From positions 62,001 to 126,000 of the forward strand of contig NIVC01002163.1 in NCBI GenBank assembly GCA_002269645.1: a stretch of 64,000 nt of DNA, read 5' to 3'. Within the stretch, counting starts at the first letter, position 1, and every line of letters begins with the position of its first letter. The translations under genes and the position numbers were made by a program. This document shows, in pieces, positions 1 to 64,000 of this stretch. The notes beneath the pieces were generated by a model. That model was not told the DNA's origin, ran no database searches, and saw only the letters and a list, made by a program, of their open reading frames with translations. This DNA is from Macrostomum lignano. Lineage: Eukaryota.

Positions 1-1959
1 TGAAGAAGAAACGCCGTGGGAGCCTTCACTGTAGTCAGCATTTGCCGCAAAGAAAATTATACCTGGCAAGCCGTTTACTTATTTTGGTTAGATCATTATT
101 TTAATGCAAAGTAAAACAACAATAGAATACATTATCAGAACCTATAAAAATAAAGATATTTTCATGAAAAAATATTGTGTATGGTCATAAAAGTATTTGA
201 ATATATAAAACATAGAACACTTTTTTTTTCTGCCATGCATGTTCTTATAATCAGATTGCAATTATCGCAAGTCCCCAATTTTAACTTGACTACTCATCAG
301 TAGAAAAAGATGGCTCTTAGGCACTTATCTAGATTGCAAGCTGATTGCACGAGCAAATTGCAATTTTTACAATTTTCCCAATTGAATTACAATCACAATA
401 ATTAATGAGCAATCCGGTTGTCTAGGGTTGACTGATGACTCATACTTTTGTATTACTTTCAATTTAAAGCTTAGCCTGAAATAGATTAAGGGTAAAATCA
501 TTGACAATAATTAATTTCAATATGACTAGTATCAAATAAAATTTGAATGCCAACTAAAATATGTTTTTAATATTCCATTTGACAAATAATTTATATTTGT
601 ATTTTTAAAGAAATAATCAACTAAATATAGATCACAGGGATATCATGTCTTGCAAATTTAAATTGACATTAATCATTAGTATTTGAATTTGAACAAGCTA
701 CTAATATTTGTTTATTCCAAGTAAAGAGTATAAGCAAGGCTATATCTTGGATATAATCATGCCAAAACTAAGTTTCATAGGCCGTATAATAATTTATAAC
801 AATTTAATTCTAGGCTAATTTTTATTGTAAAAAATGATACAAAGAGTTTCTTATTTAAAGTATAGTGGAGCCTAGCCTAGTCATTTTAAAGGCAATCAAA
901 TAATATTTGCATCCTTAAAAATCTATATTTTTGGCAATTTGCCAAAATGGCCTAAAATTAATTACTAGTATCCATTGATAATAAGTTTTATTGAAACAAC
1001 AAATAGCTATTGAAATAGGCCTAAACAGATAGATGATAGTTAATAGGCCTAAATAATTTTTATTTAATATATTCTAATAGGCCCTAAGCTTTTATTCTAC
1101 TTTATTTAAATAGTCTTTAACTAGACTTGTCTAGTTTCCATAAGACCAAGTTAGGCTAGCAGCTTTTTAGTTTACATTTTGTCATAGAATAGGACACTAT
1201 AGCAAAATCTTGCTTTTAAACCTATAACCAAAGGGTATTTTGTAGATTTTGTAAAAAATAATTTTCCAAGTACACTAAGGTCTATATGTCTATGGCAAAT
1301 AAAAAGTTAGCTATATTTAGTTAGCTAAGATAGATAGATACAGACAACTCATTTTTATTATATTTAGTTAGCTATATAAAAATATTAAAAGTTTTGAAAA
1401 TATTAAATATTAATATTTTAAAACTTCAATTTGATCCTTTGCTAAAATATGGGCTTTTAATAGTAGCTTGGGTTAATTACTTGGCGACTTTAAGATTATG
1501 TATGAAATTATTTGCTTATCAAAGAACTTTGATATAGATTTATGCCTAATAGGGGTTTTGATATAGCTGTATTCAATTGGTATTGGTCCTGTTAAAGCTT
1601 CCAAAATAGTATTATATATTTAGTAACATGTTTATATCCTAAAATCAGTGATTAAATTTTCTTTATATCTTAGCATTAAGTGATATAATTTATACCATGT
1701 GCACCATTCTTATCTAAGCTATAGGTGATGCGATTTTTGTCACAAAGCCCTGGCTTGGGTTGATAAGGAGAGTGGAGAATTATGACTATAGAATTAAATA
1801 AAAGCTGCAACTCAGTCCTCAGTCCTGTTGAGCTGGTTTTGTGATGAAAAAAAATATTATTGAGTGTACTTCCAATCTAAAGAAGTTGATAATGTTTAGC
1901 AAATAAAAATTTAATGCATGGACAATTAATTATTGCTGACAACTTGAACAACTTACATT

Positions 1960-4900
1960 ATGTCAACACCTGGTGAATCAATTGATCTGGTTCACACAGA
2001 GCAACTACTACAAGAATTCAAAAGGCAGCTAATTATTGAACAACAGGCATGTCCACCTTCAGCAGTGTCTAAAAAGCTGTCAAAAGTATGCACATCTTGG
2101 AAGATGAAGTATCATCTCAGACCTGCTGTTTTAACTGTACTGCTCATTGTAGTGCCAAGCATTTTGATTTATATGAATGAGCAGGTAAGTTAAATTTTGT
2201 AATTCTTGCAACTCACAGAAAGAGTCGTGAAAAAGTTTTCCAAGAGTCATGCTAGCGCTTAACTTTCTACTAACTCAAGTAGACTAAATAGTTTGTTTTA
2301 AATGCGAAATGCATTTGGATTCTAATTTATTAATTAGAATCCGCCTTAGATACAACTCTGCGGACCCAGATTCTTTATAGTTGCGCCACTTGCACTTGCG
2401 TCGCCCCCAGAGTAATTTACCCCTCCAATGTACCCCTGCATTTATATAAAATGAAAACGTACAAGAAAAAGATGCATTTGATATGCAGTTACTATCGAGA
2501 CGTTTTGGACGGGTAAATCTCTATTTTAAGACTTAACTAAGCATTATGGGCTAACATGGGCGAGTAATTCGTCTGCGGGCAATTCTCATGGACCCGCCCC
2601 CACAGTCTCAGCATGTACAAGCTGTACAATTCACTCGTATTTTATATTTTAATACAATTTTTATTCACATATCAAGCCCATACTACTAGCAGTATAAGAG
2701 TAGTAAATAATCAGGGAATCGCCGACTCTTTAATTCTCGCATGCAGGCCAGTCTATCGGTGATGAAGCATCTCCGCGTAGCAACGGCAGCCACCATTCTG
2801 CCCATTGCCGATTGGCTCGGCCTGCCAGACGAGCTCTGCCTCATCGGCAACCCGATGCACACTCCGCCGTTTGTGCTGAAATCGCCCGACGACTGTCGCA
2901 ACTGCGCCTCGCTGGACCGCGTCATCCGCATCCGGGAGGGCCCGTTCCGATCTGCCGACTTTGTTCGCGATCTGATTAACACTCAGCAGCCTGCAATTAT
3001 CGACCCGGAGGTGCGCTTGTGAATGTGATACCCATGAAATAATCGCCCTGCCTCAACCAATAGAAAAATCGCCTTCCCCCAACCCAATAGAAAAATCGCC
3101 CTTTGCCAGACTCAATAGAAAAATCGCCCCTCCCCAGACTTATTAGAAAAATCGCTCTCCCCGAACCCAAAAGAAAATCGCCCTCCCCAAACACAATAGA
3201 ATTATCGCCCCTCCTCGAACCCAATAGAAAAGTCGCCCCTCCCCAAGCCCAATAAAAATCGCCCTCCCCAAACCCTATAGAAAAATCGCCCCTCCCCAGA
3301 CTTAATAGAAAAATCGCCCTCCTCAAACCCAACAGAAAAATCGCCCCTTTAAACCCAATAGGACAATCGCCCTCCCCAAACCCAATAGAAAAATCGCACC
3401 TCCCCAGACTTAATAGAAAAATCGCCCTCCCCAAACCCAATAGAAAAATCGCCCTCCCCGAACCCAAAAGAAAATCGCCCTCCCCAAACACAATAGAATT
3501 ATCGCCCCTCCTCGAACCCAATAGAAAAGTCGCCCCTCCCCAAGCCCAATAAAAATCGCCCCTCCCCAGACTTAATAGAAAAATCGCCCCCAAACCCTAT
3601 AGAAAAATCGCCCCCAAACCCTATAGAAAAATCGCCCCTCCCCAGACTTAATAGAAAAATCGCCCTCCCTAAACCCAATAGGAAAATCTCTAAAGCTCCA
3701 TCATCAATCGCGGGTTTAGCCAACAACCTTCCCCACCCAAACGGCAGGCCGCGGGTTCGACTCCGCTGTTCTCAGCGGGGCCGTCCATCGCCCAGGTGGC
3801 GCAGCTGCACACGTTCTACTCCCAGCTGCCTCCACTGGAGCCTCAGCTGTCGGACGTCGCCCCGCAGTCAGCTAAAGAAGCCGCGTCGGCGGCTTTATTG
3901 ATTTCGGCCGCGGTTGAAGGCGTCTGCGACATGCGGCACAGCCTGGCTAGGTCGCGGCCGTCGCTCAACTCGCCGACTCGACTGCTCCGGGCGGCCGCCA
4001 CCGAAGGTCTGGGCAGTGGCCCCGGCACCGGCTGGGCGGCCTCCTGGCGCAACTGCCATCCGGAGGTCGTGCGCAAATTCCGCCTGTATCTCGGCCGGCC
4101 GGAATGCCTCCCCCTGTCCGTCTCATTCGGACACAGCCACTTGCTGATGTGGCAGTCACATCCCGGACACGAGTTCATGACACTGCCGACAAGGCCCGAG
4201 CACACTCTGCTGCTGCTGCATCAGGTCTGACTCGTTTGGCCTATTTTTTGACTCATTTGACCAATTGTCTGACTCATTTGATCAGTTGTCTGACTCATTT
4301 GACCAATTGTCTGACTCATTTGACCAGTTTTTTTACTCATTTGACCATGCAGGTTATGATGCAGTTGACCACTCTCTGACCCAGGTGACTACTCTCTGAC
4401 CCAGGTGACCACTCTCTGACCCAGGTGACCACTCTCTGACCCAGGTGACCACTCTCTGACCCAGTTGACCACTCTCTGACCCAGTTGACCACTCTCTGAC
4501 CCAGTTGACCACTCTCTGACCCAGGTGACCACTCTCTGACCCAGTTGACCACTCTCTGACCCAGTTGACCACTCTCTGACCCAGTTGACCACTCTCTGAC
4601 CCAGTTGACCACTCTCTGACCCAGTTGACCACTCTCTGACCCAGTTGACCACTCTCTGACCCAGGTGACCACTCTCTGACCCAGTTGACCACTCTCTGAC
4701 CCAGTTGACCACTCTCTGACCCAGGTGACCACTCTCTGACCCAGGTGACCACTCTCTGACCCAGTTGACCACTCTCTGACCCAGTTGACCACTCTCTGAC
4801 CCAGGTGACCACTCTCTGACCCAGGTGACCGCTCTCTGACCCAGGTGACCACTCTCTGACACAGGTGACCACTCTCTGACCAAGGTGACCAGTCTCTGAC

Positions 4901-6866
4901 CCAGGTGACCACTCTCTGACCCAGGTGACCACTCTCTGACCCAGGTGACCACTCTCTGGCCCAGGTGACCAGTCTCTGACCCAGGTGACCACTCTCTGAC
5001 CCAGGTGACCACTCTCTGACCCAGGTGACCACTCTCTGACCCAGGTGACCACTCTCTGGCCCAGGTGACCACTCTCTGACCCAGGTGACCACTCTCTGAC
5101 CCAGGTGACCACTCTCTGACCCAGGTGACCACTCTCTGACCCAGGTGACTACTCTCTGACCCAGGTGACCACTATCTGAGCCAGATAACCACTATCTGAC
5201 CCAGATGACTACTCTCTGACACAGGTGACCACTCTCTGACCCAGGTGACCACTCTCTGACCCAAGTAACCACTCTCTGACCTAGGTGACCACTCTGACCC
5301 AGGTGACCACTCTCTGACCTAGGTGACCACTCTGACCCAGGTGACCACTCTCTGACCCAGGTGACCACTCTCTGACCCAGGTGACTACTCTCTGACCCAG
5401 GTGACCACTATCTGAGCCAGATAACCACTATCTGACCCAGATGACTACTCTCTGACACAGGTGACCACTCTCTGACCCAGGTGACCACTCTCTGACCCAG
5501 GTGACCACTCTCTGACCCACTTGACCACTCTCTGGCCCAGGTGACCACTCTCTGACCCAGGTGACCACTCTCTGACCCAGGTGACCACTCTCTGACCCAG
5601 GTGACCACTCTCTGACCCAGGTGACCACTCTCTGACCCAGGTGACTACTCTCTGACCCAGGTGACCACTATCTGAGCCAGATAACCACTATCTGACCCAG
5701 ATGACTACTCTCTGACACAGGTGACCACTCTCTGACCCAGGTGACCACTCTCTGACCCAAGTAACCACTCTCTGACCTAGGTGACCACTCTGACCCAGGT
5801 GACCACTCTCTGACCTAGGTGACCACTCTGACCCAGGTGACCACTCTCTGACCCAGGTGACCACTCTCTGACCCAGGTGACTACTCTCTGACCCAGGTGA
5901 CCACTATCTGAGCCAGATAACCACTATCTGACCCAGATGACTACTCTCTGACACAGGTGACCACTCTCTGACCCAGGTGACCACTCTCTGACCCAGTTGA
6001 CCACTCTCTGACCCAGGTGACCACTCTCTGACCCAGGTGACCACTCTCTGACACAGGTGACCACTCTCTGACCCAGGTGACCAGTCTCTGACCCAGGTGA
6101 CCACTCTCTGACCCAGGTGACCACTCTCTGACCCAGGTGACCACTCTCTGACCCAGGTGACCACTCTCTGACCCAGGTGACCACTCTCTGACCCAGGTGA
6201 CCACTCTCTGACCCAGGTGACCACTCTCTGACCCAGGTGACCACTCTCTGACCCAGGTGACCACTCTCTGACCCAGGTGACCAGTCTCTGACCCAGTTGA
6301 CCACTCTCTGACCCAGTTGACTACTCTCTGACCCAGGTGACCAGTCTCTGACCCAGTTGACCACTCTCTGACCAAGGTGACCACTCTCTGACACAGGTGA
6401 CCACTCTCTGACCCAGGTGACCAGTCTCTGACCCAGGTGACTACTCTCTGACCCAGGTGACCACTATCTGAGCCAGATAACCACTATCTGACCCAGATGA
6501 CTACTCTCTGACACAGGTGACCACTCTCTGACCCAGGTGACCACTCTCTGACCCAAGTAACCACTCTCTGACCTAGGTGACCACTCTGACCCAAGTAACC
6601 ACTCTCTGACCAAGGTGACCACTCTTTGACCCAGGTGACCACTCTCTGACCCAGGTAACCACTCTCTGACCCAGGTAACAGGCACGATTCGAATCGAGCT
6701 GACGCCGCGCGAGGCCTGCAGCGGCCGGTGCGCCCCCCTGCAGGCGGTGCTGCGGCCGGGCCAGCTGCTGGCGGTGAGCAACTGGTACTACCGGCTGGCC
6801 TGGCTGCCAGTCACCATGGGCGAAGGCTTCGCCGTTGGTTTGGAGGCCAGCACTGTTAATTTCTAA
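1960..6866 (+). CDS. 4-exon gene (~369 aa), type II membrane protein resembling the C6orf89/BRAP family
   Basis: Exons 1960-2184, 2747-3010, 3796-4224 and 6675-6866 join in phase 0 via GT..AG (CAG|GTAAGT, ATGCAG|GCC, GAG|GTGCGC, CCCAG|GTG, CAG|GTCTGA, CCCAG|GTA), ending at TAA 6864-6866. N-terminal TM helix (VLTVLLIVVPSILIYM), CRNC motif and C-terminal IELTPREACSGRCAPLQAVLRPGQLL recall human C6orf89 from memory, so family assignment is tentative. Confidence 0.7.
3040..3682. repeat. Intronic minisatellite, ~27-28 bp unit (AATAGAAAAATCGCCCTCCCCAAACCC-like)
   Basis: Directly visible degenerate tandem repeat filling intron 2 of the C6orf89-like gene. Confidence 0.95.
4365..6676. repeat. Intronic minisatellite, 20 bp unit GACCACTCTCTGACCCAGGT, ~115 copies
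   Basis: Directly visible; fills intron 3 and its last unit supplies the acceptor of exon 4. Confidence 0.98.
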
Positions 6867-7138
6867 TTCGGCATTAGATCTGCAATCCATGACCCGTGTC
6901 TATCTGGAACTGACTCTTCAAATCTCAATTACTGTTAAATCTTTTAGCCCATGCTTTCTGCAAATTTCTATAGAATTTTAATGTGTTGATGTTTTTAAAA
7001 TTTGCCAAAATAACACAAATATACGAATTTTAATATGCTTTTGCTCTTTCGTATGCTCTGTGTTGTACATTTATGTAGTTAACGTGAGTCCTGATTGTCT
7101 TTCATTTTGATCAGTGAATTGGGCATGCCCTGCAAATC

Positions 7139-8312
7139 ACTGGCTGTAAGCTATTAGTGTGAGCACATCACTGATTGTAAGCTATTAGTGTGAGCACATC
7201 ACTGATTGTAAGCTATTAGTGTGAGCACATCACTCACTGTAAGCTATTAGTGTGAGCACATCACTCACTGTAAGCTATTAGTGTGAGCACATCACTCACT
7301 GTAAGCTATTAGTGTGAGCACATCACTCACTGTAAGCTATTAGTGTGAGCACATCACTCACTGTAAGCTATTAGTGTGAGCACATCACTGACTGTAAGCT
7401 ATTAGTGTGAGCACATCACTGACTGTAAGCTATTAGTGTGAGCACATCACTCACTGTAAGCTATTAGTGTGAGCACATCACTCACTGTAAGCTATTAGTG
7501 TGAGCACATCACTGACTGTAAGCTATTAGTGTGAGCACATCACTCACTGTAAGCTATTAGTGTGAGCACATCACTCACTGTAAGCTATTAGTGTGAGCAC
7601 ATCACTCACTGTAAGCTATTAGTGTGAGCACATCACTGACTGTAAGCTATTAGTGTGAGCACATCACTCACTGTAAGCTATTAGTGTGAGCACATCACTG
7701 ACTTTAAGCTATTAGTGTGAGCACATCATTGACTCTAAGCTATTAGTGTGAGCACATCACTGACTGTAAGCTATTAGTGTGAGCACATCACTCACTGTAA
7801 GCTATTAGTGTGAGCACATCACTCACTGTAAGCTATTAGTGTGAGCACATCACTGACTTTAAGCTATTAGTGTGAGCACATCATTGACTGTAAGCTATTA
7901 GTGTGAGCACATCACTGACTGTAAGCTATTAGTGTGAGCACATCACTCACTGTAAGCTATTAGTGTGAGCACATCACTGACTGTAAGCTATTAGTGTGAG
8001 CACATCACTCACTGTAAGCTATTAGTGTGAGCACATCACTGACTGTAAGCTATTAGTGTGAGCACATCATTGACTGTAAGCTATTAGTGTGAGCACATCA
8101 CTGACTGTAAGCTATTAGTGTGAGCACATCACTGACTGTAAGCTATTAGTGTGAGCACATCACTGACTGTAAGCTATTAGTGTGAGCACATCACTCACTG
8201 TAAGCTATTAGTGTGAGCACATCACTGACTGTAAGCTATTAGTGTGAGCACATCACTGACTGTAAGTTAGTAATGTGAGCACATCGCTTACTGAGCTATT
8301 AGTGTGAGCACA
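7139..8312. repeat. Minisatellite, 31 bp unit TGTAAGCTATTAGTGTGAGCACATCACT(G/C)AC, ~37 copies
   Basis: Near-perfect tandem repeat starting ~270 bp downstream of the C6orf89-like stop; no unique spacers. Confidence 0.98.
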
Positions 8313-9773
8313 AAATGAATGTAAATGCCGCTAATCGCCCCACCTGTAGCAATTGACGTCAAGTGTTTTTTTTAGTTTTAAAAGCGAAAAATGTAGAAAT
8401 GTCGTCCTTTAGCCCTTCTGTGCAGCCGTGCTACATAATTGTACATGCAGCTCAGACAGATAGTGGATCGTACACAATTCCCCTGAGTACAGTTTAACTA
8501 AACGCACTTTTGTCATTTTAGCAGAGAAAACACAGCTGAAAATTCCGAGAAATTTTTATCGATTCTTTAACCCCGTCTGTTCTGGCCAAAGCTGTAGGGA
8601 GTTAAATACTGATTACTATAGCTGTTATACCTGTACATGTAGCTCGACATGGGCCTTGTGACGCCGCTTGCACTACCGCGTGGAATCGAATCAAATACTG
8701 GTCCGCTTGAGCTAAACCTGTAGCGTCTTAATTCAGTTAATCCTATCAAAATTTAGTCAACTAATGGTAAGTGAAATAGATTACAAGATGTCAATGTGCT
8801 TGTGGCTTTGTCATTAGCTATAGATTTTAGTCTTTCTAGTGCGACAGACATCGTAGTAACATTCAAACTCTAGCTTTACCCGTATATGTAGCTATCAATT
8901 TCCTTACACAGGCTCGTACACTACATTACACATGAGCTCAGACCAAGATTCATAAACCTAAGGTGTGCCACTCTGTGATCGCAAGCATTCTCATTTGATG
9001 CCAAGGCAAAATCTCCTGTGTTGTATTATAGGTGCGGATTGAGATTCATTTTTAGAAAATTTTAAAATCCCCTCTTCCCTCTTACCCCTCCCCCACCCTC
9101 TCCAGCGTCGTGTAGGATTGATCTCGTCTATTGGTTGAACTTGATGGTCTAATATTATTAGATATAATTAAATAAAAATGAGATTCGTGTATGCTAACCT
9201 CTATACAAAAATCACGAGTCAAATTTTAGTAGCTTAGACGCACATCGACCTTAAATTCCAGCTGCATGATTTTGTAAAGAGCGCAAAAAATTAATCTGTC
9301 CATGTCCCGACACTACTACTGAGCTACTGACTGTCAGCGGCAACTCGCTATAATCATGTGGTTAAAAAGTGCGAGGCCGACTCCTTTAAAAGCATAGTCT
9401 GTGGCCAAGCCTTATACAACTTCCATGATATACTCGTACTAAAACTATCCTGGGAACTGTGATTATAATGCAGATTTACTAGACCAACGTAAAGTAATGG
9501 CAGGTTAATATGAAGCGAGAATTTACACTTACTTTTTTCACCCATTATTCTACAGTGTATTACCGTTCTGTCTGTTTTCTCGTTTTATGTCGCATGTACA
9601 ATCCTATGAACTTCTTTGCTATTCAATCACCAGAATGCGATTTCAGCCATAGACGAATTACTTTTTAGCACTAAATGTAACCCCACCGGATTCGACTAAA
9701 TTTCGATACCATGGGCGACTAAAGTACGAGGGCCGAAGGCCCGAGGGATTTATGAAAATGTGTAATCTCGTAT

Positions 9774-9855
9774 AAACCATAGACATTTATAATGACTTAT
9801 AAAGACTTATAAAGTCTTGCAAATATTGTCCCGGAAAATCTTTATGTCTATGGAT
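9774..9855. mobile_element. Short MITE-like element, degenerate copy (AAACCATAGAC...GTCTATGG)
   Basis: Terminal inverted repeat; right end AAATATTGTCCCGGAAAATCTTTATGTCTATGG matches the copy at 24196-24297. Confidence 0.55.
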
Positions 9856-9961
9856 TATGTATCAGATTAAACATGCCTTTTGAGGGAGTTATTTGTATAA
9901 ATCACGAGGGCCTGAGGCCCGAGAGATTTATGAAAATAACTCCCGAAAAAGGCATGTGTAA

Positions 9962-12900
9962 TCCTAATACTAAAACTGCTGCGATGTTTGTCTGTCTTCT
10001 CTCTCCTAATACTAAAACCGACGCGATGTTTGTCTGTCTGTCTGTCTGTATGTAGCAAGTGAACTCCTACAATTCTGCCAAGTCAGCGTCGAAACTTATA
10101 TGGGAAAACTGCAAATTTTCCGGATCAGGCTTTAGGCTATTTTAATTTTTAATTTTCACATTTTAACATCCCTAAAAAAGCAGAAAACTGCTTTTTTAAC
10201 CCCCAATAACCTTCTTTGGCCACTCTGCCTGGGGCTGCAGGCCTGCAGCCAGTTTGTAAAAATAGCCACCCCAACCTCCGCCCGCGGGCCGCTGTGTATT
10301 GAGGGGTGGTGGGTGCGAGTGGAAATAAAACCCCCCGCGTGTTAAGGGGGGGGGGGGTTCAGTTAAATTTAATGCTTCCCCCAGAACGGGGGGTTGGGCT
10401 TGGGCTGAGTGTACATAGCAGTTGTACAGTGTAAACAGATAGATAGGAGTCAGGACTGTGTCGAGATTCAATTGGTTTTATTATTGGCGCCTTTTTTCTC
10501 CATGGGCAGCCCTGTGTATTAGTTTGGCAGTGAAATTCAATGAATAAACTTGCGAGCTTCTCTAGCAAGCAGTTGGGAAATCGGTAAATTTCAAACGCTA
10601 ACTGTTCCTCGAGTTTTAAACTTTGAGAGGAGAAACTTATATTGCTGGAAAGATCTTGCAACGCTGAGTTCGGGGATATAAGTTGTTTGCTTTAAATATG
10701 CAAAGAAAAAGCACCGCATTTAAAAAACTATTTCCATACTTTTAACTTTCTGCAAAAATTGTACTCAGTTTTGCGAGACGTAATAGATAAAGTTGGGGGA
10801 GGGTTCAACTTCTCACTGCTGCTGTGTATTGGAGGGTTGATTTAGATTGACTGACTGACTGTGAAATCAGTTGCGCAATGAATTGATTCAATTAGTTCAA
10901 TATCTTTATCAGTGCCTTTTAACACGAAGCTGTACGTAGTTCGAACCCTAACCCTAACCCTAACCCTAACCCTAACCAATGAATCCGGAGAGTTGAGTTG
11001 TTTGACGGAAAAAAATTCGATTGAGTCCAGTTTAGCGGAGACGATTTCAATGTTTTATTTTGACGAAGAGGATTTCTGTTTCGTGGAGAGGATTTCGATG
11101 GTGTTCAGTTTCGTGGAAAGGATTTCGATGGTGTTCAGCTTCACGGAGAGGATTTCTGTTTCGCGGAGATAATTTATGATTGATTTCTGTTTTATGGAGA
11201 CGATATCTGTGATTTTGATGGATTTAAGTTTCAAGGAAATGATTTCGAAGGAGTCCAGTTTCACGGAGAGGATTTCGATGGTTTTCAGTTGCACGGACAG
11301 GATTTCTGCTTCGCGGAGAGGATCTTGATGGATTTGGCATCTTCAATCAGTCAGAGAAGAGAGTAAAGAGAAGAATGAAAAGAGAAGAGAGATTAGATGA
11401 TAGAAAACAGAGTAGAAATGAGTGGAGAGATTAGACATGACAGATTGGAGATGATAGGAGAGAGAATAGATGAGGGATAAGAGCGTACAGAGGCAATAGA
11501 AGAGAGGGGAGAGTAGAGGAGAAAGAAAGAGTGAGATGAGGCATGAGGGATGAGAGATGAGAGAGGAGAGAAGAGAGGAGAAAACAGGGATAAAGGAGAC
11601 AGGAGAGAAAGACGAAAGACGAGGGAGAAGAGATAAATAAGGTGGTAGAGATGAGAGACGTGAGAGGAGAGAAAAGAGAAGAGAGGAGACAGAAGAATCT
11701 GAGTCTGGACAATGGCAGTCAGTTTTTGCGAACAGGGAAAACAAGATATGGTATTTGAAAGGCTTTACAGAGGATTTGGAGATGATTTGGAAGATGGGAT
11801 TCAAGTCATGGAATTTCAGCTGATGGATTTCAGGGAATGGAATTCCGGTGATGGGAGTTCTTCCCCTTTCTCCTCCAGAGGAGGAGTTGGCCTCGTCCTA
11901 ATACTAAAACTGACGCGATGTTTGTCTGTCTGTATGTTGTAAGTGAACTCCTACAATTCTGCCAAGTCAGCGTCGAAACTTATATGGGAAAACTGCAAAT
12001 TTTCCGGATCAGGCTTTAGGCTATTTTAATTTTTAATTTTCACATTTTAACATCCCTAAAAAAGCAGAAAACTGCTTTTTTAACCCCCAATAACCTTCTT
12101 TGGCCACTCTGCCTGGGGCTGCAGCCAGTTTGTAAAAATAGCCACCCCAACCTCCGCCCGCGGGCCGCTGTGTATTGAGGGGTGGTGGGTGCGAGTGGAA
12201 ATAAAACCCCCGCGTGTTGGGGGGGGTTCAGTTAAATTTAATGCTTCCCCAGAACGGGGGGTTGGGCTTGGGCTGAGTGTACATAGCAGTTGTACACTGT
12301 AAACAGATAGATAGGAATCAGGACTGTGTCGAGATTCAATTGGTTTTATTATTGGCGCCTTTTTTCTCCATAGGCATCCCTGTGTATTAGCTTAGCAGTG
12401 AAATTCAATGAATTGCGAGCTTCTCTAGCAGCAGTCGGGAAAATCGGTAAATTTCAAACGCTAACTGTTCCTCGAGTTTTAAACTTTGAGAGAAGAGACT
12501 TATATTGCTGGAAAGATCTTGCAACGCTGAGTTCGGGGATATAAGTTGTTTGCTTTAAATATGCAAAGAAAAAGCACCGCATTTAAAAAACTATTTCCAT
12601 ACTTTTAACTTTCTGCAAAAATTGTACTCAGTTTTGCGAGACGTAATAGATAAAGTTGGGGGAGGGTTCAACTTCTCACTGCTGCTGTGTATTGGAGGGT
12701 TGATTTAGATTGACTGACTGACTGTGAAATCAGTTGCGCAATGAATTGATTCAATTAGTTCAATATCTTTATCAGTGCCTTTTAACACGAAGCTGTACGT
12801 AGTTCGAACCCTAACCCTAACCCTAACCCTAACCCTAACCAATGAATCCGGAGAGTTGAGTTGTTTGACGGAAAAAATTCGATTGAGTCCAGTTTAGCGG

Positions 12901-15900
12901 AGACGATTTCAATGTTTTATTTTGACGAAGAGGATTTCTGTTTCGTGGAGAGGATTTCGATGGTGTTCAGTTTCGTGGAAAGGATTTCGATGGTGTTCAG
13001 TTTCACGGAGAGGATTTCGATGATGTTCAGCTTCACGGAGAGGATTTCTGTTTCGCGGAGATAATTTATGATTGATTTCTATTTTATGGAGACGATTTTG
13101 ATGAATTTAAGTTTCAAGGAGAGGATTTCGAAGGAGTCCAGTTTCACGGAGAGGATTTCGATGGTTTTCAGTTGCACGGACAGGATTTCTGCTTCGCGGA
13201 GAGGATCTTGATGGATTTGGCATCTTCAATCAGTCAGAGAAGAGAGTAAAGAGAAGAATGAAAAGAGAAGAGAGATGAGATGAAAGAAAACAGAGTAGAA
13301 ATGAGTGGAGAGATTAGACATGACAGATGGGAGAGAAGAGGGGAGTAAGGCGGGAACAAAGGAGAGAGAAGAGAAGAGGAGAGAGGAGATGAAGGGAGAG
13401 GATATGAGAGAGGAGATATGAGATAGCAGAGAGGAGACAGGAGAGAAAAGAAAGGAGGGATAAGAGCGTACAGAGGCAATAGAAGAGAGGAAAGAGAGGA
13501 GAGAGGTGAGAGGTGAGAGAAGAGAGATGAAAGATCAGAGATCGGAGATTTAAGAGAAGAAAGTAGTGAGGAGAAAGAAGAGGGTAAAGATGAGAGTGCA
13601 GAGAGGAGAGAAACGAGAGGAGACAGGTAGTAGAAAGGAGTGTAAAAAACAGGAGATAAGAAAGGAGAGGGTGAGTGTGAGAGCATATAGGAAAGTGTAA
13701 AAGGGGAGCAGAGGAGAGAGAATAGATAAGTGAGTAGAGAAGAGATATGAGAGAGGAAAGACGAGGGGAGAGAGGAGACAGAAGAGAGTAAATTTGAAAG
13801 ACCTAGGAGAAGAGATAAATAAGATAGTACAGATGAGAGGAGAGAGAGGAGAGATGAGAGATGTAATGAGAAAAGAGATGAGTGAGAAAATAAAAGAGAG
13901 AAGAGATTAGAGATTAGAGAAGAGATGAGGGGAGATGAGAGGAGAGAAGAGAGAATGGAGAGGAGAGAAAAGAGAGGAGAGGAGACAGGTGATGCAGTAG
14001 AAAGGAGGGAAGAAAAATGGGAGATAAGAAAGGAGAGGTTGAGAGCGTATAAGAGATACGAGAAATGAGAGCAGAGAGAAGAGAGAAAAGGGAAGAGAGA
14101 AAGTAGAGCGGAGACGATAGATAAGTGATTAGAGATGAGATATGAGAGAGGAGAGAAAAGGGGAGAGATAAGATAGAAGATAGGAGAGTAGACAGGAGAG
14201 GGTACAGACGAAAGACGAGGGAGAAGAGATAAATAAGGGAGTAGAGATAAATAAGAGAGTAGGGGTAGAGATGAGATGAGAGAGAGGAGAGAGAAGCGAG
14301 TCACGATAATAGCGAAGAGAGGAGAGAGTAGATATGAGAGACGTAAGAGTCTTTGAGCTATGGTCTTTCAAAGATTTTGTAAAGAATTTGGAGACGATTT
14401 GGAAGATGGGATTCAAGACATGGAATTTCAGTTGATGGATAATTCAGGGAATGGAATTCCGGTGATGGGAGTTCTTCCCCTTTCTCCTCCGAAGGAGGAG
14501 TTCCACTCGTCCTAATACTAAAACCGACGCGATGTTTGTCTGTCTGTCTGTCTGTCTGTATGTTGCAAGTGAACTCCTACAATACTGCCAAGTCAGCGTC
14601 GAAACTTATATGGGAAAACTGCAAATTTTCCGGAGCAGGCTTTAAGCTATTTTAATTTTTAATTTTCACATTTTAACATCCCTAAAAACGCAGAAAACTG
14701 CTTTTTTAACCCCCAATAACCTTCTTTGGCCACTCTGACTGGGGCTGCAGCCAGTTTGTAAAAATAGCCACCCCTACCTCCGCCCGCGGGCCGCTGTGTA
14801 TTGAGGGGTGGTGGGTGCGCGTGTTCTGCGTTCAATGCAAATAAAACCCCCCGCGTATTGGGGGTCGAGTTAAATTTAATGCTTCCCCCAGAACGGGGGT
14901 TGGGCTTGGGCTGAGTGTACATAGCAGTTGTACAGTGTAAATAGATAGGACTGTGTCGAGATTCAATTGGTTTTATTATTGGCGCCTTTTTTCTCTCCAT
15001 AGGCTAGATTGACTGACTGACTGTGAAATCAGTTGCGCAATGAATTGATTCAATTAGTTTAATATTTTTATCAGTGCCTTTTAACACGAAGCAGTGCGTA
15101 GTTCTAACCCTAACCCTAACCCTAACCCTAACCAATGAATCCGGAGAGTTGAGTTGTTTGACGGAAAAAATTCGATTGAGTCCAGTTTAGCAGAGACGAT
15201 TTCAATGTTTTAATTTTGACGAAGAGGATTTCTGTTTCGTGGAGAGGATTTCGATGGTGTTCAGTTTCGTGGAGAGGATTTCGATGGTGTTCAGTTTCGT
15301 GGAGAGGATTTCGATGGTGTTCAGTTTCGTGGAGAGGATTTCGATGGTGTTCAGTTTCGTGGAGAGGATTTCAATGGTGTTCAGTTTCGTGGAAAGGATT
15401 TCGATGATGTTCAGTTTCACGGAGAGGATTTCGATGATGTTCAGCTTCACGGAGAGGATTTCTGTTTCGCGGAGATAATTTATGATTGATTTCTGTTTTA
15501 TGGAGACCATTTTGATGGATTTAAGTTTCAAGGAGAGGATTTCGAAGGAGTCCAGTTTCACGGAGAGGATTTCGATGGTTTTCAGTTGCACGGACAGGAT
15601 TTTTCTGCTTCGCGGAGAGGATCTTGATGGATTTGGCATCTTCAATCAGTCAGAGAAGAGAGTAAAGAGAAGAATGAAAAGAGAAGAGAGATGAGATGAT
15701 AGAAAACAGAGTAGAAATGAGTGGAGAGATTAGACATGACAGATGGGAGAGAAGAGGGGAGTAAGGCGGGAACGAAGGAGAGAGAAGAGAAGAGGAGAGA
15801 GGAGATGAAGGGAGAGGATATGAGAGAGGAGATGTGAGATAGCAGAGAGCAGACAGGAGAGAGAAGAAAGGAGGGATAAGAGCGTACAGAGGCAATAGAA

Positions 15901-18900
15901 GAGAGGAAAGAGAGGAGAGAGGTGAGAGGTGAGAGGAGAGAGATGAAAGATCAGAGATCAGAGATTTAAGAGAAGAAAGTAGTGAGGAGAAAGAAGAGGG
16001 TAAAGATGAGAGTGCAGAGAGGAGAGAAACGAGATGAGACAGGTGGTAGAAAGGAGTGTAAAAACAGCAGATAAGAAAGGGGAGGGTGAGAGTGAAAGCA
16101 TATAGGAAAGTGTAAAAGGGGAGCAGAGGAGAGAGAATAGATAAGTGAGTAGAGAAGAGATATGAGAGAGGAAAGACGAGGGGAGAGAGGAGACAGGAGA
16201 GAGTAAATTTGAAAGACCTGGGAGAAGAGATAAATAAGATAGTACAGATGAGAGGAGAGAGAGGAGAGATGAGAGATGCAATGAGAAAAGAGATGAGTGA
16301 GAAAATAAGAGAGAGAAGAGATTAGAGATTAGAGAAGAGATGAGGGGAGATGAGAGGAGAGAAGAGAGAATGGAGAGGAGAGAAAAGAGAGGAGAAGAGA
16401 CAGGTGATGCAGTAGAAAGGAGGGAAGAAAAATGGGAGATAAGAAAGGAGAGGTTGAGAGCGTATAAGAGATACGAGAAATGAGAGCAGAGAGAAGAGAG
16501 AAAAGGGAAGAGAGAAAGTAGAGCGGAGACGATAGATAAGTGATTAGAGATGAGATATGAGAGAGGAGAGAAAAGGGGAGAGATAAGATAGAAGATAGGA
16601 GAGTAAACAGGAGAGGGAGAAGAGAAAGACGAAAGACGAGGGAGAAGAGATAAATAAGGGAGTAGAGATAAATAAGAGAGTAGGGGTAGAGATGAGATGA
16701 GAGAGAGGAGAGAGAAGCGAGTCACGATAATAGCGAAGAGAGGAGAGAGTAGATATGAGAGACGTAAGAGTCTTTGAGCTATGGTCTTTGAAAGGTTTGT
16801 AAAGAATTTGGAGACGATTTGGAAGATGGGATTCAAGACATGGAATTTCAGTTTATGGATAATTCAGGGAATGGAATTCCGGTGATGGGAGTTCTTCCCC
16901 TTTCTCCTCCGAAGGAGGAGTTCCACTCGTCCTAATACTAAAACCGACGCGATGTTTGTCTGTCTGTCTGTCTGTATGTAGCAAGTGAACTCCTACAATT
17001 CTGCCAAGTCAGCGTCGAAACTTATATGGGAAAACTGCAAATTTTCCGGATCAGGCTTTAGGCTATTTTAATTTTTAATTTTCACATTTTAACATCCCTA
17101 AAAAAGCAGAAAACTGCTTTTTTAACCCCCAATAACCTTCTTTGGCCACTCTGCCTGGGGCTGCAGGCCTGCAGCCAGTTTGTAAAAATAGCCACCCCAA
17201 CCTCCGCCCGCGGGCCGCTGTGTATTGAGGGGTGGTGGGTGCGAGTGGAAATAAAACCCCCCGCGTGTTGGGGGGGGGTTCAGTTAAATTTAATGCTTCC
17301 CCCAGAACGGGGGGTTGGGCTTGGGCTGAGTGTACATAGCAGTTGTACAGTGTAAACAGATAGATAGGAGTCAGGACTGTGTCGAGATTCAATTGGTTTT
17401 ATTATTGGCGCCTTTTTTCTCCATGGGCAGCCCTGTGTATTAGTTTGGCAGTGAAATTCAATGAATAAACTTGCGAGCTTCTCTAGCAAGCAGTTGGGAA
17501 ATCGGTAAATTTCAAACGCTAACTGTTCCTCGAGTTTTAAACTTTGAGAGGAGAAACTTATATTGCTGGAAAGATCTTGCAACGCTGAGTTCGGGGATAT
17601 AAGTTGTTTGCTTTAAATATGCAAAGAAAAAGCACCGCATTTAAAAAACTATTTCCATACTTTTAACTTTCTGCAAAAATTGTACTCAGTTTTGCGAGAC
17701 GTAATAGATAAAGTTGGGGGAGGGTTCAACTTCTCACTGCTGCTGTGTATTGGAGGGTTGATTTAGATTGACTGACTGACTGTGAAATCAGTTGCGCAAT
17801 GAATTGATTCAATTAGTTCAATATCTTTATCAGTGCCTTTTAACACGAAGCTGTACGTAGTTCGAACCCTAACCCTAACCCTAACCCTAACCCTAACCAA
17901 TGAATCCGGAGAGTTGAGTTGTTTGACGGAAAAAAATTCGATTGAGTCCAGTTTAGCGGAGACGATTTCAATGTTTTATTTTGACGAAGAGGATTTCTGT
18001 TTCGTGGAGAGGATTTCGATGGTGTTCAGTTTCGTGGAAAGGATTTCGATGGTGTTCAGCTTCACGGAGAGGATTTCTGTTTCGCGGAGATAATTTATGA
18101 TTGATTTCTGTTTTATGGAGACGATATCTGTGATTTTGATGGATTTAAGTTTCAAGGAAATGATTTCGAAGGAGTCCAGTTTCACGGAGAGGATTTCGAT
18201 GGTTTTCAGTTGCACGGACAGGATTTCTGCTTCGCGGAGAGGATCTTGATGGATTTGGCATCTTCAATCAGTCAGAGAAGAGAGTAAAGAGAAGAATGAA
18301 AAGAGAAGAGAGATTAGATGATAGAAAACAGAGTAGAAATGAGTGGAGAGATTAGACATGACAGATTGGAGATGATAGGAGAGAGAATAGATGAGGGATA
18401 AGAGCGTACAGAGGCAATAGAAGAGAGGGGAGAGTAGAGGAGAAAGAAAGAGTGAGATGAGGCATGAGGGATGAGAGATGAGAGAGGAGAGAAGAGAGGA
18501 GAAAACAGGGGATAAAGGAGACAGGAGAGAAAGACGAAAGACGAGGGAGAAGAGATAAATAAGGTGGTAGAGATGAGAGACGTGAGAGGAGAGAAAAGAG
18601 AAGAGAGGAGACAGAAGAATCTGAGTCTGGACAATGGCAGTCAGTTTTTGCGAACAGGGAAAACAAGATATGGTATTTGAAAGGCTTTACAGAGGATTTG
18701 GAGATGATTTGGAAGATGGGATTCAAGTCATGGAATTTCAGCTGATGGATTTCAGGGAATGGAATTCCGGTGATGGGAGTTCTTCCCCTTTCTCCTCCAG
18801 AGGAGGAGTTGGCCTCGTCCTAATACTAAAACTGACGCGATGTTTGTCTGTCTGTATGTTGTAAGTGAACTCCTACAATTCTGCCAAGTCAGCGTCGAAA

Positions 18901-21433
18901 CTTATATGGGAAAACTGCAAATTTTCCGGATCAGGCTTTAGGCTATTTTAATTTTTAATTTTCACATTTTAACATCCCTAAAAAAGCAGAAAACTGCTTT
19001 TTTAACCCCCAATAACCTTCTTTGGCCACTCTGCCTGGGGCTGCAGCCAGTTTGTAAAAATAGCCACCCCAACCTCCGCCCGCGGGCCGCTGTGTATTGA
19101 GGGGTGGTGGGTGCGAGTGGAAATAAAACCCCCCGCGTGTTGGGGGGGGGTTCAGTTAAATTTAATGCTTCCCCCAGAACGGGGGGTTGGGCTTGGGCTG
19201 AGTGTACATAGCAGTTGTACACTGTAAACAGATAGATAGGAATCAGGACTGTGTCGAGATTCAATTGGTTTTATTATTGGCGCCTTTTTTCTCCATAGGC
19301 ATCCCTGTGTATTAGCTTAGCAGTGAAATTCAATGAATTGCGAGCTTCTCTAGCAGCAGTCGGGAAAATCGGTAAATTTCAAACGCTAACTGTTCCTCGA
19401 GTTTTAAACTTTGAGAGAAGAGACTTATATTGCTGGAAAGATCTTGCAACGCTGAGTTCGGGGATATAAGTTGTTTGCTTTAAATATGCAAAGAAAAAGC
19501 ACCGCATTTAAAAAACTATTTCCATACTTTTAACTTTCTGCAAAAATTGTACTCAGTTTTGCGAGACGTAATAGATAAAGTTGGGGGAGGGTTCAACTTC
19601 TCACTGCTGCTGTGTATTGGAGGGTTGATTTAGATTGACTGACTGACTGTGAAATCAGTTGCGCAATGAATTGATTCAATTAGTTCAATATCTTTATCAG
19701 TGCCTTTTAACACGAAGCTGTACGTAGTTCGAACCCTAACCCTAACCCTAACCCTAACCCTAACCAATGAATCCGGAGAGTTGAGTTGTTTGACGGAAAA
19801 AAATTCGATTGAGTCCAGTTTAGCGGAGACGATTTCAATGTTTTATTTTGACGAAGAGGATTTCTGTTTCGTGGAGAGGATTTCGATGGTGTTCAGTTTC
19901 GTGGAAAGGATTTCGATGGTGTTCAGTTTCACGGAGAGGATTTCGATGATGTTCAGCTTCACGGAGAGGATTTCTGTTTCGCGGAGATAATTTATGATTG
20001 ATTTCTATTTTATGGAGACGATTTTGATGAATTTAAGTTTCAAGGAGAGGATTTCGAAGGAGTCCAGTTTCACGGAGAGGATTTCGATGGTTTTCAGTTG
20101 CACGGACAGGATTTCTGCTTCGCGGAGAGGATCTTGATGGATTTGGCATCTTCAATCAGTCAGAGAAGAGAGTAAAGAGAAGAATGAAAAGAGAAGAGAG
20201 ATGAGATGAAAGAAAACAGAGTAGAAATGAGTGGAGAGATTAGACATGACAGATGGGAGAGAAGAGGGGAGTAAGGCGGGAACAAAGGAGAGAGAAGAGA
20301 AGAGGAGAGAGGAGATGAAGGGAGAGGATATGAGAGAGGAGATATGAGATAGCAGAGAGGAGACAGGAGAGAAAAGAAAGGAGGGATAAGAGCGTACAGA
20401 GGCAATAGAAGAGAGGAAAGAGAGGAGAGAGGTGAGAGGTGAGAGAAGAGAGATGAAAGATCAGAGATCGGAGATTTAAGAGAAGAAAGTAGTGAGGAGA
20501 AAGAAGAGGGTAAAGATGAGAGTGCAGAGAGGAGAGAAACGAGAGGAGACAGGTAGTAGAAAGGAGTGTAAAAAACAGGAGATAAGAAAGGAGAGGGTGA
20601 GTGTGAGAGCATATAGGAAAGTGTAAAAGGGGAGCAGAGGAGAGAGAATAGATAAGTGAGTAGAGAAGAGATATGAGAGAGGAAAGACGAGGGGAGAGAG
20701 GAGACAGAAGAGAGTAAATTTGAAAGACCTAGGAGAAGAGATAAATAAGATAGTACAGATGAGAGGAGAGAGAGGAGAGATGAGAGATGTAATGAGAAAA
20801 GAGATGAGTGAGAAAATAAAAGAGAGAAGAGATTAGAGATTAGAGAAGAGATGAGGGGAGATGAGAGGAGAGAAGAGAGAATGGAGAGGAGAGAAAAGAG
20901 AGGAGAGGAGACAGGTGATGCAGTAGAAAGGAGGGAAGAAAAATGGGAGATAAGAAAGGAGAGGTTGAGAGCGTATAAGAGATACGAGAAATGAGAGCAG
21001 AGAGAAGAGAGAAAAGGGAAGAGAGAAAGTAGAGCGGAGACGATAGATAAGTGATTAGAGATGAGATATGAGAGAGGAGAGAAAAGGGGAGAGATAAGAT
21101 AGAAGATAGGAGAGTAGACAGGAGAGGGTACAGACGAAAGACGAGGGAGAAGAGATAAATAAGGGAGTAGAGATAAATAAGAGAGTAGGGGTAGAGATGA
21201 GATGAGAGAGAGGAGAGAGAAGCGAGTCACGATAATAGCGAAGAGAGGAGAGAGTAGATATGAGAGACGTAAGAGTCTTTGAGCTATGGTCTTTCAAAGA
21301 TTTTGTAAAGAATTTGGAGACGATTTGGAAGATGGGATTCAAGACATGGAATTTCAGTTGATGGATAATTCAGGGAATGGAATTCCGGTGATGGGAGTTC
21401 TTCCCCTTTCTCCTCCGAAGGAGGAGTTCCACT
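9962..21433 (+). mobile_element. Head-to-tail tandem array of five non-autonomous Helitron-like units
   Basis: Units start at ~10004, 11896, 14510, 16930 and 18818, plus a 5' stub at 9962 inserted after an A. Each starts TCCTAATACTAAAAC followed by a (TGTC)n tract and ends with the hairpin CTCCTCC-nnn-GGAGGAG, 5 nt, then CTCG (the fifth unit stops at CT). TC 5' end, subterminal hairpin and no TIR/TSD are Helitron hallmarks. No RepHel coding sequence is seen. Confidence 0.7.
10946..10977. repeat. Interstitial telomeric tract (CCCTAA)5, with sister copies at 12809, 15108, 17867 and 19734
   Basis: Perfect CCCTAA repeats at the same position in each Helitron-like unit. Confidence 0.95.
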
Positions 21434-23386
21434 TCTAACTATAAAAATCAAAACTCTGTCTGTCTGTCTGTCTGTCTGTCTGTGTGTGGACAATTTTGAT
21501 CGCTATGGACTCCCAAACCACTCAACCAAATTACACCAAACTTTACACCCACCCTAAACTCACTACGGAGAATGTCTTAGGCTACCTTTTAATTTCCTAG
21601 ACTCAAGTCTTCCTACCTAAAAGTACAAAAAACTGCTTAAAATGCGCGATTTTTTCACTTAATCCTCCATAGCGCCGCTCCACTTCTACCGATTCTCTTC
21701 AAATTTGACACAGGCAATTTTCAACTATTTTGTCACAATCGTGTAAAATTTCAAATCTCAAAGTTAATCCTGAAAGCCGCTGTGCACTTTTAAAGTTAGG
21801 CTGTTTTTTTCAGCGTAGCAACCACCCCAACCTCCGCCCGCCTGCCTCTCTTTCCCGATCTGGGCCCAGATGTGTAAAAGGGTTTCAAAATTGACTAACT
21901 TTCAGCTGCCATAAGTTTTCTCCACGTAAAGCGATTGACTTCAAACTTGACACAATTCTTCATTGACTCATTCTCTATCTAAATGTAAAGTTTCAACTCT
22001 GTAACTCAACCGAAAAAGAAACTGTAAGCATGTGAAGTTTGTCTGCTTTTTCTGTTGTTTGTGCCACTCACTCACTCATTCCCCCAGAGCCAGACGAAGG
22101 GTCAGGCAATAGGACTGAATGTACATAGCGAATGTACAGTGTTTTGGAATAACTTTTTAATAGCCTTCTCTGCACCCCCAGAGTGGATAGGCTACGTTTA
22201 GCCATGACAGTTTAGTGAGAAATTCTAACCACTGCCCTCCTCTCTGTATTGGCAAACTCTGCAGCAGTTTAACAGTGGATGGCAATTGGCAATTGGCAAA
22301 TCGAGGGAATCCACTAACCAGCATGGTTTGTAAAAGCGAAAGATTTATGAAAAGGCGATGCGATGCAATGAAATACATACAATCCTACTAAATTAGGCAC
22401 ACCATGGAAATTTTAGGTTTCGTTTAAAGGTACCGTGTAAATTTTAAATGGCCTTCTAAGAAATGCGTATTTCCTTGGTTGTTAGACTGATGCAGACTGC
22501 AGTGGAGCTGAAGATACCCAAATTCCTTTCAGGGCTGCAAATTTGCAAGAAAAATGACTGACGTGATCAAAGCATGATAACAACCATGAGAGTACTACGT
22601 CTCACAAACTGGCTTTCCAAGCAGGGATGGGCAGACTTTTACCTCAAAGGCCAGATAAAGAATCCAGCTCATGGCTGAGGGGCAGATGAGAGTGGAAAGA
22701 AGAAGGAATAGACGATTCGAAGAGAAGAGAAGCGAAAGAGGGGATAAAAGAAAAGATAAAAGATAATAGGAGAGATGAGGGGGTGATGACGATGAGAGAG
22801 AGGGAGAGAAGAGGGGAGAGAGGAAAAGCGAGAGTAGAGAGTAGAGATGAGAGAGCAGAGAGCTGCAGATGAGAGGAGAGAGGAGACAGCAGAGAGGAGA
22901 GCAGAGAGGAAACAGGTGAAAGAAGAGATGAGAGAGTACAGGGAAGAGAGAAGAGATAAAGATACATCTCTACATCTCTAAGGTTGTAGAGATGAGAGGT
23001 GGAAGGAGAGATGAGAGATGAGAGATAACGGATAGAGGAGAGTGGAGTGAGAGAAGAGAGGGAGACAGAGTATAGAAAAGGGAAGAGAAGAGAAAAGAAG
23101 AAAGGAGAAAGGAAAGTGAGGAGTCAAAAGAGGGGAAAGAAAAAGAGTACAGAGGAGAGAGGTGAGAGAACATATAAGACAGAGATGCCAGATTAAAGAG
23201 GGGATGAGAGAGCAGAGACGAGAGTGAACAGATAAAAGATGGGAGAGTAGAGAGAACAGAGGAGAGGTTACAGAGACGAGAGGAGAGAGGAGAGAGGAGA
23301 GACAAAAGTAGAGAAGTGAGTGAGGAGAGAGGAGAGGAAATAGGAGAATGGAGAGGGGAGAGAGTAGAGAGAGGAGGAGAGATAAC

Positions 23387-23474
<88 letters not shown>

Positions 23475-24159
23475 AGCAGAGAGAAATGAGAAGAGATAAG
23501 AGAGAAAAGATAAAAGAAGAGAAAGGAAAGATGAGAGAGCAAAGACGAGAGAGAAAAGAGGTGTGGGAAGAGACGAGAGAAGAGGGGAGAGATGAGAGAG
23601 TAGAGGAGAGAGTTAAGAGAAGAGAGAAAAGAATAGAAAGGAGAAGGAAGATAAGAGAGAAGAGGGGGTGAGAGGAGAGAGGAGAGGGGGAGAGAGGAGA
23701 GGAGAGAGGAGAGGAGAGAGAAAAGAAGAGACAAGAGATGAGATAAGAGAGATGAAAGAGAAGAGAGATGAGGGAAGATACGAGAGAAGAGGGGAGAGAG
23801 GAGAGAGGAGAGAGCCTCAGAGAGGAGAGACGAGGGACGAGAAAGATGAGAGGAAACAAAGAGACGATAGAAATTTTAAAGGATCCAAGGGACGTAGGGA
23901 GAGTCAGGGAGAGACCAGAGTTTAGCAATATATGTTTTAGAGTCAGACAGACATTGCCTGACATTCTGCGCAGTACCCCAGCCAACAATGTCTCAAACCC
24001 TAATTTTACACGAATGTGCTCCATTTTATGTCTACCTCTATCCTACTAACTATTAACAAGTTTTTGTTTGTGTATGGCCTTAGATTTCAGAATACATGCA
24101 AAAGTAGTTCCGGGTATTGGAATTCCCCGGGTTCAAAATCCGCGGGTTTCAACAGCTTG
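21434..24159 (+). mobile_element. Second, diverged Helitron-like non-autonomous element
   Basis: Starts TCTAACTATAAAAATC + (TGTC)n. Shares the motifs ACCACCCCAACCTCCGCCCGC and TGTACATAGC..TGTACAGTG and an AG-rich tract with the array units. The 3' end (CAGCTTG|T near 24159) is tentative. Confidence 0.45.
23392..23468. repeat. (AG)n microsatellite within a purine-rich tract
   Basis: Directly visible. Confidence 0.95.
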
Positions 24160-24195
24160 TCTCGTATAAACTGTAGAATTTTAAAGTACGCTACA

Positions 24196-24297
24196 AAACC
24201 ATAGACATAAAGACTTTACGGGATATTATTGAATATTACCAAATAAAATCCCGGAGAACTCAAATATTGTCACGGAAAGTCTTTATTTCTATGGTTT
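24196..24297. mobile_element. ~102-bp MITE with ~38-bp imperfect TIRs
   Basis: AAACCATAGACATAAAGACTTTACGGGATATTATTGAA versus reverse complement of right end AAACCATAGAAATAAAGACTTTCCGTGACAATATTTGAG. Confidence 0.65.
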
Positions 24298-24417
24298 ATA
24301 TATGTATACTCAATGAAGACACTATTTTTTATAAAAATATACGTACTTATACACATAGGTTTATTATGAGTACCTAACAAGAGTATGCAAATGTAATCCT
24401 CCACACACACACAGGCA

Positions 24418-25401
24418 ATGATGTCACAACTCGGATTAGGAACTTCTGAGCGAGTCAGAGCAGATCTATCTAATGATGACGATGACGCGGATCTCACCTG
24501 CAGCATCTGCGACTGCCTGTTTGAGGATCCACGGGTGACGCCCTGCGGCCACAGCTTCTGCTGCGCCTGCCTGACCGACTGGCGTCAGCAGCCCGGCGGT
24601 GACGCCTGCCCGCTCTGCCGAGGCCGCTGTCCTGCGGGACTGGAGCTGCCCAGAAATGTCTGCCTGGCTGGCTTGGTCGAGCGGCGTAGAGCGGCAATCT
24701 ACGCTTCTGGTGTTGCTTCTGAAGGCACGAATACTTCTGATGTTATTTCTATAGATACTTCTTCAGATTTTACTTCCGGTGTTGCTTCCGGAATTACTTC
24801 TGAAGTTGCTTCCGGTGTTGCCTCCGGTGCTGCTTCCGGTGTTGCAAATTCAAGCACAGGAAGTGATCCAGGCGCGCTTTCCACGGCATTGGCAAGTCCC
24901 GAGCGAAGTGACGCTGCCCGGCTGAATGCAGTTGAAGCAGTTCTAGTCGACCTGATCGCCGGATTGTCTGTCGCCGATGGTCAGCAGGATTGGCGTCGCA
25001 TACAACTTCCCGCATTGCTGAACGACCTGCTTCCGCCCCAAGCCGGACCGGTGCCGCGTCTGCAGACTGCGCCTCAGTTAGAGACTTCGCCAACCCAAGA
25101 GTCATCTACATCGCGGCAGCTGCCGCCGCAGCGACCTCCGCCACCGCGATTGCCCACTCCACCGCCTCGACCGCCGCCCCCGACACCAATCACTGCAGTG
25201 GCCACAGTTCGACGCTCAGCCAGCAGCGAGGACTACAGGCGGGCATCAAAACGGCGAGCTCCGCCGCCTCCGTCGTCAGCGCTGCAGTCGCCTCAGCTGC
25301 GGCATCCTCAGCAGCAACAAGCAGCAGCCGCAGACGGGAAGCTGGCGGCCAGACTGCGTCGATTGACGTTCAGTTTCCGGCGATTCGTCTTTAATTCCTA
25401 A
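24418..25401 (+). CDS. Single-coding-exon RING-HC (C3HC4) protein, probable E3 ubiquitin ligase, with Pro-rich C-terminus (327 aa)
   Basis: CSIC..FEDPRVTPCGHSFCCACL..CPLCR RING motif; acceptor ACAG| lies 3 nt upstream of the ATG. Confidence 0.85.
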   Translation: MMSQLGLGTSERVRADLSNDDDDADLTCSICDCLFEDPRVTPCGHSFCCACLTDWRQQPGGDACPLCRGRCPAGLELPRNVCLAGLVERRRAAIYASGVASEGTNTSDVISIDTSSDFTSGVASGITSEVASGVASGAASGVANSSTGSDPGALSTALASPERSDAARLNAVEAVLVDLIAGLSVADGQQDWRRIQLPALLNDLLPPQAGPVPRLQTAPQLETSPTQESSTSRQLPPQRPPPPRLPTPPPRPPPPTPITAVATVRRSASSEDYRRASKRRAPPPPSSALQSPQLRHPQQQQAAAADGKLAARLRRLTFSFRRFVFNS

Positions 25402-28048
25402 TGCAACAAATTCAATTGAAATAATCGTATGCCCTGCAAAACTAATTATAATATGCTGCATCTATAAAATCATAAAATAGCTTGTATCATAGCTTAATTT
25501 AGTTTTGATGGATTGTGTTTTGCTTGATCGTTTACAAATCACTACTGCACGTTCGTTCGTGAAAATTATGAAAGAAAATATATTTAATGAAATACTCAAT
25601 AAGTGCATTGTTTCTTTTATATATCTCCTTTTCACGGTTGGCTCTTCTCTGAGAGAATTCTCTAATTTTTACCTGTGTACCGCGCCTCTCTGCATGGCCT
25701 CAGTAGTGCGCACATATAATATGCATGCCGGTCCTTCTTTGCCACTCCGCCGCATCTGTTAATGTAATTTACAAGCCGCGATCGCGCTAGCTTTGGCTAT
25801 AAGCATCTTCTATCAGCTTTTCATTGATATTAATCTATTCATCAAATTACAGTTCTGATTAGATGTAGGTGTTTTTCTTGGAGGAAAGAGGGAAGAGAGG
25901 AGAGAAAAGGGGGCAGAGAATAGAATCTCGCCGTTCACTTGGCCTAGCCATGCGCAGTCCCTGCAGCTTGAGCAGCTATTCTCTAACGCGCCCTGTGAAG
26001 TCGTTTTCTGCCTCTCATGACTCGATCGCTTGACTGCGTGAAGGCTGACAACGTATTCTGTTTTCGTTGTTCTAGTCATGGTCCACTCAATCTCATAGCC
26101 TATAGCTGTAAACACATAGCTGCGTACGTCAGTCGCGCGTGCCTGCATGCCCAATTGGTTGAGCTGCGATAATTCTATCTTTGTGCATCAATCAATACAA
26201 ACTATGGCTTTTCAACGGCTTTATATAGGAAAATCTAAAAATTGATTTTGCTTAAATGTGAGAGGCCATGGTATACACTTACTGCTAAAAACGTAAATTA
26301 ATATAAGCGCGGTGCCGCTTTTTGTTCCCGAATGGAGGACTTCTTGCTATTCGGTTATTTGTCAAGAAGAACCCGTTTGGCTTCTTAATTTGTGCCCTGC
26401 ACAGTTATAGCAGTTATCTACTACCTACATGAAAGTTATTTCATCCACTAATTCCCCTATACTTAAAATTTAAAATGTCATGCTGTCCTGATATACACTA
26501 GAAATGAAATTAGATGTATGCATTTACTGTAAATGATTCTAATGCTTTTTCGTCGACAAAAGGAATCAAATTAATTGTTGATGCCTTAAAGGCATAATTG
26601 ATGATCGTTCAAATCGCCCCCCTGACATTGTATTATCAGCTGGCTGATGTCAAAGCCCTGAATTGATTATACTGACTGTTTTAACAAAAATATTAACAAT
26701 TGATATGGGCTCGAGCATTTAAAACTTTGATAACCGCATTTGATCAAAATTTCGCAGCTTATTTAAAAACTTTAGGTAATCGTTGTTTTTAATCTACTGC
26801 CGTCTGCCGTTTTCAATTTTACTGAATCTGATTTACATGCTAGGCGTACATTGTATAGCACTTGACTTGTGTACATTTAAAGACTGCCTGACCCTGACCT
26901 TACTATTTTCACTTTGACTTGCTTGGCTAAACTAAATATTTAACTTGGACCGTTGGTACTGCTTTGGTAGACGTGACTCTGACTCTATAAAGCAAATAAT
27001 AACTACGCTTACACCTTGCACAACTTGTAATAAAGTATGCTTGTAAGTAATGTTGCTAGCTAGCTAGTAGTAGCTACAGATTGTTTTAATAGCGGACGGG
27101 AAATATTGATAGTTTTTTTAATTTAATCGACAGCTGTTATCGATTTTTTCTGTGTAGTCATATCGGTGTTGGTCCAGTACTACTATACTAAACCAAACGA
27201 ATGTCTATGTAACCTAGGGGCCTAGTGCTTTTACCCTAGAAACCTGTATTCACTCATTCGCTGAATGACTGAATCCCTATAGGCCCTAGGCATTAAGCGG
27301 AACTTGAATTCTTATTTCTTATAGGCTTACCAACATTATATTCTCATTAGTAGGCCCTACACATTATATTAGTACATCACTCATCTGTGTACATATATGT
27401 ACAATTGCTCTTTTATAAATTAAGATTAGGCCTATAAAAGAGCCTCAGTAGGCCCAGCTAGGTTTATTTTTGGGCCATATGGGGTTTTTGCCCCTTGAAA
27501 AATTGGCAACTGGATTTTTGGCATCAGAGGCCAATCTGGCAACTTCATTTCCTTGTGCCATTTGCCACTTTCAGAAAATGATTTTGCAAGTGTAATAAAA
27601 GTGCTATATGAATCTAAGTTGTGGCAGATACTAGTTGCAAAAATTGACAATGTCAATAACAAGTCCTAGACAGTCTCATTCCCATAGTCATACAGTGCAT
27701 GCATATATGTTTAATGAGCCTTGGAAATATCTATCCTCAAGAATATGGCAAGTTGCCAATGGGCAACCAAAAATAGCCACTGGCAACTGGATTTTGAGCC
27801 CCAAGGGCCAGCTGGCAACTAGATTTCCAACCTTAAAAAACAGCTCTGTAGTATTTATAAAAGAGTATTTATAAAGAGCCTCCTTATTCTTATCTAATTA
27901 ATTTGTCAACTGATAGGCCCTAGGCCTAATATTGTTAAGAATGGGGGTGGATCTTTTTATTACTTTGTATTAATAAATAAGTAGTATTTTTATAAGTAGG
28001 CCTATACTTCAATACTTTTTTTCTATTGACTATTTATTAATAATATAT

Positions 28049-29717
28049 TGTGGCGGCCAGACTACACGACCAGCAGCACCAGTGCAGCCGCACTGGAAAC
28101 CCCCCCGCCAACCTCTGTCTAGCTGAGGTGGGGTGGTGGCGCACCGCGCTAGCCAGCTCGCTAAGCCAGGAGGGTTTGCATAGCCAATCACGCCACGCCA
28201 CATGTGCGCACCTCCTTAGACCCCTCTATAATCTCGCACTATTTGTAATATAAATATACGCGCAAAGCAGTGCAAAATCTTTGCTGCCATTCCATCTATT
28301 GAAACTAAAAGGCCTTCCGCCTCATTGGTGAGCCCGACTCCCAGCGCGGAACGCTAGGCCTACCTGGTCGGCCCTGTGTGGTCCTGGTAGCCAACCGCCT
28401 TGGCCGACTGCAATGGCAGCACCGCAGCACAGCAGCACCGCAGCACAGCAGCACCGCAGCACAGCAGCACCGCAGCCGTGGAGTGGCAGAAGGTCGCCAA
28501 GCAGGCGCCAATGGCAGCAGGTCGCCGAGCGGGCGCCAATGGCAGCAGGTCGCCGAGCGGGCGCCGATGGCAGCAGCTTGCCGAGCGGGCGCCGGGCGGG
28601 CGCCGAAGGCAGCAGCAGGGCGCCAGGCGGGCGCCGAAGGCAGCAGCAGGGCGCCAGGTGGGCGCCGAAGGCAGCAGCAGGGCGCCAGGCGGGCGCCGAA
28701 AGCAGCAGCAGGGCGCCAGGCGGGCGCCGAAGGCAGCTGCAGGGCGCCAGGCGGGCGCCGAAGGCAGCAGCAGGGCGCCAGGCGGGCGCTGAAGGCAGCA
28801 GGGCGCCGATGGCAGCAGCAGGGCGCCAGGCGGGCGCCGAAGGCAGCAGCAGGGCGCCAGGCGGGCGCCGAAGGCAGCAGGGCGTCGATGGCAGCAGCAG
28901 GGCGCCAGACGGGCGCAGAAGGCAGCAGCAGGGCGCCAGGCGGGCGCCGAAGGCAGCAGCAGGGTGCCAGGCGGGCGCCGAAGGCAGCAGGGGCGCGCGG
29001 CCGGACCACACCAGAGGCAATCGACAGTCAGTTGCCGCCGTGAGCCGGATCGATGCTCCTGCACAGAGGCTGGGGACGCTAGGCTAGCAGCAGCACCGCA
29101 GCCCAGCAGCACGAATCGGCCCAGTCAGCCCGCCCCCCGGTAGCTCCTGGGGTCTCGCTTTTCGGCCCCCACGTTGGACCAACCAGCGCCACACGCTGCA
29201 GCTACTTCTAGGTTAGCACCGCTGGCTGCTATCGGCGCCCGCCTGGCGCCCTGCTGCCTTCGGCACCCGCCTGGCGCCCTGCTGCCTTCGGCGCCCGCCT
29301 GGCGCCCTGCTGCCTTCGGCGCCCGCCTGGCGCCCTGCTGCTGCCTTCGGCGCCCGCCTCGCGCCCCTGCCGCCTTCGGCTCCCGCCTGGCGCCCTGCTG
29401 CTGCCTTCGGCGCCCGCCTCACGCCCCCGCCGCCTTTGGCGCCCGCTCCTTGGCACTCTCGCTGCCTCGGCTACCCCGACGTTTGTGGTCTAGCTCGGTG
29501 CTGGGGGGAGCTGTGTGGCGGCCAGACTACGCGACCGGCAGCACCAGTGCAGCCGCACTGGAACCCCCCCCCCCAGCCAATCACGCCACGCCACATGTGC
29601 ACACCTCCCTAGACCCCTCTATAATCTCGCACTGTTTGTATTATAAATATACGGGCAAAGCAGCACAAAATCTTTGCTGCCATTCCATCTATTGAAACTA
29701 AAAGGCCTTCCGCCTCA
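28049..29717 (+). mobile_element. Complete non-autonomous LTR retroelement (TRIM/LARD-like, probably Ty3/Gypsy-derived)
   Basis: LTRs 28049-28324 and 29514-29717, both TG...CA; ATAT target-site duplication on both flanks; PBS TGGTGAGCCCGAC just after the 5' LTR (resembles the tRNA-Trp 3' end complement); G-rich PPT (GGGGGGAG) before the 3' LTR; no gag/pol. Confidence 0.9.
28530..29435. repeat. GC-rich ~28-31 bp minisatellite present as two oppositely oriented arrays (~28530-28995 and ~29228-29435)
   Basis: GGCGCCAGGCGGGCGCCGAAGGCAGCAGCAG units on the left; reverse-complement units CTGCTGCCTTCGGCGCCCGCCTGGCGCC on the right. Confidence 0.92.
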
Positions 29718-29755
29718 ATATAATCATGCTTAGGCGCAATCTAGGGATTCGCCTA

Positions 29756-29867
29756 GCCATTTCTATTGGCAACACACATATGTAAGTTGCTATTGGATGG
29801 AATAGTAGTCACGTGATTGCTCTCAGCCAATAGTGACTTACATGTGTGTGTTGCCAATAGAAATGGC
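29756..29867. promoter_or_regulatory. Palindromic element with 41-bp arms carrying four CCAAT boxes around a CACGTG E-box; candidate SNX5/6 promoter or small foldback element
   Basis: Arms 29756-29796 and 29827-29867 are reverse complements with 3 mismatches; GTCACGTGAT at 29808-29817. Confidence 0.45.
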
Positions 29868-30989
29868 CGAGTGATTCCCAAGGTTGAGCATATATGTATA
29901 TAATAATAGTAAAACAATAGCTTTTTTCTAGCCATGCTCAAGGTTAAATATCCTATTGTTACCAAGGTCAGGTAGGCCTATGTTTTTGCAAAAGCATAAA
30001 TAAAGCAACTGAGTGCACTAGGCACTTAAACTTTGTAACTACAACTGGAAAGCCCAAGTCTTTGGCTATATACACTTATAGATACTTAATATAAATTATC
30101 TCAAAGATTATTACTATTGCAACATTAATTAAATATATTTTTTACATTTTCAATACTTTAAATAATAAGCCTATCTAAATATTTTTTCCTTTTTGGACAT
30201 TTTCTATTGTTTAATTATCTCATTGTCTTGCATTGGACATTGTTTAATTAGTCTTATGTAGGACCTGCAAAGAACCTACATTGGAGCTATATAAAAAGTT
30301 GCTCCAAAGAGCCAGCTGCTCCTATATATTTAGCAAGAACTGTACATAAGCAACAAAAACCCCCCAGATACTTTCATATATATACACAAAACAGAAGGGG
30401 GAAAGGAAGGAAGTAACAAGCAAGCAAGCAATGGGTGACACATTGCAACAATGAACATTCCTACCCCACTTCTCTTCAACCTCTCTTATAACAACAAAAC
30501 TACACTGTATATCATAAAAAGTAATTACTTTTTGAAATAGGAATTTTCCTGTATACATATTGCCTTCACAGCTTCAATAGTCTAGGTCTAGGTAGAGTGT
30601 CTAAGACTTAATATGTTTAAGATTTTTTATCCTAATCTTAAAATTGTCACAACAAAGTATTTACTTCAAGTTTGTTGTCATGATAATCAGATTGGGATCT
30701 AGATCCCTATCTAATATATAAACATGTATAAAATTTGGACACTAAGGAGAACTTTGGACACTTTTAGATGGTCCTCTTTTGGTCCTGGCCTTAATGTTTT
30801 GACATTTTTTTCACTGAAAGGAAAGTTATCTATTTTGCTAGTCAATTGTTTAGACTCTAAAATGTATAACTAAAAGCATTCCAACTATAAGCATCATATT
30901 TTAGCATTTTTCTGTTCCCATAGCGATTGGTAAAGTATACATGGATTGAATGCTAGTAAAAATTACAATCGATTTCCAAACCGCGCCAG

Positions 30990-33900
30990 GACGAGCTTGA
31001 GCAGCACCACGTGGACCTGTCCGACAGTCGCCAGGGTCGCACCGAGAGTGTCGACCTTGGCAATGGCAACGACTTGCGGGTCGAAATCTCCGACGCTCTC
31101 AGCGAAAAGGAGCGCGTGAAGTTCACCATCCGCACCGTGACCAGCCTGGTGCCGCGGTTCGCCCGGCCAGAGTTCTCCGTTATTCGAACACACGAAGAAT
31201 TCGCCTGGCTGGCCGACCGCCTGGCCGAGAATGTCGAATACGCCGGCTGCGTTATCCCGCCGGTGCCGCCGACGCCGGATTTTTCTTCGTCGAGAGAGAA
31301 ACTGGCCAGGCTGGGCGAGGGCGAGAGCTCCATGTCCAAGGAGGAGTATGACAAGATGAAGTCCGAGCTGGAGGCGTGAGTCGGGAGTTGGGGGTCACAT
31401 CAGTCTGGGGTTAGGGGGGTCATATCAGTCTGGAGTTAGGGGGTTCATATCAGTCTGGAGTTAGGGGGGTCACATCAGTCTGGGGTTAGGGGGGTCACAT
31501 CAGTCTAAGAGTGGGAAGTCACATCACTTTTAGAGTGGGGGTCACATTAGTCAAAAGTTAGGGGGTCACATTAGTCAAAAGTTAGGGGGTCACATAAGTC
31601 TGGGGTTAGGGGGTCACATAAGTCTGGGGTTAGGGGGTCACATCAGTCTAAGGTTAGGGGGGTCACATCAGTCTGGGGTTAGGGGGGTCACATCATTCTG
31701 GGGTTAGGGGGTCACATCAGTCTAAAGTTAGGGGGTCACATCAGTCTAAAGTTAGGGGGGTCACATCAGTCTGGGGTTAGGGGGTCACATCAGTCTTGAG
31801 TTAGGGGGGTCATATCAGTCTGGAGTTAGGTGGGGTCATATCAGTCTGGAGTTAGGGGGGTCATATCAGTCTGGAGTTAGGGGGGTCACATCAGTCTGGA
31901 GTTAGGGGGGTCACATCAGTCTAAGAGTGAGAAGTCACATCACTTTTAGAGTGGGGGTCACATTAGTCAAAAGTTGGGGAGTCACATCAGTCTGGGGTTA
32001 GGGGGGTCACATCATTCTGGGGTTAGGGGGGTCACATCAGTCTGGGGTTAGGGGGTTACATCAGTCTGGGGTTTGGGGTGTTAGGGGGTTACATCAGGTG
32101 GGGTCATATCAGTCTGGAGTTAGGGGGGTCATATCAGTCTGGAGTTAGGGGGGTCACATCAGTCTGGAGTTAGGGGGGTCACATCAGTCTAAGAGTGAGA
32201 AGTCACATCACTTTTAGAGTGGGGGTCACATTAGTCAAAAGTTGGGGAGTCACATCAGTCTGGGGTTAGGGGGGTCACATCATTCTGGGGTTAGGGGGGT
32301 CACATCAGTCTGGGGTTAGGGGGGTCACATCAGTCTGGGGTTAGGGGGGTCACATCAGTCTGGAGTTAGGGAAATCACATCAGTCTGGAGTTAGGGAAAT
32401 CACATCAGGCTGGAGTTAGGGAAATCACATCAGTCTGGAGTTAGGGAAATCACATCAGGCTGGAGTTAGGGAAATCACATTAGGCTGGAGTTAGGGAAAT
32501 CACATCAGTCTGGAGTTAGGGAAATCACATCAGTCTGGAGTTAGGGAAATCACATCAGTCTGGAGTTAAGGGGACTGGGGTCACATCAGTCTAAAATTTG
32601 GGGGGAGGGGTCACATCAATCTAAAATTTGGGGGGAGGGGTCACATAAGTCTAAGAGTGGGGGCTCACAACAGTCTAAAGTTGGGGGTCATCAGTCTAAG
32701 AGTGGGGGCTCACAACAGTCTAAAGTTGGGGGTCATCAGTCTAAGAGTGGGGGCTCACAACAGTCTAAAGTTGGGGGTCATCAGTCTAAGAGTGGGGGCT
32801 CACAACAGTCTAAAGTTGGGGGTCATCAGTCTAAGAGTGGGGGTCACATCAGTCTAAAGTTGGGGGTCATCAGTCTAAGAGTGGGGGCTCACAACAGTCT
32901 AAAGTTGGGGGTCATCAGTCTAAGAGTGGGGGCTCACAACTGTCTAAAGTTGGGGGTCATCAGTCTAAGAGTGGGGGTCACGTCAGTCTGGAGTAGTCAT
33001 AAATAAGACAGAAATATATTTTTGTGTGATTTCTATTCAGAACTCAAGTTTCAATATCCCAACCATGCCGTGTCTCCTAGCGAGTACCTGGCCACCTTCA
33101 AGAAAACGGTCGCCATGCACGAAGTCTTCCTGCGGCGCATCGCCGAGCACCCGAAATTGCGCGAGGACGACATTTTCAAGGTGTTTCTGGAGTTCGACAA
33201 GGATGTGAGCGGCTTGATAATTATGAGAATAGGACTTTGAGAATGGCTCTTCTAATGGCCATTCTACTCCTGAGAGAGTCGCCCTTCTACTCCTGAGAGA
33301 GTCGCCCTTCTACTCCTGAGAGAGTCGCCCTTCTACTCCTGAGAGAGTCGCCCTTCTACTCCCGTGAGAATCGCCCTTCTACTCCTGAGAGAATCGCCCT
33401 TCTACTTCTGAGAGAGTCGCCCTTCTACTCCCGTGAGAATCGCCGTTCTACTCATTAGAGAATCGCCCTTCTACTCCTGAGAGAGTCGCCCTTCTACTCC
33501 CGAGAGAATCGCCGTTCTACTCATTAGAGAATCGCCCTTCTACTCCTGAGAGAATCGCCCTTCTACTCCCGTGAGAATCGCCCTTCTACTCCCGTGAGAA
33601 TCGCCCTTCTACTCCTGAGAGAATCGCCCTTCTACTCCTGAGAGAGTCGCCCTTCTACTCCCGTGAGAATCGCCGTTCTACTCATTAGAGAATCGCCCTT
33701 CTACTCCTGAGAGAATCGCCCTTCTACTCCCGTGAGAATCGCCCTTCTACTCCTGAGAGAATCGCCCTTCTACTCCTGAGAGAGTCGCCCTTCTACTCCC
33801 GTGAGAATCGCCGTTCTACTCATTAGAGAATCGCCCTTCTACTCCTGAGAGAGTCGCCCTTCTACTCCCGAGAGAATCGCCCTTCTACTCCTGAGAGAAT

Positions 33901-36900
33901 CGCCCTTCTACTCCTGAGAGAATCGCCCTTCTACTCCTGAGAGAATCGCCCTTCTACTCCTGAGAGAATCGCCCTTCTACTCCTGAGAGAGTCGCCCTTC
34001 TACTCCTGAGAGAATCGCCCTTCTACTCCTGAGAGAGTTGCCCTTCTACTCCCGTGAGAATCGCCCTTCTACTCCTGAGAGAATCGCCCTTCTACTCCTG
34101 AGAGTCCCCCTTAGGTTAATGCCCGATTCTCCCTTCCCAACCCAGCTGAGCGTCCGGTCCAAGAACAAGCGCGAGATGGTGCAGGGCTTCCTCAAGACCG
34201 GCTGGAAAACTGTCGATGACGCAATTCTGTCAACTCAAAAAGAGAAAGACGAATTTTTCGAGGCTCAGAAACGCTTCATCACCGTGTTCTACGGGCATCT
34301 GAGGTCCGCTCTGTCCGAGGCTGACAGGATGAATCGGCATTATAAAGGTGCTCGGATTTTCCCATCTGGGTTGCTGGCATGTTTGATTTATTGATCTATT
34401 ACAATTTCGAATTGGCAACCTGTTTCAGCCACCGCGGACACCTACATTCGCGTGTCAGCCTGCGCCTCCGCCTGCACCAAGTTTGAACGGGACGATGGGC
34501 TGGCCGAGTGAGTTTAGCGCCCCGTGGCTAATCTCTGTTGTGGGCGATGACCGATTTATGGTTTGCGGGTGATGACCGATTTATGATTTGTGGGTGATGT
34601 CCGATTTATGAATTGCGGGTGATGACCGATTTATGATTTGAGGGTGATGACCGATTTATGAATTGTGGGTGATGACCGATTTATGATTCGAGGGTGATGA
34701 CCGATTTATGATTTGTGGGTAATAACCGGTTTATATAGTTTGAGAGTAATGACCGATTTCTGGATTGTGGGTGATGACCGATTTCTGGATTGTGGGTGCT
34801 GACCGATTTCTGGATTGTGGGTGATGACCGATTTCTGGATTGTGGGTGCTGACCGATTTCTGGATTGTGGGCGCTGACCGATTTCTGGATTGTAGGTGCT
34901 GACCGATTTCTGGATTGTGGGTGATGACCATTTTATGGATTGTGGGTGATGACCATTTTATGGATTGTGGGTGCTGGCCGATTTCTAGATTGTGGGTGAT
35001 GACCATTTTATGGATTGTGGGTGATGACCGGTTTCTAGATTGTGGGTGATGACCATTTTATGGATTGTGGGTGATGACCGATTTCTGTATTGTGGGTGCT
35101 GACCGATTTCTAGATTGTGGGTGATGACCATTTTATGGATTGTGGGTGATGACCATTTTATGGATTGTGGGTGATGACCGATTTCTAGATTGTGGGTGAT
35201 GACCATTTTATGGATTGTGGGTGATGACCGATTTCTGTATTGTGGGTGCTGATCGATTTCTAGATTGTGGGTGATGACCGATTTCTGTATTGTGGGTGCT
35301 GACCGATTTCTAGATTGTGGGTGATGACCATTTTATGGATTGTGGGTGATGACCATTTTATGGATTGTGGGTGATGACCATTTTATGGATTGTGGGTGAT
35401 GACCATTTTATGGATTGTGGGTGATGACCGGTTTCTAGATTGTGGGTGATGACCATTTTATGGATTGTGGGTGATGACCGATTTCTGTATTGTGGGTGCT
35501 GACCGATTTCTAGATTGTGGGTGATGACCATTTTATGGATTGTGGGTGATGACCATTTTATGGATTGTGGGTGATGACCATTTTATGGATTGTGGGTGAT
35601 GACCGATTTCTGGATTGTAGGTGCTGACCGATTTCTAGATTGTGGGTAATGACCATTTTATGGATTGTGGGTGATGACCATTTTATGGATTGTGAGTGAT
35701 GACCGATTTATGATTTGCAGGTGATGACCGATTTCTGGATTTGTGGGTGCTGACCAGTGTATGGTTTGCCGGTGATGGCTGCATGTGCATGGTCGTGGAT
35801 TGCGGGTGATGGCTGCATGTGCATGGTCGTGGATTGCGGGTGATGACGTTCATGGTTAGCCTGGTGCCCCTAGTCATTGTCCGTGCATAGTCAACCGCGA
35901 TCGCCTTCAAATGTCACAGAAACCAATTAAAATTCCAACGGTCCGCCCGCCCCCGAACCCGGCAGGTTTCTGAGCTCATTCGCAGAGTTCTGCGAACGGT
36001 ACCGCAAGCTGGAAGGCCGGACAGCCTCGGACAGCGACCTGAAGCTGGCGGACACTCTGCACTATTACGTATCCGACTGCAACAGCGCCAAGGACCTGCT
36101 GTACAGGCGGGCCAGAGCTCTGGCCGACTTTGAGTCCGCTAATAAAGAATTAGAAAAGGCCCGGGCTAAGGGCAAAGCGGTGCAGAAGGCCGAGGCTGAT
36201 CAGGAGGCGGCGTTTAACACGTTCAACACCATCTCTGAGGCGGCCAGGGCCGAGCTGATCAGCTTCAAGCAGCGCTGGGTGGCCTACCTGCACAAGAATC
36301 TCACGGAGCTGGCCGAACTGCAGATCAAGCACTCCAGGGTGAGCCGTTGTTGTTACTGTTAGCTGTGCTGTCTCATCTTTATGAGCTCGAATCTTTATCA
36401 GCTCGAAGCCTCGAATCTTCATGACTGTGAATCTTTATTGGCTCTAATATTTATGACTTCGAATCTTTATTGGCTCTAATATTTATGACTTCGAATCTTT
36501 ATGACTTCGAATCTTTATGACTTCGAATCTTTATGAGCTCGAATCTTTATGAACTCGAATCTTCATGAGCTCGAATCTTTATGACTTCGAATCTTTATGT
36601 GCTCGAATCTTTGTGACTTCGAATCTTTATGAGCTCGAATCTTTATGACTTCGAATCTTTATGAGCTCGAATCTTTATGAACTCGAATCTTCATGAATTC
36701 AAATCTTCATGAACTCGAATCCTTATAGCTCAAATATTCATGAAATTAAATCTTTATGAACTCGAATCTTCATGAGCTCGAATCTTTATGAGTTCGAATC
36801 TTCATGTGCTCGAATCTTTATGAGCTCGAATCTTTTTTGAGCTCAAAGGTTCGAAGGTTACCTAGGCAAGCAACTATTTGCATTTCAGGGCCAGGTGCAG

Positions 36901-36939
36901 CTGCTGACTCAAACCCTGGAGCGGCTGAGGCAAGGCTAA
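30990..36939 (+). CDS. SNX6: Sorting nexin 5/6 (PX-BAR); start codon not found in the genomic exon
   Basis: Exons 30990-31375, 33081-33204, 34146-34347, 34429-34507, 35966-36338 and 36889-36939 join in frame via GT-AG. Peptides [49 protein letters not shown] and [13 protein letters not shown] match SNX5/6/32. Confidence 0.95.
31381..32995. repeat. Intronic G-rich minisatellite (~25-26 bp TCACATCAGTCTGGGGTTAGGGGGG, shifting to a 45-bp dimer at the 3' end)
   Basis: Directly visible; begins immediately after the GTGAGT donor. Confidence 0.95.
33260..34104. repeat. Intronic minisatellite, 23 bp unit GAGAGAATCGCCCTTCTACTCCT
   Basis: Directly visible. Confidence 0.97.
34540..35860. repeat. Intronic minisatellite, 25 bp unit GATGACCGATTTCTGGATTGTGGGT
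   Basis: Directly visible. Confidence 0.96.
36375..36845. repeat. Intronic minisatellite, 16 bp unit TCGAATCTTTATGA(GC/AC/CT)
   Basis: Directly visible. Confidence 0.93.
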
Positions 36940-37721
36940 AGTCAGATTAAAATCTGCCAGGCGCCTGGTCCATCTCTTTAGAACTGATGGCGTGATTTTT
37001 TAATAAGTAATCATCAGACTATGATAGTAACTCACTGTATGCGGAACCTTTGCTTCCAAAATTTAATATAATATAGTCTAATTTTTAACAAACTCGTACG
37101 ACCTGCAACCGAAATCTTCCTGGTGCCACCTGTCAATGCTAGGCCTTGTTGCATGTACAGCATGCTATCATAAATAAGAAGCTCGTGCACTTATTATACT
37201 ACTCATGCCAGCTTCTACCGCTAAAGTGCCGCTGTTAAACTTGTTATTTTTTATTCCAGAATCCAGCTAAGATTATAAAAAGGACGTGTAGGTTTTTATA
37301 AAGTATTATATTAAATCAGTGTCATTCACATTCCTTTCAGTTAAAAATTTAATAAATACTCGTAGATCCATACACGTAGATAATCATGGGTTATCCAGCT
37401 ATGCTTATAATCAGAGCGTTAGCAACTCTGGTTATCTGGCTAACTAAATTGAAAGGATTTTGTTTCATTTGTGACATGATTAGCAAATATTTATTGCAAT
37501 GTTTTTGTTATTTCTTATTTTTCGGACTTCTTTTGATGAATAATGTTACCTGGGCATTTATACACGCGTAAAGCTTATTATACAGTGTTATGCATCTTGC
37601 GGGCTCGTTGCTTTTTCGACAATGAATCATTTAGCTTTTCGATTTTATTGCATTTATTATCCGTGTAGTAAGTTGTCAATTCAACTTCAGTTGTTATCCT
37701 TTTATGACTTGGTTGCATTCG

Positions 37722-38815
37722 CTAGTGTCTCTTTGATCTTGCCGAACTTGCTAGTATCTCTTTGATCTTGCCGCACTTGCTACGAGTAGTGTCTCTCTTT
37801 GATCTTGCCGCCCAACTCGCTAGTGTCTCTGATCTTGCCGCACTTGCAAGTGTCTCTTTGATCTTGCTGCTCAACTCGCTAGTGCCTCTTTGATCTTGCC
37901 GCTCAACTCGCTAGTGCCTCTTTGATCTTGCCGCTCAACTCGCTAGTGTCTCTTTGATCTTGCCGCTCAACTCGCTAGTGCCTCTTTGATCTTGCCGCTC
38001 AACTCGCTAGTGTCTCTTTGATCTTGCCGCTCAACTCGCTAGTGTCTCTGATCTTGCAGACACTTGCAAGTGTATCTTTGATCTTGCCGCTCAACTCGCT
38101 GGTGTCTCTTTGATCTTGCCGCTCAACTCGCTGGTGTCTCTTTGATCTTGCCGCTCAACTCGCTGGTGTCTCTTTGATCTTGCCGCTCGACTCGCTGGTG
38201 TCTCTTTGATCTTGCCGCTCAACTCGCTGGTGTCTCTTTGATCTTGCCGCTCAACTCGCTGGTGTCTCTTTGATCTTGCCGCTCAACTCGCTGGTGTCTC
38301 TTTGATCTTGCCGCTCAACTCGCTGGTGTCTCTGATCTTGCCGCTCAACTCGCTGGTGTCTCTTTGATCTTGCCGCTCAACTCGCTGGTGTCTCTTTGAT
38401 CTTGCCGCTCAACTCGCTGGTGTCTCTTTGATCTTGCCGCTCAACTCGCTGGTGTCTCTTTGATCTTGCCGCTCAACTCGCTGGTGTCTCTTTGATCTTG
38501 CCGCTCAACTCGCTGGTGTCTCTGATCTTGCCGCTCAACTCGCTGGTGTCTCTTTGATCTTGCCGCTCAACTCGCTGGTGTCTCTTTGATCTTGCCGCTC
38601 AACTCGCTGGTGTCTCTGATCTTGCCGCTCAACTCGCTGGTGTCTCTTTGATCTTGCCGCTCAACTCGCTGGTGTCTCTTTGATCTTGCCGCTCAACTCG
38701 CTGGTGTCTCTTTGATCTCCCCGAACTCGCTAGTGTCTCTTTGATCTTGCCGCACTCGCTAGTGTCTCTTTTTGACCTTCCCGCCCAACTCGCTAGTGCC
38801 TTTGATCTTGCCGAA
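37722..38815. repeat. Intergenic minisatellite, 32 bp unit CTCGCTGGTGTCTCTTTGATCTTGCCGCTCAA
   Basis: Directly visible, between convergent 3' ends. Confidence 0.97.
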
Positions 38816-39015
38816 CGCATGCGAGCAGAATCAACACATCATTCAAAATGATGATTAAATATCAAACAATTTTCTGGAGAGAAGCATCATATACGAGCGT
38901 AAAAATTAAGAACAAATGTTTTTTCTTCATTAGAAATTTTGTCCATTACGTACAATATAAAAATCATATATTGTTTGCAATTTACAATATAAAACTATAG
39001 TGAAGTTGAAACAAA

Positions 39016-39447
39016 TCAGAAATGAAGGGCAGCTGGAGCCCCATCGCCAGCCGCATCATCCTGGATGTTGTAGGGGCTGGCGCCGACCCCAGGTGCGGGC
39101 ACCTGCGAGTAGGTGCTCGCGGCGGCCGCCGCCTTGCCGAGGTCGGCGAGCTGCGCCCCGCTGGCCCGGCACTGCCAGACGAAGGCGCCGACGATGCTGG
39201 CGATGCCGCACAGCAGGCAGGCGGTGCCGGCGCCGGCAAACCTCGCCGAGTAGGCCACCGCAGCGCTGAGGATGAGCACGAAGCCCAATACGAATAGTGT
39301 CCAGATGAGCAGCAGCTCGCGGGCGCTGAGCAGCCGCCTGCCGCCGGATCTGCCCGACCGGGCCACTGAGCTGGCTGACGAGTGCAGCTGATCCCGGTCG
39401 GTGCCACCGTAGGCGGAGCCCGGCTTGCTCGTTGCCCAGTCGCTCAT
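39016..39447 (-). CDS. Small two-transmembrane-helix protein of unknown family (143 aa)
   Basis: ATG preceded by acceptor TTCAG|AAAC; two hydrophobic segments (ELLLIWTLFVLGFVLILSAAVAY and GTACLLCGIASIVGAFVW); GC-rich codon style like neighbouring exons. Confidence 0.65.
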   Translation of the reverse strand: MSDWATSKPGSAYGGTDRDQLHSSASSVARSGRSGGRRLLSARELLLIWTLFVLGFVLILSAAVAYSARFAGAGTACLLCGIASIVGAFVWQCRASGAQLADLGKAAAAASTYSQVPAPGVGASPYNIQDDAAGDGAPAALHF

Positions 39448-41098
39448 GTTTCTGAATGCAAGTGAAGTATAACAAATCTAAAACGGCCCTCTTTGGGTAA
39501 TTGGATGAGTTAGGATTCTAAGATTGCTCAAATCAATGTGCAGTTGGTTCAGACACATTTCGAAATTGATTTGAGCAATTTTGGACCCGCAGAGCTGGTG
39601 GCGGTGATGTGAGAACTGGCCTTAAATGTGTTCTGCGCCAGATAGCTGACTGGCATGACTGTTTTCACAATCACAGCTAATGCTTACTTTGTTTGATCAA
39701 TAGTTCACAGAGATAAGAGTACTGTAGATAACTTTATTTTGGTGTATAATTATAAAATGCTATGGGGCTTAAAACACTTAAAATTACCTTTGGCATCACG
39801 GCACCAAGTGAACGTATGGTTAAGCAGTTTCGCTTAAATAATAATTGATTACATGCACCTTCCATAATTGCGCTAGATGTGCAACCGACAGCTCAGCCGT
39901 AGCTATTGCACGGCGCATCTGAAGGCTGCGTACGGCTGTTCAGTCCAAGAACTGGGGGGTCGCCACACACCCTCAATTACCCCAGCTAATGCTGGCACCC
40001 ATTTTACAGCTGGCTGAACTGAAGCAATGAATGCAGAGTTAAGTGCCCTGCTCAAGGACACATTTTTTTTCCAGTGGGATCGGGATTCGAACCCCGACCT
40101 TCAAAGCCCTGCTCTCTTGGCTGCATAAGCAAGCTTGGAAGCAGAATACAAGTGAAGCAATATGTTTTAGTAGTCGAATAAAAAAAACAAATAACCGATC
40201 CTGCACTTACCTAAATATACAGTTAACAAATTCGAATACTCAAAAAGGTTTGAGTTTGCTCCGAAAGAAATGCTGTCTCCAGAGCGTCAAACAAAATAAG
40301 CATATATAAATTGTACAGGTCGGTCTAAAGAACCTTTGGCTTATCAGTCTTGTACACTTTTGAGACGCAGCTGAGTAGGGTCACATTTTGTTTATAGCGT
40401 TATCTCCGAGAATCCAAGCAGCACTCGTGGCGAGCAGAAGTCTGCTGGCCTTGATTTTGTCCTGCTGACAGCAACCTTAACATTCTACTTCTCTCTACTG
40501 ATTATAAGTAGTACGCTTAGCTGGCAGGGTAAAAAATACCATTCGTGCATGTATTAACAGTAGGAATCCAAGCCATTTTTCCGCCCGTCGAACTACCAAG
40601 AGGGAACCCTGGCAATTTTTTGCTGCGCCGGAACGGAGCAACGCAGTCTTTCACCTGGTGTAATCTGTTGAAGGTGTCGACGGCGTCGGGGTGATGACTA
40701 AATACTTGAAGAGACTAGCTGAGGATGTCCAGCAGTTGAGCTTCCAACGAAGTCAGAGCTGATGCAGACACATGCAGGCGCACAGGGGTGTACTGAATAC
40801 ACTGGCGCTTTTGGAAAAATCTGGTCGAATATCCTGTTCCCGTAAGGGATCATTCGTCTCGCAGTCCAGTTTTTGGTTTGCTAATCTTGAACTGTGATGG
40901 GCTGCGCTCGAATTCTGGATTGGAAATTTCTAAGACATCAGTGTCGAAGACGAGAAATTAAAGTGAGAGGTTTTTCTCCAAATAAACGGATGAGTTTTTG
41001 CGCAAATTAATTGTAACGCAATAAATATATTTTTTACGAGCCATTTATTCACAAAGCGTGCATACGATTAAAACAGCATATGCGTGCATACTACACTA

Positions 41099-41715
41099 CT
41101 ACTGAACAGCACCAGTTTGGCCAGTAGTATCTGCCGGATCTGGCACCCGTTCGAACACGGCTGGCAGGCAGCTGCGACCCTCTCGTTGAGCTTTCCGGCC
41201 CTCCTCGGTCGTATCGACCAGACGCGGCGTCAATGGGTCGCTCGCCAGCTCATCTGGCGACAGTTGGCGGAACAGCGGATGGCAGGCGGCGTGCTGCACA
41301 ATCCAGTCGTGCAGTTCGGGCACGTCAGTAGCCGTGTAGAGCCGGCCGCCCGGCCGCAGCACGTAGGCGTATTCGGCTAGCAGGGCCGGGCTGATGATTC
41401 GCCATTTGTGCTTGGCCCGTTTGAAATGCGGATCGGGGTACAGGAACAGCAGCTTGCTGAGCTGGCCCTGCCGGGGTCGCGATGGCCAATGAGAAACGAG
41501 TAAGATGTACAAGGAAACCAGAAACAGTCTCCGATGCCAAGAAAGAATCTCTCTGGACCCTTTAACTATGCCAATAAATATTATTTATTAACCCAATTCA
41601 TATAAGTATATCCTGGCGCAACGCTTCCAGCGACATCGTCTCATAACCAACACTGAGGCGATTCTGCCCAATCCCATGACTACTGAGAAACATACAAGCG
41701 TTTGTAATGCTGTAA

Positions 41716-41755
<40 letters not shown>

Positions 41756-42817
41756 GCACAGGGTGTAAAACGGCCCTCTGATTTTCTAATCGGATTTTGC
41801 TTAAATTATCGAGTTTCATTTCAGAAAATCAATGCATCATTTCCTAGAACTAAGATGTGAATTTCTTAGAATTAGGATGTTCTTTCCAAAAATTGTTTCA
41901 CTTAAGAAGAAAGATATTATTTGCTGTAATCAAGGTGGTATTCTCTGAAATCAAGTGTGGTCATTGCTTGGAATCGAGACATTATTTCTTGGAATCAAGG
42001 TGTCATTTCCTGGAATCAAGGTATCATTTCCTGGAATCAAGGTATCATTTCCTGGAATCAAGGTATCATTTCCTAGAATCAAGGTATCATTTCCTGGAAT
42101 CAAGGTGTAATTTCCTGGAATCAAGGTATCATTTCCTGGAATCAAGGTGTCATTTCCTGCAACCAAGAAGTCATTTCCTGGAATCAAGGTGTCATTTCCT
42201 GCAACCAAGAAGTCATTTCCTGGAATCAAGGTGTCATTTCCTGAAATCGATGCATCAAGTTGTGATTCAGCTCAATGCGTCACATCCAACAAAATGGCGT
42301 CTCAGGAATTGGCAGAAGCTACTGTTTGAGTGTAGAATTATCAAACTCTGCAAACGCGCACCTTTCGAAAATAATTAACCAACTGTTTCATAGCGTTGCT
42401 CCTGACACAGGCAATGTTGCCATAGCAACCAGGATGAGCGGCCCGCATAGCTCGAATCTTCTCTTGCACATAGTCGCACACTTTAATCCGAATCTCCATG
42501 CCGAGCGCCCGCCTGTCCGGGTGCAGCTCGGCCAGGGCGAACAGCATGCCGCCGTAGCCGCAGCCGACATCGGCGAATTCCACATCGTCGCCTTCTTTGA
42601 AATCGCTGGCAAAGATGCCCGGCCAGTCGACGTCAGCCGGCCGGCTTGGCGAGTCAAGACTGTGCCGGGAGTGCGGGTTGCAGTGCGCCCGCTGCCGGAA
42701 ATAGCGCTTCTGCGGCAGCTGCTGCTCCTCACTTATTGAGGCCATTGAGGATGAGGGCTCGAGTCTGCAGTCATGAATGGAGCGGACAAATATCGAGTTT
42801 GAAGTACGGAGTAGCAT
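41099..42817 (-). CDS. METTL1: tRNA (guanine-N7)-methyltransferase catalytic subunit (METTL1/Trm8)
   Basis: Exons 42817 (or 42745)-42362 and 41467-41099 in phase 0 (AAG|GTGCGC ... GGCAG|GGC). Motifs LPQKRYFRQRAHCNP, VEFADVGCGYGG, GMEIRIKV and LFLYPDPHFKRAKHKWRII. Confidence 0.96.
41717..41752. repeat. (AC)n microsatellite
   Basis: Directly visible in the METTL1 intron. Confidence 0.95.
41966..42243. repeat. Intronic minisatellite, 21 bp unit CCTGGAATCAAGGT(A/G)TCATTT
   Basis: Directly visible. Confidence 0.93.
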
Positions 42818-42849
42818 TGAGGATCGAAGCCTAGAAGAGCTTTGAGGAA

Positions 42850-43455
42850 TTAAGCCTAACATCCTGAGAAGTGGCGGGAGATTTAGTCTGAAATCCTGAA
42901 GAATCGGTGAGGGATTGAGTCTGAAGTCCTGAGAAATGGCGGGAGATTGAGTCTGAAGTCCTGAAGAATCGGTGAGAGATTGAGTCTGAAATCCTGAAGA
43001 AACGGTGAGGGATCGAGTCTGAAGTCCTGAGAAATGGCGGGAGATTGAGCCTGAAGTCCTGAATAATCGGTGAGGGATCGAGTCTGAAGTCCTGAGAAAT
43101 GGCGGGAGATTGAGCCTGAAGTCCTGAATAATCGGTGAGGGATCGAGTCTGAAGTCCTGAGAAATGGCGGGAGATTGAGCCTGAAGTCCTGAATAATCGG
43201 TGAGGGATCGAGTCTGAAGTCCTGAGAAATGGCGGGAGATTGAGTCTGAAGTCCTGAAGAAACGGTGAGGGATTGAGTCTGAAGTCCTGAGAAATGGCGG
43301 GAGATTGAGCCTGAAGTCCTGAATAATCGGTGAGGGATCGAGTCTGAAGTCCTGAGAAATGGCGGGAGATTGAGTCTGAAGTCATGAAGAATCGGTGAGG
43401 GATTGAGCCTAAAGTCCTGACGAATCGGTGAGGGATCCAGCCTGAAGTCCTGAAC
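42850..43455. repeat. Dimeric minisatellite, 65 bp (32+33) unit, upstream of METTL1
   Basis: GAAGTCCTGAGAAAT recurs at 43021 and 43086; lies between a candidate donor (43491) and acceptor (42831) on the - strand. Confidence 0.93.
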
Positions 43456-44059
43456 AGCAATACCAAATAGATAACTCATTAAGACATTCACCTACTGAAA
43501 TAACTTATAAAGCAACAAAGAAGGCACTCCAGTGACAATATCAGTGAACATCACTTGTATTACAGAGCTACGAGCAGGTGACACAGCAATAGATATATGA
43601 TTGAAATTTGGTCCTCCAATAAAAGCCAAATAGGCCAATATTGCGTACACATGCTATGCCTAGCATAGAGTACACAGTTAATGATTTATATAATTGAATT
43701 ACATCTGCCTAACATGTTTAACCGCCACCACTGATAGTCAAGACAAAGGTTAATAGGTTATTAATAGGCTAGTTTAAATAAATAATGAATTTCAAAACTC
43801 ACTCAGTCATTCAGAAACCATTTGCATCATAAGAGAAAAAATCTACGAGTTCTTTTAACTTAGCAATTAAATCAACGATTTAAACTCAACAAAAACACAT
43901 TATATTTATGAGCGAAAGACTTATAATATTAAACTGCTGGTGCTGTTTTGTCTTAGCTTTGATAACACGAGATCCGAGAGGTACAGCAATTAGACTCGGG
44001 TAAATTAGATTCTCTGCAGTATATCTCACACATAAAATATGATCTCATCCCCTAGCAGG

Positions 44060-46135
44060 AAATTCTCACCCATTTAGATGTCAAATCTTTATTCTCACCT
44101 ATTTTAGATTTAAATCTCTAATCTCATACCTTGGCTAGATATTATCACCTATGTAGATGTCTAACATCTAATCTCATACCTTGGCTAGATATTATCACCT
44201 ATGTAGATGTCTAACATCTAATCTCATACCTGGGCTAGATATTATCACCTATGTAGATGTCTAACATCTAATCTCATACCTTGGCTAGATATTATCACCT
44301 ATGTAGATGTCTAACATCTAATCTCATACCTTGGCTAGATATTATCACCTATGTAGATGTCTAACATCTAATCTCATACCTGGGCTAGATATTATCACCT
44401 ATGTAGATGTCTAACCTCTAATCTCATACCTTGGCTAGATATTATCACCTATGTAGATGTCTAACCTCTAATCTCATACCTTGGCTAGATATTATCACCA
44501 TGTAGATGTCTAACATCTAATCTCATACCTTGGCTAGATATTATCACCTATGTAGATGTCTAACCTCTAATCTCATACCTTGGCTAGATATTATCACCAT
44601 GTAGATGTCTAACATCTAATCTCATACCTGGGCTAGATATTATCACCTATGTAGATGTCTAAGCTATAATCTCATACCTTGGCTAGATATTATCACCTAT
44701 GTAGATGTCTAAGCTATAATCTCATACCTGGGCTAGATATTCTCACCATGTAGATGTCTAACATCTAATCTCATACCTGGGCTAGATATTATCACCTATG
44801 TAGATGTCTAAGCTATAATCTCATACCTTGGCTAGATATTATCACCTATGTAGATGTCTAAGCTATAATCTCATACATTGGCTAGATATTATCACCTATG
44901 TAGATGTCTAAGCTATAATCTCATACCTTGGCTAGATATTATCACCTATGTAGATGTCTAAGCTATAATCTCATACCTTGGCTAGATATTATCACCTATG
45001 TAGATGTCTAAGCTATAATCTCATACCTGGGCTAGATATTCTCACCATGTAGATGTCTAACATCTAATCTCATACCTGGGCTAGATATTATCACCTATGT
45101 AGATGTCTAAGCTATAATCTCATACCTTGGCTAGATATTATCACCTATGTAGATGTCTAAGCTATAATCTCATACATTGGCTAGATATTATCACCTATGT
45201 AGATGTCTAAGCTATAATCTCATACCTTGGCTAGATATTATCACCTATGTAGATGTCTAAGCTATAATCTCATACCTTGGCTAGATATTATCACCTATGT
45301 AGATGTCTAACATCTAATCTCATACCTGGGCTAGATATTCTCACCATGTAGATGTGAAATCTCTAATCTCATACCTGGGCTAGATATTATCACCTATGTA
45401 GATGTCTAACCTCTAATCTCATACCTGGGCTAGATATTCTCACCATGTAGATGTTAAATCTCTAATCTCATACCTTGGCTAGATATTATCACCTATGTAG
45501 ATGTCTAACATCTAATCTCATACCTGGGCTAGATATTATCACCTATGTAGATGTCTAACCTCTAATCTCATACCTGGGCTAGATATTCTCACCATGTAGA
45601 TGTTAAATCTCTAATCTCATACCTTGGCTAGATATTATCACCTATGTAGATGTCTAACATCTAATCTCATACCTGGGCTAGATATTATCACCTATGTAGA
45701 TGTCTAACATCTAATCTCATACCTGGGCTAGATATTATCACCTATGTAGATGTCTAACCTCTAATCTCATACCTGGGCTAGATATTCTCACCATGTAGAT
45801 GTGAAATCTCTAATCTCATACCTGGGCTAGATATTATCACCTATGTAGATGTCTAACCTCTAATCTCATACCTGGGCTAGATATTCTCACCATGTAGATG
45901 TGAAATCTCTAATCTCATACCTGGGCTAGATATTCTCATCTATGTAGATGTCTAAGCTATAATCTCATACCTGGACTAGATATTCTCACCATGTAGATGT
46001 CAAATCTCAAATCTCATACCTTGGCTAGATAATCTCACCTATTTTATTAGATATATAATCTCTAATCTCATATTCTCATTTTTTTTTAGTAGATGCCTAA
46101 TCTCTAATCTCATACCTGGGCTAGATATTCTCACC
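44060..46135. repeat. Minisatellite, 50 bp unit CTAATCTCATACCT(T/G)GGCTAGATATTATCACCTATGTAGATGTCTAACAT, ~40 copies
   Basis: Directly visible between the STX5 stop and METTL1. Confidence 0.97.
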
Positions 46136-46237
46136 AATATATCAGTATGAAATCTCAGACAGCAAACAACGGCACCAATAAAGCCAGATGTCAGAGACGC
46201 CACAGCACTGAGGCAAATTACTCTCATAAAAAGACTC

Positions 46238-47583
46238 TCATCGCAGAAACACAACAAACAAGACAAAGAAAATGACAAGCAGGCCGAACACCTTCAGCAT
46301 TAAGCTCCTATTTGAGGTTAAAGATTTGAAAAATTTTAACAATTCCGCGTGAGCCACATCGACGTTGAGGGCGGTGTCGTCAACGCTGGCTCCGATACGG
46401 TGCACCAGCTCGTCCTGCTCCTTCACAATGGTGGCGAGCTGCTGGAACACGGAGCCGAGGTCCACCATGGTCTGTTCGATGCTTCGCATTGCATCGTCCC
46501 GCTCGTCCTGCTCCCGCGCATTGGCGAGCACCTGGCCCTGCCGCTGGTGCTGCTCCACGATGCCCGACATGTCAATGACCGAAGCGTCAGATTGACTGCG
46601 GTGCATCGAATCAGATTGATAGGCGGCCTGGTGTTGCTTCTGCTGCTGCTGCTTCAGCTGGACAGTGTCCTGATACCGGCCGGACATGTCGGCCAGACGG
46701 GTCTGCAGCGCCAGCACTACAGCGCTACTGTGGGCTGCCGACTGGCCGTGCGGAGATGCGCCGCTGTGCCTGATGGAGTCTTGCAGCAATCCGATCGACT
46801 GGTTCAGGCCGTTCAGATCCTGTGCAAGTGCCGGTTTTTCCGATCAAGCTGATATTACTAACAGTAGAGTAGCAATATACCCGCTTTTAAGCTTCTCGGA
46901 TATTGAAGTTGCATACTAACCACAACCGACTCTGCTTAACCTCAGATAGAGGATAAGAATGGGAATAATTAGGATAGACATTGGGATGGAATTCCAATAT
47001 TTAAACTATTAAATTTTACCAAATTTCATCAGCTTTGTTTAAAAATTTAACGCAGCTTTTACGCTAAACAAAGTTATTTACGATACATATCGCCAGTCAG
47101 AAGTTGCACTCTCACCTGACCGACAATCCTGGCGAGCTCGTCGAACTCTCCGACAGAAACCGGCAGCTGTTGATGCCCGGTGGCGGTACGCCCGGCCAGC
47201 AGCGCCAGTTTCTGCATTTTGGCGCCTGTCCGATTCAAATTGGCGCCAATTTGGCGCGCGTGCATTGCGAAACGGGACTCGCCAACGGCGCCTGGTGTGG
47301 CGCCAGCTCTTCGGCGCCAACCGGCGGCACCGCCGCCAAGGCCGCACATCTGGGAGACGACGGCGCGAAATTCCGGCGTCCGATCGCGACAACCGCCGGC
47401 GCCGCCGCTCGGCAACGAAGGCGCCATCGACGCGTTTGACGCCGGCGCCGTGGCGCTAAAACCAGACGCGGCAGGCGGTGACGGCGCCGGGGAGCCGTAG
47501 TAAGTTTCCTGCCAGGCGCCAGAGCGACCCCAGCTGGCGCCGACTGGCTCGCGCCGATGCCTGGCGCCAAATTCACCGTTCAT
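46238..47583 (-). CDS. STX5: Syntaxin-5 (Sed5) Qa-SNARE
   Basis: Exons 47583-47116 and 46819-46238 in phase 0. CRDRTPEF Sly1-binding motif, IVGQ|DLNGLNQSI, SNARE motif IEQTMVDLGSVFQQLATIVKEQDE, and C-terminal TM LKVFGLLVIFFVLFVVFLR. Confidence 0.95.
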
Positions 47584-48163
47584 GGGGGCTGAGCTGCAAA
47601 AGGGAGCGCGATGGGAAATTTTCGTTGTGAGGCGCTTGGCAACTGCTATGGGATCTGGGAGGGCCAGTCTGAGGATCTGAGAGGGCCAGCCTGAGGATCT
47701 GAGAGGGCTACCCTGAGGATCTGGGAGGGCCAGCCTGAAAATCTACCTAGGAGGGCGAGCCAGCAACTAAAGAGTGCCGGTAAAAGTTGAAAATTAATGA
47801 CTAGAAAAAATAAGGGCCAATACAAATGTAACAAATAAAACAAGCTTAATGGAGCGTAATCAACGGTTACAAGAAAGAATTTTGTGATAAGAAAATTGTT
47901 ACTCTTTTATTATATATAACTGCAAATAGCATTAAAACAAGTGCAAATAGAGGCTAATTTATGCTACTACAAAAATATTTTTTTAATCTGCCATTACTAC
48001 TGCTTAGTACGAGCGTAAGTGGAATGACAAAATGCCTGTTAGAGGCATCGTTGAATATTTATAGTTCTTTGGGTTAATAATCCTTATATACCAAAAATAT
48101 GCCGAGAGTGATTATAGAAAACAATAATAAAAACATCAGCTACGCATGGAAATTATATTCTAA

Positions 48164-49096
48164 CTAGCGAAGCCGCTTTCGTTTGGGTGGCGACGAATCG
48201 GAATCGGCATTCCGGATTTGTGCTTTAGGCCTTGCCGACGTCTTTGAAGTTGGCGGCGGCGGTGCCTTTGAAGTTGGCGGCGGTGCCTTTGAAGTTGGCG
48301 GCGGTGCCTTTGAAGTTGGCGGCGGTGCCTTTGAAGTTGCTTGCGATATCTGCTTTGAAGTTGGCAAGTTGGCATTAGTTGACGCCTTTGATGTTGCCGC
48401 CTCAGCTGGCGCCGTCAAAGCCTCCGCGGCCTTATCTCGCCGGCTAACGCAGGAACAGCCGAGCCAATAGAATCGCAGCGGCATGGCGGCGGCGGCCGGC
48501 CCGCAGCCGTCAATACCGATCCGCCGCGAAGTGACAATCTGATTGGCTGGCGGGCCGGGCGCCGACTCAATGTACACCCGGGCAGCCGGATCGCACATGT
48601 CAGTTTTATTATGAGTCAGCTTATCAACTGCTAGTGCTTGGCACAGCTTGGACGGACCGTTGCACAGCTCGTGCGGTTTCAACAATTTTGCGCCAACGGT
48701 ATCATTGCTACTATTAGTAGTTTTACTGAATTTGCCGCGTCGCGACTGCATAGCCGACTCGCCTTCGCACGGTTCCAAGGCGCGGATTAGTACTGCGCAA
48801 CCGTCGCCATTGGACGATACGTTGATGCAGCAGTACTGGCCGTAGATGCTGTACACGTAGCAGGTGCCCGGCTGCATGAACATAGCGGCGTTGCGCTCAG
48901 TTCGGCCTCTGTAAGAGTGCGCGGCCGGGTCAGCCTCGCCCAGGTAGGCCTCAGCTTCCACTATGCGGCCGGCTGAGCGGCAGCCGCTGGGGTCCGAGGC
49001 CTCGCAGACCAGGCGCTGGCCCAGCAGCCGCTTAGCCAGCTCCACGCAGTCGCGGGCGTAGAAGTCGCGGCCAAGGCGGACTGCGGCCGGGGATGC
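48164..49096 (-). CDS. MPG: 3-methyladenine DNA glycosylase (MPG/AAG); initiation site unresolved
   Basis: LAKRLLGQRLV, GRIVEAEAYLG, MFMQPGTCYVYSIYG, VLIRALEP, NGPSKLCQAL and SRRIGI motifs. Acceptor CCCGCAG| at 49097-49099; an alternative unspliced in-frame ATG lies at 49180. Confidence 0.93.
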   Translation of the reverse strand, partial: ASPAAVRLGRDFYARDCVELAKRLLGQRLVCEASDPSGCRSAGRIVEAEAYLGEADPAAHSYRGRTERNAAMFMQPGTCYVYSIYGQYCCINVSSNGDGCAVLIRALEPCEGESAMQSRRGKFSKTTNSSNDTVGAKLLKPHELCNGPSKLCQALAVDKLTHNKTDMCDPAARVYIESAPGPPANQIVTSRRIGIDGCGPAAAAMPLRFYWLGCSCVSRRDKAAEALTAPAEAATSKASTNANLPTSKQISQATSKAPPPTSKAPPPTSKAPPPTSKAPPPPTSKTSARPKAQIRNADSDSSPPKRKRLR

Positions 49097-49244
49097 CTGC
49101 GGGCGAGCAATGTGATGAAGAGGCTTGGAGTAGCTGAGATTGAGAAGTCTATTTGGCAGATTTATCTTAAAAATTGACATTTGGGAACATGGGAATAGAT
49201 CGAACAAAGGGATCTAATAAAAATCAATGGAAATGATTGGGACA

Positions 49245-50070
49245 TGGCGATCGGGGAAAGAGGATAAGGATAAAGGAATGGAAAAAGGGGATCGGGGAAA
49301 GGGGATTCGGGCATGGGGATCGGGGAAAGTGGATTCATGCATGGGGGATTTGGGCATGGGGATCGGGGAAAGGGGATTCGGGCATGGGGATCGGGGAAAA
49401 AGGATTCATGCATGGGGATCGTGAAAAGGGGATTTGGGCATGGGGATCGTGAAAAGGGGATTTGGGCATGGGGATCGTGAAAAGGGGATTCGGGCATGGG
49501 GATCGGGGAAAGTGGATTCGGGCACGGGGATCGGGGAAAGGTGATTCGGGCATGGGGATCGGGGAAAGGTGATTCGGGCATGGGGATCGGGGAAAGTGGA
49601 TTCATGCCTGGGGATCGGGGAAAGGTGATTCGGGCATGGGGATCGGGTAAACTGGATTCATGCATGGGGATCGTGAAAAGGTGATTCGGGCATGGGGATC
49701 ATGAAAAGGGGATTCGGGCATGGGGATTGGGAAAGGGGGATTCGGGCATGGGGATCGTGAAAAGTGGATTCGGGCATGGGGATCGGGAAAAGGGGATTCG
49801 GGCATGGGGATCGGGAAAAGGGGATTCGGGCATGGGGATCGGGAAAAGGGGATTCGGGCATGGGGATCGTGAAGTGGATTCGGGCATGGGGATCGGGAAA
49901 AGGGGATTCGGGCATGGGGATCGGGAAAAGGGGATTCGGGCATGGGGATCGGGTAAAGTGGATTCGGGCATGGGGATCGGGAAAAGGGGATTCGGGCATG
50001 GGGATCGGGAAAAGGGGATTCGGGCATGGGGATCGGGTAAAGGGGATTCGGGCATGGGGATCGGGTAAAG
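49245..50070. repeat. G-rich minisatellite, 28 bp unit GGGGATTCGGGCATGGGGATCGGGAAAA
   Basis: Directly visible upstream of MPG. Confidence 0.96.
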
Positions 50071-50599
50071 GGTATCGGTGAAATGGGGTTATTGGGAAAG
50101 GAAATAAGTGAAATGGGATGTGGCGCATGGATAGGTGGATAAAGGGAAAGTCAACAGAGGACAATGGGAGGAGAATTACTACAAGCATATAATTTTCGCT
50201 GAACTCACGCCTTATACGAAATGATAAAATCCGGTCAATTTTTAAAAAAAAATTCGCCAAACAAAATGTATATTGGTAGCACAATGCAGATGCGATTGAC
50301 AAGTAGCAAAATACGAGTACATTAGGAAAAGTTGTCTAAGAGATCAAGTTCACCAGTTTGCCAATCAGGGTCAATCAGACATAAACAAAATACAATCGAT
50401 GCCTAAAACGCAATTAAAAATGGTCTTGGCCATTGCTTAAATAGTATAGCAGATTTGTGAACTCTCGTGATAAATGTTGCGATAATAAAATACAATTTTT
50501 TTGGACGTGGGAACAGTGCAGCACTCGATATGTTGTTGAAAGCCAGATAGAAGGACACAAAAAATGAAGTAAATTACATGCAGCTCCGATCAGATGGGA

Positions 50600-51350
50600 G
50601 AATTAGAGGATGGGGATCTGGAGGGTATGGGGATCTGGAGGGATTGGGGATCTGGAAATTGGAATCTGAAGATGGTGATCTAAAGGGAATGAGGGTCTAA
50701 AGGGAATGAGGATCTGGGGAATGGGGATCGAGGGGGAAATGGGGTCTTGGAATGGGGATCTGGAAGGATTGGGGATCTAGAGGGAATGGGGATCTATGGG
50801 GAATGGGGGTCTTGGAATGGGGATCTGAAGGGAATGAGGATCTGGGGAATGGGATCTATGGGGAATGGGGGTCTTGGAATGGGGATCTGAAGGGAATGAG
50901 GATCTGGGGAATGGGATCTAGGGGGAATGGGGGTCTTGGAATGGGGATCTGAAGGGAATGAGGATCTGGGGAATGGGATCTAGGGTGAATGGGGTCTTGG
51001 AATGGGGATCTGAAGGGAATGAGGATCTGGGGAATGGGATCTAGGGTGAATGGGGTCTTGGAATGGGGATCTGAAGGGAATGAGGATCTGGGGAATGGGA
51101 TCTAGGGGGAATGGGGGTCTTGGAATGGGGATCTGAAGGGAATGAGGATCTGGGGAATGGGATCTAGGGTGAATGGGGTCTTGGAATGGGAATCTGAAGG
51201 GAATGAGGATCTGGGGAATGGGATCTAGGGTGAATGGGGTCTTGGAATGGGGATCTGAAGGGAATGAGGATCTGGGGAATGGGATCTAGGGGGAATGGGG
51301 GTCTTGGAATTGGGATCTGGAGATATGATCTGGAGATAATGAGAATTGGG
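50600..51350. repeat. G-rich composite minisatellite (~61 bp, GGGATCT/GGAAT subunits)
   Basis: Directly visible. Confidence 0.92.
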
Positions 51351-51849
51351 GCATGAGGATCTAGAGAGAATTGGAAAATGAGAATATGGACGCGATGGGG
51401 GTGAGGAATGAGACGTGGACTCATGAAGTCACATGGTTGATGCGATACAGTCCCGAAGTTTGCAATGACACTGAAGGCAAACAATAAAACAAAAGATAAA
51501 ACATTGCCCTAAAACGCCGATACAGTTTTTGAAGTTTTGTGTGATAAAATGCAGCCAGTAAAAAATGGATAAAAATGTGACAAAAATATTGTGTGTCATG
51601 AGCGAAATTTTGTCAAAAAAGTGGCACATAATGAGCACCACATACTATTGGCAACATTATTAACAGTGAATTATGGCATTAAATTTTTTTAAATGTGTTA
51701 ATGTTAAATAATGGGTATAAGGTTAACTGGATAGTCATATAAAAATCATGAATAAAAGGCAATGAAAGCATTGAAATAAATACAAAACAATATCCCTTAC
51801 AATCTATGGGCTGCTCTAGAGATTAATTGATTGGAATTTATAAATCCCT

Positions 51850-52090
51850 GTATTCGGATTTGGAAACCAATGGATTAGGATTTTGAAATCCAAGAATTGG
51901 ATCTGGAAATCCATGGATTAGAATCTGGAAATCCGTGGATTAGGATTTGGAAACCAATGGATTAGGATTTGGAAACCCATGGATTAGGATTTGGAAATCC
52001 AAGGATTAGAATCTGAAAATCCATAGATTCGGATTTTTAAATCCATGGATTATAATCTGGAAGGCTATGGATTAGGAATCAAACAGAAAT
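51850..52090. repeat. Degenerate ~21 bp minisatellite (GGATTAGGATTTGGAAATCCA)
   Basis: Visible but diverged. Confidence 0.7.
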
Positions 52091-52309
52091 CCATAAATAT
52101 GTTTGAAAAATCCTTGCATCAAAGGTTAGAAAACAACAAGGATATGAATACAGAAACCAGTGAGTTAGAGTTTTTAAATGACAGATTCCAGACATCCTTT
52201 ACTTGATCAAAATTCTGGTTAGTATTAAAGAGTCTCATGACGATAAATTTAATTTAGAATACCTTCAAGCAGGATGGTTAAAATCTGAAAAAATGAGTAA
52301 AACATCCAT

Positions 52310-53822
52310 TCAGTCGATGCCGAAATACCTGGCGCAGAAGTGATACGGCACCAGATCGTGCACCTCGGTAGTGAGCACCCGAACGTCCGGATACTCCGAC
52401 AGCACAGAGTCTAAGCCGTGCCGAGTTGAGAACAGATTAAGCAGAAACAGATTCGACTCGGGCACCTGATAATCCTCGGTTAGCAGCTGCAGGGCTTTGG
52501 TGGCAACTCGGCCGTCGCCAAGCACTGGCTGCATCAGCAGGACTCGACGCTGGTGCACCCGAGGCGGCAGACGGACGTACACCGGCTCCGGTGCGTCGGC
52601 GCAGTCGCCGCCAGCGCAGTCGCCTCCCTGGATGAGCATCTTGCCGATGCGGATTGCCCGGCAACAGTCGCGCAGGCCTTTCTCCATCGCTTCGCCAGAC
52701 GGCATAACGCTGATGCCGCAGCTGCCGCGGGAGGCGCGCAGGCCGTCGTAGGGATGCCCGCCTGGCGTCAGCACCGACAGGGACTGGTAGGGCAGGTAGT
52801 TCAGCGCTTCCTCAACCAGCAGTCGAATCAGCCTGTCAGCGTAGAATACGAAATCCGACCGGCTGGTGTCGCGATCCCGCAGCAGAGTGTGCAGCTCGCA
52901 CAGCTGGCAGCTGGGCGTCAGGACCCGGACTCGGCTGCCGCTGGAGTCGCTGTCGGCGGCCTCCTCCGCGGCGGTGCTTGGCGCCGATGGCTGGCGCTGG
53001 CGACCGGTGCCGTCGGACCGGCAGGCCGCTCTGCGATTGAGGGGTTTGGGATCAGTCGCGGCATTCGAGATCGGTAATTTAAGATTAGGGAGTAGCTTAA
53101 AGGATTATTGTCCTAGGATTAGGGATTGCTGTCGTAGGATTAGGGATTAGTGTCCCAGGATTAGAGATTAGTGTCCGAGGATAAGAGATTCGTATGCTAG
53201 CATTAGGGATTAGTGTCCTAGGATTAGCGATTAATGAACTAAGATTAGGGATTTGTATGCTAGGATTAGGGATTAGTGTCCTAGGATTAGAGATTTATAT
53301 CCTAGGATTAACAATCAGTGCCCTAGGAGTAGGGATTTGTATGCTAGGATTAGGGATCAGTGTTCTAGGATTAGAAATTTGTAAGCTAGGGTTAGGCATT
53401 AGTATCATAGGATTAGGGGCTAGTATCTAACACTTGGGTATTGGTATCCAAGGCTTAGAGATTATTAGAATTAGTTATCAGTATTCTAGGTTTAGGGATC
53501 AGCATCCATAATAGATGGGATCAATAGGCCTATTGATAAATATCTTATAATTTTAACTTCTAAAGATTCAGAATCAATATTACAAATTTAAAAGAAGTTT
53601 AAAAAATAATGAAAATTATTACTTATTATCTTGTTAGTAATAAGGATTAACACATTATTTTTAAAAATATAGTTAGTATCAAGATATAAAAAGTAAACAT
53701 AGAAAAATACAATTTTTTTCTTACCTTGAAACATCCTTTGAGTCAAGAATGCACTGTTGGAATGGTGGCCCATTGAGAGCAGAAGCTGGTTTGCATCCAT
53801 TAATACCAATATTGTAGTCCAT
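52310..53822 (-). CDS. UPRT: Uracil phosphoribosyltransferase homolog, animal UPRT type (~272 aa)
   Basis: Exons 53822-53725 (MDYNIG..DVS, phase 2 donor AG|GTAAGA) and 53030-52310 (CGCAG|A). Motifs DFVFYADRLIRLLVEEALN, SGEAMEKGLRDCCRAIRIGKMLIQ and LTTEVH..YFGID match animal UPRT. Confidence 0.93.
53084..53500. repeat. Degenerate intronic minisatellite (GGATTAGGGATTAGTGTCCTA-like)
   Basis: Visible but diverged. Confidence 0.75.
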
Positions 53823-56800
53823 TTTGATCAATGTACTTGGCTAAAATAAAAGAAATTGAGTTTAAATAAAGAATTATTTTTAATACTAGCTTCTAAAATA
53901 AAGAATAGATGGTTGGTTTCTATATTAATAATACAATTTTATTTAAATATTTTAAGGTTCTATTTGATACATGCACAATCCCACTGATTTACACTGGCCA
54001 TGTAACTTACCTTTGACCAAAAATACAACTTACATATAGAAAACCTAAAGCAAAATAAGTAACTATGATGGAGTAATTATGCAGGAGTAACTATGACTGT
54101 CTTATCAAGGCTAAATGCCTTATGATTTAATTAGCACTACATCTATATTCTTTTTGGTAGGAATTTTTGCAAATTACCTCTGGTCTACCACAATTTATGG
54201 TGGCTATATTGGCTAGCAATTGGGCATGTAAATTATATTTTTTCATGTTAAAGATATAGGGCTATATTAACCATATGCATGTATTAAATATTTTTTGATA
54301 AGATAATGCTTGTCAATTATACAAGATACAGACTAAGATATATATAGTCTATAAACAGTTAATGAAACTTCATTTGTTCAAATGCCTTAGACATATGTAA
54401 GCCATTATAACAAAAAACTTTAATTGTAATATCTATTTTCAAAGTAATTAAAATGTTGGTCATAAAAATTAAGTCAAAATTGCTTTAAAAAATATTAAAA
54501 GTGTATTTAAAACTATAGGCCTAGTTTTTTCAACCAAGAGTCTATATTTATTTAAAATAATTAAATTAAAAATCATTAATTTTCTAACTCTAAAATATCT
54601 AATTTGTTTTTAAAATGAATATTAAATATAAAAGTTTTTATAATTATACAAAAAAATAAAACTACCAGGCCTAATTATAAATAATACTTTGTCAAAAAGA
54701 AGTGCTTATCCTTAGACTACAGTCCTATGCCAATAATTCCAATTTTATTCATAGAGATATATCAACAATTTTCAGCTTATCCTCATGGCAGCTTATTGAA
54801 AATAGTTTAAATTAAGGCAGTTGTTATTGTTACAGTGACCGTATAAATAGTGAGATGGTTATTTTTACAGTTAACACTTAAAACAAATACCATCTAAATG
54901 AAGTGACAAACTTGCTGTGCAAATACTATGATGGTTAGATTTAAAAAATAAAGAAACATTTTATTAATAAATACCATGGTAACTTTTAGTGGTTCTTGTC
55001 ATGGTAGCTCACTTTAGATAATTGTTACTATTAGAGTATTACCTTGTAATTTAACAGAAATTTCTTCCATATGACTGTAAAAATAGCCATTTTGCTTCCT
55101 ATCTATGGTGACCATAAAAATAAGTTTTTCTATTTATATGGTTACATTAAGTAAAGACCATAGGCTCGCATAGTGTCTTTTGAGTTAACCATAAAAAGTA
55201 ACCATTTTGTTATTTATAAGGTCATCATAACTAGGGGTTGGATGCCAGGATCAAAATTTTCAGGATCGGGATTGGGATCGGGAATCAGGATTTGGGATAG
55301 GGGCAAATGAACTCTATATGGATACAAATACCATACCCAAAGTCCATCCATATCATACATACATGTATATTGTATACCCACTATATGCCTAGGTAAACAA
55401 TACATTTGTATCCTAATTCTTATGTTATGTTATGAATGTTAGAAATTAGAATTAGTACCAATACAAATACCAATGTCCAATAACTAACTACTAGACTAGT
55501 CCATACCCCATAGGACTAGTCTACTGGACCAACATAAATGAGGAAATCAGTAAAATATATATTATAACTTTTATAACATTTCTTGTTTGCATGTATGCAT
55601 AATTTACATTTACATAATATTACTAATTAAATGTAAATTACAAGTTCATAATTAAATCAAGTGTTACTTTTTTCATAATATTTTTAATGTAATCAATACT
55701 TTGATGAATTAAATAATTTTTTCATTGATAGAAAATGTTCTTAAATTAAAAATTCAGTCCTAGGCTAATCAAATTTAAAACAAATAAAATTCTAAATGAA
55801 ACTAAATTCTAATACTGGAATTTTTGTATTGTGGTTGTGCCATAAAATATTGATGACTAATGAATCCAATAGTATTTATTAGTAGTAGGCCTATGCCTAT
55901 CATCCCTATTGGAATAAATGTTGAAAACCCGCAGACATGCACTTAAGAATAGAGTCAAATTATTTTCCCGCACTTTAGGATTATTAGAGATGTCCCGAAA
56001 GAGCAGTTTCCTCAAAATCAAAATTTATTAACTTTCCAAACTCAAAATTGAAATTTTCTGAAATCAAAATGTAGAAAAACAAAGTTTAGTATGACCAATA
56101 CTCACTTTTTACATCCAATTTACTGCTTATGCAAAATGAAATATATGTATATATAGTATTGTAGTAGTGCATAGTGACATAGAATGTTTTATTTCTGTGA
56201 ATATTTTTTCTGGCAAGATTGCTAACAGTACAAAGTACAAACATATAAATGTAATGATGCTTCAACATTCATGCACCTATATTAATTATTCAAAAAAATT
56301 TATGCCTACCTATAACAAATACGAATTCGACTCAAACTAGCACTAACTTAAAACAGTCAGCGCTTAAATAAACCATTTGACTTACCTCATTATATCGTAT
56401 TGCCATGATATTGAAGTAACAGTAGCTTGACTTCTTTAGCAAGGGGCTTGAAACGATAGTTTAAACAATTTGTTTGGATGAAAATATTTCTAGTAAAATG
56501 ACAATGGCAAAAACTTTTACTCTGCAGAAAAAAAAACAAAAATGACATTAGCCTATCCCGATTCTGGAAATTGAAGTTGTCGAGATCCCGAGTTTTCGGG
56601 AACATGATCGGGATCCCGTCCAACCCCTGACCGTAACAATAACAACTACCTTAAATTAAAATAGTCACTTATTATTTCAATAAGCTGCTGTGGCTTATGA
56701 ATAGGCCAAGGTAAAAATTCTAACATCCATGCAAATGAAATTGGAAATATTTGCCCATGGGGATCATTACTTCCTTTTTAAAAACCTAGGATTTATTAAA

Positions 56801-57731
56801 ATATATAATTGCTATAGTCTATACCTTTATTAATATTAATATAGATAGTATAATTACAATTTATTTTAGTTGTATAATATAATATATATAGTAGGCCTAC
56901 TAATACAAAACAATGTTTGTCAAGTAATAAAAACAAATTTTCCATGATAATTACTATCTTTAAAGCATTTATACTAGTCTAAGACCTATGCTATAAACTT
57001 TTAGTCAAACTGGCAACAAGATAATACAGCAACAAACAATCCAGGTGACAGTCAAAGTGGCAATAGTCAATATAATAATAGATTTGTTTGTACAAATGGA
57101 TAACATTTAGGGGCCTAGTACATTTAGTTGAGCAGCTGGCAGCTGCGTAGACATAAAAAAGGTATACTGTGTACTGTAGTGTACATGCACAACACCTAGC
57201 CAAGCTGACTAATCTAGTGGGCTAGCAAGGGGCCAAGCCAAGGTTAAGTTGCAAAAATGCATGCCCAAAAATACAAACATATTACTAACTAAATAACGCA
57301 AAGAATTTTTGCTTATATTGACGCTGAGGTGAATGCCTTCCAGGAGTCGGGCAGGAGACTGCTTTTTGTCCGTGTTGCTACGCTGCACATGCAACGTGGC
57401 GTAATAATCGATCATTAAATCAATTGTTAAAATGACCGGATTTTCAGTTCTCGGTTCAGTTCCGAAATTTAAATTAATTCACTCCGGATTGCCTCTAAAT
57501 AGTTAGTGTATAAACAAAGTAAAAACATTTCTGCTCCAATTGCACTTAAACAGCAAATAAAAAAGCATTGCCATTGCAATAAATATTTAAATTATATTAT
57601 TTCTTGATGATAGTTATACATTTTATTGTAATTTTTCGTCAGTCATTTTAGCGCGCATATGAAACTTATGCATACGAAATTCAATTAAGCACATTGCTTT
57701 CGAATTGCTTGAAGAATGCCTAAGGCAAAGG

Positions 57732-57920
57732 CAGTGGCGCAACCAGGTGGGGGGCGGGGGCGGTCGCCCCCCTCTTATAGGCACGGAGACCCAAAAAATC
57801 AAAGAATCAGAGGGGGGACCAAGCGAATTTTCGCCAAAACAGAGCCACACCTCCGACCCCTCTCCCGGGACTTTACCCTCCAGAATCCGCCCCCTCATAA
57901 AATTTCTGGTTGCACTACTG
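57732..57920. mobile_element. Nested ~190-bp MITE with hAT-style ends (CAGTGGCGCAACCAG...CTGGTTGCACTACTG)
   Basis: 15-bp imperfect TIR; no TSD found. Confidence 0.45.
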
Positions 57921-58264
57921 AACATTATTTTACATATTATAATTATAATTATAATTTTAATTACATGTATATATAATAATATAAAATTAAAAAAGATATT
58001 TAATTTATCTGCACTTTCTTTGAAAATTTAATCTCATAAGAATAAAGTATAAGCATAAAAGTCATGCTCAAATGTCTTTTGCTGAGCAAAACTGTCACTC
58101 TATAATGATGGTATTAAATATTTACGCGTAGATGAACTTTGTTTTAGTTTTTAGTTACTCTTAAGACTAGAAAAAAATTACCTGGGACTATATGAAGTAT
58201 AATTTGTTTTAACTAATTGTTTTACTTAAATGAATAAAAAATATATACACTGTAAAAGTTAGCT

Positions 58265-58730
58265 CATAACAGCAACAACAACAACAAATTCTGCAGCTAG
58301 CAATCAAAGTCACAGAGCAGGGTGCTTCAGATGGCGCGCCGCAGAGCCTGAGAGCGGACGAAGTCCGCCCCGTTGGCAGTGTCGGGGCGCCCTGGCGTCG
58401 CGTACGTAGGAGGCAGTCCACGTATCGACGGGTTTGGGCCTGACCCCGCCTGAGCGGGCCCTGCAGAGTGAGCAACAGGACGTCCTGAACAGGTTGGCGT
58501 GTTGACAACCAGTCCGACGCTCAATGCCACAGGAGAGCGAGTTCGTCGGCGTAGCCAAGCAAATAATAATAAGGCGCTTTTCGCCGTGGCGGCGACCGAT
58601 GCGTCTGCGCAGCGCAGGAAGCCGTCGTTAGTCGAGGAGACTGCGGTCCGAAGCACCCAGTGGCAGCAGCACGAAGAGAAACGGCGCCAAAGTGTCGCCA
58701 TGCAGAACTCCTGATGAAGTGTCGAACTGA
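58265..58730 (-). pseudogene. Decayed non-LTR retrotransposon (RTE-like LINE) RT and 3' end fragment
   Basis: Frameshifted motifs GVLHGDTLAPFLFVL, WVLRTA, LLGYADELAL and C-terminal VQDVLLLTLQGPLRRG..RYVDCL, followed by a (TTG)n tail. Confidence 0.8.
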
Positions 58731-59299
58731 TGATGATTTACATGTATGTAATCGCCTACTAGTGAACCGTCTTCTCATGGGGGAATGATCAGATCGTATG
58801 ACTATGGATGGCTGCCAGCCGTCTATGACCAGACTATGACCGACAGATCGCCCTTCAGATTGTCCCGCCCATGCTGATAACAATTTTTGGTAGTGCTATA
58901 TTAGAGACGCGGTAAGGACCCAAATGTGCCCCATCGATAGCTAAGGTGCAAATATTGATCATCGGTTTATTGCATGACCCACTGGCTGCCACCACTCTGT
59001 GACCTGGCGAACCTGGATCTACGGTATGACCAGACCTGGCGAGGCCGGAGCCTCGCCTGGGATGGGTATCAAGGGTTGGAGCTAGCGGCGAGCAGCATGC
59101 AGCCGAATAGCTATAATAGGAATCTGCTTGGGCACAAATCGGGAACTCCGGGATCATACAGACGGATTTTTATCAGGGGATCCTTTTAAGGCTGTGATGA
59201 CATACGGTTCAGATTGCAAAAAGTACATGTAGTGTATAGAGAAAACGTAGAACAGCTATACATGTACATCTAGTTTGGATTGATCAATGGGTTCGGGCC

Positions 59300-59580
59300 T
59301 GGCTCCTCATATGAAAGGTTTTCCTCTCCACATGGAGCACCAGACCGCTGATGTGATGAACCACTGCTGGCCGCAGCGTGCGTCTGCGTCGTGGCATGTC
59401 AGGTCCGCTGATACGTCAGCAGACACAGTCAGCATCTCGGTCTTCAATATGCTGACAACGCTTGAACCCACCTCTTTTTGTGCTTTCAACAGACGAGAAA
59501 AAGAGGCTGAGGTCGCCAGCGTTGCCAAACAAGCTCAGGTGTTTTTTTGCCGCTGTGGCGAACGATGCGTCTCCACAACA
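59300..59580 (-). pseudogene. Second, more decayed LINE RT fragment homologous to the 58.5-kb copy
   Basis: LFGNAGDL aligns with LLGYADEL; downstream VG..LKTEML resembles the post-YADD region; DNA GAGGTCGCCAGCGTTGCCAAACAA versus GAGTTCGTCGGCGTAGCCAAGCAA. Confidence 0.55.
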
Positions 59581-59601
59581 GATAAAAAAAGCAAAAAGAA
59601 A

Positions 59602-60548
59602 TCTCTCCATTTCAGCATTCGAGGTGTGCCACGAAGCTCACAGATGTTCAATTGAAAAGATATTTTTGGTGTAAAGTCTACTCAGATGTTATATTGCAAA
59701 AATGCTTTTAGTTTAATTTTAAAAAGATTTTCCTTGCTGTAGTATGCATTTGATTTTTTTGTACAGTCACCATCTACGTCGTAAATTCTAAAGAAAATTC
59801 TCTCCATTTCAGCATTCGAGGTGTGCCACGAAGCTCACAGATGTTCAATTGAAAAGATATTTTTGGTGTAAAGTCTACTCAAATGTTATATTGCAAAAAT
59901 GCTTTTAGTTTAATTTTAAAAAGATTTTCCTTGCTGTAGTATGCATTTGATTTTTTTGTACAGTCACCATCTACGTCGTAAATTCTAAAGAAAATTCTCT
60001 CCATTTCAGCATTCGAGGTGTGCCACGAAGCTCACAGATGTTCAATTGAAAAGATATTTTTTGTGTAAGGTCTACTCAAATGTTATATTGCAAAAATGCT
60101 TTTAGTTTAATTTTAAAAAGATTTTCCTTGCTGTAGTATGCATTTGATTTTTTTGTACAGTCACCATCTACGTCGTAAATTCTAAAGAAAATTCTCTCCA
60201 TTTCAGCATTCGAGGTGTGCCACGAAGCTCACAGATGTTCAATTGAAAAGATATTTTTTGTGTAAGGTCTACTCAAATGTTATATTGCAAAAATGCTTTT
60301 AGTTTAATTTTAAAAAGATTTTCCTTGCTGTAGTATGCATTTGATTTTTTTGTACAGTCACCATCTACGTCGTAAATTCTAAAGAAAATTCTCTCCATTT
60401 CAGCATTCGAGGTGTGCCACGAAGCTCACAGATGTTCAATTGAAAAGATATTTTTGGTGTAAGGTCTACTCAGATGTTATATTGCAAAAATGCTTTTAGT
60501 TTAATTTTAAAAAGATTTTCCTCGCTGTAGTATGCATTTGATTTTTTG
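59602..60548. repeat. 197-bp satellite, ~4.8 near-identical copies, inside the TIR element
   Basis: TCTCTCCATTTCAGC recurs at 59602, 59799, 59996, 60193 and 60390. Confidence 0.97.
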
Positions 60549-61206
60549 TTTATTTATTTTCGTGGAACTGAACGTGGAACTGAAAATCCGGTCATATTGT
60601 TAAAACTAAAACTTTTTGACTGAGTTTAAATATTAAACACGGCACTTACACTTCAAAATAACAAAAGTTTTAAAAATGAGCCAAGGTGAAATCTGCTTGA
60701 AGAACTTTTAAAATGATTTAAAAAATTTCTCTTTCAAAGAAATCTTTCAATCCATTAGTTTTAATTCCTTTATAGCATAGCACCATTTTTACCCACAATC
60801 AGTAATTAAATCTGCCAACAACAGAAAGCAGGATGTCCTAAGTTTTTTATCATACATGGAAGTAAAACGTAGAAGTACTGTCAATTTTTACGAGTGTGTC
60901 TTTGCAATGGATAAAGCAGAATCAACGAAAAAAATATTAAAACGCAGCATACCTCCACATAAGACAAATTCTTTATTTTCTACTACGCGCGCGTATATAG
61001 TGGTTAAATATTAAAACTACAAAGTCTAGTCTCATAGCTTAAAATGTGATGAGACTTCCAAGGCTACATGCACGAGAAGTTAACACTATTTTTTGTCTTC
61101 CTGTGGTACACTCTTGAAGCTCAAGACTAAAAGCTAGTCGAAGTGTTGATCGAATCGGGACAAATTTAAAAAAATCAGAGCAAAGCGCGCAATCCCAGCT
61201 TTGCAC

Positions 61207-64000
61207 TCAATTTTCCAGATCCGGTTCGCAGCTGCTGTAAAATCTGTCGAGTTCTTGCAGCACTCTGGTGGAAGTCGGTCGCTGAGCCGAGTTCAGGGCC
61301 AGGCACGGTCTGAACACCCTGTCGCACAGGTCTAGATAGCACCTGTCGCTGATAAGCAGCCCTACCTGCGGCGACGGCGGCTGCTGCACTGACGAGTCGC
61401 CCAGCAGGCTCAGTCGCAGCTCGGGCTCACCGCCGCCAGAGGCGCGCCGGCCGGTGAACAGCTCCAGCAGGGTGACGCCAAGGGCGTACACGTCCACCTT
61501 GCAGGACAGGAGCTCGCCAGGTGCGCCTGGCCTGTCCGGTTCTCCCGGCACGAAGTAGCCATTGGTGAAGTAGCGGATTCTGGGCTGCGAGGACTGCGGC
61601 CTGTCTTCCATCCGCGTGAGGCCCGATCCTGCGGTGGCCGTCTGATGGGGCAGGAATGGAGACTGTGATGAGGCTGCTTAGGGAAAATTTGGAATCATTC
61701 ATTCCTCCTTGTTGGCGTTAAACTACAGTGGTCCATGTTGCTATACTACAGTGGTCCTTGGCGTTAAACTACAGTGGTCCTTGGCGTTAAACTACAGTGG
61801 TCCTTGGCGCGGGAGGAGGAAGGGAGGGAGAGTCTGAGACTGAGAACGGAGAGCAGCCCCTACTCAAAGGACGGAGCAGCCTCAACTCAGTTGCCTGAGC
61901 AGCCGCGATCTCCCCAGACACACCTGCAGGCTGTCCCCGATCTCCCCAGACACACCTGCAGGCTGTCTCCGATCTCCCCAGACGGTCCCCGATCTCCCCA
62001 GACACACCTGCAGGCTGTCCCCGATCTCCCCAACACCTGCAGGCTGTCCCCGATCTCCCCAGACGCACCTGCAGGCTGTCCCCGATCTCTCCAGACGCAC
62101 CTGCAGGCTGCCCCCGATCTCCCCAGACGCACCTGCAGGCTGTCCCCGATCTCTCCAGACGCACCTGCAGGCTGCCCCCGATCTCCCCAGACACACCTGC
62201 AGGCTGTCCCCGATCTCCCCAGACACACCTGCAGGCTGCCCCCGATCTCCCCAGACACACCTGCAGGCTGTCCCCGATCTCCCCAGACACACCTGCAGGC
62301 TGTCCCCGATCTCCCCAGACACACCTGCAGGCTGCCCCCGATCTCCCCAGACACACCTGCAGGCTGTCCCCGATCTCCCCAGACACACCTGCAGGCTGTC
62401 CAGGTCGCCCAGCTTGCAGTGCCAGTCAGCAGTGAGCAGCACGTTGGTGCTCTTCACATCCTGGTGCGCCAGGCTGAAGCTGCGCCAGTCGCCAGCCGCT
62501 GCGGCTTCGACCTCCTGCCAGCTGTGCAGGAAGTCCAGGGCGCTGGCCAGCTCGTGCGCCATCCGGATTCGAACTCCGGCCAGCTGGAACTCGCAGGCGG
62601 GCGGTGCCCGGCCGGCGGCGAAGTCGTCAATCAGCTGCCGCAGGTTGCCGGCCTCGCACAGCTCGTAGACCAGCAGGAGGTCGCCGCCCGCCGCCTCGCC
62701 GCGGTGAGCGAAGCCGAGCAGCCACAGCAGCCGGGGATGGCGGAGGCCCGCCTGGCGCCGCAGCGCCTCCAGCGGGATGCCCGCAGAGTCGGGCAGCAGC
62801 TTCTTGACGGCGACCGGCCGCCCTGCCAGGTTCACCCGGTACACGCGGCCGAAGCTGCCGGCTCCGAGCTCCTCGCCGACCGCGGCATCCAGCTCGGCGA
62901 AGCTGAACTCCTGCAGCCCGGCCTCACCGTCCTCGGCCTCGGCCGCGGCCAGCAGCGTCTGCAGGCGGCCCCGCAGCACCGCGGCGGTGCACCTCTCGGC
63001 GAAGTTGTGCAGCAGGCAGGGCGCCACGGCTTCTCTGCAGACGCGGGCGTGCAGACCTGCGGACAGCCGCAGCCCCGGCTGAGGCGGCGGAGCCCGACCG
63101 TCGGCCAGGGCCCAGCAGAGCCAGGACTCCTCCGGAGTGTCGCTGCTGGCGGGCTGGCCGCGCAGGCCGGTGAGCAGCTCCAAGATGGTGACCCCGGTGC
63201 TGAAGACGTCCCACTTGCAGGTGACTCGGTCTTCGGGCGGCCGGTAGCCCAGCGTGTGCACTCTGGCCACCTGCTGGGCCCGCTGCTCACCCCAGACGGT
63301 CTGGCCGAGCCCTGCGGTGGTCAGGTCGAGGAAGTCCAGGTCGGCGAGGCGGCAGCGCCAGTCGCCGTCAACCAGGATGTTGCTGGGTTTCACATCCTTG
63401 TGCACGAAGCTGAAGCTGAGGAGGCCGGCCCGCTCGTCTCGCGCCATCGACTTCTCCTCGGTGGCGTGCAGGAACTCCACGGCCGAGGCGATGTCGGTTG
63501 CCATGCGGAGCCGCGTGCCGCCCAGGTGAAACCCGCTGGCCACCGCCTCCGCCGACGACCACCAGCTGTGGGGCTCGGCGAACCGGTCGAGCAGCTGGCG
63601 GAGGTCGCCGTTGCTGTGGAAGTCGAACACGGAGTACATGCGGTCGTCGGCGGGCGAGTAGCCGAAGCCGACCAGCCGAGCGATGCTCGGGTGCCGCAGG
63701 CCGCTGAGGGCGCCGATCGACCTGCGGATGGCCTGGCGCGCCTCCTCGCTGATGCCCGGTCGGTAGACCTTCACCGCGTGCTGCCGGCCTTCGACCAGCG
63801 CTGCCGTCCGGAAGACCTCGGCGAAGCCGCCCGAGCCGATCAGGGAGCCGCAGGCCACGGCGCGCCGGAGCTGCTCCGCCGGGAACTCCAGCGGCGAGTC
63901 GTCTGGTGGAAGCGGAGGCGGAGGCGCGGGCGGGGGCGGGGGCGGAAGAGACGGAGGGGGCGGCTCCGCAGTCGTGGGCGGAGGCTGCCAGGCCTGGTTC
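61207..64000 (-). CDS. Tandem double protein kinase, IRAK/Pelle-like, non-RD; 5' end lies beyond the window
   Basis: Open frame from the window end (Pro-rich linker) to donor CAG|GTGTGT at 62389; last exon 61641-61207 (ATCAG|ACG), phase 0. Two sets of GxGxF, AVK, HxDVKxxN, DLD and DV(F/Y)..GV..LEL.TG motifs. Confidence 0.88.
61905..62400. repeat. Intronic minisatellite, 32 bp unit (- strand GGGGACAGCCTGCAGGTGTGTCTGGGGAGATC), ~15 copies
   Basis: Directly visible; the first unit overlaps the kinase exon end and donor. Confidence 0.97.

Follow-up and report, generated by a model that had tools for sequence, protein, structure and literature searches.

At its 3' end, on the minus strand, the window (the whole 64-kb stretch of DNA analysed) carries one gene between positions 64000 and 61207, which codes for a Pro-rich linker followed by a pair of protein-kinase domains, D1 and D2 (Table 1). 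The gene extends past the window edge at 64000, and its 5' part is thus absent from the window. The best GenBank match was BOX15_Mlig022961g1, a Macrostomum lignano fragment with 99% identity (P0001), which bore out the animal origin claimed in the original prediction. The translation revealed a single 537-codon stop-free exon spanning the linker, D1 and the N-lobe of D2, so that separate transcripts for the two domains are impossible. The RNA-seq-based gene models also cover both domains, and the two-transcript alternative was ruled out. The shared reading frame and the GenBank model agreed with the proposal that both kinase domains lie within one polypeptide.

Table 1. Features of the tandem kinase gene, in window coordinates
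Feature	Position	Strand	Details or basis
Pro-rich linker (QPPPTTAEPPPPSLPPPPPPAPPPPLPPDD)	63898..63987	minus	translation; in frame with the kinase in the window copy
Kinase domain 1, including the N-terminal juxta-kinase helix (LEFPAEQLRRAV)	62950..63891	minus	Pfam, PDB phmmer, alignment, motif positions
D1 G-loop GSGGFA	63837-63820	minus	translation
D1 beta3 HAVKV	63780-63766	minus	translation
D1 alphaC RRSIGAL	63726-63706	minus	alignment
D1 catalytic loop HKDVKPSN (non-RD)	63402-63379	minus	translation
D1 DLD in the place of DFG	63342-63334	minus	translation
Kinase domain 2, first part: juxta-kinase motif LQEFSFAELDAAV, N-lobe, catalytic loop to DLDSLQ	62389..62916	minus	same open exon as D1
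D2 G-loop GAGSFG	62865-62848	minus	translation
D2 beta3 VAVKK	62814-62800	minus	translation
D2 catalytic loop HQDVKSTN (non-RD)	62466-62443	minus	translation
D2 DLD in the place of DFG	62406-62398	minus	translation
Intron	61642..62388	minus	phase-0 GT-AG, 747 nt, CAG/GTGTGT ... CCCCATCAG/ACG; gene model
Last exon	61207..61641	minus	D2 activation segment and C-lobe (TATAGSG..., GYFVPGE, DVYALGVTLLELFTGRRA, AQRPT), short tail
Candidate polyadenylation signal AATAAA	60972..60977	minus	230 nt past the stop; pattern match alone

The only intron found in the gene interrupts D2 immediately 3' of DLDSLQ, and splicing to the last exon, which ends with a TGA stop codon (61209-61207, minus strand), completes this domain. 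The resulting junction, DLDSLQ/TATAGSG, was identical in the RNA-seq-guided GenBank/UniProt models P0001 and P0186-P0189. Since the M. lignano gene models are RNA-seq based (PMC5730564), the gene is transcribed and spliced. Tandem Repeats Finder detected a 32-nt minisatellite in the intron (61906-62401), whose unit copies the last exon bases and the donor site, and a second array with a 23-nt unit (61712-61809). The donor-like copies numbered 14 in the window copy, versus 9 and 5 in the two sister copies described below. The first minisatellite unit covers the last D-S-L-Q codons, and we have considered whether the DLD of D2 could be an artefact of the array. This was ruled out, since D1 is intronless and yet has the homologous DLDFLDLTTAGLG.

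The coding sequence displayed strong codon-position periodicity (GC3 0.91 vs GC2 0.52) and the protein had an unusual composition, with Lys at just 1.5% and Ile at 1.9%. The structure of the gene is host-like (high-GC3 exons, AT-rich flanks, GT-AG intron), and its neighbours are ordinary metazoan housekeeping genes. The structure of the gene, its genomic surroundings and the number of its copies ruled out horizontal transfer or contamination. Rfam and tRNA scans of the window gave no matches, and the Mlig022961 gene identifier had no mention in the searchable literature.

Linker, N-terminal region and sister copies

The poly-Pro linker noticed earlier 5' of the kinases was confirmed, and the slightly longer stretch at 63987-63892 (QPPPTTAEPPPPSLPPPPPPAPPPPLPPDDSP), which includes it, constitutes a Pro/Ser/Thr-rich spacer like that of the animal IRAK family, where it is termed ProST. 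The genome was found to contain three near-identical copies of the gene, that in the window and the sister copies L001 and L002, with 10 substitutions between copies in about 2 kb. Both kinase ORFs were intact in all three. The hexamer-repeat linker is longer by 5 nt in L001 and by 11 nt in L002, which breaks the frame in both.

Some 105 residues that precede the part of the gene in the window could be read only in the two sister copies, at 9321-9635 of L001 and 8230-8544 of L002, and in each of them this N-terminal ORF and the kinases are in different frames. Hence, the fused architecture rests on the in-frame linker of the window copy together with sequence beyond the window. By eye, the N-terminal region looks death-domain-like. 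Against a vertebrate IRAK4 death-domain profile, hhalign returned an in-register alignment that was not significant (P 0.2), and the ~105 residues gave no Pfam match, no PDB match with phmmer and no database homologue in a word-indexed search. Of the additional upstream domains to which the original prediction pointed, no TIR, no LRR and no significant death domain was found in this region of the sister copies.

Duplication and relatives of the kinase domains

D1 and D2 are 37-40% identical to one another (BLASTP E 5.6e-47), whereas each reaches at best ~30% identity with any other protein, which supported a lineage-specific internal duplication. The two domains have in common the DLD, a DW.C.L motif, a TAG.G motif and an insertion before the HxD loop. 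A fusion of an IRAK4-like (RD) with a Pelle-like (non-RD) kinase was ruled out by this mutual identity and by both domains being non-RD and carrying DLD.

In a HMMER search of 1.84 billion representative proteins, the gene's own 50% cluster, made up of three near-identical variants, scored 1262 bits and the next match, a plant protein, 134 bits. Neither an orthologue nor a diverged paralogue was found among these representatives. The suggestion of an expanded family was consequently not upheld, an expanded paralogous family being ruled out by the search and by the content of the cluster. Three near-identical copies are as expected from a recent whole-genome duplication in this neopolyploid (PMC10733133).

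We have searched the PDB with a D1+D2 profile, and the best 49 matches were all RLK/Pelle/IRAK kinases, including CERK1 (86 bits), FLS2 (78), PBL2 (75) and IRAK4 (66), as well as Pto, BRI1 and FERONIA. The next family was PknB (61 bits), and IRAK4 was the best animal kinase. In single-sequence PDB searches per domain, plant RLKs scored 54-58 bits and IRAK4 about 40, the latter with no margin over DDR1 or B-Raf. The database matches were likewise led by plant RLKs and included a Capsaspora TKL/IRAK protein. The ranking of plant matches above animal IRAKs may partly reflect a shared GC-driven amino-acid composition, many of the best matches coming from grasses.

The AlphaFold2 model of D1 (pLDDT 72.5, pTM 0.77), in which the juxta-kinase helix was modelled at pLDDT ~92, had IRAK4 as its best Foldseek match, with a TM of 0.65-0.70 versus 0.54-0.60 for DDR1, EphA2 and PknB. 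For the full-length model, IRAK4 accounted for 46 of the 50 best matches, which is a rough ranking only (pLDDT 57.5), the low confidence arising because the alignment covered only D2.

The motifs by which we have recognised the RLK/Pelle/IRAK family were F-S/T-F/Y-x-E-L in the juxta-kinase segment and DVYSFGVVLLELxTG in subdomain IX. D2 presents both, as LQEFSFAELDAAV (FSFxEL) and DVYALGVTLLELFTGRRA (DVYxxGVxLLELxTGRRA), and D1 in degenerate form, as LEFPAEQLRRAV and DVFSTGVTILELLTGLRG. The profile, database and fold searches agreed that RLK/Pelle/IRAK kinases are the nearest relatives, in line with the IRAK/Pelle-like assignment made originally.

Catalytic features of D1 and D2

Both domains were significant for the kinase profile (Pfam PF00069, Pkinase, E 3.8e-36, in two stretches), and the kinase fold was present in the AlphaFold2 models. 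The beta3 Lys, the catalytic Asp, the Asn and the metal-binding Asp are kept in D1 (HAVK/HKDVKPSN/DLD) and in D2 (VAVK/HQDVKSTN/DLD). In the 681-residue numbering, the beta3 Lys is K77 in D1 and K399 in D2, and the columns invariant between the protein and plant kinases included K399, E411, D514, K516, N519, D532, E571, D587 and R658.

The non-RD state (HKD in D1, HQD in D2) and the substitution of DLD for DFG were verified in both domains, HMMER aligning ADLD with ADFG of CERK1. The replacement of the alphaC Glu in D1 was verified as well, the Ser of RRSIGAL standing in the column where plant RLKs and IRAK4 have their alphaC Glu. In D2, the Glu of PLEALRRQ is the probable alphaC Glu as judged from alignment, with Glu411 occupying an invariant position in one alignment and lying one residue off the canonical spacing in another. 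The gatekeeper is Phe in D1, which also has PPE and DVFSTG motifs, and Leu in D2. The kinase-pseudokinase pairing that had been put forward was not upheld: by the usual definition, based on the beta3 Lys, the catalytic Asp and the DFG Asp, neither domain is a pseudokinase.

Neither domain has the Gly at DFG+2. Among ~290 retrieved kinase domains, 268 had DFG, and the seven with DLD all belonged to the Macrostomum lignano proteins themselves. The activation segments are long (37-40 residues) and were of low confidence in the AlphaFold2 models. The change from Gly to Asp and such long segments could impair catalysis in both domains. MAFFT offered another alignment, in which DL is followed by an insertion of 8-10 residues and GL(G/T), the DFG Gly being merely displaced. 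This seems less likely than the HMMER alignment of DLD with DFG, in which the extra length falls in the activation segment. A DLD is found in POMK, an active kinase in which the first Asp of the motif binds metal and the Leu belongs to the regulatory spine (PMC5142810). For the DYD kinases of bacteria, modelling has paired the second Asp with the basic residue of beta3 in cases where there is no alphaC Glu (PMC12599244).

Discussion

We have concluded, with slightly better than even confidence, that the locus holds a transcribed Macrostomum gene for a soluble protein of ~786 amino acids with internally duplicated Ser/Thr-type kinases of the RLK/Pelle/IRAK branch (TKL group). On database evidence, the gene forms one orphan family limited to a single species. 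The protein would comprise a ~105-residue N-terminal domain (beyond the window), the Pro-rich linker, D1 and D2. The duplicated unit was presumably a juxta-kinase helix plus a kinase domain, and the ancestral unit would already have had a non-RD loop, a DLD with its Asp at DFG+2, and ~10-12 inserted residues lengthening helix alphaE ahead of the catalytic loop. D2 appears the likelier phosphotransferase, because its G-loop, beta3 Lys, probable alphaC Glu, catalytic Asp, Asn and metal-binding Asp are all kept. D1 could be a regulatory JAK-like partner in cis, or else its beta3 Lys could have the second Asp of DLD for a partner, along the lines suggested for DYD kinases and POMK. Since both domains are non-RD, they should not depend on an activation-loop phosphate binding the HRD Arg. 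Activation might occur through proximity or oligomerisation via the N-terminal module, as in IRAK/Pelle signalling.

We have weighed this interpretation against several others. A double pseudokinase scaffold, in which DLD, the non-RD loops and the long activation segments lock both domains in an inactive-like conformation, seems unlikely. It would fit with a Gly-to-Asp change at DFG+2 seen in none of the ~290 other retrieved kinase domains, with the missing alphaC Glu of D1 and the off-register Glu of D2, and with the low confidence at which the activation segments were modelled. However, D1 and D2 have diverged to ~40% identity since the duplication and yet both still possess the beta3 Lys, the catalytic Asp, the Asn and the metal-binding Asp, and POMK is active with DLD (PMC5142810). 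An origin outside IRAK/Pelle, either as an independent fast-evolving TKL lineage or through the ancient acquisition of an RLK-type kinase from a plant or protist, we regard as rather improbable. The per-domain scores would accommodate it (54-58 bits for plant RLKs; about 40 for IRAK4, no better than DDR1 or B-Raf), as would the statement that flatworms are without IRAKs (PMC4484250), the lack of a significant death domain and of a Tyr gatekeeper. The identity to plant kinases is nevertheless only about 30%, and the host-like gene structure, the metazoan housekeeping neighbours and the three homeologous copies argue against it, as does IRAK4 being both the best animal PDB kinase for the D1+D2 profile and the best structural neighbour. 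Multi-kinase IRAK-like proteins also exist in holozoans, Capsaspora P0029 being one.

Could the gene be a decaying redundant copy in a neopolyploid genome, a pseudogene or one in the making? In two of the three copies, extra linker nucleotides (+5 and +11 nt) put the N-terminal ORF in a different frame from the kinases, the database models are all fragments, the amino-acid composition is extreme with a very high GC3, and a minisatellite lies inside the only intron. We consider it very unlikely all the same, as the window copy is open over the linker and 2 kb of coding sequence, both kinase ORFs are intact in every copy with few substitutions, the codon-position periodicity is strong and the RNA-seq-based models correspond to a transcribed, spliced gene (PMC5730564). 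The frame shifts fall within a GC-rich hexamer repeat and may be errors of the PacBio-based assembly.

An immune-sensor or decoy role, as first suggested for this locus, is speculative. We give scant credence to an animal counterpart of the cereal tandem-kinase immune receptors, in which one domain is a decoy or pseudokinase under surveillance for interference by pathogens, and signalling falls to the other. Such a role would suit a two-kinase architecture in the same superfamily as the plant tandem kinase proteins (TKPs), best database matches that are plant tandem or multi-kinase RLK models, and a D1 without the alphaC Glu; in cereals, kinase-pseudokinase TKPs confer resistance (PMC11153570). 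It is at odds with an internal, lineage-specific duplication that leaves D1 and D2 mutually closest, and with the lack, among the 1.84 billion representatives, of the family expansion and diversification typical of immune receptors. Moreover, platyhelminths including M. lignano have been reported to be without TLRs (PMC8609888), and the surveyed helminths to be without IRAK and TRAF6 (PMC4484250). Equally doubtful is a more specific proposal, namely that, in a phylum from which TLRs and canonical IRAKs are reported to have been lost, there is a death-domain-like module fused to two IRAK-type kinases that would act as a self-contained cis relay of the IRAK4-to-IRAK1 kind or as a kinase/decoy pair, an animal TKP counterpart with a Lys-Asp(DFG+2) bridge replacing Lys-Glu.

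Under the favoured reading of an internally duplicated RLK/Pelle/IRAK-branch kinase gene, the two-kinase layout is unusual for an animal. Tandem RLK/Pelle-type kinases are so far known as plant immune receptors, and no description of an IRAK-type tandem kinase in an animal was found in the literature searched. The picture of TLR/IRAK absence (PMC8609888, PMC4484250) would be refined by a divergent IRAK/Pelle-like gene in M. lignano, a species amenable to experiments. The protein also offers a natural test of catalysis with a DLD (Gly to Asp) anchor in a canonical Ser/Thr kinase, and of the division of labour between duplicated kinase domains.

Comparison with known systems

IRAK and Pelle proteins (IRAK4, IRAK1, Pelle, PIK-1) resemble the flatworm protein in their soluble layout of an N-terminal module, a Pro/Ser/Thr-rich spacer and a Ser/Thr kinase with a juxta-kinase helix bearing FSFxEL. 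The IRAK layout is DD-ProST-KD, and Pelle and IRAK1 share the non-RD catalytic loop with the flatworm protein (PMC3498205). IRAK4 is the best animal match of the flatworm kinases in both sequence and structure. In contrast to IRAK/Pelle, the flatworm protein has two kinase domains rather than one, with only about 20-25% identity, HKD/HQD instead of HGD and DLD instead of DFG. Its activation segments are also longer, and some 10-12 residues are inserted ahead of the catalytic loop. A Tyr gatekeeper in the ATP site is an IRAK feature (PMC3498205), and the position of IRAK4 Tyr262 is occupied by Phe in D1 and Leu in D2. A regular-expression search for the TRAF6-binding motif (P-x-E-x-x-aromatic/acidic) found none in the 681 residues. 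Such motifs lie at the C-terminus of IRAK1, IRAK2 and IRAK-M, whereas IRAK4 is without them, like the flatworm protein.

Plant RLK/RLCKs and TKPs (Pm57-type TKPs; P0002 of Macleaya, P0049 of Urochloa) scored highest in every sequence search. As in TKPs, tandem RLK/Pelle-type kinase domains lie in one soluble polypeptide, two of them in this case, with no receptor ectodomain. Non-RD plant members occur in immunity (PMC8463890, PMC11153570). Plant TKPs, however, originated inside plant RLK subfamilies through fusion or duplication, whereas the flatworm duplication was internal to the flatworm gene, and the retrieved plant domains have DFG where the flatworm domains have DLD. Common descent with plant TKP clades is contradicted by D1 and D2 being mutually closest (E 5.6e-47), with the plant proteins at ~30% identity. 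The duplication being internal and lineage-specific, the resemblance is convergent at most.

The Capsaspora owczarzaki 'TKL/IRAK protein kinase' KJE90737.1 (P0029) has three tandem kinases, all non-RD (HLD, HLD, HLN), with an insertion before each HxD loop, and is 25-30% identical to D2 (E 1e-18). It differs in its N-terminal LRR_6 repeats, its three kinase domains and its DFG motifs, and its score of 127 bits, versus 1262 for the self cluster, indicated that it is not an orthologue.

Two kinase folds in tandem are also found in the JAK family of animal signalling proteins, and the concept would be similar if D2 is regulated by D1. A full-length JAK was the first Foldseek match for the whole low-confidence model, with a TM of only 0.2-0.3 and an rmsd above 20 Å. 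JAKs are tyrosine kinases with FERM-SH2 modules and have no sequence kinship with the flatworm protein beyond the kinase fold.

POMK/SgK196 and the bacterial DYD kinases likewise have an acidic residue at DFG+2, which in POMK reads literally DLD, and the DYD kinases, like D1, are without the alphaC Glu. Unlike the flatworm domains, POMK does not have the canonical beta3 Lys, and its substrate is a sugar. These families are unrelated to the flatworm protein, and the D-x-D motif is thus convergent.

Structure and transcription of the tandem kinase gene

The kinase gene lies on the minus strand, in a frame open for 537 codons downward from 63999. Within the window, splicing yields a product of 681 aa; the 5′ end of the gene is located past base 64000. 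Pfam detected two Pkinase stretches in this product (E 3.8e-36), and all motifs of the original prediction were recovered at their positions on the translation. In Macrostomum lignano, a free-living flatworm, the hypothetical protein BOX15_Mlig022961g1 (GenBank PAA94098.1) shared 99% identity with this product, and the junction DLDSLQ/TATAGSG was common to this model and four other database fragments. Since the Mlig_3_7 annotation derives from RNA-seq-guided transcript assemblies (PMC5730564), the junction shared by five fragments indicated that the gene is transcribed and spliced as modelled. The first and second kinase domains (D1 and D2) are thus carried by one mRNA in the database models, which disposes of the alternative of two separate transcripts.

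Features of the kinase gene, its sister copies and the remaining window (window positions unless L001 or L002 is named; slashes in sequences mark splice junctions)
Feature	Position	Strand	Remark
N-terminal ORF, ATG	L001 9321; L002 8230
Pro-rich linker	63987-63898	minus	translation
Pro-rich linker, sister copies	L001 9636-9753; L002 8545-8668
Kinase domain D1	63891-62950	minus	translation
Acidic/Ala spacer	between D1 and D2	minus	16 residues; translation
D2 N-lobe and catalytic loop	to 62389	minus	ends ...CKLGDLDSLQ; translation
Consensus donor	directly after 62389	minus	CAG/GTGTGT
Intron	62388-61642
Intron acceptor	61642/61641	minus	CCCCATCAG/ACG; same phase resumed, reading TATAGSGLTRMEDR...
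Stop TGA	61209-61207	minus
32-nt minisatellite	61906-62401	minus
197-nt tandem repeat	59595-60547		just 3′ of the kinase gene
Direct duplication, ~6.9 kb	13234-14304; 20160-21230		region about 11-24 kb
Further minisatellite arrays	4337-6394; 28300-29700; 41857-42378; 42831-43491; 49162-50302
Housekeeping genes	24418-25401; 31011-31379	plus
Housekeeping genes	41099-42862; 46238-47583; 48164-49207; 52310-52774	minus

The five fragments corresponded to three near-identical variants. The window copy matched P0187; the sister copy L001, which carries RQV inserted in frame and the substitutions W to S, W to R and V to A, matched P0001 and P0188; and the sister copy L002 matched P0186 and P0189. L001 and L002 are syntenic on both flanks, and their 3′ flanks run on into a GA-rich minisatellite, unlike the window copy, which loses similarity to both 26 nt past the stop codon. 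Its 3′ flank (61181 downward) being unlike both sister loci, its 3′ UTR differs. The 197-nt repeat comprises 4.8 copies, 98% identical. The three gene copies fit the recent whole-genome duplication described for M. lignano, a hidden polyploid (PMC10733133, PMC12869490, PMC5730564).

The unit of the 32-nt minisatellite joins the final ~9-13 bases of the exon to the 5′ splice site (AGCCTGCAG/GTGTGTCTGGGGAGATCGGGGAC). Donor-like copies number 14 in the window, against 9 in L001 and 5 in L002. The reading frame would be kept only with the first donor or with every third copy; the array thus forms a built-in supply of cryptic donors and makes for length polymorphism among the gene copies.

Elsewhere in the window, the ~6.9-kb duplication holds identical 356-aa Ser/Leu-rich mechanical ORFs with very strong GC and AT skew and looks like low-complexity, satellite-type sequence rather than genes. 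The further arrays generate long spurious ORFs in several frames (e.g., a 60-nt unit coding VTWVREWSPGSESGHLGQRV), and are consistent with the 15% tandem-repeat content reported for this genome (PMC5730564). Two of them lie inside or adjoin the gene of a Trm8/METTL1-type tRNA methyltransferase (two exons), which belongs to a set of ordinary housekeeping genes on the flank of the kinase gene that also includes a RING-finger protein, a PX-domain (sorting-nexin-like) exon, syntaxin-5, methylpurine-DNA glycosylase and uracil phosphoribosyltransferase. GC3 was 0.53-0.80 in these neighbours vs. 0.91 in the main exon of the kinase gene (exon A), whose protein contains only 1.5% Lys and 1.9% Ile.

Upstream region

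Both sister copies present an ORF of ~105 residues, MPLRQPLNLRTRL...WERSCSLEELLEVLSRRGLREAEAFVRSNLL, whose ATG is preceded by an in-frame stop and which ends in NQAWQPPPTTAEPPPPS, also where the frame of the window begins. On visual comparison, its product is similar to the death domain of IRAK (ESWRALV against EGWKKLA; LLLWERSCSLEELLEVL against LLFDWGTTNCTVGDLVDLL). The same register was returned by hhalign, at a nonsignificant P of 0.2; Pfam, PDB and database searches gave no match. No TIR, LRR or transmembrane segment was seen.

The GC-rich, Pro-coding hexamer-repeat linker stands at 0 in the window copy and at +5 nt and +11 nt in the sister copies. It is in frame only in the window copy; in L001 and L002, the N-terminal ORF and the kinases are read in different frames. 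Without the upstream ORF, the first in-frame ATG (MYSVFDF) falls in mid-D1, leaving D1 with no start codon; therefore, the in-frame linker must be the ancestral state. Either the frameshift is real and the two sister copies (homeologues) are in decay, or it is an error of the PacBio-based assembly in this GC-rich, low-complexity stretch.

Family placement and origin of the tandem

Single-sequence searches of the PDB were led by plant RLK/Pelle kinases (CERK1, FLS2, SYMRK, BRI1 and LYK3, 54-58 bits per domain), with IRAK4 at ~40 bits, on a par with DDR1, PknB and B-Raf. With a D1+D2 profile, the top 49 rows were all RLK/Pelle/IRAK (CERK1, 86 bits; IRAK4, 66), and the first other family was PknB (61 bits). 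The AlphaFold2 model of D1 (pLDDT 72.5, pTM 0.77) had its best TM-scores with IRAK4 (0.65-0.70), DDR1, EphA2 and PknB reaching 0.54-0.60. The low-confidence full-length model matched JAK only as "two kinase folds" (TM 0.2-0.3); IRAK4 made up 46 of its top 50 matches, with LYK3 alongside. D2 carries the juxta-kinase motif LQEFSFAELDAAV (compare FSFYELKNVT in IRAK4 and FSFAELKAAT in plants) and the family's subdomain IX signature, DVYALGVTLLELFTGRRA. On these grounds, we have accepted the proposed assignment of both domains as RLK/Pelle/IRAK-like. One caution is that the lead of plant sequences, often from grasses, may in part reflect composition, given the high GC3 and the low Lys and Ile contents. 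Another is that D1 has Phe and D2 has Leu in place of the Tyr gatekeeper described as an IRAK hallmark (PMC3498205).

D1 and D2 are 37-40% identical to each other (E 5.6e-47) and ~30% or less to any other protein. They have in common non-RD catalytic loops, without Arg before the catalytic Asp (HKD in D1, HQD in D2); DLD in place of DFG; DW-x-C-x-L before and TAG-x-G after DLD; and ~10-12 inserted residues that follow helix alphaE ahead of the catalytic loop, which the predicted structure shows as a lengthening of that helix. The duplicated unit takes in the juxta-kinase helix. The most economical history is an internal duplication later than the rise of these four peculiarities. Fusion of an IRAK4-like (RD) with a Pelle-like (non-RD) gene is excluded by the traits common to both domains.

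Catalytic competence

The beta3 Lys, catalytic Asp and metal-binding Asp are intact in D1 as well as in D2, and by the three-residue definition neither domain qualifies as the pseudokinase partner originally proposed. The Ser/Thr-type loop Lys and Asn (D-V-K-x-x-N), the T-x-G-Y...P-(P/G)-E P+1 region, the subdomain IX Asp and the subdomain XI Arg are also retained. The predicted loss of the D1 alphaC Glu was borne out (Ser at that position), and the third G-loop glycine of D1 is Ala. Glu411 of D2 falls in an invariant column in one alignment, but is displaced one residue from the canonical spacing in another.

An Asp at DFG+2 is unusual but, by analogy with two precedents, would not necessarily be inactivating. 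POMK, with DLD, is an active kinase in which the first Asp binds metal and Leu enters the regulatory spine (PMC5142810). Bacterial DYD kinases miss the alphaC Glu, and their second Asp was modelled salt-bridging the beta3 basic residue (PMC12599244), which suggests a similar role for the second Asp of DLD in D1. In the best reading, D2 would be the catalytic domain and D1 a regulatory or atypically wired partner, with activation probably achieved by proximity through the N-terminal module, as in non-RD IRAK/Pelle kinases.

Relatives and the immune hypothesis

HMMER searches against 1.84 billion representative proteins gave 1262 bits for the protein's own cluster and 134.6 for the next match, with only four proteins at E below 1e-30 and no close flatworm or other animal relative. 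The 30 matches that were identified comprised models of plant RLKs or tandem kinases, a single "TKL/IRAK" protein from Capsaspora and a few metagenome proteins without names. Among ~290 kinase domains retrieved, DLD occurred only in M. lignano proteins. Therefore, the suggested expanded family was not supported, and the tandem kinase is an orphan, fast-evolving lineage.

Overall, the original observation was confirmed and its interpretation supported in part: the gene encodes a kinase of IRAK/Pelle/RLK type that has an internally duplicated kinase domain and bears a DLD motif. Non-RD kinases are generally linked with innate immunity (PMC8463890) and cereal tandem kinase proteins are a precedent for tandem kinases in immunity (PMC11153570); applied to this gene, both are analogies. 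M. lignano and other platyhelminths are reported to have no TLRs (PMC8609888), and the helminths surveyed to have neither IRAK nor TRAF6 (PMC4484250). The protein contained no TRAF6 motif, and the gene identifier is absent from searchable papers. This gene of IRAK/Pelle/RLK type is present in one species, in a few near-identical copies, and belongs to a phylum described as having no IRAKs.

The Capsaspora owczarzaki protein (P0029, KJE90737.1) combines LRR_6 with three kinase domains, whereas the M. lignano protein has two. All three are non-RD (HLD, HLD and HLN), the third without the catalytic Asp. P0029 is 25-30% identical to D2 and does not represent an orthologue. Its architecture shows that multi-kinase IRAK-like proteins occur in Holozoa, including this unicellular relative of animals.
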